A stretch of DNA of 64,000 bases from an uncultured archaeon. GTDB taxonomy: Archaea > Aenigmatarchaeota > Aenigmatarchaeia > PWEA01 > JAGHBM01. Location of the stretch: assembly GCA_964640225.1 (NCBI GenBank), contig CAZXFI010000003.1, positions 3,442 through 67,441 on the forward strand, in the 5' to 3' direction. The position numbers and the translations under genes are program-made. The notes below the pieces were generated by a model that saw only the letters and a program-made list of their open reading frames with translations, was not told the origin of the DNA and searched no databases. Positions 1-64,000 of this stretch are shown here, piece after piece; the first letter of the stretch is position 1, and each line of letters opens with the position of its first letter.

Positions 1-255
1 AAGCTCGTTTTCAAGTGCGCCACCCAGGAAGTCCCGTGCGTCATGGAAAAAATTAAAAAAAGGATAGAGCCCTCCGACATGAAAGTGATTGAAAAGGACG
101 CGGAAAAACTGGGCGAGCACGAAATAGGGGAAGTTGAGCTGAAACTGGAAACCCCTGTGTTCATGGACGACTTCAACGACATACCTGAAATGGGAAGGTT
201 CGTGCTGGAAAGGAGCGGGACCATAAGCGGCGGGGGAATCGTCACAGAGGTGTGA
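1..255 (+). CDS. C-terminal beta-barrel domain of an EF-Tu/EF-1alpha/CysN-family GTPase. The gene is 5'-truncated by the window edge.
   Basis: The frame is open from nt 1. The motifs KFKCATQEVPC ... GRFVLER ... GGGIV resemble domain 3 of translational GTPases. Confidence 0.45.
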   Translation, partial: KLVFKCATQEVPCVMEKIKKRIEPSDMKVIEKDAEKLGEHEIGEVELKLETPVFMDDFNDIPEMGRFVLERSGTISGGGIVTEV

Positions 256-258
256 AAA

Positions 259-1038
259 ATGTTTCTCGTCCTGGGGATAGACGCGGCCACATGGAAGATG
301 ATAGAACCCAACATCGGCAGGCTTCCTAATTTCAAAAAGCTTCTGGAAACCTGCTACAGCGGGACGATTCACCTGAAGGAAAAGCCCTACTCGCCGCCGC
401 TATGGTGCGGCATGTTCTCAGGAAAAACCGTGGAGGAGCACGGGCACAAAGAATACGTTATGGAGGGAAAGATAAGAAAAAGGGAAGACATACACGTGGA
501 CTTCATCTGGGACATCCTGGAGAAAAAAGGATACAAGGTAAAGGCGGTAAACGTGCCTTTCGTGGTGCCTCCCTACAACTTCGGAGTGGATTTTGAGCCA
601 ATAGGTTACGGACTTCCGGACAATCCGAAAGAGTGGGAAGAAGAACTGGAAAGAGTTACGGAAAAAGTTGTCGGGCTGATAAAGGAAAAACCGGACGTGA
701 TTATAGCCGTATTCACGAGCCTGGACCGCATACAGCACTTCCACTGGGGAGAGCCTCTCGTGGCGGACTGGTATGAAAAAATGGACAGGCGATTGGGGGA
801 AATTTTGTTTGACACAAATTTTTTGGAAAACGAGGATAACCGCTTTATACTAATATCGGACCACGGATTCTGCTCTTTCGGCGAGGCCAAGGTACAGACG
901 CTCCCGAAGAAAACAAAAACAGGGATTGAGATGAAGGGAGACCACCACGAGGATGCCGTGGTGGTGACAAAAAACGCGGGTTATGAAATAAAAAGGCCCC
1001 AGGACGTGTTTTTCGCGATACTCGGGGCATTTGACTAG
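259..1038 (+). CDS. Alkaline-phosphatase-superfamily protein (type I phosphodiesterase / nucleotide pyrophosphatase-like)
   Basis: N-terminal GIDAATW, SPPLWCGMFSGK and LISDHG motifs are typical of the AlkP core. Confidence 0.55.
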   Translation: MFLVLGIDAATWKMIEPNIGRLPNFKKLLETCYSGTIHLKEKPYSPPLWCGMFSGKTVEEHGHKEYVMEGKIRKREDIHVDFIWDILEKKGYKVKAVNVPFVVPPYNFGVDFEPIGYGLPDNPKEWEEELERVTEKVVGLIKEKPDVIIAVFTSLDRIQHFHWGEPLVADWYEKMDRRLGEILFDTNFLENEDNRFILISDHGFCSFGEAKVQTLPKKTKTGIEMKGDHHEDAVVVTKNAGYEIKRPQDVFFAILGAFD

Positions 1039-1082
1039 TTAGATTTATATTGCTTACGATTTTATTAATACAAGGTGAAAGG

Positions 1083-2018
1083 ATGAAAGTGGGGGTAGTA
1101 GGAGCGGGAATGATGGGCTCCCTGCATTCCAGGGTTTATTACGAGTTGCCTGGAGTGGAACTGGCTGCTGTTGTGGACAAAGATTTGGAGAAAGCCAGGA
1201 AAACGGCGGAAAAATACGGGGCCCGGGCTTTCAGCGACATGAAAGAGCTGGTTGGAAAAGTGGACGCAGTCACGGTCGCGGTTCCCACGAGCCTTCACAA
1301 GGACGTTTCTGTTTTCTTCCTGAAAAACGGGATAGACGTGTTGGTGGAAAAACCCATGGCCCTGACAATTGAAGAGGCCGATGAAATGATAAAGACGGCC
1401 GAGGAGAACAATCGGGTTTTCATGGTAGGGCACATTGAAAGGTTCAACCCGGCCATAGGGGCTTTAAGGGAAATGGTTAAGAATGAAAAGATTTATGAAA
1501 TAGAAACCAGGAGAAGGAACCCCTTCATAAGCAGGATAAACGACTGCGGCGTGGTCCTGGACCTCATGGTGCATGACATAGACGTGGTGAGGTACATAAC
1601 AGGGGAAACCCCGAAAATTGACTACGTTGTCGGGGGCTCTGTGAAATCAAAACACGAGGACTGGGCCAAAGTCTTCGTACGGTACGGGGACATACCCGCC
1701 GTGCATCTTTCCGACAGGAGAACCCAGAAAAAGATAAGAAATATAGAGGTTACCTGCGAGGACAAGCTTATAGTCGTGGATTATTTCAGGCAGACCATAA
1801 ATGTCTACAGCCAGGCAAAGATAATTTACGGGACCATACCCACGTTTGCCGAAAAAATGGAGACCGTAAACGTCAGGGGGGAGCCTCTCAAGCTTGAGCT
1901 TTCTGAATTCATGGATTGCGTGAAAACCAGAAGGAAGCCCTGCGTTGACGGGGAGGAAGGCAAGAAGAACATGCAGATAATATCCCAGATTCTTGAAAAA
2001 ATGAGAGTGGGTGAATGA
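1083..2018 (+). CDS. Gfo/Idh/MocA-family NAD-dependent oxidoreductase, WbpB-like UDP-GlcNAcA 3-dehydrogenase candidate
   Basis: MKVGVVGAGMMG Rossmann N-terminus. GGTGA purine tract lies 5 nt upstream of ATG 1083. Sits next to the WbpA/E/D homologs. Confidence 0.7.
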   Translation: MKVGVVGAGMMGSLHSRVYYELPGVELAAVVDKDLEKARKTAEKYGARAFSDMKELVGKVDAVTVAVPTSLHKDVSVFFLKNGIDVLVEKPMALTIEEADEMIKTAEENNRVFMVGHIERFNPAIGALREMVKNEKIYEIETRRRNPFISRINDCGVVLDLMVHDIDVVRYITGETPKIDYVVGGSVKSKHEDWAKVFVRYGDIPAVHLSDRRTQKKIRNIEVTCEDKLIVVDYFRQTINVYSQAKIIYGTIPTFAEKMETVNVRGEPLKLELSEFMDCVKTRRKPCVDGEEGKKNMQIISQILEKMRVGE

Positions 2019-3286
2019 AAGGGAAAATCTGCGTGGTCGGCCTGGGCTACGTCGGCATACCCGTGGCCGCGAAGTTTGCGGAAGCCGGCTTTGAGGTCGT
2101 GGGCATAGACATAGACAAGGAAAAAGTTGAGAAGCTGAACAAAGGCGTCTTTCCTTTGAAGGGAGAGGAGCCTGGAATGAAGGAACTTGTTGAAAAAACC
2201 GTCAAAACCGGGAAACTGAAGGCAAGTCTTGATTACAATGAATGCAAGAATGCTGATTTTATCATAATTTCCGTGCAGACCCCCATGATGGGGGATGACC
2301 CGGACTATTCATTTCTCAAGAAATCTTTGGAAGAAACTGCCGGGAGAATAAAGAGGGGATGCCTGGTTAGCGTGGAGTCCACCCTGGCTCCCAAGACCAT
2401 GGAAAAAATTGTAAAACCTATTCTTGAGAAGGGTTCCGGGTTAAGGGCCGGTGATGATTTTTATCTTATACACTGCCCCGAGAGGGTTAGGCCCGGGCAT
2501 CTCTTATACCAGCTGGAGTATTTCAACAGGGTTGTCGGCGGGGTAAACAGGGAGAGCGCTGAAAAGGCCATGGGATTCTATGAAAAAATCGTCAGGGGAG
2601 ATTTGGACTTGACCGACATGACAAGCGCGGAGATAGTCAAGACTGTTGAAAACACTTACAGGGATGTGCAGATAGCTTTTGCTAACGAAATTGCCGTGGT
2701 GTGCGAAAAACTCGGCGCCGATGTTTTTGAAATAAGGGAGCTTGTCAACAAATGCCCGTGGAGGGACATGCACGTGCCCGGGGCAGGGGTTGGGGGGCAC
2801 TGCATACCGAAGGACCCCAGGCTTCTGGCTTACAGCGTCATGGATTCTTACAAACCGGAGCTGGTTCTTCTCTCAAGGAAGATAAACGAGGGCATGCCCC
2901 GGCATGTGGTGGATTTGGTAAAAGAAAACGTGAAGACAGACGGACCAAAAGCAAGCATCCTGGGACTGGCGTTTGTCAAGGATACTGATGATATGAGAAA
3001 CAGTCCCTCCGGGGAAATAATAAAGGGGCTGGAAGAATCAGGGTTTGAAGTTTGCGCGCACGACCCTTACGTTGAAAGCAGGGGGCTGGACGAATGCCTG
3101 AAAGGCAGCGACTGCCTGGTGCTTGTGACAGACCACGCCAAGTTCAGGGAGCTGAACACCGGCAAAGGGCTTGAAAAAATAAGGAAGCTTATGAGGACTC
3201 CCGTTATCGTGGACGGGAGGAACCTGTTTGACAAAAAGCTGTGCGAGGAATCGGGTTTCGTGTATAAGGGCATAGGAAAGGGCTAG
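2015..3286 (+). CDS. UDP-N-acetyl-D-glucosamine/mannosamine 6-dehydrogenase (nucleotide-sugar dehydrogenase family, WbpA/WecC-like)
   Basis: N-terminal GLGYVGIP Rossmann motif and the catalytic GGHCIPKD motif. The start overlaps the upstream stop. Confidence 0.8.
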   Translation: MKGKICVVGLGYVGIPVAAKFAEAGFEVVGIDIDKEKVEKLNKGVFPLKGEEPGMKELVEKTVKTGKLKASLDYNECKNADFIIISVQTPMMGDDPDYSFLKKSLEETAGRIKRGCLVSVESTLAPKTMEKIVKPILEKGSGLRAGDDFYLIHCPERVRPGHLLYQLEYFNRVVGGVNRESAEKAMGFYEKIVRGDLDLTDMTSAEIVKTVENTYRDVQIAFANEIAVVCEKLGADVFEIRELVNKCPWRDMHVPGAGVGGHCIPKDPRLLAYSVMDSYKPELVLLSRKINEGMPRHVVDLVKENVKTDGPKASILGLAFVKDTDDMRNSPSGEIIKGLEESGFEVCAHDPYVESRGLDECLKGSDCLVLVTDHAKFRELNTGKGLEKIRKLMRTPVIVDGRNLFDKKLCEESGFVYKGIGKG

Positions 3287-4338
3287 ATTAATTCTTGGGG
3301 CAAACCTTTGCCTACCAGGGAAATGCCTCCCCAGTATCTCATGAGGCGTGTTCCCCATTTGACGTCAAACTTAGGAACCTCTTCACCGAGGGCGTGCTTT
3401 ACGGCGCCGTATATTACGTTTGCACCCGCAAGAGTTGACAGAACCATGGTCCCCTGAATTCTGGGGTTGCTCTCCAGTATTTTCGGCACGCCTTTTTCGT
3501 CAAGCTTGAACTGGTATCCGTGGGCGTACTCCAGTCCCATCTCCATGGAAAGCTTTTCCGAGGCCTCTATTATCGGCTGGTTTTTTTCCGCGGTTCCGTT
3601 GAAGGTTATCCCGGTCCTTATGTGGTCCCTGGAGCGCGGAATCACAACGGTCCTGTTAGCGGTGAGCACATCCACCGAGTATTCCTTTCCGGAAAGAAAT
3701 TCCGTTGCTATAAGCTCAGGGAAGCTTTCGCCCAGAATCGCTTTCAGCTCCTCTTTTCTGATGTGAACGCCGGAAGGCTTTTCCGAATAAAACGTCTTTT
3801 TCCTGTCTTCGGTTTCGCTGACTATCCTCAGTCCCCTCATGCCGCTGGAAACAGGAGGCTTCACTACAACTGGAACGTCAGGCCAGCCCAGGTCTTCCAT
3901 GTGTTTTTCCAGCTCGCTGAAATTGTCTGAAAGGTAAAAATTGGCGGTGGGAAGGCCCAGCTTTCTGGATATCTTCATCAGCTCGTGTTTGTTGTTTGAA
4001 ATTTCTATTCCCTTTCTGTCGGAAATGGCAACTTTAGTTCCGGTTTTTTCAAAATCCCTTCTGTGTTCCGACAGCTTGGCCAGCTCCGCGGTCACCTGCG
4101 GGAGGATTACGTCAACTTTCTCTTTCTCGCACACGTCCATTAAACGGCTTAAGAAAGACTGTTCGGAAGGCTTTGGAATCACGTGGAAAGAGTCGCAGAG
4201 GTGCCTGCCCACCACGTCCTCCCTTATGTCCACGCCCACAGTCCTTATCTTCCTTTTGTCAAAGTTGTTCCTGAGGGAAAAAAGCGTGCCTTTTATACCC
4301 GGAGCCCCTGCTCCCGTGACCAGAACTACTGCCTCCAC
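3283..4338 (-). CDS. ATP-grasp domain ligase (carboxylate-amine ligase family)
   Basis: Length and a PylC/CarB-like ATP-grasp arrangement. Sits inside the sugar-modification cluster. Confidence 0.55.
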   Translation of the reverse strand: MEAVVLVTGAGAPGIKGTLFSLRNNFDKRKIRTVGVDIREDVVGRHLCDSFHVIPKPSEQSFLSRLMDVCEKEKVDVILPQVTAELAKLSEHRRDFEKTGTKVAISDRKGIEISNNKHELMKISRKLGLPTANFYLSDNFSELEKHMEDLGWPDVPVVVKPPVSSGMRGLRIVSETEDRKKTFYSEKPSGVHIRKEELKAILGESFPELIATEFLSGKEYSVDVLTANRTVVIPRSRDHIRTGITFNGTAEKNQPIIEASEKLSMEMGLEYAHGYQFKLDEKGVPKILESNPRIQGTMVLSTLAGANVIYGAVKHALGEEVPKFDVKWGTRLMRYWGGISLVGKGLPQELI

Positions 4339-4958
4339 CTTATCACCTCAAAGGCTTCCGCGTAATCATTGTCGGACTGCACGCCCCTTACCCTTGCAAG
4401 GCCCCTGATGAAGTCCTCGGAGAAATAGCCTCTTTTCATGGACTTCTGGGTATTGTAGCAGCTCAGCATGTCCATTTTCCTTTTAACGTGTCTTTCGGAA
4501 AGCCTGAAAAAGAAAGTCGGGGAGAAGCCTATCTTGTTCCACGGAATTTCGTAACCGAGAATGTTGGAACGCTTGTTGAACGCTCTCAATCCTTCCATGG
4601 CCACAACGTGATGGTCCTGGTGAAAATCATTAAGGGAAGGCATTATCACCAGGTCCGGTGAAAATTCCTGCCTTATTTTTATCAGGCTTTCAAGTATTTC
4701 CTGCCTTTTTTCGTGAAAACACCTCACCTTGAAATCATATATTGTATATTTTTCAAGGCCGAGTTTTTTTGCCACTTCCAGGAATTCTTTTTTCAAGGCG
4801 TCCCTGGGAAATCCCCCCGGGACCGAGTCCTCGGCCACGGAAAAAACCACCCACTTGACATCGTGCCCCTCTTCAAGAAAACGGGCCACGGTGCCGCCCG
4901 CCCCCAGTTCCACGTCGTCCGTGTGAGGCGAGAGAAGCAGTATCTTTATTTTTTTCAT
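4326..4958 (-). CDS. PIG-L/LmbE-family N-acetyl-sugar deacetylase
   Basis: The N-terminal SPHTDDVELGAGGT motif is the LmbE/PIG-L signature. Confidence 0.7.
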   Translation of the reverse strand: MKKIKILLLSPHTDDVELGAGGTVARFLEEGHDVKWVVFSVAEDSVPGGFPRDALKKEFLEVAKKLGLEKYTIYDFKVRCFHEKRQEILESLIKIRQEFSPDLVIMPSLNDFHQDHHVVAMEGLRAFNKRSNILGYEIPWNKIGFSPTFFFRLSERHVKRKMDMLSCYNTQKSMKRGYFSEDFIRGLARVRGVQSDNDYAEAFEVIRWRQ

Positions 4959-6025
4959 AAAATCCCCTTTATAGAGTTGACTATCGTGCTTAAATCTTTT
5001 TGCTCCAGGGCGGGATGAACCGGCAGGGACAGGACTTTTCTGGACATCTCCTCTGTTACAGGCAGAAAGTCACCGTATCCCATCTTCTGGTAAAATGGCT
5101 GCTTGTGTATGGGCTTTGGGTAGTAAACCCTGGCTCCGATTCCGGCCTCGTTGAGTTTTTTCAAGAGAAAGTCCCTTTTGTCCGTTTTTATGGTGTACTG
5201 GTGGTAAGCGTGTTTTACGTGGGAAGACACGTACGGCGTTTCCACGGCATCCTTGAGCTTCTTTGTCAGGTATCCCGCGTTTTCCGACCTTATTTTGTTG
5301 AAGCGGTTTAGCTTCTTCAGTTGCTCCAGGCCTATTGCCGCGTTTATGTTTGTCATTCTAAGGTTGAATCCCAGGCATTCGTGCTCGTAGGTCTGCGTCT
5401 GGCCGTGGTTCCTGAGTTTCCTGAGCTTCTCTGCCAGTGCGTCGCTGTTAGTCGTGACCATTCCCCCCTCTCCCGTTATCATGTTCTTGGTGGCGTAAAA
5501 GGAGAAGGCCGCGCAGTCGCCGAAAGACCCGGCCTTGCGGCCCCTGTACTCGGAGCCGTGCGCCTGGGCCGCATCTTCCAGAACTTTCAGACCCCTTTCC
5601 CTGGCTATGCTCGTTATCTCATCCATTTCAGCCGGGTGGCCGTAAAGGTGGACTGGAATTATTGCCTTGGTTTTGGGGGTTATTTTCTCCCTTATCCTTT
5701 CCGGGTTTATGTTGAAGGTTTTTGAGTCTATGTCAGCGAAAACGGGTTTGGCCCCGCAGAAAAGGATTGAATTGGCTGTGGCTATGAAGGAAAAGGAAGT
5801 TGTTATAACTTCGTCTCCGGGGCCCACTCCCATGGCCAGGAGAGCCAGGTGAAGGGCGGTGGTACCTGAGGAAACAGCCACGGCATGCTCCGTTCCCGTG
5901 TAGCGGGCAAAGTTCTTTTCAAGCTCCTCCACTTTCACCCCCTGAACCAGCATTCCCGAGTTCAGGACGTCAATTACGGCCTTCTTTTCCTCTTCCCCTA
6001 TCAGGGGATTTGCTATGTGAATCAT
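4955..6025 (-). CDS. DegT/DnrJ/EryC1 PLP-dependent sugar aminotransferase (WbpE-like)
   Basis: The track ORF reaches 6301, but the conserved N-terminus MIHIANPLIGEEE begins at ATG 6025. GGAGG lies 6 nt upstream. The ATGA overlaps the upstream gene's stop. Confidence 0.8.
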   Translation of the reverse strand: MIHIANPLIGEEEKKAVIDVLNSGMLVQGVKVEELEKNFARYTGTEHAVAVSSGTTALHLALLAMGVGPGDEVITTSFSFIATANSILFCGAKPVFADIDSKTFNINPERIREKITPKTKAIIPVHLYGHPAEMDEITSIARERGLKVLEDAAQAHGSEYRGRKAGSFGDCAAFSFYATKNMITGEGGMVTTNSDALAEKLRKLRNHGQTQTYEHECLGFNLRMTNINAAIGLEQLKKLNRFNKIRSENAGYLTKKLKDAVETPYVSSHVKHAYHQYTIKTDKRDFLLKKLNEAGIGARVYYPKPIHKQPFYQKMGYGDFLPVTEEMSRKVLSLPVHPALEQKDLSTIVNSIKGIL

Positions 6026-6684
6026 TCCAACCTCCTCATCCTGTCGGAAAGGTTTGTGGGGTCCAGCTTCCTTACAATGTCCCGCACGTCGCCTGTTACC
6101 CTTGCAGGCACGCCGTAAACAACCTTGAAATCGGGGACATCCCTGGTTACAACGGAGCCCGCCCCGACAAGAGCCCCCCTTCCTATGGTTATGCCCGGCA
6201 GTATCGTGGCGTTGGCCGCTATCGTGGCGCATCTTTTGATAAGGGAGGCGTCGCATTTCCAGTCTTTCAGGAAAGCAGGGGCCTTGTCGTTGGTCAGGCA
6301 CACATTGGGCGCCAGAAAAACATCATCCTCTATCACAGTTCCGGTGGGTATGTACACGCCGGCCTGGATACTGACATTCTTTCCCACGGTGCAGTTGTTG
6401 TCTATCGTAACGCTGGTCCCTATGAGAGTACCGTCCCCTATGCGCGTGTTCTCCCTTACCATGTAGAAATGGCCTGTCCTGACGTTGTCTCCCAGGACTG
6501 CCTTGGAATAAATTGTCCCGTGTGCCCTCAGGTGGCAGTTTTTGCCCACAACAGAGCCCTCTATGCCACCAGGGTTTTTCTTGAAGGCGTCAATCTCCGA
6601 AACTGACGGGTGGCCTATGGTAACGTGGTCCCCTATTATCGTTCCGGAACCTATTCTGCTTTTGCCGTATACGGAAGGTTTCAT
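6022..6684 (-). CDS. Left-handed beta-helix (hexapeptide) N-acetyltransferase (WbpD/PglD-like)
   Basis: Repeated [LIV]GxxxxI hexapeptide pattern throughout the protein. Confidence 0.8.
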   Translation of the reverse strand: MKPSVYGKSRIGSGTIIGDHVTIGHPSVSEIDAFKKNPGGIEGSVVGKNCHLRAHGTIYSKAVLGDNVRTGHFYMVRENTRIGDGTLIGTSVTIDNNCTVGKNVSIQAGVYIPTGTVIEDDVFLAPNVCLTNDKAPAFLKDWKCDASLIKRCATIAANATILPGITIGRGALVGAGSVVTRDVPDFKVVYGVPARVTGDVRDIVRKLDPTNLSDRMRRLE

Positions 6685-6722
6685 GAAATAGTTTTGGAAA
6701 AAAACGCTTAAATAGGTTGAAT

Positions 6723-7637
6723 TCAGCCCAGTATTTCCTGTATGGTTTTTGCCACGGACTCCCTGGAATTGTATTGCGGTGACCAGCCCAATTTTTTTAT
6801 TTTGGCTATGTTAAGAAGGAACTTGGGCACGTCGCCTTTCCATCCCCGCTTTCCGCCAGTATACCTTATGGAGGCCTCGGAAGACTTTTTTTCTATGACC
6901 AGTTCCGCTATCTCCTTTACTTTTATTGTGTCCTCGGAGCCTATGTTGAAAATGTTAACCTTTTCCCGCGAGTTTTCCGCCGCATAGAGAATGGCGCCCA
7001 CGCAGTCCTCCACATGCAGGTAGGACTTGTTCTGGGAGCCGTCTCCCAGAACCTCAAGTTCTTCAGGATTTTTTTCCAGTTTTTTCACGAAATCGGGAAT
7101 CACACCATGGTTTGACCTGCCGCCTATTATGTTGGCCAGCCTGAAAACCCATGAATGTATACCGAACTCGGAGTAGGCGTAGATAAGGGACTCGGCGGCC
7201 AGTTTTGACGCGCCGTAAAGGGATATTGTCACCAGCGGGCCGTAGTCTTCCGGGGTGGGTATGACCTTTGCCTCGCCGTAAACAGTGGAGGTTGATGTGA
7301 AGGCTATTTTGTCCAGTTTGTTCACCCGCATGGCTTCAAGCACGTTGTGGGTCGCGATTATGTTCTCCCTTATGTGAATCTCGTGGTTCTCCTCCCCGAG
7401 CCTCACGTCAGGGTTTGCCGCCAGGTGGTATACCGCCTCAACCCCCTTCACGTTTTCGGCCACGAAATCCTTGTCCTTCAGGTCGCCTTTGACAAAAACC
7501 GCCCCGGGATTCACGTTTTCCTTTTTGCCGGAAGAAAGATTGTCTATTACCGTGACCTCGTGGCCCCTTTCCAGAAGCCTGTCCACAAGGCACGAGCCTA
7601 TGAAGCCCGCGCCGCCGGTAACCAGAATTTTGCCCAT
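6723..7637 (-). CDS. NAD-dependent nucleotide-sugar epimerase/dehydratase (GalE-like SDR)
   Basis: VTGGAGFIGS and YxxxK short-chain-dehydrogenase motifs. Confidence 0.8.
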   Translation of the reverse strand: MGKILVTGGAGFIGSCLVDRLLERGHEVTVIDNLSSGKKENVNPGAVFVKGDLKDKDFVAENVKGVEAVYHLAANPDVRLGEENHEIHIRENIIATHNVLEAMRVNKLDKIAFTSTSTVYGEAKVIPTPEDYGPLVTISLYGASKLAAESLIYAYSEFGIHSWVFRLANIIGGRSNHGVIPDFVKKLEKNPEELEVLGDGSQNKSYLHVEDCVGAILYAAENSREKVNIFNIGSEDTIKVKEIAELVIEKKSSEASIRYTGGKRGWKGDVPKFLLNIAKIKKLGWSPQYNSRESVAKTIQEILG

Positions 7638-7686
7638 GAAAATTTTTGGGAGGGAGTTTATTTAAATTTCTTTAATTTATCAAAAG

Positions 7687-8661
7687 TTACTTAAACTTTA
7701 GGGAGAAAATAACGGCGCCCAGAACAATATAAGGCCAGAACATGAAAAGCCTTGTTATGAGAGTCACGGCAGTAACCTGGGCCAGGGTCACTGAAAAAAG
7801 TGATGTGAAAAAAGTGACCGTCACCACCTCAGAAGAGCCTATCGCGCCGGGCAGGAAAGTCATCACCCCTATGAGCACGGAAAGCGGAATTACTGCTATG
7901 CAGGCCCATGCCAAGTTCTGCGCCATGAAACCCGTTGATAGAAAGGAAATATAGACCGACAGGCCCTGTATCATCCACACAACTGCGGTCAGGGCAAAGG
8001 AAGAAACAAGCGTGGGTACGTGCTTGTATTTTACAAAGGCCTTGTTAAGCTTATTAGAGCCTTTCCTTACCCTGCTTTCATAAGACTTTACCTTGGGTAT
8101 GAAAGAGAACACCCTGAAAAGCCTTGTGAAGAACGCCTCGGAGCGCTTCTCTGAAGTTATGACAAAAATACCCAGGCCTACCACGAAGACATAAAGTAAC
8201 AAGGATATAAAAATCCAGTCAATCATCGTCTCCAGGGCCGCGAAGAGGAAGTACATGGAGATTAGGGCAACCAGCAGAAGGAAAACAACATCCAGCATCC
8301 TCTCAACCACAACCGAGGACAGGGAACTGGAAAAGGATTCGTCCTCCGTCCTCTTAAGTATCACGGAGCGTATGGGGTCCCCTGTTTTTGCCGGGCTGAT
8401 GTTTGAAAAGAACATTGAGGCCACGAATATCTGCCATGCCCTGGAAAATTTTGTTTTTATTCCTATCCTTCCCAGAAGCACCTGCCACCTGAGTGTCCTT
8501 ACTATTGTGTCGGCAATCCAGAGAAAAAACAGGACAAAAAGAAGAAAGGGGTTGGCCACGGCCATTATGTGGAGCGTTTTTCCAATGTCCGAAAAGTAAA
8601 GCAGGATGCCAAGTATGGAAAAGGACAGAATAAACAGCAGAAACCTTTTTTTAATTCTCAC
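7687..8661 (-). CDS. Polytopic membrane protein, UPF0104 / LPG-synthase-TM-like (flippase-like)
   Basis: Multiple TM helices and an RWQVLL motif. Confidence 0.45.
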   Translation of the reverse strand: MRIKKRFLLFILSFSILGILLYFSDIGKTLHIMAVANPFLLFVLFFLWIADTIVRTLRWQVLLGRIGIKTKFSRAWQIFVASMFFSNISPAKTGDPIRSVILKRTEDESFSSSLSSVVVERMLDVVFLLLVALISMYFLFAALETMIDWIFISLLLYVFVVGLGIFVITSEKRSEAFFTRLFRVFSFIPKVKSYESRVRKGSNKLNKAFVKYKHVPTLVSSFALTAVVWMIQGLSVYISFLSTGFMAQNLAWACIAVIPLSVLIGVMTFLPGAIGSSEVVTVTFFTSLFSVTLAQVTAVTLITRLFMFWPYIVLGAVIFSLKFK

Positions 8662-8672
8662 GGTTTTTCACC

Positions 8673-9686
8673 TTACCATACGCTGGAGGGCCTGTCCATG
8701 TCCAGGCCCTGTTTCTTGGATAAAGAATTCAGCATGATGTTTAATAAAGGCGACGGGAGGGAGTATACCCTTTTTATCAAGAGGCCGCGCCTCATCTCCC
8801 CGGCAAGCCTCTTTCTCCATTCCTTTTCGTAATCCTTCATTTTGGGCTCCTCTGGTTTTATCAGGGAAGAAGCCACGTCTGCGGCTGTCAGACCGTAAAC
8901 CACTCCCCCGCCGGAGTAAGGCTTGGTCTGGGAGGCGGCGTCGCCGCAGAGAAAAACCCTTTTGGTGGTTATTTTTGGGAGGAGGCCGTAGGGTACGAGG
9001 CCTGAGTAAACTTTCCTGTAAGAGAACTTGAGCTTTTTGGAAAACATTTCAAAGTACTTTTTTGCGTTGGTTTCGCAGGCAATTCCAAATTCAACCCCTT
9101 CTTTCCTGGGTATCCTCCAGGCAAAGAAGCCGGGGGCCTTTTTATAGTACAAATCCACAAAGTCGTCCGGCTCCTCCCGGGTGTAGCAGAATATTCCGTG
9201 GAGGAACTGCGGGGGGCGCAGGCCCATTTTACTCCTTACCATGGAAAGCGGGCCGTCGCACCCGGCCAGGACTCCTGTTTTTGTGTTCTGGAAATTGTCC
9301 GACTTTATGTAGAGGGAAACATGTTTTTCGCCCTCAAAAAAGCTGAAAAGCCTTGTGCCCGTGGCTATTTTTGCGCCGGCCCTTTCAGCCAGGTCGGCCA
9401 GCTTCCTGTCAAGGCGGGGCCTGTTTATTACAACTGCCTGATTTGAAAGAAAAATGTGGGTCTTTTTGCCCAGGTGAATCCTGGCCCCCTTTATTTCCCT
9501 TTCCACAAGCTTTTTGTCCCGGGGAACGAAATTCCATATGTTTTTTGATACAAGGCCGGAGCATGCCACCGGCTCCCCTATCTTTCCGTGCTCCTCCAAA
9601 AGAAGAACGCTGTGGCCTCTTTCCGAGAGTTTCCACGAAAGATAAGAGCCCACCGGGCCCGCGCCGCACACCGTGAAATCGTACAT
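8673..9686 (-). CDS. Geranylgeranyl-reductase-family FAD-dependent oxidoreductase
   Basis: CGAGPVGS dinucleotide-binding N-terminus and GDAA motif. Confidence 0.7.
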   Translation of the reverse strand: MYDFTVCGAGPVGSYLSWKLSERGHSVLLLEEHGKIGEPVACSGLVSKNIWNFVPRDKKLVEREIKGARIHLGKKTHIFLSNQAVVINRPRLDRKLADLAERAGAKIATGTRLFSFFEGEKHVSLYIKSDNFQNTKTGVLAGCDGPLSMVRSKMGLRPPQFLHGIFCYTREEPDDFVDLYYKKAPGFFAWRIPRKEGVEFGIACETNAKKYFEMFSKKLKFSYRKVYSGLVPYGLLPKITTKRVFLCGDAASQTKPYSGGGVVYGLTAADVASSLIKPEEPKMKDYEKEWRKRLAGEMRRGLLIKRVYSLPSPLLNIMLNSLSKKQGLDMDRPSSVW

Positions 9687-9754
9687 ATTAAATATTTTGT
9701 AAAAGGTAGAGTTAAAAGTGTTGTTCCGGCGGGTTTAAATATTTTTATAACGTT

Positions 9755-10630
9755 ATGCCTATAATGTTTTTTATGAAAGCCCTTTACGAGAAGCACTACA
9801 AGAAGCTTATTGTACTACCACTCATATTGCTGGCCACGTGTATGGGGCTTCTTTTTGTCATGTACTTGAATACGGGGGAATTTATTTCAAGGGGCATTGA
9901 CCTGAGGGGGGGCTCCCAGCTGACCGTAGACACGGAGCAGCAGGTTAGCGCACCGGAGCTGGAGGCGCACCTGAGAGGGATTTTCGGGGACGTTCATGTA
10001 AGGACTGTCGCTGGAGTCGGCGGGAGCAGCCTGCTTATAAGGGCCAGCGAAGACGTGGACAGGGATGCCCTGCTGGACGAGGTTGAAAGTTACGGCATAG
10101 ACACCGATTCACATTCTTTTGAGCAAATCGGCGCGGCACTTGGGGAGAGTTTTTTTGAGCAAAGCATGACCGCCCTGATAGTGGCCTTTGTTTTCATGGG
10201 CTTCGTGGTGTTCTTTGTTTTCAGGAGCTTCGTGCCTTCCGTGGCGGTTATATGGTGCGCTTTCTCCGATATAATATGCACGATAGCCGTCATGCAGGCC
10301 TTTGGAATAAGCCTTTCCCTTGCATCCTTTGCGGGCCTTCTGCTCGTGCTGGGCTACTCCATAGACACAGACATACTTCTTACAACGCGCATAATAAAAA
10401 GGCGCGAGGGTAGCGTCATGGAAAGGAGCGCGGGGGCCTTTAAAACCGGGGTCACAATGACCGCCACCACCATGGTGGCCCTGACCGCGCTTTATCTTGT
10501 TTCAGGCGCCACCGCCCTGGGGGAAATATCAACCGTGCTTATAATTGCCTTGCTTATAGACATGCCGAACACCTGGCTCACAAACCTGGGCGTGGTGAGA
10601 TGGTGGTCAGAAAAGAAGGGATTTTCATGA
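9755..10630 (+). CDS. secF: Protein-export membrane protein SecF
   Basis: SecD/SecF-family C-terminal TM block (IDTDILLTTRI). Confidence 0.8.
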   Translation: MPIMFFMKALYEKHYKKLIVLPLILLATCMGLLFVMYLNTGEFISRGIDLRGGSQLTVDTEQQVSAPELEAHLRGIFGDVHVRTVAGVGGSSLLIRASEDVDRDALLDEVESYGIDTDSHSFEQIGAALGESFFEQSMTALIVAFVFMGFVVFFVFRSFVPSVAVIWCAFSDIICTIAVMQAFGISLSLASFAGLLLVLGYSIDTDILLTTRIIKRREGSVMERSAGAFKTGVTMTATTMVALTALYLVSGATALGEISTVLIIALLIDMPNTWLTNLGVVRWWSEKKGFS

Positions 10631-12291
10631 GCTTGTGGAAGGAATGGAGAGTTTGGTTTTTCGTTTTAATAGTCATGGGAAGCATAGCAGCTATAAACCC
10701 GAACCCCTGGGCAAAGGGCGTTGTCGTCAGCTACGTGGAAGAAGACTCTCCGTTTGAAGGAGAAGTGCTGCCGGGAGAGACTATAACATCCGTAAACGAA
10801 GTGCCCATAGAGAGTTCTTCCGACCTGATTGTTTTCCGGAACCACACGGGTATGGTAAGGATGTTCCACAACGGAAAGCTCACGCTGAAGGAGGTTGAAA
10901 ACGGCCTCGGTATAGAGGTGAAAAATGCGGGTTTCACCAACCTGAACATGGGGATGGACCTGATTGGGGGAACGAGGGTGCTTTTGGAGCCGGTTTACGA
11001 GGGCACGAACGTTAGCGACAAAGCACTGGTAATTGGCCGCGTGATATCCACCCTCCAGACCAGAATGAACGTCTACGGGCTCAAGGAAATAAACTTCCAG
11101 GCCGTGAATGACGTGGATGGCAACAGGTACGTACAGATAGAGATGGCCGGCGCGAGCAGGAAAGAAATAGACGAGCTCCTGGAAAGGCAGGGTAGGTTTG
11201 AAAGCTACATACCGAGAGGCGTCTTGTTTAAGAACGGCACCGGAGCAATGGAGCTGGGTGACGAGAACTACACCATAGCGCTTATGAACGGCACGATAGA
11301 AATAGAAGGCAGTGAACTGGGAATAAATGACACGGTGGAACTGAACGGGATAGACTTTGAGGTTTGGAACATAACCAATGAAACGGCCCTTCTTGCAGGC
11401 AGTGTTTTTACAGGAGACGATATAAAGTATGTTTATTTTGACCCCCAGCACTCTTTTTTGAGAAAGTACGGTGACGGGTGGGAATTTTCCTTCCAGATAC
11501 TTGTCTCCGACGAGGGGGCGGAAAGGTTTGCCAAAATAACAGAGGACATACCAGTGGTGATAGACCCGAAAACGGGAGAGTCCTACCTGGAGAGGCAGAT
11601 ATACCTTTTCCTGGATGATATGTTTATGGACAGCCTCAGGGTAAGCGCCAACCTCGCGGGGGAGGCATACTCAACGCCCCAGATAACGGGCGGGGGCGCA
11701 AGAGAAGAGGACGCGTCCGTGAACCAGAGGAGGCTTCAAAGCATACTCAGCAGCGGCGCCCTGCCTGTTGAGTTGGAGACCGTGAGGGTGGACAGTATAT
11801 CCCCCTCGCTTGGAAGCCAGTTTATGAAAAGCATTCTGATTGCCGCCCTGGGAGCCCTGGTTGCGGTGAGCGTTGTTATTTCCGTGAGGTACAAGAACTG
11901 GAAAATAGTGCTCCCCATTCTCGTAACATCAATCTCTGAAATAATAATAATTCTCGGTTTGGCTTCCGTTATAAACTGGACAATAGACCTGGCCGCTATA
12001 GCGGGGATAATAGCGGCCGTGGGAACGGGAGTGGACCACCAGATAATAATCACTGACGAGATATCCCTGGCGGGGGAAATGACATTCTCCATAAAAGAGA
12101 AGATAAAACGGGCCTTTTTCATAATATTCGGGACCGCGTCCACGACCGTAGCAGCGATGATACCCCTGGGCATAATAGGCATCGGGGTCATGAGGGGTTT
12201 TGCCATAACAACGATAATCGGTGTTCTTGTGGGAATTTTTATAACAAGGCCCACCTATAGTAAAATTATTGAAAAACTGGAGCTGGTTTAA
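10627..12291 (+). CDS. secD: Protein-export membrane protein SecD
   Basis: Large periplasmic domain followed by a SecDF TM block. The ATG overlaps the secF stop as ATGA. Confidence 0.8.
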   Translation: MSLWKEWRVWFFVLIVMGSIAAINPNPWAKGVVVSYVEEDSPFEGEVLPGETITSVNEVPIESSSDLIVFRNHTGMVRMFHNGKLTLKEVENGLGIEVKNAGFTNLNMGMDLIGGTRVLLEPVYEGTNVSDKALVIGRVISTLQTRMNVYGLKEINFQAVNDVDGNRYVQIEMAGASRKEIDELLERQGRFESYIPRGVLFKNGTGAMELGDENYTIALMNGTIEIEGSELGINDTVELNGIDFEVWNITNETALLAGSVFTGDDIKYVYFDPQHSFLRKYGDGWEFSFQILVSDEGAERFAKITEDIPVVIDPKTGESYLERQIYLFLDDMFMDSLRVSANLAGEAYSTPQITGGGAREEDASVNQRRLQSILSSGALPVELETVRVDSISPSLGSQFMKSILIAALGALVAVSVVISVRYKNWKIVLPILVTSISEIIIILGLASVINWTIDLAAIAGIIAAVGTGVDHQIIITDEISLAGEMTFSIKEKIKRAFFIIFGTASTTVAAMIPLGIIGIGVMRGFAITTIIGVLVGIFITRPTYSKIIEKLELV

Positions 12292-12930
12292 TTGGCGGAT
12301 GCTATAATACTGGCAGGAGGAAAGGGCAAGAGGCTAAGGCCTCTCACGGACAACATCCCCAAGTGCCTTGTGCCCGTGAACAGAAAGCCTCTTCTGGAAT
12401 ACCAGAGGGATTTTTTCAAAAAACACGGCGTGGAAAGGATAATACTGGCCTGCGGATATTTGTGGGAAAAAATAAAGGAAAGGTACGGCGACGAGTTTAT
12501 TTACTCGGTTGAAGACGAGCCCCTTGGAACAGGGGGCGCCATCAAGAAGGCCATGAAACACGTGAAGGGAGACGGATTTTTCGTCATAAACTGCGACGAG
12601 TACTGTGATGTTGACCTCAATAAAGTGGAAAAAATGGGAGCCAACGCAATCGTTTTGGCCCGCTTCAACTGCAGGTTCGGGTTGGTTGACACCGAGGGAG
12701 ACATGGTAAGGGGCTTCAGGCAAAAGCCCGTCCTTCCTTACTGGGCAAATATGGGCCTGTATTTCTTGAACAAAAAAATAAGCCTTCCAGACAAGGGAGC
12801 CATAGAGACGGAGACTTTCCCGGACATGGCGAAAGGGGGAGAACTGAAGGCTTACAAACACGAGGGAGTTTGGCTTACCGTAAACTCCATAAAGGATTTG
12901 GAAAAACTGGAAAAATTTTTAAAGGGGTGA
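12292..12930 (+). CDS. Sugar-phosphate nucleotidyltransferase (NTP_transferase fold)
   Basis: N-terminal AIILAGGKGKRLRPLT signature. Apparent TTG start directly after the secD stop. Confidence 0.7.
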   Translation: MADAIILAGGKGKRLRPLTDNIPKCLVPVNRKPLLEYQRDFFKKHGVERIILACGYLWEKIKERYGDEFIYSVEDEPLGTGGAIKKAMKHVKGDGFFVINCDEYCDVDLNKVEKMGANAIVLARFNCRFGLVDTEGDMVRGFRQKPVLPYWANMGLYFLNKKISLPDKGAIETETFPDMAKGGELKAYKHEGVWLTVNSIKDLEKLEKFLKG

Positions 12931-12934
12931 TTTT

Positions 12935-13114
12935 TTGAAAGTTTCGGTGGATGGGGAAAAATGCATTGGATGCGGGGCATGTGTTTCCGTGTGTCCTGAT
13001 GTTTTTGAGCTGGGGGATGACGGAAAGTCAACCGTGAAGGAGAAAGAGACTGAAATGGAGTGTTGTAAGGAAGCAAAAGATATCTGCCCGGTTGACGCAA
13101 TCTCTGTGGACTAA
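12935..13114 (+). CDS. fdx: Pyrococcus-type [4Fe-4S] ferredoxin (59 aa, absent from the ORF track)
   Basis: Translation reads MKVSVDGEKCIGCGACVSVCPDVFELGDDGKSTVKEKETEMECCKEAKDICPVDAISVD. This is near-collinear with P. furiosus Fd (KVSVD..CIG..C.S.CPDVFE). TTG start with an AAAGGGG purine tract upstream. Confidence 0.75.
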   Translation: MKVSVDGEKCIGCGACVSVCPDVFELGDDGKSTVKEKETEMECCKEAKDICPVDAISVD

Positions 13115-13632
13115 TTCATTTTCGGGAGCAGGTCCAGGAATCCCTGTATCCCGTCCCTTAATCTTATTACATATTTTCTGCAGTCTTCCATGTATTCCTC
13201 TCTCAGGTCCCCGTACAGTGCCTTCTCATAGAAAGCCCTGAAGGCGTTCCAGACTATTGATTTCTGCGCGGCCGTTTTCTGGGGGTAGCTTGTTTCAACA
13301 GTGCCTTTTATCTCTATGTCCAGGTCTCCGATGTACTTTATTTTGGGCTTGTTTATGGGCTTCAGCTTCATGTCTATTTCCAGCTCGTAAAGTATTCTCG
13401 TGTACTTGTCTTTCTGCTTCCACGCCTCAAGAAATATGTGAATCTTTTCCGGCTCCCCCTTGGTGTGCTCGTATACCCTCTCGTTTATGCTGGTTGGGGG
13501 AAGCTTGCACCTGGAAATAAGAATCTCTTTTATTTCAGGGTATACTGAATGCGGATTCGGTATGTTTTTGACGGTTATCCTGGGTATTATGTCACATTCA
13601 TCTTCAACTACAATCTTCGCCATTTTAATCAC
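13111..13632 (-). CDS. Hypothetical protein
   Basis: Long ORF with a coherent coding pattern. No family recognised. Confidence 0.4.
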   Translation of the reverse strand: MIKMAKIVVEDECDIIPRITVKNIPNPHSVYPEIKEILISRCKLPPTSINERVYEHTKGEPEKIHIFLEAWKQKDKYTRILYELEIDMKLKPINKPKIKYIGDLDIEIKGTVETSYPQKTAAQKSIVWNAFRAFYEKALYGDLREEYMEDCRKYVIRLRDGIQGFLDLLPKMN

Positions 13633-14160
13633 TTATATTTTAGGGGAAGTATCAAAACAGTCCTCGCAAATCCACTGCCCGTCAACCTTCCTGAGATTCT
13701 CGCTGTAATTCCCGCAGAACTCGCAGACATCCCCTTCCATTTCGGAATCCATTTCCCTTCTATCAACAAGCGACTCCACCAGTCCGGGAGCCATTCTTAA
13801 TATGTCCCCGTCCGTGAGGACCCCCACAACCCTTTTTCCGTCAACAACGGGGAGCCTCTTGACTTTTTTTTCAAGCATTATCCTTATGGCCTCTATGACA
13901 TCCTCGTCCACCGGGGTTGTCACCAGCTTTTTTGTCATAACATCCTTTGCCTTTATTTTTTTCAAATCCTTGTTGGGAATTATTACTCTTTTCACAAGGT
14001 CTTCCGAGGTTATGAGTCCGAGAAGCCTGTTCTTATCGCAGACCAGCATGGAGCCAATGTCCTTTACCTTCATCTTTTTGGCCACCTCTGTAACTGGCTC
14101 ATCTGGGCCGACTGTTATGATAACCTTTGTCATTGCATCTTCCACTGTTATTTTGGACAT
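13633..14160 (-). CDS. CBS-domain pair protein with a C-terminal Zn-ribbon
   Basis: Two CBS repeats plus CEFC...CEDC. Confidence 0.75.
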   Translation of the reverse strand: MSKITVEDAMTKVIITVGPDEPVTEVAKKMKVKDIGSMLVCDKNRLLGLITSEDLVKRVIIPNKDLKKIKAKDVMTKKLVTTPVDEDVIEAIRIMLEKKVKRLPVVDGKRVVGVLTDGDILRMAPGLVESLVDRREMDSEMEGDVCEFCGNYSENLRKVDGQWICEDCFDTSPKI

Positions 14161-14215
14161 CGTACCACAATATTAAATTTATTAAAGCATCTATTTAAAA
14201 TTAAATCGTGATTTT

Positions 14216-14587
14216 GTGACCAACTACGGGAAAGGCGTGGCTTTTGAATTCCGGGTAAGGGATTTGTTCAGGAAACTTGGCTATGTAGCAGAAAGAAAGG
14301 CGGCCTCTTCCCCCTACGATATTATTGTGATGAAGGATGGGAGCGTCAAGTTTCTTGTTGACGCAAAAAAAACCTCCCAGAAAGACAAAAAATTCATTTA
14401 CATCAAACAGGCGGACCTGGAAAAAATAATAAAGGAATCCAAAAAACTAGGGGCAAGGCCACTTGTTGTTTACGGGTTTTATAGGTCTCCAATATTCGTG
14501 GACTTTCCGGGGAAACTGGTTAAAAAAAATGTGGCCAGGCTTACCGGAGGGATTAGACTGGAGGATTTTCTTTTATCCTGCGTATAG
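14216..14587 (+). CDS. hjc: Holliday junction resolvase Hjc-like PD-(D/E)xK nuclease
   Basis: The GxAFExxVRDLFRKLGYVAER...DII...VDAKKT pattern is collinear with archaeal Hjc. GTG start. Confidence 0.6.
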   Translation: MTNYGKGVAFEFRVRDLFRKLGYVAERKAASSPYDIIVMKDGSVKFLVDAKKTSQKDKKFIYIKQADLEKIIKESKKLGARPLVVYGFYRSPIFVDFPGKLVKKNVARLTGGIRLEDFLLSCV

Positions 14588-14730
14588 GTCGCGTTGTTTT
14601 ACAAAGAAGCCCATTAAAAACAAAAACACCCCCGGGACTGACACAACCCAGGAAAGGGGGATTTTATACAAAAAATACAAAAACAACCCCAAAACCACGA
14701 CTAAAAAACCAATAATCATCCATCTGTAGT

Positions 14731-15450
14731 TCATCCAAATCCCCTCTTTAACATTCCCTTGAGCTCTGTTAAATTTCTTGTTTTAGTCATCGCCAGAACT
14801 ATTCCCTCTATTCCCGCTATCCTCCTGGCCACCTCGTCCACCTTTTCTGGCCCATGGAGTATTACGAGTGAGGGTTTTAGGTTTGTCACCTTTATGGCAA
14901 CCATTGAAGACCTTCCTGTGGTTACGTTTGAGAATATAAGCGCCCTGTTGGTTGTAAACCCGTATATTTTGACCAATTCCATCGGGGTTAGCTCCATTAT
15001 GGCTTTCATTGAATCAACAAGCGAGTAGCCGTATATCTCGTTCTCTAGTAAATCTTCCCTTGAGACCACCATGCAGTTTGTTTTCTCGCAAAAATCCCCT
15101 ATTGAAACAGGGTATTTAAATTCCTTTATATCAAGAATGCTTGAAAGTAGAAAATTTTCTCCTGAAAGCGTGTAAAACTCCCTTAAAAATTCGGCTCCCT
15201 TCCTTTCGGAAATTTTTATAAGGGAATTGACTATGTTGTTTATTATTTTTATTCCCGGTGAAGACCTTCTGTTGCTTTCATAATCAGATATTACAGAAGG
15301 TGTGACCTTCATTTCATCTGCAATTTCCTTTTGAGAAACTTTGAAAATATTTCTCCATTTTTTTATAACCGAGCCTGGTTTTTGGGACAGGACTATTTCT
15401 CCACAAATTCTCTTAACTAAATTCTCTTTTATTAAATCTTTTTCATTCAT
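14731..15450 (-). CDS. HTH (XRE-type) transcriptional regulator, archaeal COG1395-like
   Basis: HTH motif VSQKEIADEMKVTPSVISDYE followed by a C-terminal domain. Confidence 0.55.
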   Translation of the reverse strand: MNEKDLIKENLVKRICGEIVLSQKPGSVIKKWRNIFKVSQKEIADEMKVTPSVISDYESNRRSSPGIKIINNIVNSLIKISERKGAEFLREFYTLSGENFLLSSILDIKEFKYPVSIGDFCEKTNCMVVSREDLLENEIYGYSLVDSMKAIMELTPMELVKIYGFTTNRALIFSNVTTGRSSMVAIKVTNLKPSLVILHGPEKVDEVARRIAGIEGIVLAMTKTRNLTELKGMLKRGFG

Positions 15451-15727
15451 AAGTTATTTATTGTCGAAATAAATATAAATAAATGTCGTATATACCCTGA
15501 GACGTTTGTTTCTTATGGAGATTTTTTATTTTTAATAGGTTTATAATATAATATATAACAGTGTTATATCATAGTTAGTAGTAGTAATAAGAAATTCCAA
15601 AGGAAATAGAGGGGTGTCTTATTCACACCCCTTTATTTCACGTGCAAATTCACACCCCTTTATTTCACGTGCAGATATGTATTTATAAATTCAAACTCTA
15701 TATGAAAGAAAGGGGGGTTGGTTTCAT
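15451..15727. promoter_or_regulatory. Candidate replication origin (oriC) upstream of orc1/cdc6
   Basis: A ~130 bp AT-rich stretch (candidate DUE, 15.47-15.60 kb) is followed by ORB-like elements of the form dyad CACGTG + GAAA + G-string. All lie immediately 5' of orc1/cdc6. Confidence 0.55.
15622..15673. repeat. Tandem 25-nt ORB-like elements. An inverted half-site lies at 15611-15631.
   Basis: TTCACACCCCTTTATTTCACGTGCA occurs twice with a 27-bp period. On the bottom strand it reads CACGTGAAATAAAGGGGTGTGAA. GGGGTGT / ACACCCC form an inverted repeat. Confidence 0.6.
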
Positions 15728-16915
15728 TTGCAAAAATCTTTGGAGTCTATTTTCAATGGTTATGTAAATAAAAGAAAGATTTTTACTAACAAAAAAGCAA
15801 TAACAATTTCCTACAAACCCAACGAGCTTCCACACAGAAACAGGGAAATAGAGAGCGTGGCTTCAATTTTAGGCCCAAGTTTAAGTGGGGAGAAACCCTC
15901 CAATGTATTTATATTCGGGAAGCCCGGAACAGGCAAAACTGCCGTGATTCACCTAATATCAAAAAAACTCACTAAGATGAGCAAAAAAAACGTGGGCCTG
16001 TTTTATCTTAATTGTAAAATGAGGAATGTGGCCGACACGGAATATAGGCTAATCGCGCAGCTTGCAAGAGAGCTCGGTGAGTTCGTTCCTGTCACAGGTC
16101 TCCCAACGGACCATGTTTACAACCTGTTCTTCAAGGCCTTGGACAAACGAGGCGGGGTTATTATTCTAATACTGGATGAAATAGACGTGCTTGTTGAAAA
16201 AATAGGGGACAACTTCCTTTATAACTTGACAAGAATAAACGAGGAGCTCAATAACACCCAGGTAAGTATAGTGGGAATTTCAAACAACCTGTCCTTCACG
16301 AACGACATGGATCCCCGCGTGAAGTCTTCACTTTCTGAGGAGGAGCTAATATTCCACCCTTACAATGCAATACAGCTGCAGGATATTTTAAGAAAGAGGT
16401 CCGAGGGGGCCTTCAAGGAAAACACCTTGGAGCCGGGTGTGATAGAAAAGTGCGCGGGACTGGCTGCCCAGGAGCACGGGGACGCCAGGAGGGCGCTGGA
16501 CCTGCTCAGAGTGGCCGCCGAGATAGCGGAAAGAGAAAGTTCGGAAAGGGTTATGGAGAAGCACGTTGACATGGCGGAGTCAAAAATAGACAAGGACAGG
16601 ATAGTAGAAATAGTAAAATCCCAACCCAGGCAGAGCCAGGCAGTCTTGTGGAGTATAATGAAGACAGGAGGCGAGATTCAGACGGGGGATATATTTTCTG
16701 TTTACGAAAAAATATGCGCCGAAAACGGCCTCAAGCCCCTGACGCACAGAAGGGTTTCCGACCTGATAGCGGAGCTGGATATGCTGGGAATAATAAGTGC
16801 CAGGGTTGTCAGCAAGGGCAGGTATGGAAGGACGAGAATAGTCAAGATGAGCCTCCAGGATTCTCTTTTAGGCAAAATAAGGGAAATACTGCAGACAAAA
16901 TATTACTTCCAGTGA
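15728..16915 (+). CDS. orc1: Orc1/Cdc6 replication initiator
   Basis: AAA+ Walker A GKPGTGKTA, Walker B LDEIDV, and a C-terminal winged helix. Confidence 0.85.
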   Translation: MQKSLESIFNGYVNKRKIFTNKKAITISYKPNELPHRNREIESVASILGPSLSGEKPSNVFIFGKPGTGKTAVIHLISKKLTKMSKKNVGLFYLNCKMRNVADTEYRLIAQLARELGEFVPVTGLPTDHVYNLFFKALDKRGGVIILILDEIDVLVEKIGDNFLYNLTRINEELNNTQVSIVGISNNLSFTNDMDPRVKSSLSEEELIFHPYNAIQLQDILRKRSEGAFKENTLEPGVIEKCAGLAAQEHGDARRALDLLRVAAEIAERESSERVMEKHVDMAESKIDKDRIVEIVKSQPRQSQAVLWSIMKTGGEIQTGDIFSVYEKICAENGLKPLTHRRVSDLIAELDMLGIISARVVSKGRYGRTRIVKMSLQDSLLGKIREILQTKYYFQ

Positions 16916-16919
16916 TTTT

Positions 16920-17927
16920 ATGGATTTGGTTAAGGATTTTTTAGACAAGGGAATTCTGCTGTCCCCGGGGGTGGTAGGCAAGGTTAAAAAAAAGGACCTG
17001 AAGGAAATAACGAAAAAAATGGGCAGGAAAGTCGTGGTAACGGGAGAGGTATTGTGCGCGGTCAGGGGAACGGGAGTGGAAATATTAAGAGAGCATAAGA
17101 AACTGGATGAAACAAAAAGAATAACGGAATTTGTTGATTTTTACAACAAAAGGTTTGAATTTTTGCGCGGATTGCTGGAGGAAAAACTGGAAATTGAGAA
17201 AATAACATCCATAAACAAACTTAACACAGGCAGAGTCACGGTCATAGGAATGGTAAGGGAAATAAATGATAAGGGGTTTAAGATAGAGGACTCCACGGGT
17301 TCTGTTTTTTGCAGGTCAGATGAAAGGCTTTTGGAGGACGAGGTTGTGGCGGTTGCGGGGAATTTTGACAGGAAAGACCTCTGCGCCGAAAAAATAATCT
17401 ACCCGGACATACCCCTTAACAAAAAAATAAATCTGACGAAGGAAGACTGCCGTGTGTTGTTCACAAAAAAACTCACCAAGGAGCCTTCACATGAACCTTC
17501 ACATATATTCACGTTTGATTTAAACCCGGAAATTTTGGGGAGCATTTCAGCAGAAATTATAACGAAAAAAGAGGGCCTGAAAAAAGGCCCCGGAAGGACA
17601 GGCCTTGGGCTACCATCTCTCTTGGAAATAAGCGGGGTGAAGATTTTTGTTTTTGAGAACAAGGAAATGGAAGAAATAAAGAAGAAAACGGAAATCAAAG
17701 ACGAGAAAAATCTAATTACCTCGCTCCTGAAAAGAAGGCACCTGCTTCCGCATGTTTACACGGAAGGCGACCCGTATCTGCTGAAGGATATACCAGACAT
17801 AATATTTTTCTCCGGGGGAAAGGAAAGTTTCTTCCTGAATTACAAGGGGGTTTCAATCGTTTCGGTTGCAGGAAAGGAAAGCTTTTTGGTAAACCTGAAA
17901 ACAAGGGATTATGAGGAGTTGGAATGA
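16920..17927 (+). CDS. Truncated DP1-like (PolD small-subunit / B-subunit-like) protein. It keeps the N-terminal domain, OB fold and C-terminal tail but lacks the phosphoesterase catalytic core.
   Basis: The MDLVKDFLDKGILLSP N-terminus and OB segment (IEDSTGSVF...VVAVAG) resemble DP1. The C-terminal LLKRRHLLP...DPYLL..IPDIIFFSGG...YKGVSIVSVAG is collinear with the DP1 tail RHVAP..DP..L...PD..HMGHVH...YRGV.LVNS, with the His residues replaced. Confidence 0.45.
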   Translation: MDLVKDFLDKGILLSPGVVGKVKKKDLKEITKKMGRKVVVTGEVLCAVRGTGVEILREHKKLDETKRITEFVDFYNKRFEFLRGLLEEKLEIEKITSINKLNTGRVTVIGMVREINDKGFKIEDSTGSVFCRSDERLLEDEVVAVAGNFDRKDLCAEKIIYPDIPLNKKINLTKEDCRVLFTKKLTKEPSHEPSHIFTFDLNPEILGSISAEIITKKEGLKKGPGRTGLGLPSLLEISGVKIFVFENKEMEEIKKKTEIKDEKNLITSLLKRRHLLPHVYTEGDPYLLKDIPDIIFFSGGKESFFLNYKGVSIVSVAGKESFLVNLKTRDYEELE

Positions 17928-18535
17928 ACATAATATTTGACCTCGGGGGCGTTTTAATAACAAACGACTGGGATAAAAAAAACACGGGGTTTTTTGCGGA
18001 GTTTATAGGGGTTTTCGGGGTTTCCGAGAAAGACATGGACCGGGGGTGGAGAGCCGGACACGATCCCTTCTTTACGGGTAGGATAAGCGAAAACGAGTTC
18101 TGGAAAATATTTTTTAAAAAGGCAGGCCGCGAAGAAGTCTCGGAAGAAGACCTTGCCCGCGCCAAAAAAATTTGGAGAAAGCACCAGAAACAGGACAAAA
18201 ACATGCTGGCTCTTTTGAGGAAACTGAAAAAAAACCACATTTTGGTAGGACTTACCAACCTAGGAAGGGAGTGGGCCGACTATAAGATAAAAAAATACAA
18301 ACTAAACAGGTATTTTCAAACGGTTTTCATTTCCGGGTACCTGGGAGTGGCCAAACCGGACCCGGAAATCTACAAGAAAGTACTCATGAAGCTCGGCGCC
18401 GAGCCAGAAGATTGCTTTTTTATTGACGACAGGGAGAGAAACACCGCCCCCGCGGAAATTCTGGGGTTCAGGACCGTTGTTTTTAAGAACCGGAAAGAAC
18501 TGGAAAAAAAACTGGCTGAAGTGGGTCTGCTGTAA
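17924..18535 (+). CDS. HAD-superfamily (subfamily IA-like) hydrolase
   Basis: N-terminal FDLGGVL nucleophile motif and a C-terminal FIDD motif. The ATGA overlaps the upstream gene. Confidence 0.7.
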   Translation: MNIIFDLGGVLITNDWDKKNTGFFAEFIGVFGVSEKDMDRGWRAGHDPFFTGRISENEFWKIFFKKAGREEVSEEDLARAKKIWRKHQKQDKNMLALLRKLKKNHILVGLTNLGREWADYKIKKYKLNRYFQTVFISGYLGVAKPDPEIYKKVLMKLGAEPEDCFFIDDRERNTAPAEILGFRTVVFKNRKELEKKLAEVGLL

Positions 18536-18600
18536 AACAATATGCTGCAGAACAAATTAATTTTTATAGCTTAATGTTCATTACTTTGTTGGGGTTGAAA

Positions 18601-21267
18601 ATGGAGTTGCAGGTTCTTGACGCCGATTACACGTTGCTTAATGAAAAACCAATAGTAAGAGTTTTCTGCAAGGATTCTACGGGGAAGGTTTTTTGTGTTT
18701 TTAAAAGGGGTGTGGAACCTTACTTCTATGCGCTGGGGGAAACGGATGAGATAAAGGAGAAACTCAAGAAATTTGAAGGCGAAATACAGAGAGTGGAGGA
18801 AGTAGAAAGGTTCCTTCCGGTGGGCTACCAGGAAAAGAAAACAAAAGTCCTTAAAATAACCAACAGAAACCCCTCCAAGGTTCCCGCCATAAGGGAAACC
18901 CTGGGGTGCAGGGTTTTTGAGGCGGACATTCTTTTCAAGTACAGGTTCTTCTCGGACACAGGCATAAAAGGCATGAACTGGATAGAAGTTGAGGGAGATT
19001 TTGTCAACACAAACACGGTCTCTTGTACGGGAATTGAAGCAAAAAAGATAAAACCAAAAAACAAGGAGGAAAACATTCCTTTAAAAATTATGGCCCTGGA
19101 CATAGAGACAGAGGCGCCGTCGGACAGGATGCCGGAGCCGGACAAGGACGCGATAACCATGATAAGCCTGGCCTTCTCGGAGGATTACAAAAAGGAGAAA
19201 GACATGGTTATAGTCTCAAAACATGTCATGCTCAGGGACGACCAGAAAAATAATACAATATGCACGGATAACGAGAAAAAAATGCTGGAAAAACTCAAGG
19301 ATGTGATAAACGACTACGACCCCGATGTAATAACAGGATACAACATACAGAACTTTGACATGCCCTTTATTGTCGGCAGGATGGACAAGTCCGGCGTCAA
19401 GAAGGACTTCGGAAGGGCAAAGGACAAGAACGTTTTTTGCAGCAAGTATGGTCCAATCTCCAACACGAACATGTCAGGAAGAATAGTCTCCGATTCCTAC
19501 CAAATTATCAAAAAAGACTTCTCCTTCAAGAGCTACAAGCTGGACAACGTAGCGGAAAAGCTTCTGGGCAAGAAAAAAATTGACATAAGCTACAAAGATT
19601 TTGAAAGGCTGTGGAACGGGAGAAAAGAGGGTGTTCAAAAACTCATAGATTACGCGAGAAAAGACTCAATACTGGCGCTGGACCTTGTGAAAAAGAAGAA
19701 CCTCCTTGACAAGTACATAGCTCTTTCAAGGGTTTCCGGAATACTGCTTCAGGATGCTCTGAACGGGGGAGAGTCAATAAGAATAGAAAACGTTTTGCTC
19801 TCCGAGTTCAACAAGAGAGGCCTACTTTTCCCTCCCAAGCCAAGCGACAGGGAGGTTATGGAAAGGGCGAATAGAAGGGAGAAGAGCGGACTGAAGGGGG
19901 GGCTTGTTCTGGAGCCGAGGGCGGGACTTCATACCGACGGATGCATACTTGTTCTGGACTTCAAGAGCCTTTACCCAAGCATAATAAGGACTTACAATAT
20001 ATGCCCCACAACGCTTCTCAAAGAAAATTTGGATGTGGAATACAGCACTTCCCCGCTTGGAATAAAGTTCGTGAAAAGCAGCGTAAAGGAAGGCATACTT
20101 CCCCACGTGCTGGAGAACCTGATAAACCAGAGATCCCTTGTCAAGAAAAAAATGCACGAGGAAAGGGATGCGGACAAGAAGAGACTGCTTTACGCCAAAC
20201 AGTGGGCCCTTAAAATACTGGCCAACGCCTTTTACGGTTATACGGGGTATCTCAGGGCAAAAACCTACGTCATGGAGGTGGCCAACACAATAACCGCCTT
20301 TGGTAGGGAATTGCTGCAAAGAACCAGAAAGGAAATAACCGACATGGGTTACGAGGTTGTATACGGGGACACGGACTCGGTTTTTGTTAAAGCGGACACC
20401 AAGGACCTTGAAAAGGCGTACAAGCTGGGAAACCGGATAGTAAGCAAGATAGACTTACCCGGAAAACTTGTCCTGGAATTTGAGAAAATATTCCGCTCGT
20501 TTCTTATATTGACCAAAAAAAGGTACGCCGGATGGAGCTTTGAGAAAAACAACGGCGACTGGTCGGACAAAATAGAGATGAAGGGAATAGAAACTGTGAG
20601 GAGGGACTGGCCAGACCTTGTAACGGAGAGCATGAATGTGGTGCTTAACATAATCCTGAAGGAAGGCAACGTCAAAAAGGCGATAGCCTACGTCCAGGGA
20701 GAGGTTGACAAGCTCAACGCGGGAACAGTGAACCTTAAAAAGCTCGCGGTCACAAAGAGCATAACAAAAAGCGTGGACAGGTATGACGGCATGCTGCCGC
20801 ACATAGAGCTGGCCAAAAAGATAAGTCAGAGGAATCCCTCCCAGACTCCTTCCCCGGGGACCAGGATATCTTACATCATAATAAGGGGCAACCAGATGCT
20901 GAGTAAGAGAGCCGAAGAGCCCGAGTACATAAACGAGCACAAGCTGAACATAGACTCCTGTTATTACATAGAGAACCAGCTTTTGCCCCCACTTGAAAGA
21001 ATATTTTCCGTGATAGGCGTTGACAAGGGAGAGCTTATGGGCAAGGGGAGGCAGTGCAACCTGAAGGACATGCTGAAGCCCGCCAAGAGAAACCATAAAA
21101 TAGAGATACCCCCGGAAAAAATTATCGTAAAGTCCCCCGAAGGATTCGTCTGCAGGAACTGCAACAAGAATTTCAGAAGGGTCCCTCTTGTGGGTAGGTG
21201 TGATTGCGGGGGAGAGATTCTGGCCTTTGCTCGGGGGAATATGGGTTTTCTTATAAAACTAAATTAA
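18601..21267 (+). CDS. polB: Family B DNA polymerase (PolB) with a C-terminal Zn-ribbon extension
   Basis: Exo I LDIETE. Pol motifs DFKSLYPSII, KILANAFYGYTGY, YGDTDS. A ~85-aa tail after the thumb carries CRNC...CDCGG. ATG 18601 is preferred. Confidence 0.85.
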   Translation: MELQVLDADYTLLNEKPIVRVFCKDSTGKVFCVFKRGVEPYFYALGETDEIKEKLKKFEGEIQRVEEVERFLPVGYQEKKTKVLKITNRNPSKVPAIRETLGCRVFEADILFKYRFFSDTGIKGMNWIEVEGDFVNTNTVSCTGIEAKKIKPKNKEENIPLKIMALDIETEAPSDRMPEPDKDAITMISLAFSEDYKKEKDMVIVSKHVMLRDDQKNNTICTDNEKKMLEKLKDVINDYDPDVITGYNIQNFDMPFIVGRMDKSGVKKDFGRAKDKNVFCSKYGPISNTNMSGRIVSDSYQIIKKDFSFKSYKLDNVAEKLLGKKKIDISYKDFERLWNGRKEGVQKLIDYARKDSILALDLVKKKNLLDKYIALSRVSGILLQDALNGGESIRIENVLLSEFNKRGLLFPPKPSDREVMERANRREKSGLKGGLVLEPRAGLHTDGCILVLDFKSLYPSIIRTYNICPTTLLKENLDVEYSTSPLGIKFVKSSVKEGILPHVLENLINQRSLVKKKMHEERDADKKRLLYAKQWALKILANAFYGYTGYLRAKTYVMEVANTITAFGRELLQRTRKEITDMGYEVVYGDTDSVFVKADTKDLEKAYKLGNRIVSKIDLPGKLVLEFEKIFRSFLILTKKRYAGWSFEKNNGDWSDKIEMKGIETVRRDWPDLVTESMNVVLNIILKEGNVKKAIAYVQGEVDKLNAGTVNLKKLAVTKSITKSVDRYDGMLPHIELAKKISQRNPSQTPSPGTRISYIIIRGNQMLSKRAEEPEYINEHKLNIDSCYYIENQLLPPLERIFSVIGVDKGELMGKGRQCNLKDMLKPAKRNHKIEIPPEKIIVKSPEGFVCRNCNKNFRRVPLVGRCDCGGEILAFARGNMGFLIKLN

Positions 21268-21298
21268 TGCTTATATTTGGCGCCCCTGAAATATTATT

Positions 21299-21751
21299 AT
21301 GACCCCCGTGGACCAGCTGGCGTTTTTCTCCGACAGCATAATTTATCTTTCCGTGCTGCTGATACCGTTTTATCTTTGGGGTAATGACAGGAAAAAACTT
21401 TTTTTATATTCATTAAGCTTTGTTGCGGTGCTGGTTTCCGTTTACCTCATCAAGATAACTCTAGCCGTTCCCAGGCCGGCCCTCGGCCTTATTCCGATGC
21501 CGGCCACGCCTTCCTTCCCAAGCATGCACGCCTCCCTCGGCCTGCTTCCGGCGGGATTTTTTTTTCATGTGAAAAAATACAAGGTTCCTCTCATTGCTTA
21601 CGGCTCTCTGATAGCGTATTCTAGGGTACTTCTGGGAGTTCATTACTGGATGGACATATTTACCGGGGCGGTGATCGGTTTTCTAATACCTCTGACGATT
21701 TTTTACAAAAAGAAAAAAGTGCTTAAGTTTTTCAGGCTAGACAAAAAATAA
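21299..21751 (+). CDS. PAP2-family membrane phosphatase (polyprenyl-pyrophosphate phosphatase-like)
   Basis: KxxxxxxRP, PSMHAS and SRVLLGVHYWMD motifs. Confidence 0.6.
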   Translation: MTPVDQLAFFSDSIIYLSVLLIPFYLWGNDRKKLFLYSLSFVAVLVSVYLIKITLAVPRPALGLIPMPATPSFPSMHASLGLLPAGFFFHVKKYKVPLIAYGSLIAYSRVLLGVHYWMDIFTGAVIGFLIPLTIFYKKKKVLKFFRLDKK

Positions 21752-22921
21752 AATAGTAGGGAGTATCAGACATCCCATCATGTAGCTTCTTCTGGTTCCG
21801 GAGAGTATACAAAAAAGACCGAGTGATGTTGAAAGCAAAAGAACACACAGTCCGGTTAATCCGGTGAACAGAACGGTCATGAAGACAAGAAAAACCAATA
21901 TGGCAAAGCCAAGAAAATTGTAGTTTATTTTTCTCAGAACCCCTATGAAATTTCCGGCAACCAGTAGGGTTGCAATTGAGGACAGGCCCCCTGCCAGTAT
22001 TATCGCGCCCATTAAAATAACAACGTCTGTTACGGTGAGAGTGGTTAGTATTTCCTGCACCGCCACACCGGCACCGCTCCTCGGGTTGCCTATCAACCAT
22101 AATGCAAGTATGGACAGGACGGCGACCACCGTGTTAACACCTCCTATTGCTATCATAAACTCGTTTTCTCTTTTCTTTCCAACAAGTTCCCGTGAAACAA
22201 AAGTGGCCTGCGCGGCACCCACCCCCGGGAGGAGGCCGGCGAGAATTCCCGACAGGGACCCGATAACCCCTCCCCTGAATATCTCACCTCTTTTCAGTTC
22301 AAGTTCGTCTGTTTTCTGCCCAGGTATTACCACACGGTCCTTTAGAGACTTTACTATCATGCTCATCCCAAACAGTCCGGTAAGCATGGGGAACAGGGCG
22401 AACTTTCCGAGAACTCCCCCGTTCAGGACAAGATACCCGAGAATCCCGGAAAGCAGAAAGACCAGAGGACCGGACAGGGTTTTGTCCTTCAGAAACATAA
22501 AACCGGTCAGAAAAATAAGGAGCCAGTGTACGTTCGGCCTCAGGGTGGAGTAAAAACTGCCTATAAAAAAGGCGAGAACAGGCAGCACTGCGAGTACCAT
22601 AAGGAGGGACACCACGCCCCCAACCACGGTAAGTTTTACCGCCTGCTGGCCCATGCCGCTCATCATCATTCTGTGCCCCGGCAGCACGCTCAGCGCGGTT
22701 TCCGGGTCGGGTGCCCCGAGCATTATTGAGGGAATGAAGTCAAGGAAGGAGTGGGCCACTGACATGGACACAATCATGACAGAAAAAAGAAGGGGGTTGC
22801 CGAAGAACAGGCCCAGGAAAACGGTTATTACGGTGTTGGGGTGGAGCCCGGGAGTAAGGCCCGTGATTATACCAACGGCTGTACCGAGAAAAATATAAAA
22901 AAGAATAGCAAGCAAATCCAT
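21737..22921 (-). CDS. TctA/DUF112-family membrane transporter
   Basis: About ten TM helices. Conserved GxLPG segments. Confidence 0.55.
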   Translation of the reverse strand: MDLLAILFYIFLGTAVGIITGLTPGLHPNTVITVFLGLFFGNPLLFSVMIVSMSVAHSFLDFIPSIMLGAPDPETALSVLPGHRMMMSGMGQQAVKLTVVGGVVSLLMVLAVLPVLAFFIGSFYSTLRPNVHWLLIFLTGFMFLKDKTLSGPLVFLLSGILGYLVLNGGVLGKFALFPMLTGLFGMSMIVKSLKDRVVIPGQKTDELELKRGEIFRGGVIGSLSGILAGLLPGVGAAQATFVSRELVGKKRENEFMIAIGGVNTVVAVLSILALWLIGNPRSGAGVAVQEILTTLTVTDVVILMGAIILAGGLSSIATLLVAGNFIGVLRKINYNFLGFAILVFLVFMTVLFTGLTGLCVLLLSTSLGLFCILSGTRRSYMMGCLILPTILFFV

Positions 22922-22948
22922 GCTTTAGGTTTCGGGAAGTGAAATAAA

Positions 22949-23137
22949 TTATTTCTTTTTCTTGTTTTTCATTGCATGGATTATTACTTCAAAAGATGTT
23001 ATTATAGCCGCTATGAGAAACCCTGTTCCAAAAGAGAGAGTTGCTTCTTTTCCCATGTACCACATAAGCGCGGTCACTACGATGAGCACTACCAGGAACA
23101 GCGGTACTTCCTCCTTCAATTGCCAACCGATTTTCAT
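22949..23137 (-). CDS. Small 2-TM membrane protein (possible TctB-like partner)
   Basis: Hydrophobic 62-aa ORF adjacent to the TctA-like gene. Confidence 0.3.
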   Translation of the reverse strand: MKIGWQLKEEVPLFLVVLIVVTALMWYMGKEATLSFGTGFLIAAIITSFEVIIHAMKNKKKK

Positions 23138-23192
23138 GTTATCACAGTTAGTTTTGTAGTTTAATATATATAATCTTTTTTAAATATCTTTA

Positions 23193-23525
23193 GTGGTTAG
23201 GATGTTCAATCAGAAGCAGATGGAGAAGGCAATGAAGAGGATGGGAATCCGGTCGGAGGAGATAGACGCCGAGGAGGTTCTCATAAAATGCAGGGACAGG
23301 GAGCTTGTGATAAGAGAGCCCGTGGTGTCAAAAATAAAAATGGGAGGACAGGAAACCTTCCAGGTCATGGGCAAAGTTTCAGAGAAACTCGCTGAGAAGT
23401 TTACCCAGGAAGACATAAATCTCGTGATGGAGCAGACAGGATGCTCCGACGAAGAGGCGGTAAGGGCGCTGGACGAGACCGGGAACATGGCTGAGGCGAT
23501 AATGAAGCTCAAGGGCAAAGCTTAA
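23193..23525 (+). CDS. nac: Nascent polypeptide-associated complex protein (NAC alpha with UBA domain)
   Basis: NAC beta-barrel core plus a C-terminal UBA-like segment (EEAVRALDETGNMAEAIMKL). Confidence 0.75.
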   Translation: MVRMFNQKQMEKAMKRMGIRSEEIDAEEVLIKCRDRELVIREPVVSKIKMGGQETFQVMGKVSEKLAEKFTQEDINLVMEQTGCSDEEAVRALDETGNMAEAIMKLKGKA

Positions 23526-23559
23526 ATATTTTGGCGCAGAACTTTCTCTGTCAAATTCA

Positions 23560-23712
23560 ATGAGTGACAGAAAAATGGACGAGAAGGACGGAATAAAGGA
23601 AGTAGAAGTGAAATGCAGCTGCGGCAGGAAGATAAGGATAAAATTCATTGCCCCCGTGGTCGTGGAGCATGACTGCACGTACGAGATAAGAGGGGAAAAC
23701 AGCGTACCCTAG
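23560..23712 (+). CDS. Small (50 aa) Zn-ribbon-like protein
   Basis: Translation MSDRKMDEKDGIKEVEVKCSCGRKIRIKFIAPVVVEHDCTYEIRGENSVP. Below the ORF-track size cut-off. Confidence 0.3.
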   Translation: MSDRKMDEKDGIKEVEVKCSCGRKIRIKFIAPVVVEHDCTYEIRGENSVP

Positions 23713-23837
23713 CCTTTTATAACACTGTTATATCACTTTAAATAACTTTCAGGATAAATTTATCAAGGCCCGTCTCGATCAGCTCTCGGAAAGGCCTGTG
23801 GGCCCTTATGAAAAAGAGTGTTATGGGCGGGTCACAA

Positions 23838-24113
23838 ATGATTCTTATGCTCCTCAAGCTCAAGGTCAAACCGGCTTCCGAGAAGACCATAATAAAAGTG
23901 GAAACAGGTTTAAAAGGCTCCGTTGTTAAAATATGGCTAAAATCTCCCGCAAAAGACGGAAAGGCCAACAAAGAGTTGTCCTTACTCTTAAATAAGGTTT
24001 TTGGAAGCTACAAATTTGTTTCCGGCCGCATATCCAGGGAAAAGCTTATAAAGGTTGATATGGATATAGATAATGTATTTGACAGAATAAGAAAGTTTAC
24101 AAAAAGAACCTAG
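23838..24113 (+). CDS. DUF167 (YggU/UPF0235) family protein
   Basis: KVKPAS...GKANKELSLLLNKVF...VSGRISREK pattern. Confidence 0.55.
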   Translation: MILMLLKLKVKPASEKTIIKVETGLKGSVVKIWLKSPAKDGKANKELSLLLNKVFGSYKFVSGRISREKLIKVDMDIDNVFDRIRKFTKRT

Positions 24114-24208
24114 GGAACTTATAATCATCATTCATCACTAATCTGATGCGTCCTTTAGGACAATGTGGGGAACAGTTCTTTCTAGGTTTTTCAAAAGAGG
24201 TGATAGTT

Positions 24209-25408
24209 ATGAGCAAGCTAGCTCAATCCACGTCAAAGTACAACATAGTGGCAAAATTCAGCTCAAAAGGGGTTGTGGAGAAGCCTGACGTAATAGGCGC
24301 GGTTTTCGGCCAGACAGAAGGGCTTCTCGGCGCAGACATGGACCTGAGAGAGCTGCAGAGAACGGGAAGGATAGGAAGAATAGAGGTAAATATAAACACA
24401 AAGAACGGCAACACCCAGGGAGTCATAAACATACCATCGTCCCTGGATGCAAGCGAAACAGCTCTCATAGCCGCCACCCTGGAGACCATAGAAAGGGTGG
24501 GACCCTGCGACGCCAAAATAAACGTGGAAAAGGTGGAGGACATAAGAGCCGTAAAAAGAAAGTACGTGGTGGACAGGGCAAAGGAGATACTGAAAAACGT
24601 GTTTGAGGAGGGGTTGCCTGAAACGCAGGAAATAGCCGAGGAAATAAAGGAGGCCGTCCGGTCTTCGGAAGCCACGGTATACAGGGGACTTCCGGCCGGG
24701 CCGAACATAATGTCTTACGACTCCCTGATAGTTTGCGAAGGAAGGGCAGACGTAGTCAAGCTACTAAAGAACGGAATAAAGAACGCCATAGCCATAGAGG
24801 GCTCTTCTGTGCCGGATTTGATTATAGGCCTGAGCAAGCAGAAAACCACGACGGCCTTCCTGGACGGGGATAGGGGAGGAGACCTGATACTCAAGGAGAT
24901 GATACAGAAAGGAGTTGACCTGGATTTCGTGGCAAGGGCTCCCAGGGGAAAGGAAGTGGAAGACCTGACAAAAAAGGAGATATACAAGTGCCTGAGAGAC
25001 AAGGTCTCCTCGGACCAGGAGAAAATAGATGCAAACAGCAAAAACAACGGAAAGAAAACGGAGACCACCACGAGCGCCCAGAAGACTGAAAAAAAGAGCT
25101 TCCCAAAAACCAGCAGCAAGGAGGACGGGGAGTTCAAGAAAGTTCTCTCCGACCTCACGGGAACGCGGGCGGCTTATTTCTTTGACAAGGACATGAAGAT
25201 AATAGGCAAGATACCCGTGAAGGAAATGTTCAGCGCGCTCAAGGAAATGAAAGACATTTACGCTCTAGTGTTCGACGGTTCAATAGACCAGAAACTGGTA
25301 AAATTCAGCGCGGACAAGAACATCAAGCACCTGGTGGGAATGAAAATCAACGGAAGAATAAACGTGCCTAAGAATATGAGGGTAGTTACTCAGAAGGAAC
25401 TCAAATAA
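24209..25408 (+). CDS. dnaG: Archaeal DnaG-type primase (Toprim, exosome-associated)
   Basis: Toprim motifs CEGRADV and DGDRGGD. GAGGTGA lies upstream of ATG 24209. Confidence 0.8.
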   Translation: MSKLAQSTSKYNIVAKFSSKGVVEKPDVIGAVFGQTEGLLGADMDLRELQRTGRIGRIEVNINTKNGNTQGVINIPSSLDASETALIAATLETIERVGPCDAKINVEKVEDIRAVKRKYVVDRAKEILKNVFEEGLPETQEIAEEIKEAVRSSEATVYRGLPAGPNIMSYDSLIVCEGRADVVKLLKNGIKNAIAIEGSSVPDLIIGLSKQKTTTAFLDGDRGGDLILKEMIQKGVDLDFVARAPRGKEVEDLTKKEIYKCLRDKVSSDQEKIDANSKNNGKKTETTTSAQKTEKKSFPKTSSKEDGEFKKVLSDLTGTRAAYFFDKDMKIIGKIPVKEMFSALKEMKDIYALVFDGSIDQKLVKFSADKNIKHLVGMKINGRINVPKNMRVVTQKELK

Positions 25409-25514
25409 TCATTTCATCGTCTATGACCAAACCGCATCCGCCGCAGAAAGTCAGTATGTTCCTTCCATCGTCTTCCTTTTTTATTTTAAGGCAACCGCAT
25501 TCGGGACATTTCAT
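25401..25514 (-). CDS. Small (37 aa) C4 Zn-ribbon protein
   Basis: Translation MKCPECGCLKIKKEDDGRNILTFCGGCGLVIDDEMIF. Convergent with dnaG and overlapping its end. Confidence 0.3.
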   Translation of the reverse strand: MKCPECGCLKIKKEDDGRNILTFCGGCGLVIDDEMII

Positions 25515-25611
25515 ATCTCCCACCCGATTGAGTATTTGGCCTGGTAGGATTTAAACATTTATCTGTAAGGAAATATGGTTTATAAAATAGATACAAAAAA
25601 ACAAACAACAA

Positions 25612-27447
25612 ATGACGATTTACGAACCAAAGGTGATAAAAATGAGCAATAAAAAAAGACAAAAGATAGTACCGGACACTTCCGTAATCATAGACGAGAA
25701 GCTGTCTGAACTGATAGAGAAAGACGGCCTGAAGGCAGACATAATCATACCGGAAATGGTTCTGGATGAGCTGCAGAGCCAGGCTAACAGGGGTCTGGAG
25801 ATAGGATTCAACGGGCTTAACGAAATAAAGAAGCTGAGGGACATATCAAAAACCAACCCCGGTGTGAAGATAATGGCCACCGGAAGAAGACCCACCCCCG
25901 ACGAGGTTAAGCTTGCCAAGAAGGGAAGGATAGACGCCCTTATAAGGGACGTTGCCAAGAAGGAATCCGCGGTTCTTTACACGGAGGACCTTGTACAGTC
26001 TGAGGTGGCCAAGGCCGACGGCATTGAAGTGGTTTACATAGAGACAAAGTCCGACGAGGAACTGGTTTTTGAGAAATACCTCACGAAGAACACGATGTCC
26101 CTTCATTTCAAGGAAAAATCAAGGCCGATGGCCAAGATAGGAAAACCAGGAGAGGTGGAACTGAAGGAGTTGAGAAAGGAGATTTGCACCAAGGAGGAGC
26201 TTGAGAGAATGGCTTCGGACATAGTATATGCTACCAGGCGCAGGGAAGGGCAGTTTGAGATAAGCCGCAACGGAGCAGAGGTCGTGCAGCTGGGGGAGTA
26301 TAGGATTGCGATAACAAAACCTCCGTTTTCCAAGGACTACGAGATAACGATAATAAGGCCCATAGTAAAGCTAAAGCTGGAGGACTACGAACTCTCTGAA
26401 AAGCTTTTAAAAAGGCTAAAAAGAAAGGCCGAGGGAATTCTTATATCGGGACCGCCAGGCTCCGGGAAGTCAACCTTCGCGTCGGGCCTTGCGGAGTTCT
26501 ACCTGAAGCAGGGAAAGATAATAAAAACCCTGGAATCCCCAAGGGACCTGCAGGTGCCACCCGAGGTAACGCAGTACGCGCCGCTCAACGGCAGCATGTC
26601 AAACTCGGCAGACGTGCTTCTTCTTGTAAGGCCGGACTACACGATTTACGACGAGATGAGGAAGACCGCCGATTTCAGGGTTTTCTCGGACATGAGGCTA
26701 TCCGGAATAGGAATGGTCGGGGTGGTGCATGCAAGCGATCCTATTAACGCCGTGCAGAGGTTTATCGGAAGGACAGAGCTGGGAATGATACCCCACATAC
26801 TTGACACAATAGTTTTCATAAGGTACGGCAAGATAGAAAAGGTCTTTTCAATCTCCATGAAGGTGAAAGTCCCCACAGGGATGGTGGAGCAGGACCTGGC
26901 CAGGCCGGTTGTGGAGATAAGGGACTTTGAATCTGGAAAACTGGAGTATGAAATATACACCTACGGCGAGGAAAACGTGGTCTTGGAAGTCTCGGAAGAG
27001 AAGGACAAGCCCATGGAAAAGTTGGCAAAGGAAAGGATAAGAGAGGAAATAAAGAAGTACGACAAGTCCGCGGAAATAGAGTTCACGGGCGGAAAAAGAA
27101 TAGTGGCAAAGGTCGGCAACAAGGCAATACCGAAGCTTATAGGCAAGGAAGGAAAGACGATAGAGAAGATAGAGAAGAAGCTCGGGGTAAGCATAGACGT
27201 CCAGCCGAGAATAGAGAGCCTGGGAAAAGAGGTGAAATTTGACGTGGGCGAAAGCGGGGCCTATATAATATTTTCCTTCAAGAAAAATTTAAGAGGAGAA
27301 AACGCCAATACCTATGTGAAGGACGAGTATTTGTTCACGGCAACCGTGGGAAAGTCAGGTCAGATAAGGATTTCCAAGAATTCCGACCTGGGCAAGCAGA
27401 TAATAAACGCGCTTGCCACCAAGAAAAGAATCAGGGTATTTGTCTAG
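25612..27447 (+). CDS. PIN domain - PhoH-like ATPase - KH domain protein (COG1855-type)
   Basis: N-terminal PIN segment (IVPDTSVIID), P-loop GPPGSGKST, C-terminal KH (GKEGKTIEKIEKKLG). Confidence 0.7.
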   Translation: MTIYEPKVIKMSNKKRQKIVPDTSVIIDEKLSELIEKDGLKADIIIPEMVLDELQSQANRGLEIGFNGLNEIKKLRDISKTNPGVKIMATGRRPTPDEVKLAKKGRIDALIRDVAKKESAVLYTEDLVQSEVAKADGIEVVYIETKSDEELVFEKYLTKNTMSLHFKEKSRPMAKIGKPGEVELKELRKEICTKEELERMASDIVYATRRREGQFEISRNGAEVVQLGEYRIAITKPPFSKDYEITIIRPIVKLKLEDYELSEKLLKRLKRKAEGILISGPPGSGKSTFASGLAEFYLKQGKIIKTLESPRDLQVPPEVTQYAPLNGSMSNSADVLLLVRPDYTIYDEMRKTADFRVFSDMRLSGIGMVGVVHASDPINAVQRFIGRTELGMIPHILDTIVFIRYGKIEKVFSISMKVKVPTGMVEQDLARPVVEIRDFESGKLEYEIYTYGEENVVLEVSEEKDKPMEKLAKERIREEIKKYDKSAEIEFTGGKRIVAKVGNKAIPKLIGKEGKTIEKIEKKLGVSIDVQPRIESLGKEVKFDVGESGAYIIFSFKKNLRGENANTYVKDEYLFTATVGKSGQIRISKNSDLGKQIINALATKKRIRVFV

Positions 27448-27739
27448 CCCCAGTAGCTCAGTCTGGGAGGCCTTTCTTTTCACAAAAGAAAGCACTCGTG
27501 GATTTGGAAATGAAAAATTTCCAAACTTGAAAATGTTATTTTCAAGAAAGAAAATTTAGGTGCAACCTGTGGAAACGGGAAAGGTCTGGATATATAGAGC
27601 GACTGCCTCCTAAGCTTTTGGAGTAAGCAGTAGGTCCCGTGTTCGAAAACAGGCCCCTTTTAGAAAAAGGTTCCTGTACCTCCCAAAATCCGGAAATTCA
27701 AGAATTTCCCAAACGGGGAAAGTCACGGCTGGGGCGCCA
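27447..27739 (+). tRNA. tRNA-Arg (anticodon CCU) interrupted by three introns (D-loop, canonical 37/38, T-loop)
   Basis: Acceptor GCCCCAG/CTGGGGC, discriminator G, encoded CCA. D-stem GCTC/GAGC. Anticodon arm ACTGC-CTCCTA[13-nt intron]A-GCAGT. T-arm CCGTG-TTCGAA..[~75 nt]..CACGG. Inferred exon ends at 27469, 27612 and 27648. Confidence 0.6.
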
Positions 27740-27768
27740 AATTTATTTTAAAGGGGACTAATAATCTT

Positions 27769-28272
27769 ATGGCCTGCAAAAAAAAGTTCTGGAAGATAGA
27801 AAGAATAATGGCCATGCTTTTTGCTGTTTTCATGGTATCATTCCTTTCTTTCGTGGCTTTGGCCCTGATGGAGTTCGTGGACATGAACGAATACGAAGAG
27901 GCCAACGTGGTAAAAATCATAGACACGACAGTAGTTCTGGGAAACAACTGCACCGCTATAGTCGCCCGGACCTCCCAGGAGAGGGCCAGGTCCATAGAGC
28001 TGGGTCTGGAGAAAAGGATTGAAATACGTCCCAACACGCACGACCTTCTGGCCGACACCATGGAAAGCTTCAACATAACCCTAGAGTATGTGACCATGGA
28101 CAGGTTTGAAGACAGCATTTATTACGCGACGCTTCACATGAAGAAGGGTAACGAAAGGCTGAAGCTTGACTCCAAGCCGTCTGATGCTATATCAATAGCT
28201 TTAAGAACCGAAAGCCCGATATACATAAAAAAAGGCCTTTTGGAGGAATACGGCCAGAATATATGCAAATAA
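27769..28272 (+). CDS. Membrane-anchored bifunctional nuclease (BFN/DUF151) domain protein
   Basis: N-terminal TM helix. The C-terminal PSDAISIALRTESPIYIKKGLLEE matches the DUF151 core. Confidence 0.55.
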   Translation: MACKKKFWKIERIMAMLFAVFMVSFLSFVALALMEFVDMNEYEEANVVKIIDTTVVLGNNCTAIVARTSQERARSIELGLEKRIEIRPNTHDLLADTMESFNITLEYVTMDRFEDSIYYATLHMKKGNERLKLDSKPSDAISIALRTESPIYIKKGLLEEYGQNICK

Positions 28273-28305
28273 ATATATTGTTGAAAAATAAAATTATAAC
28301 TTGAG

Positions 28306-31300
28306 GTGTGGTTTGTGGATTCAACTAAATGTTTACCGCTAATTTTCATACTGCTCCTGCCTGCCCTTATTTCAGGCGGCACGATTTGGAGCACCGACTC
28401 GGATTTCAACGCTTCCTCCCCTGTTTACATGAACTTTACGAACTCCTACAACGGGAACACAACCCTTGGCGTAAATTCCACGGGAATCCTGGAAGTGGGA
28501 AACGTCACGAACACGGTGAGGGCCAACTACACCCAGCCGGCCTCGGGCTGGACCTACGGGCAGTCAAGCTACGACTCATCTCTCTGCGGCCTGGGCTCCA
28601 ACAACTTTGATTTCAGGGTAAGGAACGGCACCGGTTGTTATAACGTAACGGAAAACCTTACCGGCACATCATGGGTTGCCCTGGAAAGAATTGAGGACAA
28701 CTGCCCGCCCGGCAGATACTACGGCCTGATTAACATAACCAATTCCACGCTTGCGACTGATTACGCCAACGTCACCGTGGTGATGAACCTTCCCATAAAC
28801 GAGGACAACTCGCTCAACACCACTCTGGGAATCGGCCAGTTCAGGGGAACCATGTCCACCACAACCAAGACCTATCACATTTACTACATAAACACGAGCG
28901 ACGTGGAGAACTCCACGTCTGTTACCGTGAAGAACCTTGCCCCGGACGTCTTCCTTTTTGACCCGAGCGGAAACCTTAAGGCCAAGAACATACTGGGCTC
29001 GGGACAGAGCCTTGTTTACCAGTATCTAACAGGCGAGGCCCTGGGAATAGCTGTCTTTGACAACTCCTCCACCGCGGCCTACTCAGGCCTGGCCCTGTTT
29101 TCAACCCTGAACGCCACAAGTTCCGGACAGCAGGTTTTATTTTTGGACTTCGGCGAAATGAGTGCATCCGAAAAAAACACGACCCAGCTCAGGCTGGAAA
29201 ACGAGGGAGCCCTGACGCTTTCTTCCGTTTCCCAGGGAAGGGAGCTTTACCACACGGATACGCGCCCCGGCAGCGGACCGGAAACCTTCGGCTTCCGCGT
29301 TCCCGATTTCGCTACCGAGGTAAGGGCGGAGCTCAGATGGAACGGAAGCTCCAACTACACCGTCAGGCTGTACAAGCCAGACGGCACATCCGTGTCAAAC
29401 TCCTCCGGCAGTTACATAAATTCAAATATAACCGGCGTGGAACAGGAGGAGTATGCCGAATACTCGGGGATAGTGGGCTTTGCCAACGCCGGCCTGTGGA
29501 CCGTGGAAGTCGTGAACAACACGAACGCCACTAATTCATACGTTCTTGACTTCAAGGTGTGGATGGACCCGGCCGAATGGGTGGACACAAACTACAGCAC
29601 AAAAACTTTCAACTCAACCACCTCTCCGGAAGACGTGGAGTTAAACTTCACGGTTCAGAACTACACACTCAGCGGCCAGTACAACGGCTCCCTGAGCTAC
29701 ACCAGCAGCGCCGGTGCAGTTGTCAGAGTTCCGTTCGGGACGAACGTCACCGCGCCCGAGCTTTTCGCCAACGGCACGTTCAGAAATTCCACGATAACCG
29801 TAAACGAGAACAGGGGATTCAACAGGACCGTAAATTTGAACGTAACCGTCAACAACACAGGCAACCAGGAACTTTCCGTTTCCCATTCCAATTCTTCTTT
29901 CCTGAACCACACAGCAGTCCCGTCCAACTACGTGGAGCTGTCCTACGTCCCGGTGTCTTCAATAGCTTCGGGAGAGTCAGACACGCTGGAGATAACCCTG
30001 ACAATAGACACCACGAAAACAAACAACACGGCCGGAACCTACGAGGGATGGATATACCTGAACGATTCGGACGCCCGTCCCTACACCGGGTTCAACCTTA
30101 CCCTGCAGGTCGTGCTTTCCAATTCCCTCAGCGTGCTCATAACCGACCTGGTAACGGAGGACGGGGACTCGGAAATAACCAGCAGGTCCTCGGACGAGAA
30201 CTTCACCGTGGAGGCAAAGGTTTTCTACGCCAACGGCACCTCAACCGGCGGAAACCTGACAATCTCAAACTTCGGCTCAGTGAGGCTGAGAAACCAGAAC
30301 GTGACCTACTGGATTCCCGATTCCGGATACTTTGACATAGAGGCGCATGACGATGGACTTTGGCAGGGAGGCTTCGGCGAATACTGGATAAACGCCACGT
30401 TTGAAGGGGACACAGACTGGCCCGGCGGCTACTTCAGCGTGTATCTCTCGGCCAACAAGTCTGCCACAGGCGCGACACTTTCCGGAACCAACAGCAGCGG
30501 CACGCTGACTATACCCGGGGAGGGTATGTGGTTCACGGAGCACGAAACCGTGAGCAATTTTGACGAGGTCGGCGAAACGCAGTACTACGTGATAAAGGTC
30601 ATAAATTACGGCACCGAAGACGCTACTTCCCAGATTAACCTGACCCTGACGGGGGGAGACTGCGACGACTACATAATTCTGGACGTGGAGAACGCCACCT
30701 CAGGGTGCGGGAGCGACGACGGAGGGGCGCAGTTTGACATAGACATAGACCCCGGGGACACGTGCTACTTCACCTGGGAAGTGAAAGTCAAGGACTCCAT
30801 CAACACGGATTACGTGGTGGACGAGGAGGACTGCCTGATTTCTGTGAAAACTGACGAGAATAGGTTTACAGTTTTACCGCAGGACTACTTTGACGTATAC
30901 ATATCCGAGGGAAGCTCTGGCGGGAGCGACGACGATGACGACGACGAAAACGAGGACATAGACATAACCGAGTATCCCTCATCCCTGACCATCACCCAGA
31001 ACGAGACCGATGTTTTTGAAATAACCGTGGAGAACGACGGGGACACGGACGAGAACAACATAGAACTTACCATCACGGGTATACCCTCAAGCTGGTACTC
31101 TTTCAGCCCGTCAAACCTTGACCTTGACTCCGGGGACGAGGACGAGTTTGACGTGACGCTGGAAGTTCCGGAGGACGGGGAAGTCAAGAGCTATTCGCTC
31201 ACCTTCAAGGCAGACAACGGCGATGTCTCGGATTCCAAGTCCTCCACGCTGAAAGTCCTTCCGTGCGAGGAGGGGAAGGAAAGTATAAACCTTACTTACA

Positions 31301-31788
31301 CCGGTTATATGGAAAACTACACCCGGCTTTTGGATAGAATGAGAAACATGAGCTTGGAGGGAAAGAACGTAACGGAACTCAACTCCACCATGCAGGACAT
31401 CAAGTCAAAGCTGGACGCCATGCTGGGCTACATGGAAGACGATGATTATTTCAACGCGGCCCAGATTATTGATGACATAGAATCGCTTTTCACGGCGGCC
31501 GAGGCGCAGGCCTATGAGGAAGCAGGGGAAGAAACCGTTGATATAATACAGGAGGCAACCAGCTACGTGTGGCTTGTTATAGGCGTTGTGATAATAATAA
31601 TAGCAGGCTTCCTCGTATACATGTTCATGCCGCCACCCAAGGACTCCCACAAGGTAAAAAAATTCAAATACGCTCCTCCGGGCAAGGGCGACACGCTTGG
31701 CAAAAAAATAGACAAGCAGATAAGGAGGTTGAAGACAAAGCTGAGCGACTCTAAAAAGAAGGAAGGATTTAGATGGAAGAAAAAATAA
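28306..31788 (+). CDS. Giant (1160 aa) secreted cell-surface glycoprotein, S-layer protein candidate
   Basis: Signal peptide. Dozens of N-x-S/T sequons. An acidic DDDDDDENED stretch. C-terminal TM anchor with a basic tail. Confidence 0.6.
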   Translation: MWFVDSTKCLPLIFILLLPALISGGTIWSTDSDFNASSPVYMNFTNSYNGNTTLGVNSTGILEVGNVTNTVRANYTQPASGWTYGQSSYDSSLCGLGSNNFDFRVRNGTGCYNVTENLTGTSWVALERIEDNCPPGRYYGLINITNSTLATDYANVTVVMNLPINEDNSLNTTLGIGQFRGTMSTTTKTYHIYYINTSDVENSTSVTVKNLAPDVFLFDPSGNLKAKNILGSGQSLVYQYLTGEALGIAVFDNSSTAAYSGLALFSTLNATSSGQQVLFLDFGEMSASEKNTTQLRLENEGALTLSSVSQGRELYHTDTRPGSGPETFGFRVPDFATEVRAELRWNGSSNYTVRLYKPDGTSVSNSSGSYINSNITGVEQEEYAEYSGIVGFANAGLWTVEVVNNTNATNSYVLDFKVWMDPAEWVDTNYSTKTFNSTTSPEDVELNFTVQNYTLSGQYNGSLSYTSSAGAVVRVPFGTNVTAPELFANGTFRNSTITVNENRGFNRTVNLNVTVNNTGNQELSVSHSNSSFLNHTAVPSNYVELSYVPVSSIASGESDTLEITLTIDTTKTNNTAGTYEGWIYLNDSDARPYTGFNLTLQVVLSNSLSVLITDLVTEDGDSEITSRSSDENFTVEAKVFYANGTSTGGNLTISNFGSVRLRNQNVTYWIPDSGYFDIEAHDDGLWQGGFGEYWINATFEGDTDWPGGYFSVYLSANKSATGATLSGTNSSGTLTIPGEGMWFTEHETVSNFDEVGETQYYVIKVINYGTEDATSQINLTLTGGDCDDYIILDVENATSGCGSDDGGAQFDIDIDPGDTCYFTWEVKVKDSINTDYVVDEEDCLISVKTDENRFTVLPQDYFDVYISEGSSGGSDDDDDDENEDIDITEYPSSLTITQNETDVFEITVENDGDTDENNIELTITGIPSSWYSFSPSNLDLDSGDEDEFDVTLEVPEDGEVKSYSLTFKADNGDVSDSKSSTLKVLPCEEGKESINLTYTGYMENYTRLLDRMRNMSLEGKNVTELNSTMQDIKSKLDAMLGYMEDDDYFNAAQIIDDIESLFTAAEAQAYEEAGEETVDIIQEATSYVWLVIGVVIIIIAGFLVYMFMPPPKDSHKVKKFKYAPPGKGDTLGKKIDKQIRRLKTKLSDSKKKEGFRWKKK

Positions 31789-32663
31789 AAATAATGTCAA
31801 TAATAGGGACGCTGATAGGAATTCTGATAACCGTTTCCTTTGTTCTTTTCAGGACGTTTGCCATATCCACCGAGTCCGTTATGATTTATCCGATGGTTTT
31901 CTTCAACGATTTTATTTCAACGAGTGCGTCCGCCGGATCCTCCGAGGCCATGATTTCCTCCATTCTCAGTCCGCTGACCTTTATAGCACCCTTCATACCC
32001 CTCGCGCTTGGTTTTTCGGTCCTGATATTCTACGGAATAAAATACGGCGAAGACAGGAAATTCGGGCTTGTTGTCACACTTGTGCCCTCGCTAATCGGGA
32101 TAGTCCTTCTGGGCCCCTCGCTGACTTCCGTTTTGTTTGCTCTGGCCCTGGCGGTGTCCGGAGTCCTTTGCACCCCGATAGCCGTAATGTACCTCAAGGA
32201 GCTGAAAAAGTTCAGGAGATACAGGATAGGTTCAAGAACAATGGGCAAGCTTTTCTTTTTCATCAATCTGGTGCTTTTTTTCGCGCTTCTTATTAACGTG
32301 ACTTACGGCGCGGATAACTATAACCAAATTTACTCGGAAGAAATGAAAGGCTTTATAATGGAGATGCTGCCTGACGTGGATACGGGAGACATGCCGGAAA
32401 TTGAGGGGTTTGACCTGCTTCCGCCAGAACAGCAGCAGGAGATAATGGAGCAGTATTCAGAGTTAACGGAGTCGCAGAAAGAGATGGTTGAGTCAAGAAT
32501 GGAAAGCATGGTGGAGTCCGAAAACATCTCAGCCATGATAAGCCTTCTTGTTTTCATAACCCCTATGATGGTTTTTGCGGTTCTTGAGATGCTAAGGATA
32601 GTTTTGCTGTCCCCCCTGGCAGGGTTCGCCTCAAGCGTTTCCCTGCCCGAGCTGAAAAATTAG
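31773..32663 (+). CDS. Polytopic membrane protein, hypothetical
   Basis: Several TM helices and an acidic coiled segment. Overlaps the upstream gene's end. Confidence 0.4.
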   Translation: MEEKIKIMSIIGTLIGILITVSFVLFRTFAISTESVMIYPMVFFNDFISTSASAGSSEAMISSILSPLTFIAPFIPLALGFSVLIFYGIKYGEDRKFGLVVTLVPSLIGIVLLGPSLTSVLFALALAVSGVLCTPIAVMYLKELKKFRRYRIGSRTMGKLFFFINLVLFFALLINVTYGADNYNQIYSEEMKGFIMEMLPDVDTGDMPEIEGFDLLPPEQQQEIMEQYSELTESQKEMVESRMESMVESENISAMISLLVFITPMMVFAVLEMLRIVLLSPLAGFASSVSLPELKN

Positions 32664-32989
32664 ACAATCTTGTCCACAAGGCCTTTCTTCCTTATGTACT
32701 TGCAGATGCAGCATATTTCATCCGTTGCTTCGTGGAATGTTATTTCGTTTTTCGCAAGGGACCTGGAAATATCAGATATATTCCTGTTTACTTCGGAATC
32801 CTCCTCAAGAGCCTTCGCCCTGTAGCCCCTTGTGTGCTTCTTGTACTGGGAAACCGCGGGCTGCGTCATGCCGAGCTTTTTGGCGGCCTCCTCCTGGGTC
32901 ATCTTGTGGACCTCTATAAGGTCCCGGGCCACGAGTGCCCTCAAGGCCGGAACAACATAAAGGCTCATTATCTCGCACACGGGTTTCAT
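32660..32989 (-). CDS. HTH transcriptional regulator with a C-terminal Cys cluster
   Basis: HTH motif MTQEEAAKKLGMTQPAVSQY. Confidence 0.5.
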   Translation of the reverse strand: MKPVCEIMSLYVVPALRALVARDLIEVHKMTQEEAAKKLGMTQPAVSQYKKHTRGYRAKALEEDSEVNRNISDISRSLAKNEITFHEATDEICCICKYIRKKGLVDKIV

Positions 32990-33099
32990 GAAATCTCCAA
33001 ATACAATTGCCCGGTGAAATATTTAAATATAACATTGTTATAAAATACTCGGGCTTTGCTCCGAAGTAATTTTTTTGACAACTTTAGGAGCAAAGCCAA

Positions 33100-34305
33100 T
33101 TATTCGTACCTCAGAGCATCCACTGGGTCAAGCAAAGAGGCCCTCCTGGCCGGGTAAGCTCCGGATAGCATGCCGACCGCCATGGAAAACACAAGCGAGC
33201 CGCCGAACAGCTCCGGGGAGAAGAAAACCTTCACGGGTATTCCCACCATACTGGCCGCAAACTGGGCAACCACGTAAGAGCCCGTGAATCCAAGGGCAAA
33301 CCCTATCATCCCCCCCAGAAGCCCGACGACCGCGGCCTCGCCGAGGAAAAGGAGAAGTATTGTCTTGTTAGTGGCTCCGGTGGCCTTCATAACCCCGATT
33401 TCCTTCGTTCTTTCCATCACGGTCATTAGCATTATGTTCATTATTCCTATTCCGCCCACGAGAAGCGATATGGCGGCTATCCCTATGAAAACGTACTGTA
33501 GAATACCTATAATTCTGTTAACCATATCCAGAAGGTCCCCGAAGGTCTGAATTTTGAAATCCTCGGCGTTCCTGTGGTCTTCCAGTTCGTCTTTTAACTT
33601 GTCCGATATCTTGTCAATGTCAAGGTCGTCCCTGACGTCAACGAATATCATGGAAAATTCGTCCGTGTTGTTGAAAACATCCTTGGCCGCATCAAGGGGG
33701 ATCATTATTGACATGTCGTCCATCGGATTCCCTATTTTCTTAAGCAACCCGACCACCCTGAAGTTTTTGCCGTTGATTTTTACCTTGTCCCTTACCCTTA
33801 CTTCGTCTTCAAAAAGGTCGGTTTTAGCCATGTAACCGAAAATTGCCGCATACCTGTCGTTGCTTTTGAGGTCTCTCCCTTCTTCAATCTCGTAGCCCTG
33901 CATGTCGGAGAAAAGGTCTCCCGCAATGTCCACATCCATCCCGTATATAATATTATAAGCGCTTTCCCTCCCGAACTCCAGCTCCGCGGTCTTGCTGATG
34001 ATACCGAAGGCGGTTTCCACGCCGTTCACCCTTTCCACCACCTTCAGGTCGCTTTCCGTCAGGCTATCAGTTCCCAGAGCGCTTCCCGAAAGGCCTATAG
34101 AAGTGGGCGGTCCGGGTGTTATTATTATCTTGTCCGTTCCTATCTGCTCAAACTGCTCGGTTATTGTGTTTTCAAGGGAGTCCCCTATTGTTATCATGGA
34201 AGTTATAGCGCCTATGCCAATCACTATACCGAGAAGCGTCAGGGCGGTCCTGAGCTTCTGGTAAGACAGATTCCTGTATATAATCTTCCATATACCCAGC
34301 ATCAT
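33100..34305 (-). CDS. ABC transporter permease, MacB/FtsX family
   Basis: N-terminal TM helix, MacB periplasmic domain, C-terminal FtsX 3-TM block. Confidence 0.8.
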   Translation of the reverse strand: MMLGIWKIIYRNLSYQKLRTALTLLGIVIGIGAITSMITIGDSLENTITEQFEQIGTDKIIITPGPPTSIGLSGSALGTDSLTESDLKVVERVNGVETAFGIISKTAELEFGRESAYNIIYGMDVDIAGDLFSDMQGYEIEEGRDLKSNDRYAAIFGYMAKTDLFEDEVRVRDKVKINGKNFRVVGLLKKIGNPMDDMSIMIPLDAAKDVFNNTDEFSMIFVDVRDDLDIDKISDKLKDELEDHRNAEDFKIQTFGDLLDMVNRIIGILQYVFIGIAAISLLVGGIGIMNIMLMTVMERTKEIGVMKATGATNKTILLLFLGEAAVVGLLGGMIGFALGFTGSYVVAQFAASMVGIPVKVFFSPELFGGSLVFSMAVGMLSGAYPARRASLLDPVDALRYE

Positions 34306-34308
34306 GGT

Positions 34309-35241
34309 TCACTTTTTCTTCCTGTTTTTGAGAAAAGAAACAAGCTTTTTCACCGGCGGGACCAGGAAGTACTTGATTGCCACAAGGGCCACTATTACGT
34401 AGACAAGGTACTGCCACCACGGAGTTTCTGTCTGCATTTCTTCCATTACTTCCTCCTGAGAATAAACCCTGATATAGACAGTGTCCTCCGTCTCGTACTT
34501 CCTGTCATCCTCGTCCTTGTAGTAGGATTTTATCTTGACGGGATACTTTCCGGGCTCCGCGTTTTCCCCGATTTCCAGGTCAAAGTCTATCGTATCCGAA
34601 TCGTCCGCGTCCATTGTGCCGATAAATATCTCGCTGACCTCAATATCGGCTATCTCAGTTTCGGCCTCTATTATCGTATAGTAAGCCGTGCCGGATGCTA
34701 TGTTGGCAAGGTTTATAGAGAGGGTGGCTTCCCCGCCTGGGTAGGCCTTGGGTTCCGATGATATGTAAAAGGCCTTCAGTTCCGCCTTGCTTGCCGGTTT
34801 TGTTACATAAACTTCCATGTCCTTTTCCAGGCTTGCCCCCCCGTTTATGCTGTATTTTATTTTCAGGTTTTCCCATCCTTCCATTACATCCTTGTCAACC
34901 TTGAGCTTGTACTGGAGTATTACCGTGTAAAGTCCCGGTATTTTTGAAAACGACCTTTTGGCCGTTTCGTCGGGATGCAATGAAAACGGATACCCGGTTT
35001 TCAGTTCAAACGCCACGTTTTTTGCCTCCTCAAGCCCCCTGTTGTATACCTGTATCCACAGCGTCACGTATTCCCCGGGCTCGGCCGGGTAAGGCTCGTA
35101 CTTGAGCTCCACGAGGTTCAGAGAAGCGAAAGGAACCGTTGTATAATCCTCCCCGAGCAAACTTGAAAGGTCCTGTCCAAGAGACATACTCGGAATTAGA
35201 ATAAGAAACAAGCTGAATGCAGCGAAAAATTTCATTTTCAT
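34309..35241 (-). CDS. Secreted beta-sandwich (CARDB/DUF11-like) protein with a C-terminal TM anchor
   Basis: Signal peptide, repeated beta-rich segments, a TM helix before a basic C-terminus. Co-operonic with the ABC genes. Confidence 0.4.
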   Translation of the reverse strand: MKMKFFAAFSLFLILIPSMSLGQDLSSLLGEDYTTVPFASLNLVELKYEPYPAEPGEYVTLWIQVYNRGLEEAKNVAFELKTGYPFSLHPDETAKRSFSKIPGLYTVILQYKLKVDKDVMEGWENLKIKYSINGGASLEKDMEVYVTKPASKAELKAFYISSEPKAYPGGEATLSINLANIASGTAYYTIIEAETEIADIEVSEIFIGTMDADDSDTIDFDLEIGENAEPGKYPVKIKSYYKDEDDRKYETEDTVYIRVYSQEEVMEEMQTETPWWQYLVYVIVALVAIKYFLVPPVKKLVSFLKNRKKK

Positions 35242-35927
35242 TTATCACACCCCTCCATTTTTTCTATCCTGCCGTCTTTCAGGCAGATTCTTTTTTTGGT
35301 CCTTTTGGCAATTTCCATGTCATGCGTCACCAAAATAACCGTCCTACCTTGTTTATAAAGCGTTTCAAATATATTTAAGATTTCCTTTCCTGTCTTGGAA
35401 TCCAGATTTCCCGTGGGCTCGTCGCCCACGACCACCGACGGGTCGTTTGCCAGGGACCTGGCTATTGCAACCCTCTGCCTTTCCCCACCGGATATTTCGG
35501 AAGGCCGGTGGGTTATTCTCTTTTCCAGCCCCACCATCTCAAGGAGTTTCTTCGCCCTTTCGTTCCTTTCCTCCTCGCTTTTGCCCATGAACCACATCGG
35601 CAGCGTGACGTTTTCCAGCGCGGTCAGTCTCTGGATGAGATTGAAAGTCTGGAACACGAAGCCTATCTTCTGGCCCCTTATTACAGCCAGCTCGTTGTCA
35701 TCCATTTTTGCTATGTCCTTTCCTTCAATCAAAACCTTTCCCTCGCTGGGCCTGCTGAGGCAGCACATGACGTTCAGCAGGGTGGACTTGCCGGAGCCGC
35801 TTGCCCCGATTACCGACACAAACTCGTTGCGGTTTATATTAAAGCTTATTCCATCAAGCGCCCTTACCTCCACGCTTCCCATGTGGTATATTTTCTTGAC
35901 GTTTTTCAGTTCAATTATGGGTTTCAT
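35238..35927 (-). CDS. ABC transporter ATP-binding protein (MacB/LolD-like)
   Basis: Walker A GASGSGKST, signature LSGGERQR, Walker B VVVGDEPT. Start trimmed to MKPIIELKNVKK. Confidence 0.85.
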   Translation of the reverse strand: MKPIIELKNVKKIYHMGSVEVRALDGISFNINRNEFVSVIGASGSGKSTLLNVMCCLSRPSEGKVLIEGKDIAKMDDNELAVIRGQKIGFVFQTFNLIQRLTALENVTLPMWFMGKSEEERNERAKKLLEMVGLEKRITHRPSEISGGERQRVAIARSLANDPSVVVGDEPTGNLDSKTGKEILNIFETLYKQGRTVILVTHDMEIAKRTKKRICLKDGRIEKMEGCDK

Positions 35928-36405
35928 TTTTCCTTGCCTCCATTTCGGCCCTTTCAACCATTCCGATCATTTTTTCCGTTATTTTCTCCATCACAATCAA
36001 TTGCTTATAGTAGTTCTCCAATATATTTAATTCCCCCCTCGGGCTACTCTCTTTCTTGTATCTTTCCATTATGCCCGGCACCCGGTCTTTCATAATAAGT
36101 ATTATTTTCCGGGTTCTTTCCCCGAATATTTTCAGGAAGCTACCTATCATGTCCTTCTCCATGTAAAAGTAAACCTTCCTTGAGCCGGGTTTTTTCACCC
36201 TTTTAACGAACTCGGAGCCCGCGAGAAACTTCATTGAGGTGCTTACCGCGGAAAGGCTGTATCCGGTCCGTTCCGCAAGCTCTTCAAGGGACACCTCCCG
36301 CGGTTCGGCGTAAAGTATGCCTATTATTCTTGAAGAAAGCTCGTCCATTCCCTTGATTCTGTTTATTTCACACAAAAGCTCTATGAACTCCTCCTTGGGC
36401 TTCAT
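35911..36405 (-). CDS. Winged-helix transcriptional regulator (MarR/GbsR-like)
   Basis: wHTH segment SLEELAERTGYSLSAVSTSMKFL. Confidence 0.5.
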   Translation of the reverse strand: MKPKEEFIELLCEINRIKGMDELSSRIIGILYAEPREVSLEELAERTGYSLSAVSTSMKFLAGSEFVKRVKKPGSRKVYFYMEKDMIGSFLKIFGERTRKIILIMKDRVPGIMERYKKESSPRGELNILENYYKQLIVMEKITEKMIGMVERAEMEARKNETHN

Positions 36406-36488
36406 TGACGCACCAAATTTCTCAACTTTCAGTATATTATGAAATACGTGAAAATAATATTTAAAGCTTTTACAGAAGATATTAAATC

Positions 36489-37046
36489 ATGAGGCTGGGA
36501 AGGAAATTCTATTCAAGAAGAACGGACAGGGTGGCCAGGGATTTGCTCGGGTGCGTTCTTGTCCACAGGCTGAAAGGCACGAAGCTTTCGGGAAAAATCG
36601 TGGAGACAGAGGCCTACTTCGGCCGCGGCGACCCGGGCAGCCATGCCTCAAGAAAAAGAACACCTAGGAACAGCATAATGTTCGGCAAGCCCGGGTTCGC
36701 TTACGTTTACTTTGTTTACGGCAACCATTACTGCCTCAATTTCGTGACAGAAAAGGAAGGCACGGCAGGCGCGGTTCTGATAAGGGCTCTGGAACCCCTT
36801 GAGGGAACGGAAGAGATGGCAAGGAGAAGAAAGGGAAAAAACCTTACGGGCGGTCCGGGAAGGCTTACCCAGGCGCTCGGGATAACCAAGGAGCACAACG
36901 GGCTTGACCTAACTGGAAATGAGCTTTTTGTTCTCCGGGGCTCGAGGCCGGCCCGGATAGCCAGGGCAACCAGGGTGGGCCTGAGGCACGGGAAGGAGCT
37001 TGAATTAAGATTTTATATCAGGGGCAACAAATTTGTATCTGTATGA
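36489..37046 (+). CDS. mpg: DNA-3-methyladenine glycosylase (AAG/Mpg family)
   Basis: IVETEAY, GxxxxHASRxxTxRN and MFGxPGxxYVY motifs. Confidence 0.8.
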   Translation: MRLGRKFYSRRTDRVARDLLGCVLVHRLKGTKLSGKIVETEAYFGRGDPGSHASRKRTPRNSIMFGKPGFAYVYFVYGNHYCLNFVTEKEGTAGAVLIRALEPLEGTEEMARRRKGKNLTGGPGRLTQALGITKEHNGLDLTGNELFVLRGSRPARIARATRVGLRHGKELELRFYIRGNKFVSV

Positions 37047-38095
37047 CGGCATCCCGCAGAATAAAAAAACTCAGGGCAGGCATGAAGAAGAAAAACATAG
37101 ATACCGCGGTTTTTATCTCCTCCGAACCCCTTTACGACCCGAATGTATATTATTTAACGGGATTCCGCCAGGAAAGATATCATTCCTTTTCCTGCCTTAT
37201 AGTCAACCGGAAAAAGACCGCGCTGGTGCTTTCTTCCCTGGACTACGACAGGGCGTCAGGCAAAGAGGCCGACGAAATTATAGAGAAAGGCTGCCCGCTT
37301 TCAAAAATCATAAGGGAAAGGGCCTCCGGAAGCATCGGGATTGTCAGTGGCCTTTTTCCCTTCAGGCTTTCCGTTAAATTGAGAAAACTGAAGGACATAA
37401 CGTCCCTGATGGATGAAATCAGAAGCGTCAAGGATTCCGGGGAAATAGAGACGATAAGAAAAGCCTGCAGAATCACCAACTTTGGAATAAAATTTATAGA
37501 AAATTCGCTGAAAGGCATGACAGAGAGGGAGCTGGCAGGGGCCTTGGAGGATGAAATGAAAGGCAGGGGCGCGGAGGGAATGTCCTTCCCGACCATAGTG
37601 ACCTCATCGGGCTCTTCGGCCATACATCCCTTCCCATCCTTTTCTGGAAGAAAGATAGGAAGGGGCCTCGGCCTGGTGGACTTCGGTATAATTTACAGGG
37701 GCTACTGCACCGATGTCACCGTCCCGTTTTCCGTCGGCAGGCTCAAGGAAAGGGAAAAGAAAATAGTTGAAACCGTGGAAGGGGCCTACGAGAGAACCCT
37801 GGACAAGCTTAAGGCTGGAGTGGAAACCCGGACGCTTTTTGAAACGGCCGAATGGGTCATAAAGGAAGCCGGGTTTGAGCTCAGGCACGGGCTAGGCCAC
37901 GGCATAGGCTTGGAAGTCCACGAGTCCCCCCAAATATCCTCCAGAAAGGGGGGTAGGATAAGAAAAAACAGCGTCTTTACAATAGAGCCCGGTGTCTACG
38001 TTCCGGGAACCGGGGGGTGTAGGCTGGAGAACGATTTTCTTGCGAAAGCCGGGGGATTTGAAGTTTTAACCAAGTCAAGGTTTTTTAAGATATAA
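37043..38095 (+). CDS. M24-family Xaa-Pro aminopeptidase/dipeptidase
   Basis: Pita-bread metal ligands in D...D...H...E...E spacing. HGLGHGIGLEVHE motif. Confidence 0.8.
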   Translation: MTASRRIKKLRAGMKKKNIDTAVFISSEPLYDPNVYYLTGFRQERYHSFSCLIVNRKKTALVLSSLDYDRASGKEADEIIEKGCPLSKIIRERASGSIGIVSGLFPFRLSVKLRKLKDITSLMDEIRSVKDSGEIETIRKACRITNFGIKFIENSLKGMTERELAGALEDEMKGRGAEGMSFPTIVTSSGSSAIHPFPSFSGRKIGRGLGLVDFGIIYRGYCTDVTVPFSVGRLKEREKKIVETVEGAYERTLDKLKAGVETRTLFETAEWVIKEAGFELRHGLGHGIGLEVHESPQISSRKGGRIRKNSVFTIEPGVYVPGTGGCRLENDFLAKAGGFEVLTKSRFFKI

Positions 38096-38133
38096 AAACA
38101 TAACTAAACAAGAAATTATTTAGAGGTGTTGTT

Positions 38134-39174
38134 ATGGGAGTTAAAGTTCTGCTCAAAAAATTTACCGAGGTCCCGGGAATATCCGGCTCCGAGGACGGTA
38201 TAAGAAATCTTATGAAGAAAGAAATGAAAGGCGGCGTGGACAAGGTTTATGAGGATGCCGTGGGAAATCTGATTTCAGTCAAGGGTAAGGGGAAGCTGAA
38301 GGTTCTCCTGACGGCCCACATGGACGAAATAGGCTTTGTTGTAAAGCACGTGACGGACAAGGGCTTCATAAAGCTGAATCCCGTCGGCGGCTGGGACCCA
38401 AAAATACTTCCCTCCCAGAGAGTAAGGATACACACGGAAAGTGGAGTCGTGAACGGGGTAATAGGCTCAAAGGCGATACACCTCCAGGAGAAGGAGGAGC
38501 TGGAAAAGGCTTTCAAGCTCAAGCAGCTCTCCGTTGACATAGGCGCCATGGACAGAAAAGACGCGGAAAAGGCGGGAGTCGGAATAGGCGATTTCGTGGA
38601 GGTCGTCGGGGAGTTCACTGAGCTGAAAAACAACAGGTTTTCCGGAAGGTGCTTTGACAACAGGATAAGCTGCGCCGTTCTTGTTGAAGTGATGAAAAGG
38701 GTGAAACCAAAGGGATTCACGCTTTACGGAGTAGGCAGCGTGCAGGAAGAAATAGGCCTCAAGGGCGCCGCGGCCACGATGTTCGGCATAAACCCGGACA
38801 TAATAATATCCCTGGATGTGGAGATTGCGGGGGACCACCCCCTTATAGAAGACGGCGAGTCGCCCCTAAAACTGGGGGCCGGGGTGGTTATAGGGCTCCA
38901 GGATGCCAGGTACGTGATTCACAAAAAAATCAAAAAGCTGTTCACGGACACGGCAAAAAAGAACAAGATAAAATACCAGCTGGGGGTAAACTCGGCTGGC
39001 ACAACGGAGGCCACCATGGCGATTATGACAAGGGAGGGCAAGCCCGGGGGGCTGGTGTCCGTTCCCATAAGGTACATGCACACTACCGTGGGGACGGCCG
39101 ACCTGGAGGACATAGAAAGTGCGATAAGTCTTGTTGCAAAGTCCCTGAACAATGCGGGCAAATATTTCAAGTGA
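38134..39174 (+). CDS. M42-family (TET/FrvX) aminopeptidase
   Basis: HMDEIGF motif and FrvX-like length. Confidence 0.8.
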   Translation: MGVKVLLKKFTEVPGISGSEDGIRNLMKKEMKGGVDKVYEDAVGNLISVKGKGKLKVLLTAHMDEIGFVVKHVTDKGFIKLNPVGGWDPKILPSQRVRIHTESGVVNGVIGSKAIHLQEKEELEKAFKLKQLSVDIGAMDRKDAEKAGVGIGDFVEVVGEFTELKNNRFSGRCFDNRISCAVLVEVMKRVKPKGFTLYGVGSVQEEIGLKGAAATMFGINPDIIISLDVEIAGDHPLIEDGESPLKLGAGVVIGLQDARYVIHKKIKKLFTDTAKKNKIKYQLGVNSAGTTEATMAIMTREGKPGGLVSVPIRYMHTTVGTADLEDIESAISLVAKSLNNAGKYFK

Positions 39175-39178
39175 GTTT

Positions 39179-39553
39179 ATGGTAAGTTCATCGGATGACA
39201 TAATAAAGAGGGCAAGAGAGCTTGAGATGATGAGGAAGCTCAAGGACAGCGGTCAGCTCCCGCAATCTGATGACCAAAATTTGGGCAAAGCCGTGCAGAT
39301 TCTTGAAATGAAGATGGACATAATAAACAAGAAACTTGACGAGCTGCTCCAGCAGAAGCAGAGCAAGGAATTCAAGGATGTCCATCAGAAAATCATTAAC
39401 GTTCTCGCGGAATGGATGAACACCCAGAGCATATCCCAGATGCTTGGCTACAGGCAGGAGTATGTCAGCAGGAAAGTGGCCGAGCTCAAGGAGATGGGAA
39501 AAATTGAGGAGAAAAGGGAAGGCAAGAACCTGTTCTACAGAAGAATTGCGTGA
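39179..39553 (+). CDS. Winged-helix transcriptional regulator
   Basis: C-terminal wHTH (ISQMLGYRQEYVSRKVAELKEMG). ATG 39179 is preferred over the track start. Confidence 0.5.
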   Translation: MVSSSDDIIKRARELEMMRKLKDSGQLPQSDDQNLGKAVQILEMKMDIINKKLDELLQQKQSKEFKDVHQKIINVLAEWMNTQSISQMLGYRQEYVSRKVAELKEMGKIEEKREGKNLFYRRIA

Positions 39554-39881
39554 AAAGCTGGTTTCATTCCTCACCGAAATGAAAGACGATACTGTTGTAG
39601 TTGAGGGAATCAGGGACAAAAAGGTTTTGGACAGACTCGGGTTCTCCGATGTGCGCAAAATAAACGGAAGCCTTTACGATTTTGCCATGAAATTCAGCGG
39701 AAGCGTGCTGGTTATGACTGATTTTGACCCCGAGGGGGAGAAGATAGCCAAAAAGCTTTCCGTTCTTCTCACCAAGGCCGGGTGCAGGGTGGAGAGGGCA
39801 AAAAGGAACAAGCTCCGGAGACTTTTCATAAAGAACAAGGTAAACACGGTGGAAGGAATGAGAAGGCTGATGAGGTTTTGA
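39546..39881 (+). CDS. Small Toprim-domain protein (COG1658-like)
   Basis: VVVEGIRDKKVL ... VMTDFDPEGEKIA Toprim motifs. The start is uncertain: TTG 39546 or ATG 39580. Confidence 0.5.
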   Translation: MREKLVSFLTEMKDDTVVVEGIRDKKVLDRLGFSDVRKINGSLYDFAMKFSGSVLVMTDFDPEGEKIAKKLSVLLTKAGCRVERAKRNKLRRLFIKNKVNTVEGMRRLMRF

Positions 39882-39886
39882 TTTAA

Positions 39887-40261
39887 ATGAAAACCACGGT
39901 GCTTTACTTTGGCAACGAACTGGTTCCCGAAGACAGGATTTCCATAGAAACAGTAGACAGGATTATGAAAGAGCTGCCTGGCGTGGATTTTATACACTGC
40001 CGGTTTCCCGAAGACGTTGTCAGATACCGTAAAAACAAACCGTTCATCCTGGATGTAGCCAGGGGAATAGAGGAAGTTACTGTAATAGAAGACACTGAAA
40101 ATATAAGCACCAGGAGAGTTTCAACACTTCATGATTTTGGACTCTCATTTTTTCTCAAGCTGTTTGAGAAAACAGAGCCCGGTTTTAGGGTTAAAATAAT
40201 AACAATCCCCGCAAACAAAAAATCAGACAAAAAAATAATACAGCTTCTCAAATCTCAGTGA
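39887..40261 (+). CDS. Hydrogenase-maturation-protease-like protein (divergent HycI/HybD-like)
   Basis: Size, GNELVPED N-terminus and STLHDFGL segment resemble maturation endopeptidases. Adjacent to the hydrogenase large subunit. Confidence 0.45.
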   Translation: MKTTVLYFGNELVPEDRISIETVDRIMKELPGVDFIHCRFPEDVVRYRKNKPFILDVARGIEEVTVIEDTENISTRRVSTLHDFGLSFFLKLFEKTEPGFRVKIITIPANKKSDKKIIQLLKSQ

Positions 40262-41532
40262 ATTTCCAGTTCAAGAAAATGCGCGGAGCAGGACATGCAG
40301 GGGTCGTACGCCCTTATGAGCTTTTCCATTCCCGCCCTTATCCTGTCCCTGGGCAGGTTCATCATTTCAGGCAAAACCGAGGCGACCGCATCCTCCATGT
40401 TCTTGACGTTCTGGGTGGTTGGGGGTATTATGTTCACTCGGGTAACATTGCCTTCCTTATTCAGCTTGTAGTGATGGTACAGGAGACCCCTGGGAGCCTC
40501 GGTCGCGCTGATTCCCTCCCCCTCCCGGGGTCTGGCTTCAATTACCTTCTCTTTTCGCAGTTCAAGCATTTCAAGGATATCCAGGCAACGGTCTATGCAG
40601 TGTATTGTTTCCGCAGCTCTCGCGGCATTGGCCGAGAGAAGATTGTACTCAGGATTGCTCAGTTTCTTCAGGGCGTTTCTTGCGTCTTCAGATAGCCCCT
40701 CGCGGTGAACGTTTACCCTGGCCAGGGGACCCACCATAAAGCTTTTGTCCCTGAACGTCACGTGCTTTGAAGTTGATTCCGGAACGACTTTTTCCTCAAG
40801 ATGTTTGCGGTAGTCTCTTGGGACAAACCCGCGGCCGGACAGGGACACGACGTTCCCTTCCAGAAAGGGATAATTTTTTCCCGCGGTTTCAAGGGAAAGG
40901 AATTCCGTTTCAAATGTAATTTTTTCTTTTTCCAGATTCTCAATCAATTCGGCCGTTTCTTTGGCATACATCTTTGCTTCCCGGAGTTTCCTGACAAGCC
41001 CCCTAACTTTATCTTTTTCTGGAATTTTGGTGAACCCGCCCACGACAGACGTGATTGGATGTATGCTTCTTCCGCCTATGGCGCTTGCAACATCGTTTCC
41101 AATTTCCTTCAGACGAAGCCCTCTCTTTACGTATTCAAGCCCCTTTCCTTTCATATCTAGGGCCGAGGAGCAGCCAAGGTAGTCGGGAAGGGCGAGAAGA
41201 TGGATGTGCAGCACGTGGCTGTGGAAAATTCCGCTAAGCACAAGTAGTTCCCTCAGGAGCCTTGTCTGTTCGCTCGGTTTTATTTCCAGCGCGTTCTCAA
41301 CTGCCATCGCGGAGCCTACGAGATGGGCGATGTTGCATATTCCGCATATCCTGCCTGCAAGGTAAGGGACTTCCTTGTAGCTTCTGTTTTTTATCGCGGC
41401 TTCAAAATATCTCGGGCTTTCAAAAACTTCCAGGGAGCATTTTTTAACCTTTTTTTTATTTCTGTCAAACCCGACTGAAAGTTTGGCATGTCCCTCTATT
41501 TTTGTCAGATGACTTATCTCAATTTCTTCCAT
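40255..41532 (-). CDS. hydA: [NiFe] hydrogenase large (alpha) subunit, sulfhydrogenase/group-3-like
   Basis: N-terminal RICGICNIAH and C-terminal DPCMSCSAH Ni-Fe-ligand motifs with a short cleavable tail. Confidence 0.9.
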   Translation of the reverse strand: MEEIEISHLTKIEGHAKLSVGFDRNKKKVKKCSLEVFESPRYFEAAIKNRSYKEVPYLAGRICGICNIAHLVGSAMAVENALEIKPSEQTRLLRELLVLSGIFHSHVLHIHLLALPDYLGCSSALDMKGKGLEYVKRGLRLKEIGNDVASAIGGRSIHPITSVVGGFTKIPEKDKVRGLVRKLREAKMYAKETAELIENLEKEKITFETEFLSLETAGKNYPFLEGNVVSLSGRGFVPRDYRKHLEEKVVPESTSKHVTFRDKSFMVGPLARVNVHREGLSEDARNALKKLSNPEYNLLSANAARAAETIHCIDRCLDILEMLELRKEKVIEARPREGEGISATEAPRGLLYHHYKLNKEGNVTRVNIIPPTTQNVKNMEDAVASVLPEMMNLPRDRIRAGMEKLIRAYDPCMSCSAHFLELEIH

Positions 41533-42266
41533 GCTTCACTACCCTTTATTTCCTCGTAGAGGTTGTATATTTTTAACTTTTCCTTTATGTCTTTCCTGGT
41601 CATTTTGAATTTTTTTGTGAGCAAAGCGAAAAACTCCCCGAGATTTGCATCCTCTATTATGCCCCGGCACCCGACACAGGGATATTCGTTATGCGGGCAT
41701 ATGGCCTTGCACCCCGCCCGGCTTATGGGGCCAAGGCACAGGATGCCCCTGTCAAGGAGGCAGTCCTTTTCTCTCATTCTGCACTCAACGCACACATCGT
41801 GGGTTTTCTCTCTCCATACCTTTCCGATGAGAACGGAGTTTACCAGTGAAAGGAGTTCGTGCCTGGAAAAGGGGCAGCCGCGCAAATAGTAGTCCACGTT
41901 GACATGTTTTTCTATACCGCTTACCGGAACAGAGCCGTAAAGGTTTTTTCCGTAAACCACTTCCTCCGGTTTCCGGGCATAGTTTTTCAAGGTCATTACG
42001 CAGCCGTTGCAGGCACAGGAGCCCAAAGCCACGAGTATTTTGGACCTTTTTCTTATCTCCTTAACCTCCTTAACCTCCTTCCTGGTGCTGATACCTCCCT
42101 CTACAAATGTTATGTCATATTCACTTTCCAGGTTCCTTCCCTTAACGAGCTTGAAATCCACGAAGTCCAGGCTTCCAAACATCTTCAAGAGACAGTCCCT
42201 TAGGTTGAGAAACTCAAAACTACATCCGAAGCACGAAGTGAAAGTTATTAGAGCGGCTTTTTTCAT
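41514..42266 (-). CDS. hydD: [NiFe] hydrogenase small (delta) subunit
   Basis: CFGCSFEF proximal-cluster motif. Start trimmed to MKKAALI. Confidence 0.8.
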   Translation of the reverse strand: MKKAALITFTSCFGCSFEFLNLRDCLLKMFGSLDFVDFKLVKGRNLESEYDITFVEGGISTRKEVKEVKEIRKRSKILVALGSCACNGCVMTLKNYARKPEEVVYGKNLYGSVPVSGIEKHVNVDYYLRGCPFSRHELLSLVNSVLIGKVWREKTHDVCVECRMREKDCLLDRGILCLGPISRAGCKAICPHNEYPCVGCRGIIEDANLGEFFALLTKKFKMTRKDIKEKLKIYNLYEEIKGSEAWKKLR

Positions 42267-42270
42267 CGTT

Positions 42271-43083
42271 TTACCACACCTTTTCGGTAAGCCCGTCAAG
42301 CTCGTCCAGCCTGAAGACGGGACCGTCCTTGCATACGTAAAGTTTGCCTATGTTGCAGTGTCCGCAGTGCCCCATGCCGCATTGCATGAGCCTTTCTATT
42401 GATACGTATATCCGCTTCATTTCAAGCCCCCTTTCCAGGAGCTTTTTGCAGACGAATTTTGACATGATACAGGGACCGCAGAGGCATGCTGCCGTTTTAC
42501 TGTCAATTATAAGGTCTTCAAGCAAAGTGGTGATCACACCGACGTTTCCTTTCCAACCTCCCGTTTTTTTATCCACCGTAATCCCAACTTTGATGTCCTT
42601 CCTTTCCCCCCATTCTTTCATTTCGCTTTTATAGACTATATCCTCCGGAGTCCTGGCCCCGTAGTAAAGTTCTATCCTGCCGTAACAATCCCTCTTCTCA
42701 AGGAGGTTTATGAGAAGCGATTTTATGGGGGGAGAGCCTATGCCTCCGGCCACCATTATGACGTTTTTTCCTTTCATGTCCTTTATCGGGTAGCCGTTGC
42801 CGAAAGGTCCCCTGATTCCTATACGATCGCCTTTTTTAAGCCTGAAAAGCCTGTTTGTGACTATCCCGGTTTTCTTTACGCCGAATTCATAAACGCCCCG
42901 CCTACCGGTGGGAATTATTCCGAAAGTTGACTCCCCGAAGCCCAGGACGCTAACCATTATTACCTGGCCGGGCGTGAACTTTATTTCCTTTTCTTCATCC
43001 AGACTGAAATGAAATGTTTTGACGTCCGGAGTCTCCCTCTTTACTCCCAGAATTTTTCCCATTTCAGGCACGTACGGATTCAT
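42271..43083 (-). CDS. hydG: Hydrogenase gamma subunit, FAD/NAD(P)-binding with a [2Fe-2S] CxxGxCGxC module
   Basis: FNR-like fold with C-terminal CGMGHCGHC. Start at MNPYVPEM, immediately after the hydB stop. Confidence 0.8.
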   Translation of the reverse strand: MNPYVPEMGKILGVKRETPDVKTFHFSLDEEKEIKFTPGQVIMVSVLGFGESTFGIIPTGRRGVYEFGVKKTGIVTNRLFRLKKGDRIGIRGPFGNGYPIKDMKGKNVIMVAGGIGSPPIKSLLINLLEKRDCYGRIELYYGARTPEDIVYKSEMKEWGERKDIKVGITVDKKTGGWKGNVGVITTLLEDLIIDSKTAACLCGPCIMSKFVCKKLLERGLEMKRIYVSIERLMQCGMGHCGHCNIGKLYVCKDGPVFRLDELDGLTEKVW

Positions 43084-44078
43084 TTTCTCCCCCTCTCCAG
43101 TAGCTTTTCCGCTTCCGCGAAGAAGTCTATTCCCGTCGGGCAAACATCCACGCACCTTCCGCACCCTGTACATAATTGTTTTCCGTGTTCCTTCTTGAAA
43201 TAACTTAGCTTGTGGAACACGAACTGTTTGCACCTTTCAGGCCTTTCCCTCCTGAACACAACGTCTCCGGCTACGCGTGAAAAATCAAGGAGCATGCAGA
43301 AATCCCAGATTCTTTTCCTGACTCCACGGGATTCGCCGAACTCGTTTTCATCCCTGACATTAAAACAGTAGCACGTGGGGCACACTGCCGTGCAGGCGCC
43401 GCAGGACAGGCATTTCCCCGCAATTTTATTCCACCCCGGGCTGCCAAAAACCGGTAGCAATCTCTTTTCAATATTTTTTGAATCAAATATTCTCGTGTTT
43501 TTCATTTTTTTTGTTCTCGGAGCCCGCGAAACTCTTCTAAACCCCTTCATGATTTTCCTGCCCCTGTCCGTGGAGTCCTCCACCAAATAACCTTCTTCAG
43601 TCTCGCTCAGCAGGATATCAAACCCGTCCTCAAGTCTGTCGGTTCCCATTGACTGGCAAAAGCAATTATCACCCGATTTGGCGCAGTTAACAGCAATTAC
43701 AATAGTGTCCTTTCTTTTTTGGGAATAATAAGGGTCTTCATACTCGTTCATAAAAACCTTGTCCAGCCTTGCCAGGCCATGGACGTCGCAAGGCCTTATG
43801 CCAAATATCACCCGCCTTTCCCTGGATACGGTATCTTCAACCCCACCCCTTTTGGAATCGTAACGGAAAAGAATTTCCCCGTTGGGAATAAAAAAATTCT
43901 TCGGCGGGTACGCCGTGTTTGTGTAGTCAAGGATTGCCTCTTCCCCACCGGAAATTCTTTGAAAATTCACCCCGTTTTCCGTTTTCACGGGAGCTATAAC
44001 GCTGAAGTTTTTTTCAATCAGGGAATCCAGAAAATCCGGCACATGCTTTTTAGAAATAGTCAAAACCATACAAATCAT
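43080..44078 (-). CDS. hydB: Hydrogenase beta subunit, 4Fe-4S protein (AsrA-like)
   Basis: Two CxxCxxCxxxCP ferredoxin motifs. Confidence 0.8.
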   Translation of the reverse strand: MICMVLTISKKHVPDFLDSLIEKNFSVIAPVKTENGVNFQRISGGEEAILDYTNTAYPPKNFFIPNGEILFRYDSKRGGVEDTVSRERRVIFGIRPCDVHGLARLDKVFMNEYEDPYYSQKRKDTIVIAVNCAKSGDNCFCQSMGTDRLEDGFDILLSETEEGYLVEDSTDRGRKIMKGFRRVSRAPRTKKMKNTRIFDSKNIEKRLLPVFGSPGWNKIAGKCLSCGACTAVCPTCYCFNVRDENEFGESRGVRKRIWDFCMLLDFSRVAGDVVFRRERPERCKQFVFHKLSYFKKEHGKQLCTGCGRCVDVCPTGIDFFAEAEKLLERGRK

Positions 44079-44126
44079 TTGGTTTTTCTACTTAAATTTT
44101 TTATATCTGCGGATTTAATGATGGTT

Positions 44127-44336
44127 ATGTGTCTTGCTATTCCCGCCAAGGTTGTCAAGGTTGAGGGAGAAAAGGCCGTGCTGGACGTTTTTGGAGAGAC
44201 GTCCGGGGCCAGGGTAAAAACTCCCAGACCAAAAGTCGGGGACTACGTTCTTGTCCAGTTCGGAACTGTAACAGACATACTGGATAAAAAAGCGGCTGGT
44301 GAAAGCCTGAAGGCATGGAAAGAAATTCTCCGCTAG
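44127..44336 (+). CDS. hypC: Hydrogenase assembly chaperone HypC
   Basis: Canonical MCLAIP N-terminus, 69 aa. Internal start within the track ORF 43719-44336. Confidence 0.8.
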   Translation: MCLAIPAKVVKVEGEKAVLDVFGETSGARVKTPRPKVGDYVLVQFGTVTDILDKKAAGESLKAWKEILR

Positions 44337-44701
44337 TCAAGATAAATTCTTTCCGGAACAATTTCCAACTCCCCCCTATATTTTTTTACAATGCCTTCCA
44401 CTTCCATTTCCATACCGTTGGTTATTTCTCCCGGATTCACTCTCAGCCTGCTCATGCTGCTTTCAAAAATCACAACCTTTATCTTTCCGATCCCGTCCGC
44501 GAGCGTGAAGAACAGGTGCTCGCCGGTATAATATCTTGACTGGACCTCTCCTGAAACAGAGACCAGAGTCCCCTCGTCGTCTTCCCCAATGTTCCCTATG
44601 TCCGTTACCCGCGCTTCCGCGAAATGCACCCCGGCGTAAAGCAGGCCCAAGCCCAGTATAGTGCACAACAAGCAAAGCTTCATGAGGTTTCTGTCTTCCA
44701 T
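44333..44701 (-). CDS. Membrane-anchored OB-fold protein (tRNA_anti-like)
   Basis: N-terminal TM helix plus an OB-like beta segment. Confidence 0.35.
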   Translation of the reverse strand: MEDRNLMKLCLLCTILGLGLLYAGVHFAEARVTDIGNIGEDDEGTLVSVSGEVQSRYYTGEHLFFTLADGIGKIKVVIFESSMSRLRVNPGEITNGMEMEVEGIVKKYRGELEIVPERIYLD

Positions 44702-45231
44702 AAAGGCACGCTCTTTATCTCCCTGTAAACCGGCCCCCGCGGCGTGAGGCGGCTTTCAAAAAGCACGATTTCCCTGACTTTCATTCTTCCCGCGCTGAAG
44801 TCCCTGAATTTTTCTATCTTCTCGTAAAGCTTTTTTCTGTCTTTCACGGACCTGGCTCGGCACAGGGTAAGGTGCGGCTTCACTCCCGACTTTCCCCCCA
44901 ACTCGGAAAACTTTAAATTAACCTCCCTTAAAAATTCCGTGAATTCTTCCCCGCCCTCGCCGATTCCCAGCCACACGACTTTAGCGCGGGACTCTCTGGG
45001 GAAAACTCCCAGTCCCCCAACTTCCACGTAAAACTCCCTTTCTTCAATGGAATCCATGAGTTCCTTGACTTTCTCCACCTCAATGTCCCCGAGCTCGCCG
45101 AAGAACCTGACAGTCCAGTGAAGGTTATCGGGCTCCACCGTTTTCACCCCCCTCATTTCAAATTCATTAATAAGCCGGGCCGCATTTTTTCTGACTTCTT
45201 CGGAGACCCTTACCGCAAGAAAGCACCTCAA
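44680..45231 (-). CDS. thpR: RNA 2',3'-cyclic phosphodiesterase (2H family, ThpR/LigT-like)
   Basis: Two H-x-T-x motifs (HWTV, HLTL). Confidence 0.75.
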   Translation of the reverse strand: MRCFLAVRVSEEVRKNAARLINEFEMRGVKTVEPDNLHWTVRFFGELGDIEVEKVKELMDSIEEREFYVEVGGLGVFPRESRAKVVWLGIGEGGEEFTEFLREVNLKFSELGGKSGVKPHLTLCRARSVKDRKKLYEKIEKFRDFSAGRMKVREIVLFESRLTPRGPVYREIKSVPLWKTETS

Positions 45232-45323
45232 GTTACCACCGGTAAAGTATTATATTTTTTAACACACATTTCTTTATAAATTAATAATTTAAAACGTTAA
45301 ACAGTAACACAGTACTGCCTTCA

Positions 45324-47666
45324 GTGATGTACATGACGAAAAATTCTATACTTATGGTTAGGGATATTGACGACTCAATAGAAGATTTCTGCGCCGTTGA
45401 CAGGAACAACATAAATTTCTGGCTCTCGCAACTGGAGAGGTACAGTCCCAAGAAAGTTGAGGCAATATGCCTTCAGGTGGGGACGGACAAGAATATCGCA
45501 AGGGAAATAGCAAACGAGATAGACACGTACGCCGACAACCGGGTAAGAATGTCGGAAATCAGGCCCCTTGTGTTCACGCTTCTTCAGAAAAAAGACCCCA
45601 GCGCCGCGAAAAGATTCAGGGCCGGCGATGTTTTCGTAAGAACCTCCACGCAGTTGTTTGAGAGGTTCAACAGGGAAAAGATAGCGGAGTCCCTTCTCAA
45701 CGAGAGCGAGATAGACGAAAAGGAAGCGGAAAACATAGCCGAGGACGTGGAAAAATTCATAAGGAAGTCAAGCCTGGACTACATCTCGTCACCGCTCATA
45801 AGGGAGATAGTCAACGCCAAGCTCATAGAGAGGGGGCTTGAGACTGCCAGAAGAAGGTATACGAGAGTGGGCCTCCCCGTTTTTGACATAACCAAGCTGA
45901 TAAACGAGGGAACCAAGGAGAATGCAAACCTTCAGTACAACCCGGAGACAATACACAAGCTCATGGGGGACAAGATGATGAAGGAGTATACTCTGACAAA
46001 AATCCTGCCCATGAACCTTGCCGACGCGCACATGAACGGCCAGGTCCATATCCACGACCTGGATTACTTCCCCATAAGGCCTTTCTGTTTTTCCCATGAC
46101 ATAAGGTTCTTCCTGAAAAGAGGCTTCAAGCCGGACGGAACCGGGGACCACGCGACCATAGCGGGACCGGCCAAAACCCCGGAGGTGGCCTTCCTTCACG
46201 CGGCAAAGGTGCTGGCGGCGGCCCAGACCAACTGCGCGGGGGGGCAGGGTTTCTCCTACTTCAACACTTTCCTGGCTCCCGTGATAAGGGGGTTGAGCTA
46301 CAAGCAGGTGAAGCAGCTTGCACAGATGTTTATTTTTGAAATGGGGCAGATGTACGTGGCCAGGGGAGGCCAGACTGTGTTCTCTTCAATAGACCTTGAC
46401 ATGACCGTGCCCAAGGTTTTCAGGGACATACCCGCCGTGCATCTTGGCGGAAAAACCAACGGGGAAACCTACGCCAATTACGAGGACGAGGTTAGGACGC
46501 TTTTCAACGCCTTCCTGGACGTGTATTCAGGCGGGGACTACCAGGGCAAGCCCTTCAACTTCCCGAAGTTTGAAGTTCAGATATACCCCAAGGACTTCAA
46601 GAACGGTAAGTTTGACGACGAGCTGATGAAGGTATCGGAGCTGGCCGCCAAGTTCGGCACGCCCTATTATATAATAAACCAGCCTTACATGCCCGACTTC
46701 GCGTGCTACCAGTGCTGCGCCTACCTGATGCCTCTGGACAAGTCCATTGACATAAACGACCTGGAAAACGAGACGGTGAGGGGCGGCTCGCTTCAGGTGG
46801 TTACAATAAACCTGCCCCAGATTGCCTACGAGGCCAGGGGCAACGACGCGAAGTTTTTTGAGATTCTGGACGAGAGGATGGAAAAGGCGAAGAAAGTAAT
46901 GATATTAAGGCGCGAGATAATAGAGAGAAACCTGAAAAACGGCATGCTTCCGTTCCTGAACCAGAGAGTAAACGAAAAAGAGAGGTATTTTGAGCCGGAC
47001 AAGCAGAGCTACACGATAGGGCTCGTGGGAATAAACGAGATGGCTGCGTTCCACCTGGGGGAGGAGCTGCATGAATCAAAGAAGGCGTGGATGTTCGGGC
47101 TGAAAGTTATGAAGCACATGAAGGATGTAGTGGCAAGGTTCCGGGAAGAGACAGGCATGAACTTCGCTCTTGCCAGAACCCCCGCGGAATCAACCGCCTA
47201 CCGCCTGGCCACGATTGACAGGAAGGTTTACGGAGACAGGGCCATAGTACAGGGAGACCCGGTTACAAAATCAATTTACTACACCAATTCCTTCCACGTA
47301 AGGCCGAATGCCGACATACCTCTTTTTGACAGGATGAAAATAGAAGGCTCTTTCCACCCGCTGACCGACGGAGGAGCCATGAGCCATGTGTGGCTTGGCG
47401 AGGCGCATCCGAATCCGGAAGCCATAATGGAGCTTACCAAGAAGATAGCCACGAAGACCGCAATCCAGTACATGGCCTACACCAAGGACCTGACCATATG
47501 CGAGAGCTGTGGTTTTGTTACCGGGGGGCTTCACAGCAACTGCACTAAATGCAAGAGCGAAAGGGTGCAAAACTGGTCCCGTATCACCGGCTACTACCAG
47601 AATGTAAAGGGATGGGACAAGGGAAAGCTGGCGGAGCTCAGGGACAGGAGAAGATACGGTGTTTAA
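45324..47666 (+). CDS. nrdD: Anaerobic ribonucleoside-triphosphate reductase (class III, NrdD)
   Basis: C-terminal Cys4 Zn site CxxC...CxxC, followed by the glycyl-radical motif RITGYY. Confidence 0.9.
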   Translation: MMYMTKNSILMVRDIDDSIEDFCAVDRNNINFWLSQLERYSPKKVEAICLQVGTDKNIAREIANEIDTYADNRVRMSEIRPLVFTLLQKKDPSAAKRFRAGDVFVRTSTQLFERFNREKIAESLLNESEIDEKEAENIAEDVEKFIRKSSLDYISSPLIREIVNAKLIERGLETARRRYTRVGLPVFDITKLINEGTKENANLQYNPETIHKLMGDKMMKEYTLTKILPMNLADAHMNGQVHIHDLDYFPIRPFCFSHDIRFFLKRGFKPDGTGDHATIAGPAKTPEVAFLHAAKVLAAAQTNCAGGQGFSYFNTFLAPVIRGLSYKQVKQLAQMFIFEMGQMYVARGGQTVFSSIDLDMTVPKVFRDIPAVHLGGKTNGETYANYEDEVRTLFNAFLDVYSGGDYQGKPFNFPKFEVQIYPKDFKNGKFDDELMKVSELAAKFGTPYYIINQPYMPDFACYQCCAYLMPLDKSIDINDLENETVRGGSLQVVTINLPQIAYEARGNDAKFFEILDERMEKAKKVMILRREIIERNLKNGMLPFLNQRVNEKERYFEPDKQSYTIGLVGINEMAAFHLGEELHESKKAWMFGLKVMKHMKDVVARFREETGMNFALARTPAESTAYRLATIDRKVYGDRAIVQGDPVTKSIYYTNSFHVRPNADIPLFDRMKIEGSFHPLTDGGAMSHVWLGEAHPNPEAIMELTKKIATKTAIQYMAYTKDLTICESCGFVTGGLHSNCTKCKSERVQNWSRITGYYQNVKGWDKGKLAELRDRRRYGV

Positions 47667-47670
47667 TTTT

Positions 47671-48036
47671 ATGCTTATTCTATATACAGGAACCAAATGC
47701 CCGAAATGCCCTCCAGCAAGGAAGGTGGTCAGGGAAGCGGCGAAAGATTTGGGATGGGCGGAAGGAAAGGATTTTGTGGAAAAGCTGATAGATGGAAAGG
47801 ACCTTAATCCCGGAAAAACAAAGCTGGAAGGCGAAGAATACCATCTGGTTGCCTCTGTCGCTGACATAACGCCGGAAAAGGTACCGGCCGCGCTTGTGGG
47901 CGACGATTTCTCTATGGAGGCTCTAATGTACCAGGTGGCCTCCACGCCGTCCATAGTAATAGAAGAGGAGGCTGTTTTCATCGGTGAAATTCCCTCCAAG
48001 GAAGAGCTCATAAAGGCGGTTAAAGAGCGTGTCTGA
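47671..48036 (+). CDS. Thioredoxin-fold redoxin (NrdH/glutaredoxin-like, CPKC active site)
   Basis: MLILYTGTKCPKCP N-terminus. Located between nrdD and nrdG. Confidence 0.5.
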   Translation: MLILYTGTKCPKCPPARKVVREAAKDLGWAEGKDFVEKLIDGKDLNPGKTKLEGEEYHLVASVADITPEKVPAALVGDDFSMEALMYQVASTPSIVIEEEAVFIGEIPSKEELIKAVKERV

Positions 48037-48765
48037 ATGAAAATTAAAACGGGCGGAATCCTTGACATGTCCACGGTAGACTACCCCGGCAGGCTGGCTT
48101 CCGTTATGTTTTTTTATGGATGCAACTTCAGGTGCCCTTTCTGCTACAACACGGAGCTTGTGGAGGGGGAGAAGTACATTGAGCCCACGGTGGAGGAAGT
48201 CCTGAAAAGGATAAGAAAGAACAGGGAATTCATAAATGCGGTGGTTATAACAGGCGGAGAGCCAACCCTTCAGCCGGAAGGGCTTGAAGAAGTTTGCTCG
48301 GGCCTGAAAGGGCTTAAATTACTGGTTAAACTGGACACAAACGGCTACAATCCCGATGTCGTTGAAAAGCTTCTGAAGAAAGGCCTTCTGGACTTTGTTT
48401 CCATGGACATAAAGACTTCGCCCCGCCACTATAACAAGCTCTCGGGCATAGAGTGCGATATAACCAGGATAGCCAAAACAATCGGTATTCTCAGGGACTC
48501 TGAAACTGATTACGAGCTAAGAACCACGATAATTCCCGGAATTAACGACAGCGTAGAGGAAATAAATGAAATATGTAGCTTCATAAAGCCGGCCGGGACT
48601 TATGTTTTGCAGCAGTTCAGGCCCGGAGAGGGCACGCTGAACAAAAGTTTATCTAATTTGCCCAAAATGGACAGGGACAATATTGTAAAACTGGCTGAAA
48701 CGGCAAAAAAAACAGGCCTTAAAGTCAAAATAAGAACGGAAGAGCAGGGAGAAGAGGAACTTTAA
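48037..48765 (+). CDS. nrdG: Anaerobic RNR-activating radical-SAM protein (NrdG)
   Basis: CNFRCPFCYN radical-SAM cluster motif. Confidence 0.85.
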   Translation: MKIKTGGILDMSTVDYPGRLASVMFFYGCNFRCPFCYNTELVEGEKYIEPTVEEVLKRIRKNREFINAVVITGGEPTLQPEGLEEVCSGLKGLKLLVKLDTNGYNPDVVEKLLKKGLLDFVSMDIKTSPRHYNKLSGIECDITRIAKTIGILRDSETDYELRTTIIPGINDSVEEINEICSFIKPAGTYVLQQFRPGEGTLNKSLSNLPKMDRDNIVKLAETAKKTGLKVKIRTEEQGEEEL

Positions 48766-48810
48766 AGGATTTAAACTACAATTACCATAGGTTTTATTGA
48801 ACACCGTTCA

Positions 48811-49146
48811 ATGCATAAGGGAAAGATTTTTATGCCACAAAAAAAGCAGGATTTGCAGAAAATAAAAAGGATTTTAAGGGTTCTTTTGGCAAATCCGGAT
48901 GGTATATGGCTTAGAAAGATATCCAGAGAGTCAAAACTGCCCCTTTCCACGGTACACTATTATTTAGAGAATATAATGGTGAATATGGTAGAAAACATAG
49001 GCGCCAGGGACGAAGAAGGCCGTTTCTTCGGTGTAAGGCTTATAAGACTTAAAAACGGGCTTTTTAACCAGCTTAACAACGGAGACCTGGATTCAAGTCT
49101 CAGAAAGGTAATCAAAACCAACGAGATACTCTCAGATTTGGGTTAG
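48811..49146 (+). CDS. Small winged-helix DNA-binding protein
   Basis: wHTH (LRKISRESKLPLSTVHYYLENI). Confidence 0.45.
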   Translation: MHKGKIFMPQKKQDLQKIKRILRVLLANPDGIWLRKISRESKLPLSTVHYYLENIMVNMVENIGARDEEGRFFGVRLIRLKNGLFNQLNNGDLDSSLRKVIKTNEILSDLG

Positions 49147-49149
49147 GTC

Positions 49150-49560
49150 CCGGGAATCACAAACCTTCCAGTCTCACATTAACTCTCACATTTGAAACAA
49201 AAGACTAACATTTACTCCCAAAAACCCGAAAAACCTCACTTTTCTCCCCGGGTTTTCAAACCTCACTCTTTTCCTCCCTAATAAGGACCCAAAAACACTC
49301 ACATTTCCTTTCTTAACTCATCTAAATGAACTTGAAGCGGGTTGTTTACCGGATAAATTAGCGGATGGCTCACATTTTGCATATTATCCTGCGAAAAATT
49401 CCAATTTTCATCCTTCTCAATGGCCAATATAATCGGGTTTATAGGGCTAAATACTCACATTTGGCCTAAATAGCCTAGTTTAACTTCCACAACCCCGTGT
49501 TTTATTCAGAATGATTAACTCACATAACCAATCCAGTTCCGTCAAATCTCTCCAGCGCTT
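49150..49560. repeat. Non-coding array of roughly 8 CTCAC(A/T)TT(T) iterons
   Basis: CTCACATTT-like 9-mers recur at irregular spacing. No ORF over 60 aa on either strand. Confidence 0.5.
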
Positions 49561-49903
49561 AAAACCTTCACGTAAGGTATTCACATACTATTCACATATC
49601 CTTCACATTAATACCTTCACGTTCACGTGAACGCACAATATTGCATCATTAATCAAAACTTTCCATAAAACCCTTCACAAAGTATTCACGTGAACCTTCA
49701 CGTTTTAATAAAAATTTTCACAAACCCTTCACATGATATTCACATATTATTCACAAATTCACAAAACCTTCACAAAATATTCACGTGAAATTCACGTGAA
49801 GGTGTGAATAAATATAAGGAAGATTTGTCACAAATTAACCTTCACATTTAAATATTCACGTGAACTTATTTAAGGTAAGTAAGCTTCACGTGAAGGTGTT
49901 TTA
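49561..49903. repeat. Dense array of TTCAC(G/A)T / palindromic TTCACGTGAA (mini-ORB-like) iterons
   Basis: About 20 copies of TTCAC(R)T. 6 perfect TTCACGTGAA palindromes. Two TTCACGTGAAGGTGT elements next to the downstream gene. Confidence 0.6.
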
Positions 49904-51040
49904 GTGATAGAAGACTACGAAAAAAACCTTGAAAACTGGCTTAATCGGCTGAACTGGAAAGAAAACCCCTTCACGCTGAAAATAGACCCCCTGCTTTACG
50001 TGGGCTACCAGGACCAGCTAAAGCGCCTTATAAACCACATACGCGAGGGGCACAAGGTCGCCCTGATAACAGGCTCAACGGGTTCGGGGAAGACTACCAC
50101 TCTAAAGCTCATGGAAAGGGACTTGGACAGCAGTTACGAGGTTATTTACATCTCCAAACCCCCCAGAAAGGAGGATTTGGTGGACATATTCCTTTCCAGA
50201 TTCAGACCTTCCATTCTTCAGAGAATTTTCGGCGTGAATGTGAGCCTTCACAACCTTCACGTGTACCTGAACAAAAAACTGGGCCAGAAAAGGCTCCTTG
50301 TGCTCCTGGACGAGACTCACGAGGCGGATGTGGATGTCTTGAAGTGGTTCAGGACGCTTTGCGACCAAATAGAGGGAATGCAGCTTATAATGGCGGGATT
50401 GTCCACGGTTGATGTTGTTCTGAAGGACATAGAAACGCTAAGAAGCAGGATAATAACCCATATAGAACTCTTAAACCTTACACGTGAAGATTCACGTGAA
50501 CTTATAAAGAAAAGGATAGAGAGCGTGGGAGGCAACGACATAAGCCCCTTCACGGACAACTGCGTGAAGGAAATATACCAGATTACGGGGGGATTTCCCA
50601 GGGAAGTGCTTAAAATATGCGACAAGCTTGTTCAGAAGGCGATTGAGGAGAACAGGATGGAGATAAACCGGACGGAAGGTCTTAAATGTGAGACTTCGGA
50701 GCCCGGGGAGCCGGAAGAGGCTGTACCGGCATATTCAGGGGGCCCGGAGACCGCGGAAAAGGAAGAGAAGGGGCCCCCGAGCAAGGATTTCGTGAAGAGT
50801 CTGCCCTACAAGCAGAGAAAAATAATACTTCTTCTGTCGGAGGAAGGTGAGCTATTTCCGTCTGAACTGGCGGAGAAACTGGGGATTGAAAAATACAAGT
50901 CCAAGCAGCATGCCGTCAGATCGGTCAACAACATACTCAAGAGGCTCTCCGGAATGGGATACGTGGACAGGAAGCCGAGGGGAAAGGGGTTTGTCTATTC
51001 CCTGAACCTGAAGACAAAAAATCTGCTTATAAAGAGCTGA
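49904..51040 (+). CDS. AAA+ ATPase (ExeA/AAA_22-like, ORC-related) with a C-terminal winged helix
   Basis: ENPF motif, Walker A GSTGSGKTT, Walker B LLDETHE, C-terminal wHTH. GTG start after an AAGGTG purine tract. Confidence 0.6.
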   Translation: MIEDYEKNLENWLNRLNWKENPFTLKIDPLLYVGYQDQLKRLINHIREGHKVALITGSTGSGKTTTLKLMERDLDSSYEVIYISKPPRKEDLVDIFLSRFRPSILQRIFGVNVSLHNLHVYLNKKLGQKRLLVLLDETHEADVDVLKWFRTLCDQIEGMQLIMAGLSTVDVVLKDIETLRSRIITHIELLNLTREDSRELIKKRIESVGGNDISPFTDNCVKEIYQITGGFPREVLKICDKLVQKAIEENRMEINRTEGLKCETSEPGEPEEAVPAYSGGPETAEKEEKGPPSKDFVKSLPYKQRKIILLLSEEGELFPSELAEKLGIEKYKSKQHAVRSVNNILKRLSGMGYVDRKPRGKGFVYSLNLKTKNLLIKS

Positions 51041-51045
51041 TAAAT

Positions 51046-51576
51046 GTGCTGATTCTTCTTGTCGGCCTGACATCATCGGGAAAAAGCACGGCGGCCGAAA
51101 TACTCCGGGAAATGGGCTTTTCAGTTGCCTCCACCGGTGACGTTATAAGGGAGGAAATAAGAAACAGGGGCCTTGAGTACGACAAGAAAAACGACCTGGA
51201 GGTCTCAAAGTGGTTCAACGAGGGAAGGGAAGAGCTGGTCGTAAGAAGGCTTCTTCATATGCTGAGCGGGAAAAGGATGGCCTTGGACGGAATAAGGAGT
51301 CCGGAGATGCTGGAAAAGCTTGAGGAAACAGCCGGCGAGCGGCCGGTCATAGTGGCCATAAAGGCGGATTTTGACTCAAGGTTCAGGAGGGAATGTGAGA
51401 GAAAGAAGTTCGTCGGATTCACCAGGGAAGACATGAGAAAAAGGGACAACACACACCTGGGTATGGGAACAAGGGAATTAATGGAAAAGGCCGACTTCAC
51501 GATAGACAATACAAATCTCACAAAGGAGGAGCTTCGCAGGGAATTAAAGGGAATCGTGGAGAGTACAAACATATAA
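51046..51576 (+). CDS. P-loop nucleotide kinase (dephospho-CoA-kinase-like / UPF0200-like)
   Basis: LVGLTSSGKST P-loop at the N-terminus. GTG start. Confidence 0.5.
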   Translation: MLILLVGLTSSGKSTAAEILREMGFSVASTGDVIREEIRNRGLEYDKKNDLEVSKWFNEGREELVVRRLLHMLSGKRMALDGIRSPEMLEKLEETAGERPVIVAIKADFDSRFRRECERKKFVGFTREDMRKRDNTHLGMGTRELMEKADFTIDNTNLTKEELRRELKGIVESTNI

Positions 51577-51622
51577 ATTTAAGCGTGCAAATACTATAGG
51601 TAATAATCCTAGGGGTGATTTT

Positions 51623-51880
51623 TTGGATAACGTAAAAGGAAAAGAGCTTATGGGAAAAATACTGGTAAGCGACGAAACTGGAAGAAAATTTGGCGTAGTG
51701 GGTGACGTTAGTTTCATCACAGAATCAGGGGAGCTTATGAATGTGGTTCTTGTTGATCCCACAAAATACGTTGCCGAGCTGAATGTGCAGGAAGACGAGC
51801 ACGGAAGATACCTGGTGCCCTTTTCAGCGGTAAAGGCTGTCGGGGAATTCGTGATAGTTTCAGAAAAGGACATAATCTAG
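51623..51880 (+). CDS. PRC-barrel domain protein
   Basis: GKxVxxxxGxxxGxVxDV pattern. Confidence 0.55.
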   Translation: MDNVKGKELMGKILVSDETGRKFGVVGDVSFITESGELMNVVLVDPTKYVAELNVQEDEHGRYLVPFSAVKAVGEFVIVSEKDII

Positions 51881-52134
51881 AAGAAGTCCTTTTCGTCCCT
51901 TCTGCTTCTCTTAACTATGGCCATGCCCAGGAATATGAAAAACAGCGGCAAAACCCATGAGGCGGCGCTGGCCACCATTAGAACGGTTATGTCCTTACTC
52001 AGCTCGGATTTGACCAGGGAATTTACAAGCATCTTTCCCATGTCGGACTTGGATTCCCCGAATGCAAAGAAGAAATTGAAGGCAAGGATTATCAGTCCTG
52101 TCAAAACCAGCTCAATACCCGTCCCCCTTTTCAT
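51877..52134 (-). CDS. Small 2-TM membrane protein
   Basis: Hydrophobic 85-aa ORF. The ATGA overlaps the radA stop. Confidence 0.35.
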
Positions 52135-53135
52135 TTGGCGTCCCCTATGCCTTTTTCATCAACCACAAAAACACATTCGCCTTCAGGCAGGTAGGGTGAA
52201 TCTATAAGCCTTGCTATCCGTTTGTTCCCCTTGCTTTTTCTGAGATACAGACGGAAAGTGGCCTGGTGACCCAGAACGTGCCCCCCTATAGGAGAGGTGG
52301 GGTTTCCGAAAAGTATTCCCGGGTTCGCCATGACCTGGTTTGTTATGTATACGGCTGCGTTGTGCACGTCCGCAAGCTTTTGAAGGGCGTGAAGATGCCT
52401 GTTGAGCTTTTGCTGCCTGGGTGCAAGGGTTCCCCTGCCCGCGTAATCGCTCCTGAACTGGGAGGTCACGGAGTCAACTATTATCAGGCCCACGTTTCTC
52501 TTGTCCATTTCCTCCTTCAGCTTGTCCACGAGAAGAATCTGGTGGTCCGAATTGTAGGCCCTGGCAACGTAAATTCCTTTCAGAACCTTGTTTTCGTCCA
52601 TGCCCTTGGATTTTGCTATCTGGATTATGCGCTCGGGCCTGAAGGTCCCTTCGGTGTCTATGAAGAACGCGTTTTTTTTCATTCCGCCCTCTTCCTTGGG
52701 CAGCTGGACATTGACGGCCAGCTGGAAAGCGAGCTGGCTTTTTGCGGAGCCGAAAGCCCCGTGGGCTTCTACTATGGACTGGGTTTCCACGCCTCCGCCG
52801 AGAAGCTCGTCCAGCGTCTTGGAACCTGTCGTGATTTTGCCTATTTTGCCCCTTTTTTTCATCAGCTTCTCCGCGGTTTCAAAGCCCATGTCAAGCGCTT
52901 CCCGGGCCGCCTGTATGATTTTTGAGGCGGTGGCATCGCCTATCTCAAGCCTTTCGGAAAGCTCGGAGGATGCGGAAGCCGCAACGCTCATAAGGTCGTG
53001 GTAGCCGCTTTCTTTCATCCTTTCCGCGGTCTTTTCCCCCACGCCGGGAAGCTCCGCTATGTTTTTTATTTTCTTTTTCTCTTCTTTCGGTTCCGCGGTT
53101 TCTTCAACATTCTTTTTCCTTGGCATAATCCCCAC
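52131..53135 (-). CDS. radA: DNA repair and recombination protein RadA
   Basis: HhH N-domain, Walker [10 protein letters not shown], Walker B LIIVDS. Confidence 0.9.
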
Positions 53136-53137
53136 GA

Positions 53138-54130
53138 TTACTTTTTATCTTCAAGTTTATTTAAAATTGCCTTGGCTTCCTTCTCGGGGTCCACTTCTTT
53201 CACCTCGGAAGCCACGAATTCTATCCTTTCAAAAAACTTATTCACCTTTACCCTACCTCTTACAGCAAAATCCTTGCCAAGCCTTTCGTCCATTTTCTCC
53301 TTAAGGGGGCCGGTATCCTTGCCATTCCCGGCCAGCTTGTAGGCCTCGTCTGTTTTCATTCCCAGAATCTTTTCCGCATGTTCCCTGAAAAAAACAGCAC
53401 GGACGTTGCCGTAGCCGTCGTCCAGTATCCCGTTTATAACCAGCACGGGCTTTGGTTCCACCTTCCCGTGCTCCTCGCACTTCCCTTCGCTGATTTTGCC
53501 ATCGCACTTTGGGCAGACGAAATAAAACGGGTTTGAATCAAAGAACTGAACCATGGTCCCCCTTACTTCCGCGAACGAGCCCGCGACAAGGTCGCTTATT
53601 TTCATGCTCCGGGCATCGCTGCTTTTCACGTTTATGGAGGCCTCGGATTCTTTCAAAAGGCCCTTCTTGCCCAGCCTGACCTCGCAGCCCCCCATTCCGC
53701 TATCCTTGGTGTAGCCGTTGACTATTTCCACGACTTGGCCGGGTTTTATCTTGCCGCTTTCCACGGGCTCCACCTGCTCGTTCCAAAGCGACATTCTTGC
53801 CTGGCCCGTCTCGTCTCCTATAATCAGGTTCGCGACCTTGCCTTTCTTGCCGTCCTTTTCCCACTCTCTCGGCTCAAAAATCCTTACTATTTTTGCCGTA
53901 AGGCTTACGTTGTTCATTCCGGACAGGATATTGCCTATTTTAAGCTCTTTTGCGGTCCTTTCCAGAAGGTTCAGGCCAAGCTCTTTTGCGACTATGTGAG
54001 CCGCCCCTTCAGGAGAAATAAGGCCGGAGAACTCGTTTTCCTTCTCCTTAATCATATTCCTTACTTTATGCTCATCCAAATCGGTATTTTCAACTATTTT
54101 TTTTATTATCTCTTCAAAACTTCCGTACAT
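53138..54130 (-). CDS. rpa: Replication protein A (RPA) with OB folds and a Zn ribbon
   Basis: OB-fold repeats. CPKC...C..H zinc module. Confidence 0.8.
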
Positions 54131-54157
54131 AACACACCCACTTCAAAACAAGAAAAT

Positions 54158-54367
54158 TCAGAAGCCCTTTCTCTTGGCAAGCTTGACGTCCTTCGCCAGA
54201 ACAGTCTTTCTCCCGGCGTGCTTTGCCAGCGCGGCGGTTTCAGCGGCCAGTTCAAAGGCAACTTCCTCCAGAACGCCTGCAAACTCCTCGCAGGCCTCCC
54301 TGCTTACTCTGTTGGCACCGGCTTTCTTTAAAATCCTTTCAACGGGAGCTAAAGGCAAATCACTCAT
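54158..54367 (-). CDS. Archaeal histone (HMf family)
   Basis: 69-aa histone fold. LPLAPVERILKKAG...RKTVLAKDV pattern. Confidence 0.85.
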   Translation of the reverse strand: MSDLPLAPVERILKKAGANRVSREACEEFAGVLEEVAFELAAETAALAKHAGRKTVLAKDVKLAKRKGF

Positions 54368-54488
54368 CCAAACACCTCCGTATCTCTTATTTAACGGCCT
54401 TTCTATTTATAGGTTTTCCGGTCTTAAGTCTCACTTTTTTATATTCTGGCCTGCAATACTAAACAACTGTTTTTGGGGGAATATGTGA

Positions 54489-55514
54489 ATGGCGGGCAAG
54501 AAGGTTTTAGTGCTCTGCGTTGACAGGGACAACGACCTGGGAGAAAAGACAGGCATAAAGAGCCCAGTCATAGGAAGGGAGAACAACGTCAGGGCCGCGA
54601 CCAGGCTGGCCATAGCGGATCCGGGAGACGCCGATTCAAACACGATTTTTGAGGCAGTAAGAACTTACGACGGCCTTAAGAAGGAAAGGAAAGCGGAGAT
54701 AGCCACCGTTACAGGGGACAAGAGGCCGGGAATAAAGTCCGACGAAAAGATAGTCAGGGAGATGGACAAGGTCTTGAAAAAAGTCCGCACCAAGGACGTG
54801 GTGCTGGTAACGGACGGGATTGACGATGAAAGGATACTGCCTCTCATACAGAACAAAGTCAACATAATTTCCGTCAACAGGCTGGTTATTAAACAAAGCG
54901 AAAGGCTTGAAGGTATGTATTACATGGTTCACGATTTTATAGAAAACCCCAAGATGTCAAAGGTTGTTCTGGGCGTTCCCGCCCTGGCCCTGATTCTTTA
55001 CGCGCTCTTCGGCTCAACAGGGTGGAGGGCGATATTGGGGATACTGGGGCTTTACCTGCTGGTAAAGGGGTTCAAGCTGGAAGATACAATAATAAACTTC
55101 CTGAACGACCTGAGAACCACTGTGACAAAACGCAGGGTTGCTTTTTTCTTCTACATAGCATCCATAGCCGTTGCCATAATTGGCGTGAAGCTGGGCTACG
55201 ACTTCACCCAGACAATAGCGGCCAGGGATATTCTGGAGCTTTCCGCGTCTTTCATAAAAGGCTCCATATACGTTTTGTTCCTCTCGTGCCTTATTTTCAT
55301 AGTGGGAAGGATAATATCCCACGAGCCCGGAACCGGGGAAGCCTTCAAATACGTCACTTTAATGGCCCTGGGGTTCAGCATAACTCTCGTGTCGTCCGAA
55401 GCAGCCACAGTAATTCTCATGCCCGAGATGGGGATGAACGGCCTATTTACCTTCATAGTGTTCGGCTTTTTCATAGTGCTGGTTTCAATACTGTTTGAGA
55501 GGAAAATAACATAA
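54489..55514 (+). CDS. DUF373-family membrane protein
   Basis: KVLVLCVDRDNDLG N-terminus typical of DUF373, followed by a TM domain. Confidence 0.6.
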   Translation: MAGKKVLVLCVDRDNDLGEKTGIKSPVIGRENNVRAATRLAIADPGDADSNTIFEAVRTYDGLKKERKAEIATVTGDKRPGIKSDEKIVREMDKVLKKVRTKDVVLVTDGIDDERILPLIQNKVNIISVNRLVIKQSERLEGMYYMVHDFIENPKMSKVVLGVPALALILYALFGSTGWRAILGILGLYLLVKGFKLEDTIINFLNDLRTTVTKRRVAFFFYIASIAVAIIGVKLGYDFTQTIAARDILELSASFIKGSIYVLFLSCLIFIVGRIISHEPGTGEAFKYVTLMALGFSITLVSSEAATVILMPEMGMNGLFTFIVFGFFIVLVSILFERKIT

Positions 55515-55681
55515 AATATACTTTATAATATATATTTTTAAAAATATATTTTATAATATATCTATAATAAAACATATAATAAATAAAAACTATTAAAAAA
55601 TATATTTTATAAAATATATAATAAAAAAAATATAATAAACTTATAAATACTCTGGAAACAAAATAATAGGTAGGTGAAAAT
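55515..55681. repeat. Extremely AT-rich, low-complexity island (about 10% GC)
   Basis: ATATATTTTATAA-type motifs are repeated. Confidence 0.4.
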
Positions 55682-56071
55682 GTGAGGGGTGCGCCTGGAA
55701 AAAAGGAGCAGAAAAACAACTACAAGGAGCTTTTTTTCAAATTCAAGCCGGTTGAAATGCTGGTGTTCCTTAAAAAGGGAATGGGCCCAAAATACGCCAC
55801 ACAGGTCTCAAAAGGCGTGGATTGCACGTATTCCCACACCATAAAAGTTCTGGAAAAATTCAAGGACCTGGGCCTGGTTATTTTCAAGAAAAAAGGAAGA
55901 ATAAAGATGATACAGCTCACCCCAAACGGCGAGGAGATAGCCCATGATTTTGAGGGGTTGGGAAGAAAGTTTGAAAGGGCGGACTCCGAGAAAGACACCA
56001 AGAAAAAGGAAGACAAGAAAGCCGAGAAAAAGAGTGAAAGCGGCAAGGGAAAGAAAAACCCAAAAAATTAG
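55682..56071 (+). CDS. Winged-helix protein with a Lys-rich C-terminal tail
   Basis: wHTH (ATQVSKGVDCTYSHTIKVLEKF..KKKGRIKMIQLT) followed by a KKKEDKKAEKK tail. Confidence 0.4.
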   Translation: MRGAPGKKEQKNNYKELFFKFKPVEMLVFLKKGMGPKYATQVSKGVDCTYSHTIKVLEKFKDLGLVIFKKKGRIKMIQLTPNGEEIAHDFEGLGRKFERADSEKDTKKKEDKKAEKKSESGKGKKNPKN

Positions 56072-56240
56072 CTCCACAACGTTACAATAATGAAAATAAG
56101 GCATAAACCCGGGAAAACCATAAATTTGCCAAATTATCCCCATGTTTTAAGACCAAATCTTCTATTCAATAACCAAACAATAGAAATCTTTTTATATTCA
56201 CTGAAGCTTATTTACACTATAACGTTATTGGTGATGTTTT

Positions 56241-56711
56241 ATGGAAAAACCCACCCCGCCCAATGAAAAAAGGTTAAAATCCAAGGAGTCCTTGTATTAT
56301 CCTTCGGTACTCGGCGGCAAATGGAAGACGCTTGACCCTGATGTAAGGTGGGATTTAAGTGACGTAATAAACCACGTTTTCCCCCGAGAATACCAGGAAA
56401 AATCCAATGAATACGCGCAAAAACTAATGGAATTTTTGTTTCTCAACCCAGGGGGAATTGACAAAAAAATGCTGTCGGAATTCGTGAAAGGCCATAATTT
56501 GCCCGTTTCAACACTATATAACATTGTTATACCAAAACTCGTGAAATTGGGCATGGTGGAAAGAAGGCGCGAGCCAAACGCCTCAAATCCCGGGAAGGGC
56601 TGGTTCCTTATTCTCAAACCCTCTGTTTCGTTTTCTTCCCATTTGATCAAACTGGCGGGCGAGTGGAGGTCGCTGTACAAAACAGCATACTCCAAAGAGC
56701 ATAATGAATAA
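56241..56711 (+). CDS. Hypothetical protein with a wHTH-like segment
   Basis: STLYNIVIPKLVKLGMVERR recognition-helix-like segment. Confidence 0.35.
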   Translation: MEKPTPPNEKRLKSKESLYYPSVLGGKWKTLDPDVRWDLSDVINHVFPREYQEKSNEYAQKLMEFLFLNPGGIDKKMLSEFVKGHNLPVSTLYNIVIPKLVKLGMVERRREPNASNPGKGWFLILKPSVSFSSHLIKLAGEWRSLYKTAYSKEHNE

Positions 56712-56960
56712 TATATTTTTAAAAGATTTTTTTGTAAAATATATAATATAAAAGTTATAATTAAATAGTTATTTTAAATAATATATTTTACATTATATAT
56801 ATTATACAATATAGAAAAAATCACACAAAAATGTGAGACTTCAGGACCCAGACTCACAAGCCAAAAGAGCCCAGAATGCAAAATATGAGGTTTTAAGGCC
56901 TTTTTGATGCGTTATTAAAGTATCTTTATATAATTAAACTACCAAGAAAAAAAGAGGAAA
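56712..56960. repeat. Second AT-rich island sharing the ATATATTTTA(T/C)A motif
   Basis: Low-complexity AT DNA upstream of tRNA-Gln. Confidence 0.4.
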
Positions 56961-56961
56961 T

Positions 56962-57131
56962 AGCCCCGTAGTCTAGTGGCCAAAGGAAGTTGACATATAC
57001 GAGGTATATGTTTGTGCAATCTTTCGGTTATGGATGGGAGGCTCTGGACCTCCAGACCCAGGTTCGAATAAGCTTTTTTCTAAAAAGCTTAAGCAAAAAC
57101 TTAAAAAACGAGAGTCCTGGCGGGGCTACCA
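56962..57131 (+). tRNA. tRNA-Gln (anticodon CUG) with two non-canonical introns (D-arm and T-loop)
   Basis: Acceptor AGCCCCG/CGGGGCT, discriminator A, encoded CCA. Anticodon arm GGAGG-CTCTGGA-CCTCC at 57037-57053. T-arm CCAGG-TTCGAAT-[46-nt intron 57070-57115]-CCTGG. A ~48-nt insert sits between the D-stem halves. Confidence 0.6.
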
Positions 57132-57153
57132 TTTGTTTTAAGGGGGTACAAAA

Positions 57154-57486
57154 ATGAGGATAGACAAATTTTCTTTCGGCCAGATTGTGCTAAAGGGAAA
57201 GAAATACGACCACGACGTGTTTGTGACTAACAAATCCGTTGAGGAGAAAGAGAGCAGCCACGAGATTACCAGGGACGACATAGACAGGGCCCTGTTTCTT
57301 GAGCCGGATTTAATAATTATAGGAAAAGGAACAAGTGGCATGGTTGAGATTCCAGAAGAAATAAAGGCCATGGTGGCCCGGAACAAGGTAAGGCTGATAG
57401 AAGGAAATACCCCGGATGTTATAAAAGATTTTAATAAATTGAGCGCCAAGAATAAAATCGTGGGTATATTTCACCTTACTTGCTAG
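57154..57486 (+). CDS. Mth938-like domain protein (DUF498)
   Basis: Collinear with MTH938, ending in FHLTC. Confidence 0.65.
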   Translation: MRIDKFSFGQIVLKGKKYDHDVFVTNKSVEEKESSHEITRDDIDRALFLEPDLIIIGKGTSGMVEIPEEIKAMVARNKVRLIEGNTPDVIKDFNKLSAKNKIVGIFHLTC

Positions 57487-57965
57487 GTGTACTGATGGAA
57501 ATAAACAGAAAACAGGCGGGAACAATATTTATAGCTTTCATATTCATTATTTCCGCGATATCTTTTGCAATAAGCGCAAAACCGTCGGTTAGCCAGAACA
57601 CGGAGGAAGATTCAAGCATTTTGAAGCAGCCGCTGAATAATGAACAGAAGACAATGCTTTTGGACAACGACGTTTCAATCCTGACTTTCTTTTTCATGGA
57701 GGATGACGAGGATTCCCTGAAGACAAAAAAAGACGCCGAAAGGCTTAACGAAGAAATAGGCGAAAAACTTCTTCTGGAGGAAATAGAAATAACAAAATTC
57801 CAATCCCTTTCCGCCGAGTACAACATCCGGTCCTCACCCACGCTGCTGATAAGAGGAAAAGAAAACATAAACTCCCCCATAAGGCTTGAAGGTTCCCATG
57901 ATTATGAAACCCTGAAAAAAAACGTGTGTCTAACTTACAGCGAAAAACCAGAGGCCTGTGATTGA
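57480..57965 (+). CDS. Signal-anchored hypothetical protein (possible thioredoxin-like fold)
   Basis: N-terminal TM/signal. No active-site motif. Confidence 0.35.
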   Translation: MLGVLMEINRKQAGTIFIAFIFIISAISFAISAKPSVSQNTEEDSSILKQPLNNEQKTMLLDNDVSILTFFFMEDDEDSLKTKKDAERLNEEIGEKLLLEEIEITKFQSLSAEYNIRSSPTLLIRGKENINSPIRLEGSHDYETLKKNVCLTYSEKPEACD

Positions 57966-58318
57966 TAATGGAAATGGTATACTGGCTTTTTTTCCTGATT
58001 GTGACAATCTTACTGGCAATACTCGCAAGGAGGTACAGGAGGCTTTACATCCTGGAAAAACAGAAAAAGTCCAGCATTTCCGTGAAACACGGCAAATTTT
58101 TGGAGCATTACATACCGTGGATAAGGAAAATATTTCCCTACAGGCCTGAAAGATTCAGGTTTATAGGAAATCCAATAGACGGGATAGTTTTTGACGATAA
58201 CAAAATAGTTTTCCTTGAATTCAAAACAGGAAAATCATCCCTCACCGAATTTCAAAAAAGGATAAAGTCTCTTGTTGAGAACAAAAAAATTGAATGGAAA
58301 GAAATAAGGGCAGAATAA
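57962..58318 (+). CDS. Membrane-anchored PD-(D/E)xK nuclease-fold protein (Holliday-junction-resolvase-related endonuclease family)
   Basis: N-terminal TM helix. D-x(n)-EFK core (DGIVFDD...VFLEFKTGKS). Confidence 0.4.
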   Translation: MIMEMVYWLFFLIVTILLAILARRYRRLYILEKQKKSSISVKHGKFLEHYIPWIRKIFPYRPERFRFIGNPIDGIVFDDNKIVFLEFKTGKSSLTEFQKRIKSLVENKKIEWKEIRAE

Positions 58319-58368
58319 CCAAAAGGTTTTTATTTATAAACAGGGAAATAGATATAACTTGTGTGATG

Positions 58369-58560
58369 TTAATGGGTATGAGAGTTCTCAAGCTTAAATG
58401 CGACATATGTGGAAAGTCTCTAAACTTTTCAAACATAGGGTTCGTGAGCCACCCTCACGAGGATCACCTGAAGGCGGTAATGAGATGCAAGGGTTGCCAC
58501 AACAAAATAAAGGAAAAGAAAAGGCAGAGAAACTCCAGTTACATGATAATAGATGATTAA
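58369..58560 (+). CDS. Small Zn-ribbon protein (CxxC...CxxC)
   Basis: KCDICGKS...CKGCHNK motifs. Internal Met preferred over the track start. Confidence 0.3.
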   Translation, partial: LMGMRVLKLKCDICGKSLNFSNIGFVSHPHEDHLKAVMRCKGCHNKIKEKKRQRNSSYMIIDD

Positions 58561-58694
58561 ATCCTTTCCTTAATTCTTTCTATTTCCTCTTCCTGCTCCC
58601 GAATTTCCTTTTTTAGTTTTTCCAGGGCGGGGATTATGCCGTCTATGTCCGTTCTTAACGCTTCGGCCATTTTTTTAACTATCCTATCCCTCAT
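58557..58694 (-). CDS. Small (45 aa) coiled-coil protein coupled to the alaS stop
   Basis: Translation MRDRIVKKMAEALRTDIDGIIPALEKLKKEIREQEEEIERIKERI. The ATG overlaps the AlaRS TGA as ATGA. Confidence 0.3.
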   Translation of the reverse strand: MRDRIVKKMAEALRTDIDGIIPALEKLKKEIREQEEEIERIKERI

Positions 58695-61390
58695 TTTAAC
58701 ATCTCCCTTATTTTCTCACGGGCCTTTTCCAATTCGGCCTTCTCGGTGCCGAAGCCCTGGGCCAGCTTGGCGGAGCCGCCACCTCTCCCCCCCAGAATTT
58801 CCGAAATTTCCTTCACTATTTTACCGATGTCTATCTCAACGTCTTTCCCGGCCGAAGCAAAGATATCAATCCTCTCATTCAATCCAAACAGGAAAATTAT
58901 CGTGTTTTTTCCTGTAAGCTGCATGGAAAGTTTTTGCATATCCTTCCTGGATGTTCTCCCAAGTTCCTTTATAAGAACCTTGTTTTTGCCTATTTCTTCA
59001 AATTTCATTTTCCCGCCCCTTATTTCAGCAACCTTTCCGCTGAGTTTGTTTATTTTTTTCCTATTTTCCTTCCATTTCTTCTGCATAACTTCAATCTTTT
59101 CTACAACTTCGCTCTCTTCCACGCTCAGTATTTCTTCTGACCTTTCTAAAACCTTTTCACATTTTCCCAGATAAGTCTCGGCGGCTTTGCCTGAAACGTA
59201 AGTTAATCTTACCATGCCGTCACGGGGTTTTTCCGACTTAAGTATTATTATTTTTCCCACATCACCGGTTTGGTTGAGATGCGTCCCGCCGCATGCCTCG
59301 TGTTCCAGGTTGTCTATGGATATTATTCTCAAAGTTTTTGAGGGCACCGCGGCTCCCTGGTAAATCCTGAAGCCGTATTTCCTTTCCGCCTCAGGCCTGG
59401 GCAAAACTTCCTTTTTTACCTTGTAGTTTTTCCCGACTATTTCATTCGCTTTTTTCTGTATTTTTTCCACCTGTTTTTCCGAAAGGCTGTCGTAATGTGT
59501 TACGTCAAGATGAGCTTTGTCCACATCTTTTTTGGAGCCGCCCTGCCAGACGTGGTCTCCAAGCACCATGACCGCGGCGGCGTTGATTATATGCGTTGTG
59601 GTGTGGTGCTGCATCAGTTGTCTTCTCCTTTTCCTGTCTATTTTACATTTAACCGTATCCCCGGGCTTGAAATTTATTTTTTTAACCTGGTGGATTATCG
59701 TCTTGTCCACCTTTTCCACATTGAAAACCTCGCACCCGTTGATTTTTCCCAAGTCCGTTTCCTGGCCTCCCGACCTGGGATAGAAACCGGTTCTTTCCAG
59801 CACCACGAAATCTCCTATCACTTTCAGGACTTTTGCGTCAAATTCATAAACATTGTCATAAAACATAACAGGCGTCTCCCCTATTCCCTCAATTTCGCTT
59901 TTGTCTATGGGATACTTTTGCTTTTCCCCGGCCTCTTTTTCGTGTCTTTCCGTTACTTTCTGATATATGTCCGCGGGGATGTCTATTTTTACGCCATGCC
60001 TCTCGGCAACCTCCCTTATTGTTTCCGGCATTATGCCGTGGGAGTCATAAAGCTCAACCAGCCGGTCTTCGGTTAGTTTTTTCCCGCTTGAAATTATTTT
60101 ATTAAGCATGCTCCTTGTGTTTCTTGACGTTTCCCTGTATTTTTTCCTTTCCATGTCCATAATCCTGCCGAAATGGTCCAGTTTTTGCTTAAGTTCCGGG
60201 TTTACCGGTTTGAAATAATCCGCGATTTGTCCGGCCAGCCATTCAATTTCAAACGGAAAGCCGTATTTTTCCATAAAACTCAGTGTCCTCCTTAGGATAA
60301 CCCTTAAGTTATACCCGCCTCCGGTGTTGCTCGGCACTCCTCCGTCGTTTATGGCATAAAGAAGCGTTTTTACATGGTCTGCAACGGCATACAAGGCCTG
60401 TATTGGCTCTATTTTCTCGGCCAGTTCGTTTTTGTCAATATAGAGGGACTTCGCAATGTCTGTTTTGGCTTTCTCTATGTCTCCAACCTCGTCTATGTTC
60501 AGCAGACCGGCGAGCCTTGAATAGTCTTCAAACAGCTTCTTCTCGTATTTTATCCCGGCCTTTTTCTTCATTTTTTCAAGAACAGAGCCCAGCACGGCAT
60601 CGTAGTTGGTAGGCGTGCCCTGCGACACCCACACAAACCTTTCAAAACCGGCTCCCATGTCTATCAGCCTGTTTTTCATAACCCTGTAGTTGTCGGGCGT
60701 ACCCCTGAATTCGGTGAAAACCGCGTTCCCCAGTTCTATACCCCCAATATGGTACTCCAGCGAATAGCCGAAGGCCCCCGGCCCCAGCCAGGCGTCTTCC
60801 ATGAAGTTTATCTTCTCCTTTTTGATTCCCAATACCTCCGTGAGCATCCTGTAATCCAGTTCTATGCATTTTTCTTTCCAGTAGCCGTTTTTCTCGTCAG
60901 CAAGGGAGGCCTGTTCCAGATGAGAATGGCAGGTCCAGTGCCTTCCACTAACGCCTACCTGGGGTATGTCGTTGAATCTCAATGAAGGCTGAAGGATGAC
61001 GACGGGATTCGCAGGAAGTTCAAAAACGAACCGGTCCCCGTCTTTCCTGTAAAAGTCTACAACTCCGGCTATGGTGAAATAAAGGTCCGGAAACCACCTG
61101 CAGAGCACCGGGTATCTGTCCACAATAGCGTGCCCCTCTTTTTCAAAAAATTTCCTTACGGCTTTCCACATGGAGAAATAATCAAACTTTTTTTTGGTTA
61201 ACGGGTTCCCGATGAATTCGTAAGGCCGGCAGGAGGAGTCGTTGCAAATATCCTGGCCGGTTGTGGTCCAGAAAAATTTCCCGCATTTCTTGCACTGGTT
61301 CCTTCGGAAACCTGACTGCCTGAAAAAATCAAGATACCAGTATTTCTCCGGAGTCTTCTGTAGTATTTTCATAAGTTCCTTTTTGTTCAT
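58691..61390 (-). CDS. alaS: Alanyl-tRNA synthetase (archaeal type)
   Basis: Archaeal AlaRS N-terminus (FFW..G), editing-domain HxxxH...CGGTH, C-terminal DHHA1-like domain. Confidence 0.9.
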   Translation of the reverse strand: MNKKELMKILQKTPEKYWYLDFFRQSGFRRNQCKKCGKFFWTTTGQDICNDSSCRPYEFIGNPLTKKKFDYFSMWKAVRKFFEKEGHAIVDRYPVLCRWFPDLYFTIAGVVDFYRKDGDRFVFELPANPVVILQPSLRFNDIPQVGVSGRHWTCHSHLEQASLADEKNGYWKEKCIELDYRMLTEVLGIKKEKINFMEDAWLGPGAFGYSLEYHIGGIELGNAVFTEFRGTPDNYRVMKNRLIDMGAGFERFVWVSQGTPTNYDAVLGSVLEKMKKKAGIKYEKKLFEDYSRLAGLLNIDEVGDIEKAKTDIAKSLYIDKNELAEKIEPIQALYAVADHVKTLLYAINDGGVPSNTGGGYNLRVILRRTLSFMEKYGFPFEIEWLAGQIADYFKPVNPELKQKLDHFGRIMDMERKKYRETSRNTRSMLNKIISSGKKLTEDRLVELYDSHGIMPETIREVAERHGVKIDIPADIYQKVTERHEKEAGEKQKYPIDKSEIEGIGETPVMFYDNVYEFDAKVLKVIGDFVVLERTGFYPRSGGQETDLGKINGCEVFNVEKVDKTIIHQVKKINFKPGDTVKCKIDRKRRRQLMQHHTTTHIINAAAVMVLGDHVWQGGSKKDVDKAHLDVTHYDSLSEKQVEKIQKKANEIVGKNYKVKKEVLPRPEAERKYGFRIYQGAAVPSKTLRIISIDNLEHEACGGTHLNQTGDVGKIIILKSEKPRDGMVRLTYVSGKAAETYLGKCEKVLERSEEILSVEESEVVEKIEVMQKKWKENRKKINKLSGKVAEIRGGKMKFEEIGKNKVLIKELGRTSRKDMQKLSMQLTGKNTIIFLFGLNERIDIFASAGKDVEIDIGKIVKEISEILGGRGGGSAKLAQGFGTEKAELEKAREKIREMLK

Positions 61391-61456
61391 ATTTGAAAAT
61401 AATTGGGTTAAACTAATAAATATATGGATAGAAAGAAGCAGTTTCAGGATTGGCTT

Positions 61457-61765
61457 TTAGCCGAACAAACCCGCCAACCCTTCTGCTGCCTCTTCTTCCT
61501 TCTTTTCCTTGTCTTCTGCTGCCTCTTCTTCCTTCTCTTCGGCCTTTGCTTCTCCTGCTGGAGCTGCCGCGGCTGGAGCCGCTACAGGCATTGCCGCTTT
61601 TGATATGGCTTCCTCTATGTTCACGTCTTTTAATGCGGCTACAAGAGCTTTCACCTGAGTCTCTTCAGCTTTTTCTCCGGTGGCGTCTATCACTTTCTTG
61701 ACGCTGGCCTCGTTTATCTCCTTTCCGGCAGAGTGAAGCAACAGTGCTCCGTATATGTATTCCAT
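61457..61765 (-). CDS. rpl12: 50S ribosomal protein L12 (P1 stalk protein)
   Basis: [12 protein letters not shown]-terminus, Ala/Pro hinge, acidic GLFG C-terminus. Confidence 0.85.
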
Positions 61766-61781
61766 TTCTACACCTCCGTGA

Positions 61782-62606
61782 TCATTTTTTAAGGGCCATT
61801 GCCTTTCTGTGGGCTCTGGCTATGATTTCGTCCATTATTTCTTTTGAGTATACACCGGCCTCCAGGGCGAGCGCCTTCGCTTTCATAAAGGCTTTCTGCA
61901 CAGCCATGGGAGCGGTTACTTTAGTCAGGTATGAAGAGTTTAATGAAAGGTTTACTGCAGAAAACAAGCAGCCGTTCAGCCGGTTCATAAATTCCTCCTC
62001 GTCTATGTTCAGAACCCTTTTCTCAAACACGGTCTCGTTTTCGTAAGCAACTGTCAAATCCAGGCCGACTTCCATGGGCTCTATTCCCAGCATGTTCAAA
62101 ACGCCGGCAACATTTGAGTTTATCTTATCGCCCTCCTTCGCTACAACAGAATCCTTTATGATACGGATCTTGCCGTCCTGGACTTTGGATATTATTCCGG
62201 CGTCCGATAACTGGCCTATGGCAGGCCCCGCAGGTATTCCCGTATCACCGCTCTTCACGACAATGTTGTTTGGCGCCGTATCGCCAGCCTTTGCAGGCGC
62301 GGGTGTCTTGTTATCCTTGAGGTATTTGAAAAGCTCAAACGGATTCATTTTTGTAAACATGAAAGCCGGCTGACCCTTCAGATATGCTTCCAGCTTCTTT
62401 ACGCCCTTTTTCTTTGATTTGTCAATAGCCCTTAACATGAGGCTTTTTTTTGACATGAGTATTTTTGCCAGGTCACCAAGCTCTTTTTTCATTGACTGGA
62501 GCTGCGGCGAAGGCATTTTATACATATTCAGTACGCCTACCACGGGGTACTCGTCTATCATTTTGGCAAGTCTTGTCACTTCGTTCTTCTTCCATTCCTT
62601 TGTCAT
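61782..62606 (-). CDS. rpl10: 50S ribosomal protein L10 (P0 homolog)
   Basis: P0 family. L1-L10-L12 operon context. Confidence 0.85.
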
Positions 62607-63229
62607 TTTACCCTCACCTTGAAGGCCTTACCCATGGTCAGTTTAACCACTACATTGTCTATCTGCTGCTTCCCCTTGGGGAGTTTCCCTTCTATGAAAT
62701 TGATTATTGACTTTATATTCTCCCAAATTTCCTCGTCTTTCATACCCTCGTTTCCTACAGAGCCCTGTATAACCGGGGTTTTCACGTTCAGATTGAAAGT
62801 TTTTTCACCCCCCTTTATCAGTCCCGAAAGGTCAACCGTGGAAGGAAACGGCTTGGGCATTTTTCCACGGGGCCCAAGGACAGGGCCGAGCACCTTGCCT
62901 ATCTGAGACATTAGCGTGGTTTCACCCAAGAAATAATCGTACTCGCCGGCAATCTTCTTAGCCTCATTTTTTGGCATTTTGCGAAGTTGGTCTTTTGTGA
63001 TAACACCCACGTCAAGTTTCTTCGCTTCCGTAACTTTGGAATCAGCTATAACACATACTTTGGTTTTCTTGCCCTTTCCGTGGGGCAGAATAACGCTGCC
63101 GCTGAATCTGTTTTCAGGTTTGGAGAAGTTAATTCCCTTAAGATTTATAACAAGATCCCATGTCTGGGTAAAATTCCTTTTCTTGCTGCTTTCCCTGCAT
63201 TTCTTCAAAATTTCTTTCAATTCTTCCAT
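62603..63229 (-). CDS. rpl1: 50S ribosomal protein L1
   Basis: L1 family. 4-nt overlap with L10. Confidence 0.9.
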   Translation of the reverse strand: MEELKEILKKCRESSKKRNFTQTWDLVINLKGINFSKPENRFSGSVILPHGKGKKTKVCVIADSKVTEAKKLDVGVITKDQLRKMPKNEAKKIAGEYDYFLGETTLMSQIGKVLGPVLGPRGKMPKPFPSTVDLSGLIKGGEKTFNLNVKTPVIQGSVGNEGMKDEEIWENIKSIINFIEGKLPKGKQQIDNVVVKLTMGKAFKVRVK

Positions 63230-63294
63230 TCAAGTAACCTCCTACCGAAGTAGTAAAGCGGTTTAGATAATTAACTAATGTAAAGTATTTAAAT

Positions 63295-64000
63295 TTAACC
63301 TTTTTTGACCTCACTAACTTCCACATCCTTGGCCTCTTCCTCTTTCGGAAGCAGTTCGTTTATTATTTCCTGCGGTATCTCCTCTTCTTCCATCTTTGAA
63401 ATAATCTCCTTCCTTTCTTTTCCTTCCATCTGCTTCATTATCTCCTCGGCCACCTTCTTCATCTTTTCCATGTGCTCTTTTCTTTCTTCCGCTAACCTTT
63501 CCTTCTCTTCCTCCAGTTCCTTAAGTTCCTCCGCGCTTAGTTCCGTTTTTTCATGAATTATTTCATCATCATATTTGCCCTCATCTATTTCCCCGATAAC
63601 CTCTTTCGGATTTTTTCCTTCCACAAGAATACCGCACGACACGCAGCTTCCTATAACCTGTTTCACATTTGATTTCATTTGGGAAGAGTTCATGTCATCT
63701 CTCTTGCCCTTGGCTATCTTGATTACCTGTTCTATTTTCAGGTCGGCGATATTTTCTTCCTTCGGTCTTGAAGAAAGTTTCTCCACCTTGGCCTCCTTCT
63801 TTATCATTGCAGAAACAGGAGGGGTACCTACCTTTATCTTGAATTTTTTACCGTCAACTACAACCGTTACAGGCACTTTCATGCCAGCGAAGTCCTTTGT
63901 CTTATCGTTTATCTGGCTTATGACCTCGCCTATGTTTATTCCAAGAGGCCCCAATGCAGGTCCCAACGGGGGTCCTGCGCTGGCCTTCCCTCCTTCCACA
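63295..64000 (-). CDS. rpl11: 50S ribosomal protein L11 with a ~90-aa Glu/Lys-rich C-terminal extension. The N-terminus is cut by the window edge.
   Basis: GGKASAGPPLGPALGPLGIN L11 signature. The ORF reaches the window end. Confidence 0.8.
   Translation of the reverse strand, partial: VEGGKASAGPPLGPALGPLGINIGEVISQINDKTKDFAGMKVPVTVVVDGKKFKIKVGTPPVSAMIKKEAKVEKLSSRPKEENIADLKIEQVIKIAKGKRDDMNSSQMKSNVKQVIGSCVSCGILVEGKNPKEVIGEIDEGKYDDEIIHEKTELSAEELKELEEEKERLAEERKEHMEKMKKVAEEIMKQMEGKERKEIISKMEEEEIPQEIINELLPKEEEAKDVEVSEVKKG

What the first reader, a model, noticed from the sequence alone, without database searches (positions are those of the whole stretch)
20998..21267. PolB carries a ~85-aa C-terminal extension with a C4 Zn-ribbon, like the B-subunit-docking CTD of eukaryotic B-family polymerases
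After the conserved thumb end (YYIENQLLPPLERIF) the ORF continues with ...FVCRNCNKNFRRVPLVGRCDCGGEIL. Most archaeal PolBs end shortly after the thumb. In eukaryotic Pol alpha/delta/epsilon/zeta the Cys-rich CTD binds the inactivated-DP1-type B-subunit. A DP1-like degenerate protein is encoded two genes upstream, so the two may form a PolB-B-subunit-like complex.
Basis: partly seen in the sequence, partly recalled or inferred. Interest (0 to 1): 0.75.

Follow-up and report, generated by a model that had tools for sequence, protein, structure and literature searches.

The report
PolB tail that docks inactivated DP1
This DPANN archaeon's main DNA polymerase carries a small zinc-finger tail taken from the other archaeal polymerase (PolD) and is encoded next to a catalytically dead PolD small subunit; this eukaryote-like two-subunit polymerase is real but was described in 2020 and its subunit contact was confirmed by experiment in 2025.

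Summary
The family-B polymerase (18574/18601..21267) runs about 61 aa past the point where canonical archaeal PolBs end, not about 85 aa. The extra piece holds one CxxC-x12-CxC zinc ribbon (C860, C863, C876, C878). All 119 full-length homologs at 46-80% identity keep it.

A profile of the tail matches only the Zn-III motif of the PolD large subunit DP2 in the PDB (E 1.8e-9), including the RRxP loop that docks DP2 onto DP1. The 335-aa protein two genes upstream is a confidently modelled DP1/B-subunit fold (Foldseek E 2e-19 to DP1, 8e-17 to Pol delta p50). It has lost all five phosphoesterase metal motifs.

In species-representative genomes, 26 of 29 tail-bearing PolBs have this short DP1 within 10 kb, usually directly upstream. 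None of 50 tail-less PolBs do.

It is also already published. Kazlauskas et al. 2020 described this as "B6-aenigma1" PolB plus inactivated Aenigmarchaeota DP1. A 2025 Nat Ecol Evol paper showed the DP1-PolB contact by AlphaFold3 and yeast two-hybrid.

My small additions are the conserved orc1-dp1'-polB operon beside ORB-like origin repeats, and the matching loss of the DP2 helical bundle and the DP1 PDE loops. Interest is low to moderate.

The parts
18574..21267 (+). polB: family-B DNA polymerase with intact exonuclease and polymerase motifs. The likely true start is the ATG at 18601 (MELQVLD...).
   Evidence: Pfam DNA_pol_B E 7e-107 and exo1 E 2e-41. Exo I-III and Pol A-C residues are invariant in the family alignment. 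Homologs are 886-890 aa and start at the second Met.
21052..21075 (+). Internal PIP-like motif Q827-L834 (QCNLKDML). It sits where canonical PolBs carry their C-terminal PCNA-binding box. It marks the end of the canonical PolB.
   Evidence: Aligns with the KOD/Tgo C-terminus '...RQVGLSAWL'. Q827 is invariant. Canonical PolBs end with KQxxLxxF/W here. PCNA binding is inferred, not tested.
21082..21138 (+). Linker of the extension, aa 837-855 (AKRNHKIEIPPEKIIVKSP). It varies in length and sequence among homologs.
   Evidence: Gappy, poorly conserved columns in A1. Lower model confidence, pLDDT 61-70.
21139..21222 (+). Zn-ribbon module, aa 856-883 (EGFVCRNCNKNFRRVPLVGRCDCGGEIL). The C4 ligands are C860, C863, C876 and C878. 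It is homologous to Zn-III of the PolD large subunit DP2 (equivalent to eukaryotic CysB/Zn-2).
   Evidence: 4 Cys kept in 119 of 119 homologs. Profile against PDB hits DP2 6knb_B at E 1.8e-9 and 6hms_B/6t8h_B at E 2e-7. NCBIfam DP2 profile hit at aa 857-883. AF2 pLDDT is about 90. The top Foldseek hit is DP2, rmsd 0.6 A over 30 columns at 50% identity.
21175..21186 (+). RRxP loop (R868-R869-V870-P871) inside the Zn ribbon. It is the counterpart of DP2 R1131/R1132 in the KxRRxP motif, which inserts into the acidic OB/PDE groove of DP1.
   Evidence: Loop consensus K-x-[FY]-R-R-x-P-L-x-G. Counts out of 118: R5 76, R6 97, P8 112, L9 116, G11 116. The role of the DP2 loop comes from Raia 2019.
21223..21264 (+). 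C-terminal beta-hairpin after the Zn ribbon, aa 884-897 (AFARGNMGFLIKLN), with the conserved G-x-x-G pattern. Neither of the two helices that follow Zn-III in DP2 is present.
   Evidence: Strands at tail residues 71-75, 78-80 and 82-84, pLDDT 87-91. Consensus in A1.
16920..17927 (+). dp1': a 335-aa catalytically dead, shortened homolog of the PolD small subunit DP1 / eukaryotic B-subunit. It has an N-terminal helical domain, an OB fold and a reduced PDE-like domain.
   Evidence: PDB DP1 hit E 6e-6 over the OB region. NCBIfam DP1 E 9e-27, below cutoff. AF2 pLDDT 89.7, pTM 0.81. Foldseek: DP1 E 2e-19, Pol delta p50 8e-17, Pol epsilon, zeta and alpha B-subunits 1e-11 to 1e-13. All five PDE metal motifs are lost, while EDxTG, PDxP, RRH and IPD are kept.
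15728..16915 (+). orc1/cdc6 replication initiator, the first gene of the orc1-dp1'-(had)-polB string.
   Evidence: NCBIfam ORC1-type E 1e-147; Pfam Cdc6 lid and WH domains. Adjacent to dp1' in many relatives.
17924..18535 (+). HAD-family hydrolase gene between dp1' and polB. It is probably a lineage-specific insertion and not part of the polymerase system.
   Evidence: Pfam HAD E 2e-15. Absent between dp1' and polB in relatives at 64-76% PolB identity (L001, L081, L082/L083) and in all 19 directly adjacent pairs.
15455..15675 (.). Probable replication origin: an AT-rich stretch (29% GC) followed by three ORB-like boxes. One box is at 15595-15617. Two boxes in the opposite orientation are at 15625-15646 and 15652-15673.
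   Evidence: Repeats D2, I1 and I5. Sequence. The same elements are conserved upstream of orc1 in L081 and L082, and L081 has the classical TCCAGTGGAAA...GGGG box. Origin function is inferred.

Best explanation
The window encodes the two-subunit replicase typical of Aenigmatarchaeota. It consists of a proofreading-proficient family-B polymerase (group B6) and a short, catalytically dead DP1.

The polymerase's last ~61 residues are a flexible linker followed by a single C4 zinc ribbon derived from Zn-III of the PolD large subunit DP2. The zinc ribbon, through its conserved RRxP loop, plugs into the groove between the OB and PDE-like domains of the dead DP1. [quoted passage not shown]

DP1' no longer proofreads, because PolB has its own exonuclease. 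It most likely serves as an adaptor. Its retained N-terminal helical domain is the part that links PolD to GINS/CMG in Thermococcus.

The genes sit in an orc1-dp1'-polB string next to a probable origin, where Thermococcales have orc1-DP1-DP2.

Shown here: tail homology to DP2 Zn-III, the DP1/B-subunit fold, loss of the PDE motifs, and co-occurrence with synteny. From the literature: the physical DP1-PolB interaction in this phylum and the absence of DP2. Inferred: zinc binding, the docking geometry and the adaptor role.
For: Tail:
- The C4 motif is kept in 119 of 119 homologs, and the four Cys are invariant columns.
- The only significant PDB matches of the tail profile are DP2 Zn-III (E 1.8e-9, 2.2e-7). 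The next hits are generic zinc fingers at E >= 0.003.
- An NCBIfam DP2 profile gives an independent weak hit at aa 857-883.
- The AF2 tail model is a confident beta zinc ribbon. Its best structural match is DP2 Zn-III, rmsd 0.6 A over 30 columns at 50% identity.
- The docking loop [FY]-R-R-x-P-L-x-G is conserved. In P. abyssi the matching RR loop sits in the acidic OB/PDE groove of DP1, and a 20-aa Zn-III peptide binds P. horikoshii DP1 with nanomolar affinity (Raia 2019).

Partner:
- The AF2 model has pLDDT 89.7. Foldseek gives DP1 at E 2e-19, Pol delta p50 at 8e-17, and the Pol epsilon, zeta and alpha B-subunits.
- All five PDE motifs are lost in the window protein and in all but one of the Aenigmatarchaeota DP1' sequences aligned. 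The non-catalytic EDxTG, PDxP, (K/R)RH and (I/V)PD motifs are kept.

Linkage:
- 26 of 29 tail-bearing PolB loci have dp1' within 10 kb. It is directly upstream of polB in 17 complete loci and 2 truncated ones. None of 50 tail-less PolB loci have it.
- Two of the three exceptions are explained by contig or locus ends.

Literature:
- Kazlauskas 2020 describes B6-aenigma1 plus inactivated Aenigmarchaeota DP1, with DP2 absent.
- PMC12680538 reports AlphaFold3 and Y2H interaction of Aenigmatarchaeota DP1 with PolB-DP2CTD, and none with canonical PolBs.
Against: - I could not predict the complex myself.
- The tail lacks the helices alpha1' and alpha3' that also contact DP1 in PolD, and the 2025 paper calls the Aenigmatarchaeota CTD degenerate with a different predicted structure. 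Binding may therefore be weaker or have a different geometry.
- The RR pair is not universal. About a third of tails lack the first Arg and about a fifth lack the second, yet several loci whose tails lack the RR pair (for example L005, L012, L015, L019, L020) still have dp1'.
- Foldseek E-values for the 30-residue ribbon are not significant on their own (0.018).
- Absence of DP2 from this genome cannot be checked from a 64-kb window. There is none in the window.
- Zinc, as opposed to another metal, is assumed.
Confidence: 0.85

Rival explanations
1. The zinc ribbon is mainly a DNA-contacting or processivity element of the polymerase. In PolD, Zn-III and clamp-1 surround the nascent duplex. Under this reading the neighbouring dp1' is functionally independent of the tail.
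For: In PolD the Zn-III domain and its adjoining strands are placed to touch the minor groove, and basic residues R1122, K1125, K1129 and K1145 line the duplex (Raia 2019). The tail is basic around the ribbon (K865, R868, R869, R875).
Against: The rest of clamp-1, a five-helix bundle, is absent. The ribbon hangs on a roughly 20-aa poorly conserved linker. The tight co-occurrence of tail and dp1' (26 of 29 against 0 of 50) and the published Y2H interaction are not explained by a purely DNA-binding role. The two roles are not mutually exclusive.
Confidence: 0.07
2. The tail recruits another replisome partner, such as the primase large subunit PriL or PCNA, rather than DP1'.
For: The DP2 CTD interacts with primase in Heimdallarchaeia and in T. 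kodakarensis, according to PMC12680538. A PIP-like motif lies just upstream of the extension.
Against: The conserved residues are exactly those of the DP1-docking loop. In the 2025 study the Y2H signal for Aenigmatarchaeota was with DP1. No primase gene is linked to the locus in the flanks examined. A Toprim/DnaG-like gene lies about 3 kb downstream but is not PriL.
Confidence: 0.05
3. The C4 tail is an unrelated, convergently acquired generic zinc ribbon, or a gene-calling or read-through artefact, with no specific link to PolD.
For: Short zinc ribbons are common and recur by convergence. Foldseek also lists Nob1, adenylate kinase lid and HypA ribbons.
Against: Similarity to DP2 extends to non-ligand positions (F-x-C-x-x-C-x-x-x-F-R-R-x-P-L-x-G-K-C-x-C-G-G), at 50% identity and E 1.8e-9. 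The tail is conserved in length and frame in 119 homologs and about 28 species-level genomes, which excludes an artefact.
Confidence: 0.02

Closest known systems
B6-aenigma1 PolB plus 'Aenigma_GB_GCA_002789635-like' inactivated DP1 (Kazlauskas et al. 2020, NAR, PMC7544198). The same system is called PolB-DP2CTD/DP1 of Aenigmatarchaeota in Nat Ecol Evol 2025 (PMC12680538).
   Same: Same phylum, by best hits. Same PolB group: the nearest tail-less relatives are Methanosarcinales PolBs. Same single C-terminal C4 motif most similar to DP2 Zn-III. Same dead DP1 partner. The proposed and Y2H-supported function is the one inferred here.
   Different: Nothing essential; this is a member. Two details are absent from the main text of the 2020 paper; I did not check the 2025 paper or either supplement for them. 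One is the conserved orc1-dp1'-polB gene string next to ORB-like repeats. The other is a HAD gene inserted between dp1' and polB in this lineage only.
Archaeal PolD: DP2 C-terminal domain (Zn-III plus helices alpha1'-alpha3') bound to DP1 (P. abyssi, PDB 6HMS/6T8H; Raia et al. 2019)
   Same: The zinc ribbon sequence and its RRxP docking loop are the same. The partner has the same OB + PDE fold and N-terminal helical domain. The operon position next to orc1 matches the Thermococcales arrangement (the latter from my own knowledge).
   Different: The catalytic subunit is a family-B polymerase, not the two-barrel DP2. The helical bundle and the C-terminal PIP box of the DP2 CTD are missing. DP1' has lost all nuclease metal ligands and about a third of the PDE domain.
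Eukaryotic Pol alpha/delta/epsilon/zeta catalytic-subunit CTD bound to the B-subunit (for example PDB 4Y97, 5VBN, 6TNY)
   Same: The logic is the same: a family-B catalytic core, a C-terminal metal-binding docking module and a nuclease-dead DP1-type second subunit. The DP1' model matches p50, p59, p70 and Pol31 folds at E 1e-11 to 1e-17.
   Different: There is only one C4 site (the CysB/Zn-2 equivalent), with no CysA, no three-helix bundle and no Fe-S variant. The tail profile gives no significant sequence hit to eukaryotic CTDs. 5vbn_B appears only at rank 25 with E 1.3 in Foldseek.
Baldrarchaeia PolB3-DP2CTD (formerly 'B6-aenigma2')
   Same: It is a related B6-type PolB fused to a DP2-derived CTD, in a lineage that keeps DP1 but lacks DP2.
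   Different: It has a full-length CTD with two C4 motifs and helices. Locus L035 in my scan shows this architecture, with a 204-aa tail. The window protein has the short, degenerate one-finger version.

Membership tests
B6-aenigma1 PolB (Aenigmatarchaeota PolB-DP2CTD fusion) | Family-B polymerase core with intact exonuclease and polymerase motifs | tested here: met
   Pfam DNA_pol_B E 7e-107 and exo1 E 2e-41. DIE, NxxxFD, YxxxD, DxxSLYPS, KxxxNxxYG and YGDTDS residues are invariant.
B6-aenigma1 PolB (Aenigmatarchaeota PolB-DP2CTD fusion) | Belongs to PolB group B6 (sister to the Methanosarcinales PolBs) | tested here: inconclusive
   After Aenigmatarchaeota (42-64% identity), the next best genome hits are Methanosarcinales at 35-40%, ahead of other archaeal PolBs at 30-33%. 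This is consistent with B6, but I built no phylogeny with reference B1-B10 sequences.
B6-aenigma1 PolB (Aenigmatarchaeota PolB-DP2CTD fusion) | Single C-terminal C4 metal motif most similar to DP2 Zn-III | tested here: met
B6-aenigma1 PolB (Aenigmatarchaeota PolB-DP2CTD fusion) | Host is an Aenigmatarchaeota archaeon | tested here: met
   Named homologs and genome records at 42-80% identity are nearly all labelled Aenigmatarchaeota or Aenigmarchaeota. This is an inference from labels of relatives, because the window itself is unlabelled.
B6-aenigma1 PolB (Aenigmatarchaeota PolB-DP2CTD fusion) | Genome lacks the PolD catalytic subunit DP2 | not testable with these tools
   No DP2 among the large ORFs of the 64-kb window. 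The rest of the genome is not available. Absence in the phylum is stated.
B6-aenigma1 PolB (Aenigmatarchaeota PolB-DP2CTD fusion) | Co-occurs with, and binds, an inactivated DP1 | tested here: met
   Co-occurrence is 26 of 29 against 0 of 50 loci. Y2H and AF3 results are reported for the phylum.
Eukaryote-type polymerase CTD (CysA - helical bundle - CysB) | Two C4 metal-binding motifs | tested here: not met
   Only one CxxC...CxC is found in the tail of the window protein and of the 119 close homologs.
Eukaryote-type polymerase CTD (CysA - helical bundle - CysB) | Three-helix bundle connecting the metal sites | tested here: not met
   The tail model has only beta strands in its confident part. 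The two short helices lie in the low-confidence pre-linker region that belongs to the canonical PolB end.
Eukaryote-type polymerase CTD (CysA - helical bundle - CysB) | CysB/Zn-2-equivalent ribbon that fits the OB/PDE groove of the second subunit | tested here: inconclusive
   Homology to DP2 Zn-III, the stated equivalent of Zn-2, is shown. Docking was not modelled here.
Active PolD small subunit DP1 (Mre11-like 3'-5' exonuclease) | OB fold plus calcineurin-like PDE fold | tested here: met
   Foldseek gives P. abyssi DP1 at E 2e-19, TMq 0.65-0.69.
Active PolD small subunit DP1 (Mre11-like 3'-5' exonuclease) | Five PDE metal-ligand motifs (DxH, GD, GNHD, H, GHxH) | tested here: not met
   The window protein reads KT, DL, EG--, E, SGK at these positions. 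Reference DP1s read DH, GD, GNHD, H, GHH.
Eukaryotic-type B-subunit (nuclease-dead DP1 homolog) | DP1 fold with inactivated PDE site, paired with a family-B catalytic subunit that carries a docking CTD | tested here: met
   This is functional resemblance only. No phylogeny was made here to place it relative to the eukaryotic B-subunits.

The most novel reading that the evidence does not exclude
The conserved orc1-dp1'-polB string beside ORB-like origin repeats is the old oriC-proximal orc1-DP1-DP2 operon. In it, a B6 PolB gene replaced the DP2 coding region in situ and kept only the ~40-aa Zn-III docking peptide of DP2. The DP2 helices that touch the PDE loops and those PDE loops were then lost together. 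What remains is the smallest known polymerase/B-subunit docking pair: one zinc ribbon on a linker against a ~300-340-aa DP1. This would give a concrete recombination route and a minimal interface for the PolD-to-PolB switch that is also proposed for the eukaryotic ancestor.
Probability: 0.4. Interest if true: 0.35.

Novelty: already known. Interest (0 to 1): 0.25.

Why it matters
This pairing of a family-B polymerase carrying a DP2-derived docking finger with a nuclease-dead DP1 is the closest archaeal analogue of the eukaryotic catalytic-subunit/B-subunit architecture. For that reason it features in published scenarios for the origin of Pol alpha, delta and epsilon.

For this window it means the annotation can be made with confidence. 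The 335-aa 'hypothetical protein' is the polymerase's non-catalytic second subunit. The PolB is probably the main replicase, and the locus probably marks the replication origin.

It adds no new principle beyond the 2020 and 2025 papers. The operon and origin context and the minimal one-finger interface are modest refinements that could guide a biochemical reconstitution.

Tried and rejected
1. Co-folding DP1' with the tail. I built 24 paired DP1'+G30+tail fusions from the window and genome loci, plus unpaired homologs. No interface model was obtained.

2. Foldseek of the isolated tail. The top hit is DP2 Zn-III, but E is only 0.018 because the domain is about 30 residues. I use it as corroboration only.

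3. Viral or MGE origin. A scan of IMG/VR with the PolB alignment gave only distant PolBs (at most 36% identity over segments, mostly giant-virus bins). None had a Zn-III-like tail on the PolB, and none of the 80 loci held a DP1-like ORF. This gives no support for a mobile-element source, but it does not exclude one.

4. DP2 in the window. The 1160-aa ORF at 28306..31788 is not DP2; it has only an NPCBM_assoc domain. The 899-aa ORF at 58691..61390 is alanyl-tRNA synthetase.

5. Covariation between loss of the RR loop and DP1' groove residues. I inspected by eye. No clear pattern emerged with about 24 pairs, and I did not pursue it.

6. Pfam PF20286, listed for some homologs, is just 'divergent family B DNA polymerase' over the palm and is unrelated to the tail.

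7. One literature query failed on term length and was repeated.
Full report
**The sequence**

The ORF 18574..21267 (+) translates to an 897-aa family-B DNA polymerase. Pfam places the exonuclease domain at aa 112-326 and the polymerase domain at aa 392-813. Homologs are 886-890 aa and start at the position of the second Met, so the real start is probably 18601. The catalytic residues of Exo I-III and Pol motifs A-C are invariant in a 29-sequence family alignment. This is an active, proofreading polymerase.

YYIENQLLPPLERIF is aa 797-811. The cysteine-rich segment FVCRNCNKNFRRVPLVGRCDCGGEIL is aa 858-883, with C860, C863, C876 and C878.

**Size of the extension**

Canonical archaeal PolBs do not end at ERIF. 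In the 50 tail-less PolB loci I fetched, the protein typically continues 36-40 aa after YYIxNQ and ends in a PIP-like KQxxLxx[FW] box. Thermococcus PolBs of 773-775 aa align to the window protein up to aa 836 (...RQCNLKDMLKP), within 2-3 residues of their own ends. The true add-on is therefore aa 837-897, which is 61 aa. It comprises:

- a poorly conserved linker of about 19 aa
- a 28-aa zinc-ribbon module
- a 14-aa beta-hairpin

**Conservation of the motif**

All 119 full-length homologs returned by the protein search (46-80% identity) carry CxxC-x12(-15)-C-x1-2-C in the same place. The four Cys are invariant columns in three separate alignments.

**What the tail is**

A profile of 45 diverse tails searched against all PDB sequences gives only three significant hits. 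All three are the Zn-III motif of the PolD large subunit DP2: T. kodakarensis 6knb_B at E 1.8e-9, and P. abyssi 6hms_B and 6t8h_B at E 2.2e-7. The P. abyssi segment is [30 protein letters not shown], against EGFVCRNCNKNFRRVPLVGRCDCGGEIL here. The next hits are generic zinc fingers at E >= 0.003.

An NCBIfam DP2 model independently gives a weak hit at aa 857-883. An AlphaFold2 model of the tail, using 80 homologs, is confident (pLDDT about 90) over the last 47 residues and is all-beta. Its best structural match in the PDB is again DP2 Zn-III, with rmsd 0.6 A over 30 columns at 50% identity. The Foldseek E-value (0.018) is weak because the domain is tiny.

**Comparison with the DP2 docking domain**

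Raia et al. 2019 show that in PolD this Zn-III domain sits in an acidic groove at the OB/PDE interface of DP1 through a KxRRxP loop (R1131, R1132). They also report that a 20-aa Zn-III peptide binds P. horikoshii DP1 with nanomolar affinity, and that Zn-III is the equivalent of eukaryotic Zn-2/CysB.

The same loop is conserved in the PolB tails, as K-x-[FY]-R-R-x-P-L-x-G. Out of 118 tails, R5 occurs in 76, R6 in 97, P8 in 112, L9 in 116 and G11 in 116. The window has FRRVPLVG.

The tail lacks the DP2 helices alpha1' and alpha3', which also touch the PDE domain. It lacks a second (CysA-type) metal site and a terminal PIP box. It is a one-finger remnant of the DP2 CTD, not a full eukaryote-type CTD.

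**The neighbour**

The 335-aa ORF 16920..17927 has no Pfam hit. Its aa 64-171 match the OB region of P. abyssi DP1 (E 6e-6), and NCBIfam DP1 models hit below cutoff (E 9e-27). Its close homologs are 290-345 aa and fast-evolving, with bona fide DP1s of 450-580 aa appearing further down the list.

An AlphaFold2 model is confident (pLDDT 89.7, pTM 0.81). Foldseek matches are:

| Target | E-value |
|---|---|
| P. abyssi DP1 | 2e-19 |
| Human Pol delta p50 | 8e-17 |
| Pol epsilon B-subunit (5vbn_A) | 3e-13 |
| Pol31 in Pol zeta | 1e-12 |
| Pol alpha p70 (4y97_C) | 2e-11 |

I aligned the DP1' sequences from the window and 26 loci, plus 17 database homologs, against nine genuine DP1s. The five phosphoesterase metal motifs read DH, GD, GNHD, H, GHH in most reference DP1s. 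In the window protein they read KT, DL, EG--, E, SGK. They are likewise destroyed in every Aenigmatarchaeota sequence except one, L010, which keeps four of five. The non-catalytic motifs EDxTG, PDxP, (K/R)RH and (I/V)PD are retained throughout.

The protein is therefore a nuclease-dead, shortened DP1. It keeps the N-terminal helical domain, which in Thermococcus links PolD to Gins51/CMG. It also keeps the OB domain and the core of the PDE fold.

**Do tail and partner go together?**

I scanned one genome per species (GTDB representatives) with the PolB alignment and kept 80 loci with up to 10 kb of flanks. I searched all ORFs with a DP1 HMM that includes both short and genuine DP1s. Counting the window:

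- 26 of 29 complete tail-bearing PolBs have a short DP1 gene in the flanks.
- In 17 of these, plus two loci whose polB is truncated, it lies directly upstream of polB on the same strand.
- In the remaining loci it usually forms an orc1-dp1' pair 1.4-6.5 kb away.
- Of the three exceptions, L008 is a short contig. L031 has orc1 at the very end of the fetched locus, where dp1' would be cut off. L035 is a different, two-finger architecture.
- None of the 50 tail-less PolB loci (Methanosarcinales B6, Nanohaloarchaea, Crenarchaeota and others) has any DP1-type gene nearby.

The tail is common to the whole clade, and so is the partner.

In close relatives, including an 832,879-bp contig (CP070662.1), the order is HTH - orc1 - dp1' - polB - PAP2 - TctA, with no gene between dp1' and polB. 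The HAD hydrolase gene at 17924..18535 is therefore a lineage-specific insertion.

**Co-folding**

I could not co-fold the two proteins.

**Comparison with the literature**

Kazlauskas et al. 2020 (PMC7544198) describe this system in full:

- Most Aenigmarchaeota lack DP2.
- Their DP1 ('Aenigma_GB_GCA_002789635-like') is inactivated.
- The authors propose that PolB replaced DP2 and that this mirrors the origin of the eukaryotic PolB/B-subunit pairs.

[quoted passage not shown] It calls the Aenigmatarchaeota CTD shorter and degenerate. It reassigns the two-finger 'B6-aenigma2' sequences to Baldrarchaeia.

**What this analysis adds**

The 2020 main text does not mention gene neighbourhood. I did not check the 2025 paper or either supplement for it. 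Here the genes form an orc1-dp1'-polB string that is conserved across many species.

In the window the string lies immediately downstream of a 29%-GC stretch and three ORB-like boxes. One box reads TTCCAAAGGAAATAGAGGGGTGT. The other two are inverted and read ACACCCCTTTATTTCACGTGCA. These elements are conserved in relatives, and one relative carries the classical TCCAGTGGAAA...GGGG box.

From my own knowledge, this matches the oriC-cdc6-DP1-DP2 arrangement of Thermococcales. It suggests that PolB took the place of DP2 in situ and kept only the docking finger. The simultaneous loss of the DP2 helices and of much of the PDE domain they contact fits a pared-down interface. A scan of IMG/VR found no viral PolB with such a tail and no DP1, so I found no support for a mobile-element donor.

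**Verdict**

- The system is a member of a described family, so novelty is 'already known' and interest is modest.
- The remaining uncertainty concerns this particular protein pair. It includes the binding geometry without the helical bundle, the metal identity, the absence of DP2 from this genome, and the adaptor role of DP1'.

Noticed in passing
window 15455-15675: The region is a probable replication origin. A 29%-GC AT-rich stretch is followed by three ORB-like boxes. One box (15595-15617) reads TTCCAAAGGAAATAGAGGGGTGT. Two tandem boxes in the opposite orientation (15625-15646 and 15652-15673) read ACACCCCTTTATTTCACGTGCA. They lie directly upstream of orc1. The same elements are conserved upstream of orc1 in relatives L081 and L082, and L081 has the classical TCCAGTGGAAA...GGGG box.
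   Followed up: partly
window 17924-18535: A HAD-family hydrolase gene sits between dp1' and polB, overlapping the dp1' stop by 4 nt. Relatives at 64-76% PolB identity (L001, L081, L082/L083) and all directly adjacent dp1'-polB pairs lack it, so it is a recent insertion into the operon.
   Followed up: partly
L035:10001-13042 (contig CAZJVP010000020.1, labelled 'uncultured Thermococci archaeon'): This PolB has a 204-aa C-terminal domain with two C4 motifs, predicted helical spacers and a terminal QMTLAEFL (PIP-like). That is the 'B6-aenigma2' / Baldrarchaeia PolB3-DP2CTD architecture, so the taxonomic label of the bin may be wrong. No DP1 gene lies within 10 kb.
   Followed up: no
L010:8810-10006: This Aenigmatarchaeota DP1-like protein (391 aa) still has DxH, GD, H and GHxH, with only GNHD changed to GEVD. 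It looks like an intermediate in the decay of the DP1 nuclease site, next to a tail-bearing PolB.
   Followed up: no
window 21052-21075 (PolB aa 827-834): An internal PIP-like motif, QCNLKDML, sits where canonical PolBs have their C-terminal PCNA box. Its aromatic positions are replaced by M/L here. In many relatives it reads Q-x-x-L-F-D-[VI]-[LFI]. Methanosarcinales B6 PolBs instead carry two KQKxLFDF boxes, one internal and one terminal.
   Followed up: no
window 13802-25408: Replication and repair genes cluster around the origin: an Hjc-like resolvase (13802-14176, by analogy with L081/L082), an HTH regulator (14731-15450, minus strand), orc1, dp1', polB and a Toprim/DnaG-like protein (24146-25408). 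This order is conserved in relatives.
   Followed up: no
L042:10001-13987 and L049:10001-13870: In these two loci the PolB match spans about 3.9-4.0 kb instead of about 2.65 kb. This suggests intein or other insertions in the polB gene of these Aenigmatarchaeota-type genomes.
   Followed up: no

Follow-up and report, generated by a model that had tools for sequence, protein, structure and literature searches.

A phased repeat array beside an initiator-like AAA+ ATPase gene in Aenigmarchaeota: a possible origin-proximal assembly site

At bacterial origins of the DnaA-oriC type, arrays of low-affinity boxes 2 bp apart are anchored by strong boxes, and dnaA itself lies beside oriC and is autoregulated. 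Among plasmids, the parC-ParR system of R1 carries 11-bp iterons over the par promoter, and the omega heptads of pSM19035 make up another phased-iteron centromere. The parS consensus is TGTTTCACGTGAAACA (PMC7022226). In archaea, WhiP of Sulfolobus is a Cdt1-like protein that lacks an ATPase, and its origin oriC3 is distant from the other origins and considered an acquisition from an extrachromosomal element (PMC3607249). Chromosome positioning, segregation and regulation in archaea, notably in the DPANN, are otherwise a largely uncharted field. Here I compare these systems with a locus in a 64,000-nucleotide stretch (hereafter the window) of the chromosome of a DPANN archaeon belonging to the Aenigmarchaeota. 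A literature search found no paper on this module, on archaeal ExeA-like ATPases, or on Aenigmarchaeota origins.

The locus centres on a spacer which, as the original prediction held, is exceptional for a tightly packed window: it is the longest interval between ORFs of at least 80 aa (Table 1), the runner-up being 445 bp, and its GC content is 0.38 against 0.47 in the surroundings. A search of Rfam gave nothing in the spacer at gathering thresholds, and an RNA gene was rejected, the best match being a meaningless sRNA (E = 0.055). The main array comprises 27 TTCAC half-sites, 20 on the + strand and 7 on the - strand, with six perfect pairs forming the palindrome TTCACGTGAA (at 49622, 49685, 49780, 49791, 49855 and 49885); the remaining units are single TTCAC(A/G)T half-sites spaced mostly by 11 bp. 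A dense array, its six palindromes and a first sub-array of about eight units had thus been correctly predicted, whereas the description of ~30 CACGTG-centred iterons fits only the palindromes. Across the window TTCACGTGAA occurs seven times, always inside 49622-50500, against 0.08 expected, a number attained in 0/100 shuffles; TTCACR occurs 121 times (58 expected) and CTCACATT ten times (1.6 expected), five of them within 49173-49461. Clusters of at least three TTCAC/GTGAA with gaps of no more than 30 bp number eight in the window, against 0.34 in shuffles, and three of the eight are the array. The AAA+ gene would have its core promoter and leader in block C, where the TATA-like boxes adjoin or precede the palindromes at 49855 and 49885, a layout read directly here and repeated in the related locus L061.

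Table 1. Positions in the window of the module, its neighbours and the orc1 origin.
Feature	Position	Strand	Details
Three classical ORBs of the orc1 origin	15593-15670		TTCCAAAGGAAATAGAGGGGTGT and two copies of TTCACACCCCTTTATTTCACGTGCA; adjoin a 93%-AT stretch
orc1	15728-16915		Cdc6_lid and Cdc6_C present
Mini-cluster of four array-type half-sites	17460-17512	+	Within the gene that follows orc1; ORBs 1.8 kb away
Palindrome TTGAACACCGTTCAA	48797-48811		Before the small winged-helix gene start, after TATA-like boxes; read directly
Small winged-helix (wHTH) protein gene	48832-49146	+	104 aa from the second ATG; ORF opens at 48811
Non-coding spacer	49147-49903		757 bp; houses the entire array; largest ORF-free gap in the window
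Sub-array 1	49173-49526	+	Eight CTCAC(A/T)T units, each on the + strand, at irregular intervals
Sub-array 2, block A	49567-49631		Seven TTCAC half-sites at 11-13 bp spacing, closing with the palindrome TTCACGTGAA at 49622
Sub-array 2, block B	49674-49811		15 half-sites (49674-49808), mostly at 11 bp; palindromes at 49685, 49780 and 49791; also TTCACGTGAAGGTGTGAAT
Sub-array 2, block C	49841-49898		Five half-sites (49841-49894); two palindromes (49855, 49885) interleaved with TATA-like boxes
TATA-like box TTTAAATA	49847-49854		In block C; assigned by eye
TATA-like box TTATTTAAGG	49866-49875		In block C; assigned by eye
Shine-Dalgarno-like GGTG element	49895-49898		In block C; assigned by eye
AAA+ ATPase gene	49904-51040	+	GTG start; AAA+ residues 1-250, disordered linker 261-291, C-terminal winged helix 296-377
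Intragenic cluster	50234-50260		Three half-sites inside the AAA+ gene
Intragenic CACGTGAA and perfect TTCACGTGAA (50491-50500)	50484-50500		Two CGT-GAA (Arg-Glu) codon pairs
Small P-loop kinase-like gene (AAA_18/AAA_17)	51046-51576	+	5 bp past the AAA+ stop
Stand-alone PRC-barrel protein gene	51623-51880	+	85 aa; Pfam PRC slightly under cut-off

An array precedes the same AAA+ gene in 68 of 77 loci from species-level genomes with at least 600 bp of upstream sequence, with a median of 27 sites over ~550 bp and a dominant spacing of 11 bp; in the other nine it is reduced or absent. Among same-strand spacings, 11 bp was counted 429 times, whereas neither 10 nor 12 bp exceeded 67, and harmonics appear at 21-22, 30-31 and 41-43. 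Site density is 3.6-4.6 per 100 bp between -400 and 0 of the AAA+ gene compared with ~0.2 elsewhere, and CACGTGAA is the top upstream 8-mer in most loci. Perfect TTCACGTGAA occurs 2.61 times per kb upstream of AAA+ genes versus 0.015 times per kb in 668 kb of flanks, where six of the ten copies are one conserved coding position and none lies at any other promoter. The repeats are specific to this locus rather than common in the window or the flanks. The module was found in the same synteny in 80 species-level genomes, at 38-70% protein identity, in the order 2',3'-cyclic phosphodiesterase-(NrdDG)-(wHTH)-array-AAA+-(kinase)-PRC-RadA-RPA, and protein identity across the scan runs from 38 to 74%, a divergence that fits vertical descent. 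Judged by this distribution, the module has long been part of the Aenigmarchaeota chromosome and was inherited vertically; rather than a mobile element, it seems to be a machine for handling the chromosome that has not been described before.

The gene that follows the array encodes an ATPase with the Walker motifs and C-terminal winged helix foreseen for it: K63 of Walker A and D136/E137 of Walker B are invariant in a 14-sequence alignment, and R182 and R233 are arginine in 81/81 sequences. The GTG start also stands, homologues beginning at the same MIEDYEK, but the gene is not divergently transcribed as had been supposed, being co-directional with the small wHTH gene. From their positions R182 would be the arginine finger and R233 sensor 2, and because these residues and the Walker motifs are invariant, I read the protein as an active, oligomerising ATPase. 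Its closest folds are Orc1/Cdc6, followed by the DNA-filament formers MuB and TnsC, and it has the AAA+ base, the lid, the winged helix and an initiator-type insertion between beta2 and beta3; it is also structurally similar to STAND NTPases. Its sequence falls elsewhere. Pfam assigns it to AAA_22, ATPase_2 and AAA_16, gives no more than weak MarR-type matches at the C-terminus, and does not find Cdc6_lid (PF22703) or Cdc6_C (PF09079), which the same run detected in the window's true Orc1 at 1e-25 and 3e-24; TIGR03015 matches residues 17-257 (E 3e-22, 79 bits against a cut-off of 324), and the PHROG match is 'DNA transposition protein'. The protein is thus an initiator-clade ATPase with an Orc1/Cdc6-like fold and an ExeA/AAA_22-like sequence.

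Two observations bear on whether this protein reads the array. The recognition helix, HA(V/I)RSxNNIL, is conserved across homologues at 38% to 100% identity, and I count this for the AAA+ protein as the binder since it matches the conserved DNA word. In addition, R347 is replaced by V, M or F in four loci whose arrays are TTCAT-rich (L056, L063, L066 and L080); this covariation is suggestive, yet it concerns one clade and is imperfect, as L060 keeps the arginine despite 50% TTCAT. Binding of the array by the AAA+ protein seems probable to me, and I lean towards cooperative, phased assembly along it.

The small wHTH gene had been proposed as a flanking element of the array, and by comparison across loci it is a genuine conserved partner: CTCAC copies average 3.9 where the gene lies no more than 2.5 kb upstream and 0.47 where it does not, and reach 5-10 in loci with the gene directly upstream on the + strand. 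Its start is probably at 48832, because homologues are 104 aa long. The fold is a generic MarR/IclR/ArsR winged helix, with nothing found that ties it specifically to AspA, Cdt1/WhiP or the Orc winged helix. The palindrome before the gene is probably its operator; GAACANNGTTC is found once in the window, and equivalent palindromes (TTGAACAGTGTTCAA, ATATAACAGGTGTTATA, TAGACAGATGTCTAA) stand at the same place 5' of the wHTH gene in most loci. On the other side of the module, the kinase-like gene, present at this position in 37/80 loci, is probably in the same operon as the AAA+ gene. The PRC-barrel gene (Pfam E 6e-4; 20.1 against a cut-off of 21.2 bits) is the most constant downstream neighbour, in 73/80 loci. 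In haloarchaea, the stand-alone PRC-barrel proteins CdpB1-3 act as cell-division factors (doi 10.1101/2023.03.28.534520), and PRC-barrel proteins have non-division roles too.

How does this locus compare with the described systems? Like Orc1/Cdc6 with its ORBs, the AAA+ gene adjoins its presumed binding sites, which have a dyad core. However, the protein has no Pfam match to the Cdc6 lid or C-terminal domain, a 30-residue disordered linker precedes its winged helix, there are ~27 phased sites instead of 2-4 ORBs, and the same genome has a separate, true Orc1 with ORBs. The likeness to DnaA-oriC lies in an initiator-clade AAA+ protein with a C-terminal DNA-binding domain, in short asymmetric boxes at an 11-bp phase between stronger sites, and in a promoter of its own within the site field; the winged helix in place of DnaA domain IV, an Orc1 origin already in the cell and, in the window, an array without a clear unwinding element set it apart. 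Plasmid centromeres share the densely packed short repeats, which recur about every helical turn and lie in blocks on either side of the neighbouring operon's promoter, the likely double use as assembly site and operator, and the small DNA-binding partner gene alongside. Here, however, an AAA+-wHTH protein is the putative binder in place of a ribbon-helix-helix protein, the module lacks a motor gene of the actin-like or ParA-like kind, and it is chromosomal and phylum-wide. With parS-ParB the locus shares clustering near the origin and a word, TTCACGTGAA being the central 10 bp of the parS consensus, a resemblance that may be due to chance. The array sites are 10 bp long and not the 16-bp palindrome TGTTNCACGTGAAACA, the extended forms of some lineages (TGTTCACGTGAACA, 14 bp) still fall 2 bp short, the sites are packed in one 330-bp array and not scattered, and no ParB (HTH plus CTPase) is apparent at the module.

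The best sequence-family matches (AAA_22, TIGR03015, PHROG), together with the N-terminal NPF motif and the GGxPR motif (the latter read as sensor 2), recall ExeA/GspA and TniB/TnsC/MuB. Against this, the score for ExeA/GspA (TIGR03015, COG3267) is under the cut-off, there is no peptidoglycan-binding or transposase-partner context, and the protein adds a winged helix, presumed to be sequence-specific, and a dedicated array; its conserved neighbours are RadA, RPA, NrdD and the PRC barrel, a DNA-related setting, not one of secretion, PEP-CTERM or transposition. Finally, oriC3 and WhiP offer the parallel of a non-Orc1 winged-helix factor encoded beside the element it supposedly specifies, although the module here is vertically inherited and origin-proximal.

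The explanation I favour overall, at a probability of roughly 0.4, is that the product of the AAA+ gene assembles on the spacer in front of its gene, its cognate DNA, and that this site acts as an origin-proximal handle. The AAA+-wHTH protein would read TTCAC half-sites through its nearly invariant C-terminal recognition helix and nucleate on the TTCACGTGAA palindromes. With ATP, its AAA+ modules would let it polymerise from half-site to half-site in steps of one helical turn (11 bp), giving a nucleoprotein filament or wrap of ~330 bp. Given where the block C palindromes lie relative to the TATA-like boxes, such a filament would also span those boxes and the leader of the AAA+ gene itself and could repress it. 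The small wHTH protein would be a second component, tied to the one-stranded CTCACAT sub-array. In the cell, the assembly might serve as a centromere-like or organising chromosome handle, comparable to parC-ParR or parS-ParB but with an AAA+ motor.

I propose this last step, the centromere-like or organising role, only tentatively. It is suggested by the nearby orc1 origin, the likeness of the array to 11-bp iteron centromeres, the parS core and the constant PRC-barrel neighbour, and the locus has, as parC/parS-type sites do, clustered, helically phased repeats (27 sites) that overlap the promoter of the adjacent operon. Set against it, no partition NTPase of a known class (ParA/SegA Walker, ParM actin, TubZ) adjoins the array: no ParA/SegA-like gene was seen beside the module in the window or in the neighbourhoods of homologous loci, and the only nearby NTPases are the AAA+ protein itself and the small AAA_18 kinase-like protein. 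No AAA+ protein is known to serve as a centromere binder or partition motor, which also counts against this role, as do the nine loci with a reduced or absent array and the array-less Nanopusillus-type homologue, and the nearest structural relatives of the AAA+ protein are initiators, which points to replication, not segregation. It is a still more doubtful, if larger, proposition that Aenigmarchaeota segregate or organise their chromosome by an unknown machine consisting of an Orc1/Cdc6-like AAA+-winged-helix polymer on a parS-core array, a wHTH partner and a co-expressed PRC-barrel division protein. If true, the parts of a replication initiator would in effect have been made into an archaeal centromere.

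The second choice, which I consider unlikely, is a replication-control element, in which the initiator-like AAA+-wHTH protein acts on the orc1 origin from an origin-proximal reservoir or loop anchor and might titrate, bridge or load a replication factor. In E. coli, the datA and DARS sites act in this way for DnaA, as does the second DnaA-box cluster of bipartite bacterial origins. The initiator-clade fold suits such a role, and so does the position: the orc1 origin is upstream in 11/11 placeable cases, at distances of 34, 33, 14 and ~5 kb, with the AAA+ gene directed away from it and the module inside an island of replication and recombination genes (RadA, RPA, NrdD, PolB). Array-type mini-clusters also occur beside the ORBs, in orc1 and the next gene, and the relative L086 has five sites at the same position (4740-4801) where the peptide differs (TKEPSHEPSH versus TSRDSQKHSHIPYL), so that the DNA is kept and the peptide is not. 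On L124, a small contig that looks like a replicon, 6-7 of these array-type sites accompany iterons and a Rep gene of its own, a situation that may parallel plasmid origins with host DnaA boxes. However, no archaeal precedent is known, the mini-clusters near orc1 are confined to two close relatives, and an interaction with Orc1 or MCM is hypothetical.

A second origin with a non-Orc initiator of its own, as first suggested for this locus, would have the AAA+-wHTH protein melt DNA or recruit MCM at the array, in the manner of oriC3/WhiP. The array and the initiator-like gene are real, and an initiator gene adjoining its site array follows the archaeal rule given in PMC3607249. Orc1/Cdc6 proteins are the top structural matches, the non-coding stretch is long and low in GC, and phased boxes recall DnaA-oriC. 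The AT excess of array 40-mers over their locus has a median of 0.25 (70 loci), with orc1 origins ranging over 0.21-0.40, and pooled 4-fold GC skew differs between flanks by -0.023 +/- 0.008 (57 loci; confounded by shared gene content), a small difference that occasional firing at the array would also yield. The reading is nevertheless somewhat disfavoured, and I think it improbable: the genomes measure ~0.8-0.9 Mb and have a canonical origin at 5-34 kb from the array, a closeness without known benefit or precedent; no 40-bp stretch of the array in the window exceeds 0.78 AT, compared with 0.93 at the orc1 origin; 4-fold GC skew has no change at 48-51 kb (coefficient 0.00 to -0.01), the best switch being at 12-30 kb; and Pfam finds neither Cdc6 domain.

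No better placed is the view that the protein is an elaborate, ATP-switched transcription factor whose array serves only to adjust expression of the operon it heads (AAA+, kinase, PRC barrel), perhaps along with a handful of further genes. Bacterial STAND/MalT-type regulators oligomerise on several phased boxes, and the AAA+ fold resembles STAND NTPases as well; the sites overlap the core promoter, and the small wHTH protein has a MarR/IclR-type fold and an operator-like palindrome of its own. Yet ~27 sites in 330 bp, with eight more in 350 bp and the arrangement recurring in 68/77 genomes, far exceed the needs of autoregulation, the palindrome is at no other promoter in the 668 kb of flanks, and the locus retains its place near the origin.

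Alternatively, Orc1/Cdc6 might bind the array as a set of mini-ORBs; the array would then be a piece of the normal origin that has been displaced, and the AAA+ gene a bystander. Methanogen origins have many short mini-ORB repeats, and two ORBs in the window and in the close relative L086 contain TTTCACGTGCA. Two elements within the array had been thought to mirror the ORB near orc1, and the orc1-side elements at 15622-15670 do contain CACGTGAAAT...GGGGTGTGAA; the mirroring itself fails, the orc1-side elements being classical ORBs with a G-string. Classical ORBs of the type TTCCA-NN-GGAAAC plus GGGG also lie beside orc1 in L061, L081, L084, L086 and L088, while arrays of the same lineages are of the TTCAC type without a G-string (read in L061; counted in the L021 contig of L088 and in L014, of the species of L084). 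Array sites and ORBs are, by these comparisons, different kinds of site. Moreover, the array tracks the AAA+ gene and not orc1, whose distance varies from 5 to 34 kb, and the recognition helix of the AAA+ protein is conserved as strongly as the site, all of which leaves this reading very improbable. An integrated plasmid or virus replication module, the embedded replicon of the original prediction, is effectively refuted in spite of the low GC, a superficial likeness to rep-iteron cassettes and the same sites on L124, given the identical place and neighbours in 80 species-level genomes, the vertical divergence, the absence of any integrase, flanking direct repeats, tRNA or other RNA gene found at the locus, and the lack of any relative of the protein or of the motif pair (the double palindrome) among 2.9 million viral contigs.

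Returning to the favoured reading of an origin-proximal assembly site, the module is a compact, sharply defined, phylum-wide cis element of ~27 phased sites with two dedicated proteins beside a canonical origin. As a centromere or organiser, it would define a partition system of a new class, based on an initiator-type AAA+ ATPase; if it controlled or started replication, it would bring DnaA-like logic beside Orc1 into an archaeon. In both cases, an Orc/Cdc6-like fold with an ExeA-like sequence would have taken on a second site-specific task on the chromosome. The small size of the sites and of the two proteins allows recombinant work despite the uncultivated hosts, and the array is a landmark for annotating Aenigmarchaeota genomes and a likely cause of assembly breaks.

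A metagenome scan for the double palindrome mostly recovered this same locus (~two thirds of prokaryotic matches); a GC-poor group in the scan was rejected as a eukaryotic repeat, with L134 encoding a RING/B-box protein. The homologue in Nanopusillus/Nanobsidianus has no array upstream, a tRNA gene occupying that place, and in a distant homologue group a TPR plus zinc ribbon replaces the winged helix. Copies of the repeat inside the AAA+ gene, which had been taken for further iterons, do exist, but as conserved binding sites they were mostly rejected: across 81 homologues, conserved Pro-Phe-Thr, Val-Asn and Arg-Glu codons dictate most of them, and CGT is enriched in no Arg column. The position of the cluster at 50234-50260 is common to only ~12/81 homologues, and its significance is uncertain. 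The sites at 50484-50500 are kept solely in the closest relatives, where they may be under selection as DNA; CGT makes up 9% of Arg codons in AAA+ genes.

The names on homologues and on the genome records place the window in the chromosome of a DPANN archaeon of the Aenigmarchaeota. The window's largest ORF-free gap (757 bp; the second largest measures 445 bp) separates the ORF of a 104-aa winged-helix protein (small wHTH) from the gene for the AAA+-wHTH protein. This spacer holds no ORF of at least 80 aa, has a GC content of 0.38 against about 0.47, and matched no RNA family in an Rfam search. It is built in two parts, CTCAC(A/T)T units followed by TTCAC half-sites, and inside the half-site blocks the start-to-start distance is mostly 11 bp. 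Six half-site pairs within the array form perfect TTCACGTGAA palindromes, and all seven such palindromes of the 64-kb window fall within 49622-50500, against a chance expectation of 0.08. The array of the original prediction thus holds overall, except that most of its units are single half-sites and not CACGTG-centred repeats. Further along, 55494-57153 is low in GC (0.36-0.41), with very AT-rich blocks at 55494-55668 and 56693-56834, a 442-bp ORF-free gap at 56712-57153 and a small ORF for an HTH_27 winged helix at 55682-56071.

Features of the array module and of the orc1 origin (window coordinates unless a relative's contig is named)
Feature	Position	Strand	Remarks
HTH_3 gene, origin flank	14731-15450	-	
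orc1-adjacent origin, canonical	15451-15727		ORBs (origin recognition boxes) 15593-15670; AT-rich 15509-15580 (93%-AT stretch)
orc1-origin palindrome	15557-15565		also in orc1 upstream regions of L081, L084, L086, L088
orc1, origin flank	15728-16915		
Small-wHTH-side palindrome	48797-48811		window form TTGAACACCGTTCAA
Small wHTH gene	48811-49146 (ORF)		probable start 48832
CTCAC(A/T)T units	49173-49526	all +	n=8; irregular spacing
TTCAC half-sites	49567-49898		n=27; three blocks (7, 15, 5), the second (block B) at 49674-49811
TATA-like boxes	49847-49854, 49866-49875		n=2; palindromes 49855 and 49885 abut or follow them
AAA+-wHTH gene	49904-51040		GTG start; 378-aa product
Palindromes in L061	about 1050 and 5110-5125		

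A scan of one genome per species recovered 80 loci (L-numbers denote these loci or other contigs), nearly all labelled Aenigmarchaeota and 38-70% identical. Their gene order is conserved: upstream come a 2',3'-cyclic phosphodiesterase, sometimes NrdD/NrdG, the small wHTH and the array; downstream of the AAA+ gene come sometimes a small kinase, a PRC-barrel gene (73/80) and then, on the opposite strand, RadA (65) and RPA (62). Among the 77 loci with enough upstream sequence, 68 carry a dense array before the AAA+ gene (median 27 sites over about 550 bp), and in most loci the commonest upstream 8-mer is CACGTGAA. Lineages without an array are L036, L051, L070-72, L079 and L081. Site density rises about 18-fold in the last 400 bp before the start codon, and perfect palindromes are 174 times denser upstream of the gene than in 668 kb of flanks, where most copies represent one conserved coding position. 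Over all loci same-strand spacing of 11 bp dominates (n=429; spacings of 10 or 12 bp reach 67 at most), and harmonics appear near 22, 31 and 42; helical phasing is thus a conserved property and no accident of this genome.

In the AF2 model of the AAA+-wHTH protein (pLDDT 83.5), a low-confidence linker of 30 residues joins the AAA+ module to the C-terminal winged helix. Among 14 homologues K63 of Walker A and D136/E137 of Walker B do not vary, and R182 and R233, which I read as arginine finger and sensor 2, are Arg in 81/81 sequences. Pfam assigns the protein to AAA_22/ATPase_2, without the Cdc6_lid and Cdc6_C domains that are both present in the window's Orc1; the ExeA-like model TIGR03015 matches residues 17-257 with E = 3e-22, yet far under its curated cut-off. 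The top structural matches are archaeal and eukaryotic Orc1/Cdc6 proteins (Foldseek E = 7e-12 to 6e-9), with the DNA-filament-forming transposition ATPases MuB (15.5) and TnsC (15.2) close behind. With a structure that matches Orc1/Cdc6 and a sequence that is AAA_22/ExeA-like, the protein falls into the initiator group of AAA+ proteins, but by sequence criteria, with the Cdc6 domains missing, it is no member of the Orc1/Cdc6 family itself. The profile search (E about 1e-55) also returned relatives of the AAA+ module that have a TPR region at the N-terminus plus a zinc ribbon and are without the C-terminal winged helix (P0160, P0174, P0185), a second architecture of the same ATPase. In another part of the window, PIN, P-loop ATPase (T2SSE-like) and KH domains are joined in one 611-aa protein (25612-27447).

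Across homologues the recognition helix HA(V/I)RSxNNIL hardly varies, and neither does the DNA word. R347 is replaced in one clade, the one with TTCAT-rich arrays; this single event, with one counter-example, would fit, weakly, an AAA+ protein that itself reads the fifth base. Three observations together suggest a scheme: gene and array are associated in 68 genomes, site and recognition helix are conserved jointly, and the ATPase residues are conserved as well. In this scheme the AAA+-wHTH protein would bind TTCAC half-sites, nucleate on palindromes and polymerise with ATP along sites one helical turn apart. Before the AAA+ gene the last two palindromes (49855, 49885), lying at the TATA-like boxes, are followed by a GGTG element and the GTG start, a layout shared by L061, and so an assembly over this promoter would be predicted to repress its own operon.

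About 60 loci encode the small wHTH no more than 2.5 kb upstream. Loci with a nearby wHTH gene have a mean of 3.9 CTCAC copies versus 0.47 in those without, and counts reach 5-10 where the gene lies directly upstream on the same strand. In six genomes the AT-rich portion of the orc1 origin contains a palindrome with the core AACAGTGTT (TATAACAnTGTTATAT), and a related one, TTGAACAGTGTTCAA, stands between the TATA box and the small wHTH start codon in most loci. They may tie the small wHTH to the origin, or be no more than facing TATA boxes.

At the window's orc1 origin there are three ORBs with G-strings, one (TTCCAAAGGAAATAGAGGGGTGT) facing two in tandem (TTCACACCCCTTTATTTCACGTGCA). Two of them read TTTCACGTGCA by happenstance, which is the source of the earlier proposal of a link between them and the array. 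That likeness does not extend to other Aenigmarchaeota: the ORBs of L061, L081, L084, L086 and L088 are classical TTCCA-NN-GGAAAC followed by GGGG, whereas the array's sites are of TTCAC type and lack a G-string, both where the array was read (L061) and where sites were counted (genomes or species of L084 and L088). Because both the half-site (TTCAC versus TTCCA) and the dyad spacing differ, the array is, by its sequence, a site family distinct from ORBs, and Orc1 is unlikely to bind it. In 11/11 placeable cases the orc1 origin is upstream of the array. The distance between the two is 34 kb in the window, 33 and 14 kb on the contigs L002 and L021, and about 5 kb in L061 and L081; the other six of the 11 placements were inferred from the HTH_3 gene neighbouring orc1. 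Directly after orc1 the window has a 335-aa gene (16920-17927) with no Pfam match, where relatives keep a gene of 300-340 aa, and then a HAD hydrolase (17924-18535) and a family-B DNA polymerase (18574-21267).

What, then, might the array do? Some plasmid centromeres are 11-bp iterons over their own promoter, and the array is similar, its half-sites, mostly 11 bp apart, overlapping the promoter of the adjacent operon. This likeness and the constant position beside the origin are two of four circumstantial leads to an origin-proximal centromere-like or organising site. The others are the palindrome, identical to the central 10 bp of bacterial parS TGTTTCACGTGAAACA (PMC7022226), and the constant PRC-barrel neighbour, from a class of proteins that serve cell division in haloarchaea (doi 10.1101/2023.03.28.534520). 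Against a centromere role, no ParA-like gene adjoins the module and the AAA+-wHTH fold points to replication. Nor is any AAA+ partition protein known. The ingredients are known, namely an initiator-clade AAA+ protein carrying a DNA-binding tail, an array of phased sites, and autoregulation; their combination and setting are not previously described, and no account of the module, of Aenigmarchaeota origins or of archaeal ExeA-like ATPases turned up in the literature searched. That the module represents a novel type of system by which archaea segregate or organise their chromosomes is a tentative reading, to which I give a probability of about 0.3.

The main rival to a centromere-like or organising site is a role in replication control. 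Array-type TTCAC clusters occur inside orc1 (16295-16331) and the next gene (17460-17512), and the second cluster is kept in the relative L086 (4740-4801, 5 sites) despite a different encoded peptide, which suggests selection on DNA. Replication control is also favoured by a small replicon-like metagenome contig, L124 (Ga0315293_10035501, 4383 bp), in which an intergenic region has 6-7 TTCACGTGAA-type sites (1252-1370) adjoining its own TAGTCCCGT repeats. L124 encodes a 587-aa AAA_25 primase/helicase-like protein and an HNH endonuclease, showed no terminal overlap when one was looked for, and may be a mobile element borrowing its host's sites.

It is improbable that the array is a second replication origin. 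A pair of origins separated by 5-34 kb, in a genome of less than 1 Mb, would have no known precedent. In the window the array reaches at most 0.78 AT in any 40 bp versus 0.93 at the orc1 origin, a weak comparison because arrays are moderately AT-rich across 70 loci in a range that overlaps orc1 origins. Four-fold-site GC skew in the window switches best at 12-30 kb, with no switch at 48-51 kb; pooled over 57 loci, the small left/right difference of -0.023 +/- 0.008 is inseparable from the same genes flanking the array in every genome. An embedded replicon, also proposed originally, is refuted by the conserved gene order and array and by a search of 2.9 million viral contigs that returned no relative of the AAA+-wHTH protein and no double palindrome. 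Moreover, 27/57 metagenome stretches with two phased palindromes adjoin the AAA+ gene, and about nine further ones end at a contig edge but show syntenic neighbours. Matches at the same locus, together with synteny and the lack of viral relatives, show that the module is old, vertically inherited and chromosomal.

A full-length homologue of the AAA+-wHTH protein (338 aa) occurs in Nanobdellota, on a Nanopusillus/Nanobsidianus-type contig (L082, 8001-9017), with a tRNA gene and no repeat array upstream and an overlapping ATP_bind_3 gene downstream; the array is thus specific to Aenigmarchaeota. Two loci come from bacterium-named bins, L023 (Aminicenantia) and L072 (Campylobacterales), and are probably mis-binned contigs: in gene order and match identities L023 resembles L022, and L072 resembles L070/L071, which are archaeal. 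Eleven metagenome contigs of low GC (about 0.32-0.37) bear ATTTCACGTGAAAT repeats and have no archaeal neighbours (L091, L092, L101, L115, L121, L122, L129, L133, L134, L144, L146); they look like a eukaryotic repeat family sharing the palindrome by chance, as L134 encodes a RING/B-box (TRIM-like) protein. Nine TTCAC-type sites, including the double palindrome, lie in a 90-bp gap between unannotated ORFs of a 5.7-kb contig without the AAA+ gene (L105, 1650-1722; L127 is the same element on the opposite strand). Finally, contigs often end a few hundred bases or less from an array (L090, L099, L113, L116, L123, L131, L132, L138 and others), and arrays thus probably break short-read assemblies.

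Follow-up and report, generated by a model that had tools for sequence, protein, structure and literature searches.

A tRNA-Gln(CUG) gene with two probable non-canonical introns in an Aenigmarchaeota-like archaeon

Is a stretch of DNA that holds every arm of a tRNA-Gln(CUG), with inserts of 48 and 46 nt lying in its D and T regions, a working gene with introns or the remains of one? The stretch lies in a 64-kb archaeal sequence (64,000 nt, the whole of which we call the window), and an earlier note on this DNA had read it as a tRNA-Gln(CUG) with two non-canonical introns. That reading is supported by the cloverleaf of the spliced product, by the bulge-helix-bulge (BHB) motifs at the junctions and by relatives in which the same exons run on uninterrupted. 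We put at roughly 90% the probability that 56962-57131 holds a working archaeal gene for tRNA-Gln(CUG) whose two introns, both in non-canonical places, are of the BHB type and spliced by proteins.

Anatomy of the gene and its predicted product

The acceptor stem, anticodon arm and T-arm described in the earlier note are all present, as are both of the inserts it had claimed: the T-loop insert is 46 nt long and contains the hairpin AAGCTTTTT/AAAAAGCTT, and the insert that splits the D-stem measures 48 nt. The features of the locus are as follows.

56925-56933, + strand: TATA-box-like element TTTATATAA, a putative promoter, its centre some 33 nt upstream of where the mature RNA begins
56962-57131, + strand: tRNA-Gln(CUG) gene with genomically encoded CCA, 170 nt, three colinear exons
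56962-56983, + strand: exon 1, with the acceptor 5' strand AGCCCCG, U8 and A9, the D-stem 5' strand GTCT and the D-loop AGTGGCCAA
56962-56968 and 57121-57127, + strand: the two acceptor strands, AGCCCCG and CGGGGCT, read from the sequence
56971-56974 and 57032-57035, + strand: D-stem halves GTCT and GGAT, split by the D-region insert
56984-57031, + strand: intron 1, 48 nt, at the D-loop/D-stem junction, about position 21/22 (Sprinzl numbering as assigned here)
57032-57068, + strand: exon 2, with the D-stem 3' strand GGAT, G26, the anticodon arm, the variable region AGAC and, in its 3' part, the T-stem 5' strand CCAGG and T-loop positions 54-59 (TTCGAA)
57037-57053, + strand: anticodon arm GGAGG-CTCTGGA-CCTCC, anticodon CTG
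57058-57062, 57063-57069 and 57116-57120, + strand: T-arm elements CCAGG, TTCGAAT and CCTGG, the 3' strand displaced by the insert
57069-57114, + strand: intron 2, 46 nt, in the T-loop at position 59/60
57115-57131, + strand: exon 3, with T60, the T-stem strand CCTGG, the acceptor strand CGGGGCT, the discriminator A and CCA
57128 and 57129-57131, + strand: discriminator A and CCA, read from the sequence
57132-57139, + strand: T-rich tract TTTGTTTT, immediately 3' of CCA

Removal of both inserts leaves a product of 76 nt, AGCCCCGTAGTCTAGTGGCCAAGGATGGGAGGCTCTGGACCTCCAGACCCAGGTTCGAATCCTGGCGGGGCTACCA. The earlier note had named a poor score of the spliced product as a point that would count against its reading; instead, the product forms a perfect cloverleaf and is called by ARAGORN as a full tRNA-Gln(ctg) with a score of 122.6. 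The conserved positions are all kept in the exons (U8, A14, G18 and G19, U33, UUCGAAU, A58 and the encoded CCA), and the spliced tRNA-Gln has an anticodon loop CUCUGGA of 7 nt that includes U33, a variable region AGAC and an A1-U72 pair. Such a first pair is a feature of archaeal tRNA-Gln, where it is tied to recognition by GatDE. The other marks of an archaeal tRNA-Gln are found as well: the CUG anticodon, a class I structure with a short variable region, and full-length homology to the tRNA-Gln of relatives. Judged by its anticodon, its A1-U72 pair and this homology, the predicted product is a tRNA-Gln.

Candidate transcription signals lie on both sides of the gene. TATA-to-start spacing is well established in archaea, and by that spacing TTTATATAA is the putative archaeal promoter of the tRNA-Gln gene. 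At the other end, a scan for terminator-like elements picked up the acceptor/T-stem region together with the T tail at TTTGTTTT, which by its sequence is likely to act as an archaeal transcription stop.

Standard tRNA finders do not report this gene. ARAGORN found no tRNA anywhere in the 64-kb window and made no call at the unspliced tRNA-Gln locus, even with its intron option; Rfam at gathering thresholds gave no match in the whole 64-kb window, and in the local region at E <= 10 it gave no tRNA match, with one chance match at 14 bits. This silence is expected at the tRNA-Gln locus because the introns are non-canonical, and it is not evidence against a tRNA. A search of the whole window for acceptor stems was far too noisy; once it was restricted to intergenic gaps and a T-arm was required, only the tRNA-Gln and one tRNA-Arg remained.

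Where, then, do the exons end? We enumerated 11,745 distinct splice variants, each with one segment taken out of the D region and one out of the T region, and thousands of these were called tRNA-Gln(ctg) by ARAGORN at scores of 122-124. Since ARAGORN cannot separate neighbouring junctions, the junctions were set by BHB geometry and, independently, by exon homology. The BHB scan required on each strand a 4-nt central helix, a bulge of three nucleotides with the cut behind the second of them, and a flanking helix, an established geometry that agrees with published work (PMC3239211). It returned one tRNA-restoring solution for the D region and one for the T region, with 4-bp central helices, 3-nt bulges and 5-bp flanking helices. 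Among the candidates rejected, a junction at 56981|57034 has a 4-bp helix but removes the 3' D-stem strand and restores no tRNA, and none of the many T/A-rich pseudo-BHBs inside the introns restores one either.

Both junctions have BHB geometry in documented relaxed forms, HBh' and hBH, which settles in favour of the earlier note the second point on which it had said its reading could fail. For intron 1 the motif is of the HBh' type, with a central helix of GGCC (56978-56981) and GGTT (57026-57029), bulges AA|A and AT|G, an inner helix h' of 5 bp (GGAAG/CTTTC) and an apical hairpin ACATATAC/GTATATGT; the sole closure of its 3' bulge is an offset piece of the D-stem, 3 bp long, and the motif is not a strict hBHBh'. 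For intron 2 it is of the hBH type, with the 5-bp T-stem as outer helix, a central helix of TTCG (57063-57066) and CGAG (57109-57112) and bulges AA|T and AG|T; the 9-bp hairpin (57070-57078/57082-57090) starts at intron nucleotide 2, there is no inner helix h', and this motif, too, is not a strict hBHBh'. When the introns were shuffled with the junctions held fixed, a complete 4-bp central helix arose at P = 0.013 for intron 1 and P = 0.020 for intron 2. Position 59/60 is a natural hot spot for introns, because nearly every tRNA supplies the T-stem as outer helix together with the strand U54 U55 C56 R57. With both of these supplied, a 59/60 intron needs only YGAR and two nucleotides at its 3' end.

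Conserved exons and changing introns among relatives

The genes near tRNA-Gln are archaeal (RadA, an RPA-like protein, AlaRS and the ribosomal proteins P0/P1). The AlaRS of the window is 72% identical to that of the closest uncultured-archaeon MAG, 47-52% identical to those of three Aenigm(at)archaeota MAGs and other MAGs, and 43% identical to that of a Micrarchaeota MAG. As far as the labels of these MAGs can guide, the source of the window is most likely a DPANN archaeon with Aenigmarchaeota among its relatives. Elsewhere in the window lies an Orc1/Cdc6 gene, with a tandem 27-nt repeat preceding the gene, and a 757-nt intergenic region is dense in TTCAC(G/A) motifs.

The conservation of the exons and the turnover of the introns among relatives are, like the exon/intron anatomy and the BHB pairing, direct observations. 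In the closest MAG (L001), the T-loop of the syntenic tRNA-Gln(CUG) is uninterrupted, and its D-loop intron sits at another site than that of the window gene; a more distant MAG (L003) has a 13-nt intron at the same site as the window gene, CCAA|GGAT, and a canonical 37/38 intron. A metagenome scan with the exon-2 sequence as query gave five more genes.

L011: D-loop intron present; no 59/60 intron
L012: D-loop intron of 30 nt at CCAA|GCAT; 59/60 intron of 40 nt
L013: no D-loop intron; no 59/60 intron
L014: D-loop intron present; 59/60 intron of 162 nt
L015: no D-loop intron; 59/60 intron of 84 nt

The joins that we predict for the window gene occur ready-made in these relatives. Exons 1 and 2 are contiguous in L015 as AGCCCCGTAGTCTAGTGGCCAAGGATG, which is the predicted join, and the same 22 nt of exon 1 there run into GGATG. 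Exons 2 and 3 are contiguous in L001 as GGTTCGAATCCTGGCGGGGCTACCA, which equals the predicted splice product, and the predicted exon 2/exon 3 join GGTTCGAATCCTGG is uninterrupted in L001, L011 and L013. The intron-less L013 scores 60.7 bits against the Rfam tRNA model RF00005 (gathering threshold 29) and differs from the spliced window product at 3 positions, among them a compensatory exchange in the D-stem (G12-C23/C12-G23), a pair that straddles the D-loop intron. L011-L014 match the window at all 32 nt of 57037-57068, and the single mismatch of L015 there is at anticodon-loop position 33. This position is C, instead of the near-universal U, in L001 and L015.

The introns themselves are unrelated in sequence and length across relatives, even at the same site, and what is kept is a helix of 4 bp. 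At 59/60, the partner of UUCG is CGAG in the window and CGAA, UGAG or UGAA in L012, L014 and L015; at 21/22, the helix is GGCC/GGUU in the window, GGCC/GGCC in L012 and GGCC/GGCU in L003. All four central-helix pairs form at 9 of the 10 junctions tested.

The loci are also comparable in their surroundings. By tblastn, L001, L014 and L015 share the gene order of the window (HTH protein, 156-aa ORF, tRNA-Gln), with neighbouring proteins 49-90% identical to those of the window; DUF498 follows tRNA-Gln in L001 and L015, and the short L014 contig ends before that point. Judged by gene order and protein similarity, these three tRNA-Gln loci are orthologous to the window locus and carry different intron complements.

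The second tRNA gene of the window, a tRNA-Arg(CCU), has three introns.

27447-27739, + strand: tRNA-Arg(CCU) gene with three introns
27467-27593, + strand: D-loop intron, 127 nt, HBh' motif with an h' of 11 bp
27613-27625, + strand: canonical 37/38 intron, 13 nt, strict BHB
27648-27722, + strand: T-loop 59/60 intron, 75 nt, hBH motif with the T-stem as outer helix and 3 of 4 bp in the central helix

Its spliced form (78 nt) is scored by ARAGORN at 122.9, and unspliced it gives no call. The earlier note was right that one T-loop intron position is common to two unrelated tRNAs, as the tRNA-Arg(CCU) intron is also at 59/60. It had gone on to argue for a genuine trait of the lineage and against a pseudogene, an argument that gains support from the tRNA-Arg, from four tRNA-Gln homologues in other assemblies with introns at 59/60 and/or 21/22, and from the synteny of three loci.

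Some resemblances cut across genes. A hairpin module of 21 nt, CTTTCTTTTCACAAAAGAAAG, is identical in the D-loop intron of the window tRNA-Arg and in the T-loop intron of the L015 tRNA-Gln. Two different tRNA genes on L012 have 40-nt 59/60 introns that are 70% identical to each other. A T-run/A-run hairpin begins at intron nucleotide 2 in the 59/60 introns of both window genes, L014 and L015, and in the L012 59/60 intron it lies a few nucleotides deeper; such a hairpin might act as a module with a function in recognition or in mobility.

Together with four syntenic tRNA-Gln loci that have four different intron sets, beside neighbouring proteins of 68-90% identity, the shared module, the similar L012 introns and the T-run/A-run hairpins hint at intron mobility. 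We entertain, as a tentative idea that we hold to be less likely than not, that the introns of this Aenigmarchaeota-like clade form a family with active mobility, able to pass from one tRNA gene to another and between the D-loop and 59/60 sites. If they are mobile, intron gain and loss at one orthologous locus would be very recent; if the idea is true, the intron transposition described for Thermoproteales would extend to DPANN, and the clade would offer a tractable comparative system for the spread of BHB introns.

A proposed splicing route and its rivals

We infer the splicing of the two introns from sequence, and with it the transcription, cleavage and ligation of the precursor and the type of enzyme. 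Transcription from the upstream TATA-like element would give a precursor of about 180 nt, in which each exon-intron junction would fold into a relaxed BHB motif. At the T-loop, the T-stem would serve as outer helix and nucleotides 54-57 (UUCG) would pair with CGAG near the 3' end of the intron; at the D-loop, G18 G19 C20 C20a would pair with GGUU near the intron 3' end, and the 5-bp intron helix would close the 5' bulge. A broad-specificity EndA could then cut in the four bulges, leaving 2',3'-cyclic phosphate and 5'-OH ends, and an RtcB-type ligase would unite the three exons. RNase P would trim the 5' leader, the CCA being already encoded in the gene, and the outcome would be a 76-nt tRNA-Gln with its A1-U72 pair.

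Since both BHB motifs are relaxed, the host should have a broad-specificity endonuclease; enzymes of this breadth are the (alpha-beta)2, the epsilon2 and the loop-bearing alpha4 types. Among the approximately 40 of 66 window ORFs scanned, there was no Pfam match to EndA (tRNA_int_endo) or RtcB. A fold constrained to both BHB motifs and the tRNA stems has a free energy of −51.7 kcal/mol, 4 above the minimum (MFE) of −55.7 kcal/mol, so that the splicing-competent fold appears accessible; the T-loop BHB is absent from the unconstrained MFE fold, and the tRNA-Gln inserts form stable hairpins of their own.

Other classes of intron or gene do not fit. Group I and group II self-splicing introns need a catalytic core of several hundred nucleotides, and the inserts are only 46 and 48 nt long and have no Rfam intron match. 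A split or permuted tRNA gene is rejected on the layout of the three exons, which are colinear on one strand within 170 nt. Within the introns, Rfam gave no match to a C/D-box RNA or to any other known family.

The locus might instead be a tRNA-Gln pseudogene, an old gene that two unrelated insertions inactivated and that makes no functional tRNA. This would be in keeping with its rejection by standard finders, with the AT-rich, low-complexity character of the inserts and with the relaxed form of both BHB motifs. It fits poorly, however, with exons that are intact, in which all stems pair and every conserved position is present, and with an exon 2 identical over 32 nt to genes in other assemblies. 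The compensatory D-stem change relative to L013 is also hard to reconcile with a dead gene, as are the several relatives that have differing inserts at the same two sites and always keep the 4-bp BHB helix. Nor would one expect to see the same architecture in the tRNA-Arg, the one further tRNA gene that the window contains. We consider a pseudogene very improbable.

Less probable still, and about equally so, are two readings in which the inserts are not introns at all. They could stay in the mature RNA, where they would expand the D- and T-loops of an enlarged, non-standard tRNA, a thought to which their own stable hairpins lend some colour. The tertiary core that joins these loops in tRNA is built on G18-Psi55 and G19-C56, and some 46-48 extra nucleotides on each side would disrupt it. 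Orthologues that lack one or the other insert and have otherwise identical exons argue, moreover, for the same mature RNA, and the pairing of intron 3' ends with UUCG or GGCC is readily explained only as a recognition motif of the endonuclease. Alternatively, the inserts could be artefacts of assembly or binning, such as a chimeric join or a misassembled repeat, and two Logan contigs (L009 and L010) do break inside intron 2. Yet these assemblies, from SRR7048225 and SRR7048220, independently give a 3' portion of intron 2, an exon 3 and a downstream gene that are identical to those of the window, and the break falls at the start of the palindromic hairpin. Palindromic hairpins are typical break points of de Bruijn graphs, and the same gene architecture recurs in independent MAGs and metagenome contigs. 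The Logan contig ends at the start of intron 2 were also considered as a sign of an intron-less allele, for which an assembly break at the palindromic hairpin is the better explanation.

Comparison with known systems

Read as a gene with two spliced introns, the locus places an Aenigmarchaeota-like lineage among the archaea with heavily disrupted tRNA genes and predicts for it a broad-specificity splicing endonuclease. T-loop introns and tRNAs with several introns are already documented, and there is no new mechanism here; current understanding of tRNA splicing is unchanged. We found no description of tRNA introns in Aenigmarchaeota in the literature searched. The orthologous loci with their differing intron complements are material for the study of gain, loss and possible transposition of BHB introns.

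There is also a practical consequence. Both window tRNA genes are invisible to ARAGORN and to Rfam/Infernal, and MAGs of this lineage will for that reason seem to be short of tRNAs. Their completeness and quality scores fall as a result, and conclusions drawn about their decoding capacity go astray. The absence of tRNAs from DPANN genomes has been taken to point to undetected disrupted genes, and DPANN lineages with a loop-bearing EndA have more tRNA gene disruption (Kaneta et al., PMC5829648).

The closest parallel is the pre-tRNA-Cys(GCA) of ARMAN-2 (Candidatus Micrarchaeum acidiphilum), whose 13-nt 59/60 hBH intron is cleaved in vitro by its epsilon2 endonuclease (Fujishima et al., 2011; PMC3239211). 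The two genes share the 59/60 site, a relaxed hBH (BHL) motif with the T-stem as outer helix, a DPANN host and the fact of having been overlooked by standard tRNA finders. In contrast, the 59/60 intron of the window gene is 46 nt long and has a 9-bp hairpin, the gene is a tRNA-Gln(CUG) with a second intron in the D-loop, and its host is Aenigmarchaeota-like, whereas ARMAN-2 is one of the Micrarchaeota. The pre-tRNA-Pro(GGG) of ARMAN-2 has two T-loop introns, at 53/54 and 59/60, which together form a strict hBHBh' (PMC3239211). Like the window gene, it belongs to a DPANN archaeon and has two non-canonical introns, including one at 59/60; the window gene differs in having one D-loop and one T-loop intron, each with a relaxed motif.

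Split and permuted tRNA genes are known from Nanoarchaeum equitans, Caldivirga maquilingensis and Thermofilum pendens. [quoted passage not shown]

A further parallel comes from the Thermoproteales, which have up to three BHB introns per tRNA gene and evidence of intron transposition (PMC4033280); intron sequences common to different tRNA genes have been read there as transposition (Sugahara et al., 2008; Fujishima et al., 2010; via PMC4090602 and PMC4033280). As in the window gene, multiple introns occupy non-canonical sites, including the D-arm and 59/60, and the motifs are relaxed hBH/HBh' forms. Unlike the Thermoproteales, however, which are TACK Crenarchaeota and whose (alpha-beta)2 EndA has the crenarchaeal loop, the window organism groups with DPANN MAGs by its AlaRS. 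The non-canonical positions listed for tRNA introns include 20/21, 22/23 and 59/60 (PMC4090602); 59/60 is thus a listed site, while the D-loop site of the window gene, as numbered here, is 21/22 and differs from the Thermoproteales D-arm sites at 20/21 and 22/23.

Intron sets at orthologous tRNA-Gln loci

The tRNA-Gln loci of four related genomes, those of the window, its closest MAG (L001) and two metagenome contigs (L014 and L015), are orthologous and syntenic, and carry four distinct sets of introns in the D and T loops:

Window, 56962-57131 (+): D-loop intron at 21/22 and T-loop intron at 59/60
L001, 14252-14389 (-): D-loop intron at ~15/16 only
L014, 105-367 (-): D-loop intron at ~15/16 and T-loop intron at 59/60
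L015, 2179-2335 (+): T-loop intron at 59/60 only

These differences between orthologous genes show rapid gain and loss of introns at the tRNA-Gln locus among the four genomes.

The orthologues also vary in the anticodon loop, which is a normal CTCTGGA in the window and L014 and CCCTGGA, with C33, in the tRNA-Gln(CUG) of L001 and L015 (at 2206-2222 in the latter). U is almost universal at tRNA position 33. Because C33 is present in two independent assemblies, it may be real, reflecting either a tolerated C33 or C-to-U editing. Separately, 12 nt from the 5′ end of tRNA-Gln (AGCCCCGTAGTC) recur in L015 at 2046-2057, 133 nt upstream of the gene itself; this copy may be left over from a partial duplication or an integration event.

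Intron modules in different tRNA genes

The window holds a second hidden tRNA gene with three introns, and a further metagenome contig, L012, encodes two different tRNAs:

Window, 27447-27739 (+): tRNA-Arg(CCU) with a 127-nt D-loop intron, a 13-nt intron at the canonical position 37/38 and a 75-nt T-loop intron at 59/60
L012, 1687-1829 (+) and 52-356 (-): two tRNA genes, one Gln(CUG) and the other a long, possibly class II, tRNA with multiple introns, each with a 40-nt intron at 59/60

The two 59/60 introns on L012 are 70% identical (28/40), a level reached in 0/20,000 shuffles, which indicates that they are paralogous between the two tRNA genes. A 21-nt hairpin module, CTTTCTTTTCACAAAAGAAAG, is identical in the D-loop intron of the window tRNA-Arg (27472-27492) and the T-loop intron of the L015 tRNA-Gln (2243-2263), and this suggests an intron module that is shared between genes or mobile. 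The 59/60 introns of L014, L015 and the window genes have similar T-run/A-run hairpins, which begin at nucleotide 2 of the intron. The first base of tRNA-Arg(CCU), nt 27447, is also the last of the stop codon with which the PIN-ATPase-KH ORF upstream of it ends (27445-27447); on this arrangement, the tRNA must either have its promoter within the ORF or be co-transcribed with it.

Candidate RNA-end and replication loci and a motif-rich intergenic region in the window

Window, 44680-45231 (-): LigT-like 2H phosphoesterase / 2′-5′ RNA ligase family protein
Window, 44333-44701: small OB-fold (tRNA_anti-codon domain) protein, adjoining the LigT-like gene
Window, 15621-15674: two tandem 27-nt repeats (ATTCACACCCCTTTATTTCACGTGCA), just upstream of the Orc1/Cdc6 gene
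Window, 15728-16915 (+): Orc1/Cdc6 gene (Cdc6_lid and Cdc6_C domains)
Window, 18574-21267: family-B DNA polymerase
Window, 49147-49903: 757-nt intergenic region
Window, 49904-51040: archaeal AAA ATPase gene (AAA_22/ATPase_2), downstream of this region

The LigT-like protein is a candidate that could act on the 2′,3′-cyclic phosphate RNA ends left by splicing. The ATTCACACCCCTTTATTTCACGTGCA repeats may mark a replication origin, serving as its origin-recognition boxes. Direct and inverted TTCAC(G/A)/TTCACGTGAA motifs are dense in the intergenic region, and their core, TTCACGTG, recurs in the repeats beside Orc1/Cdc6.

Probable assembly breaks at an intron hairpin

Two contigs from independent Logan assemblies, L009 and L010 (SRR7048225, SRR7048220), begin exactly at the same palindromic hairpin, AAGCTTTTTTCTAAAAAGCTT, in the second intron of the window tRNA-Gln (nt 1-21 of each correspond to window 57070-57090). 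Their common start most likely reflects a break in the assembly at the inverted repeat, and illustrates how intron-bearing tRNA genes are fragmented in short-read assemblies.
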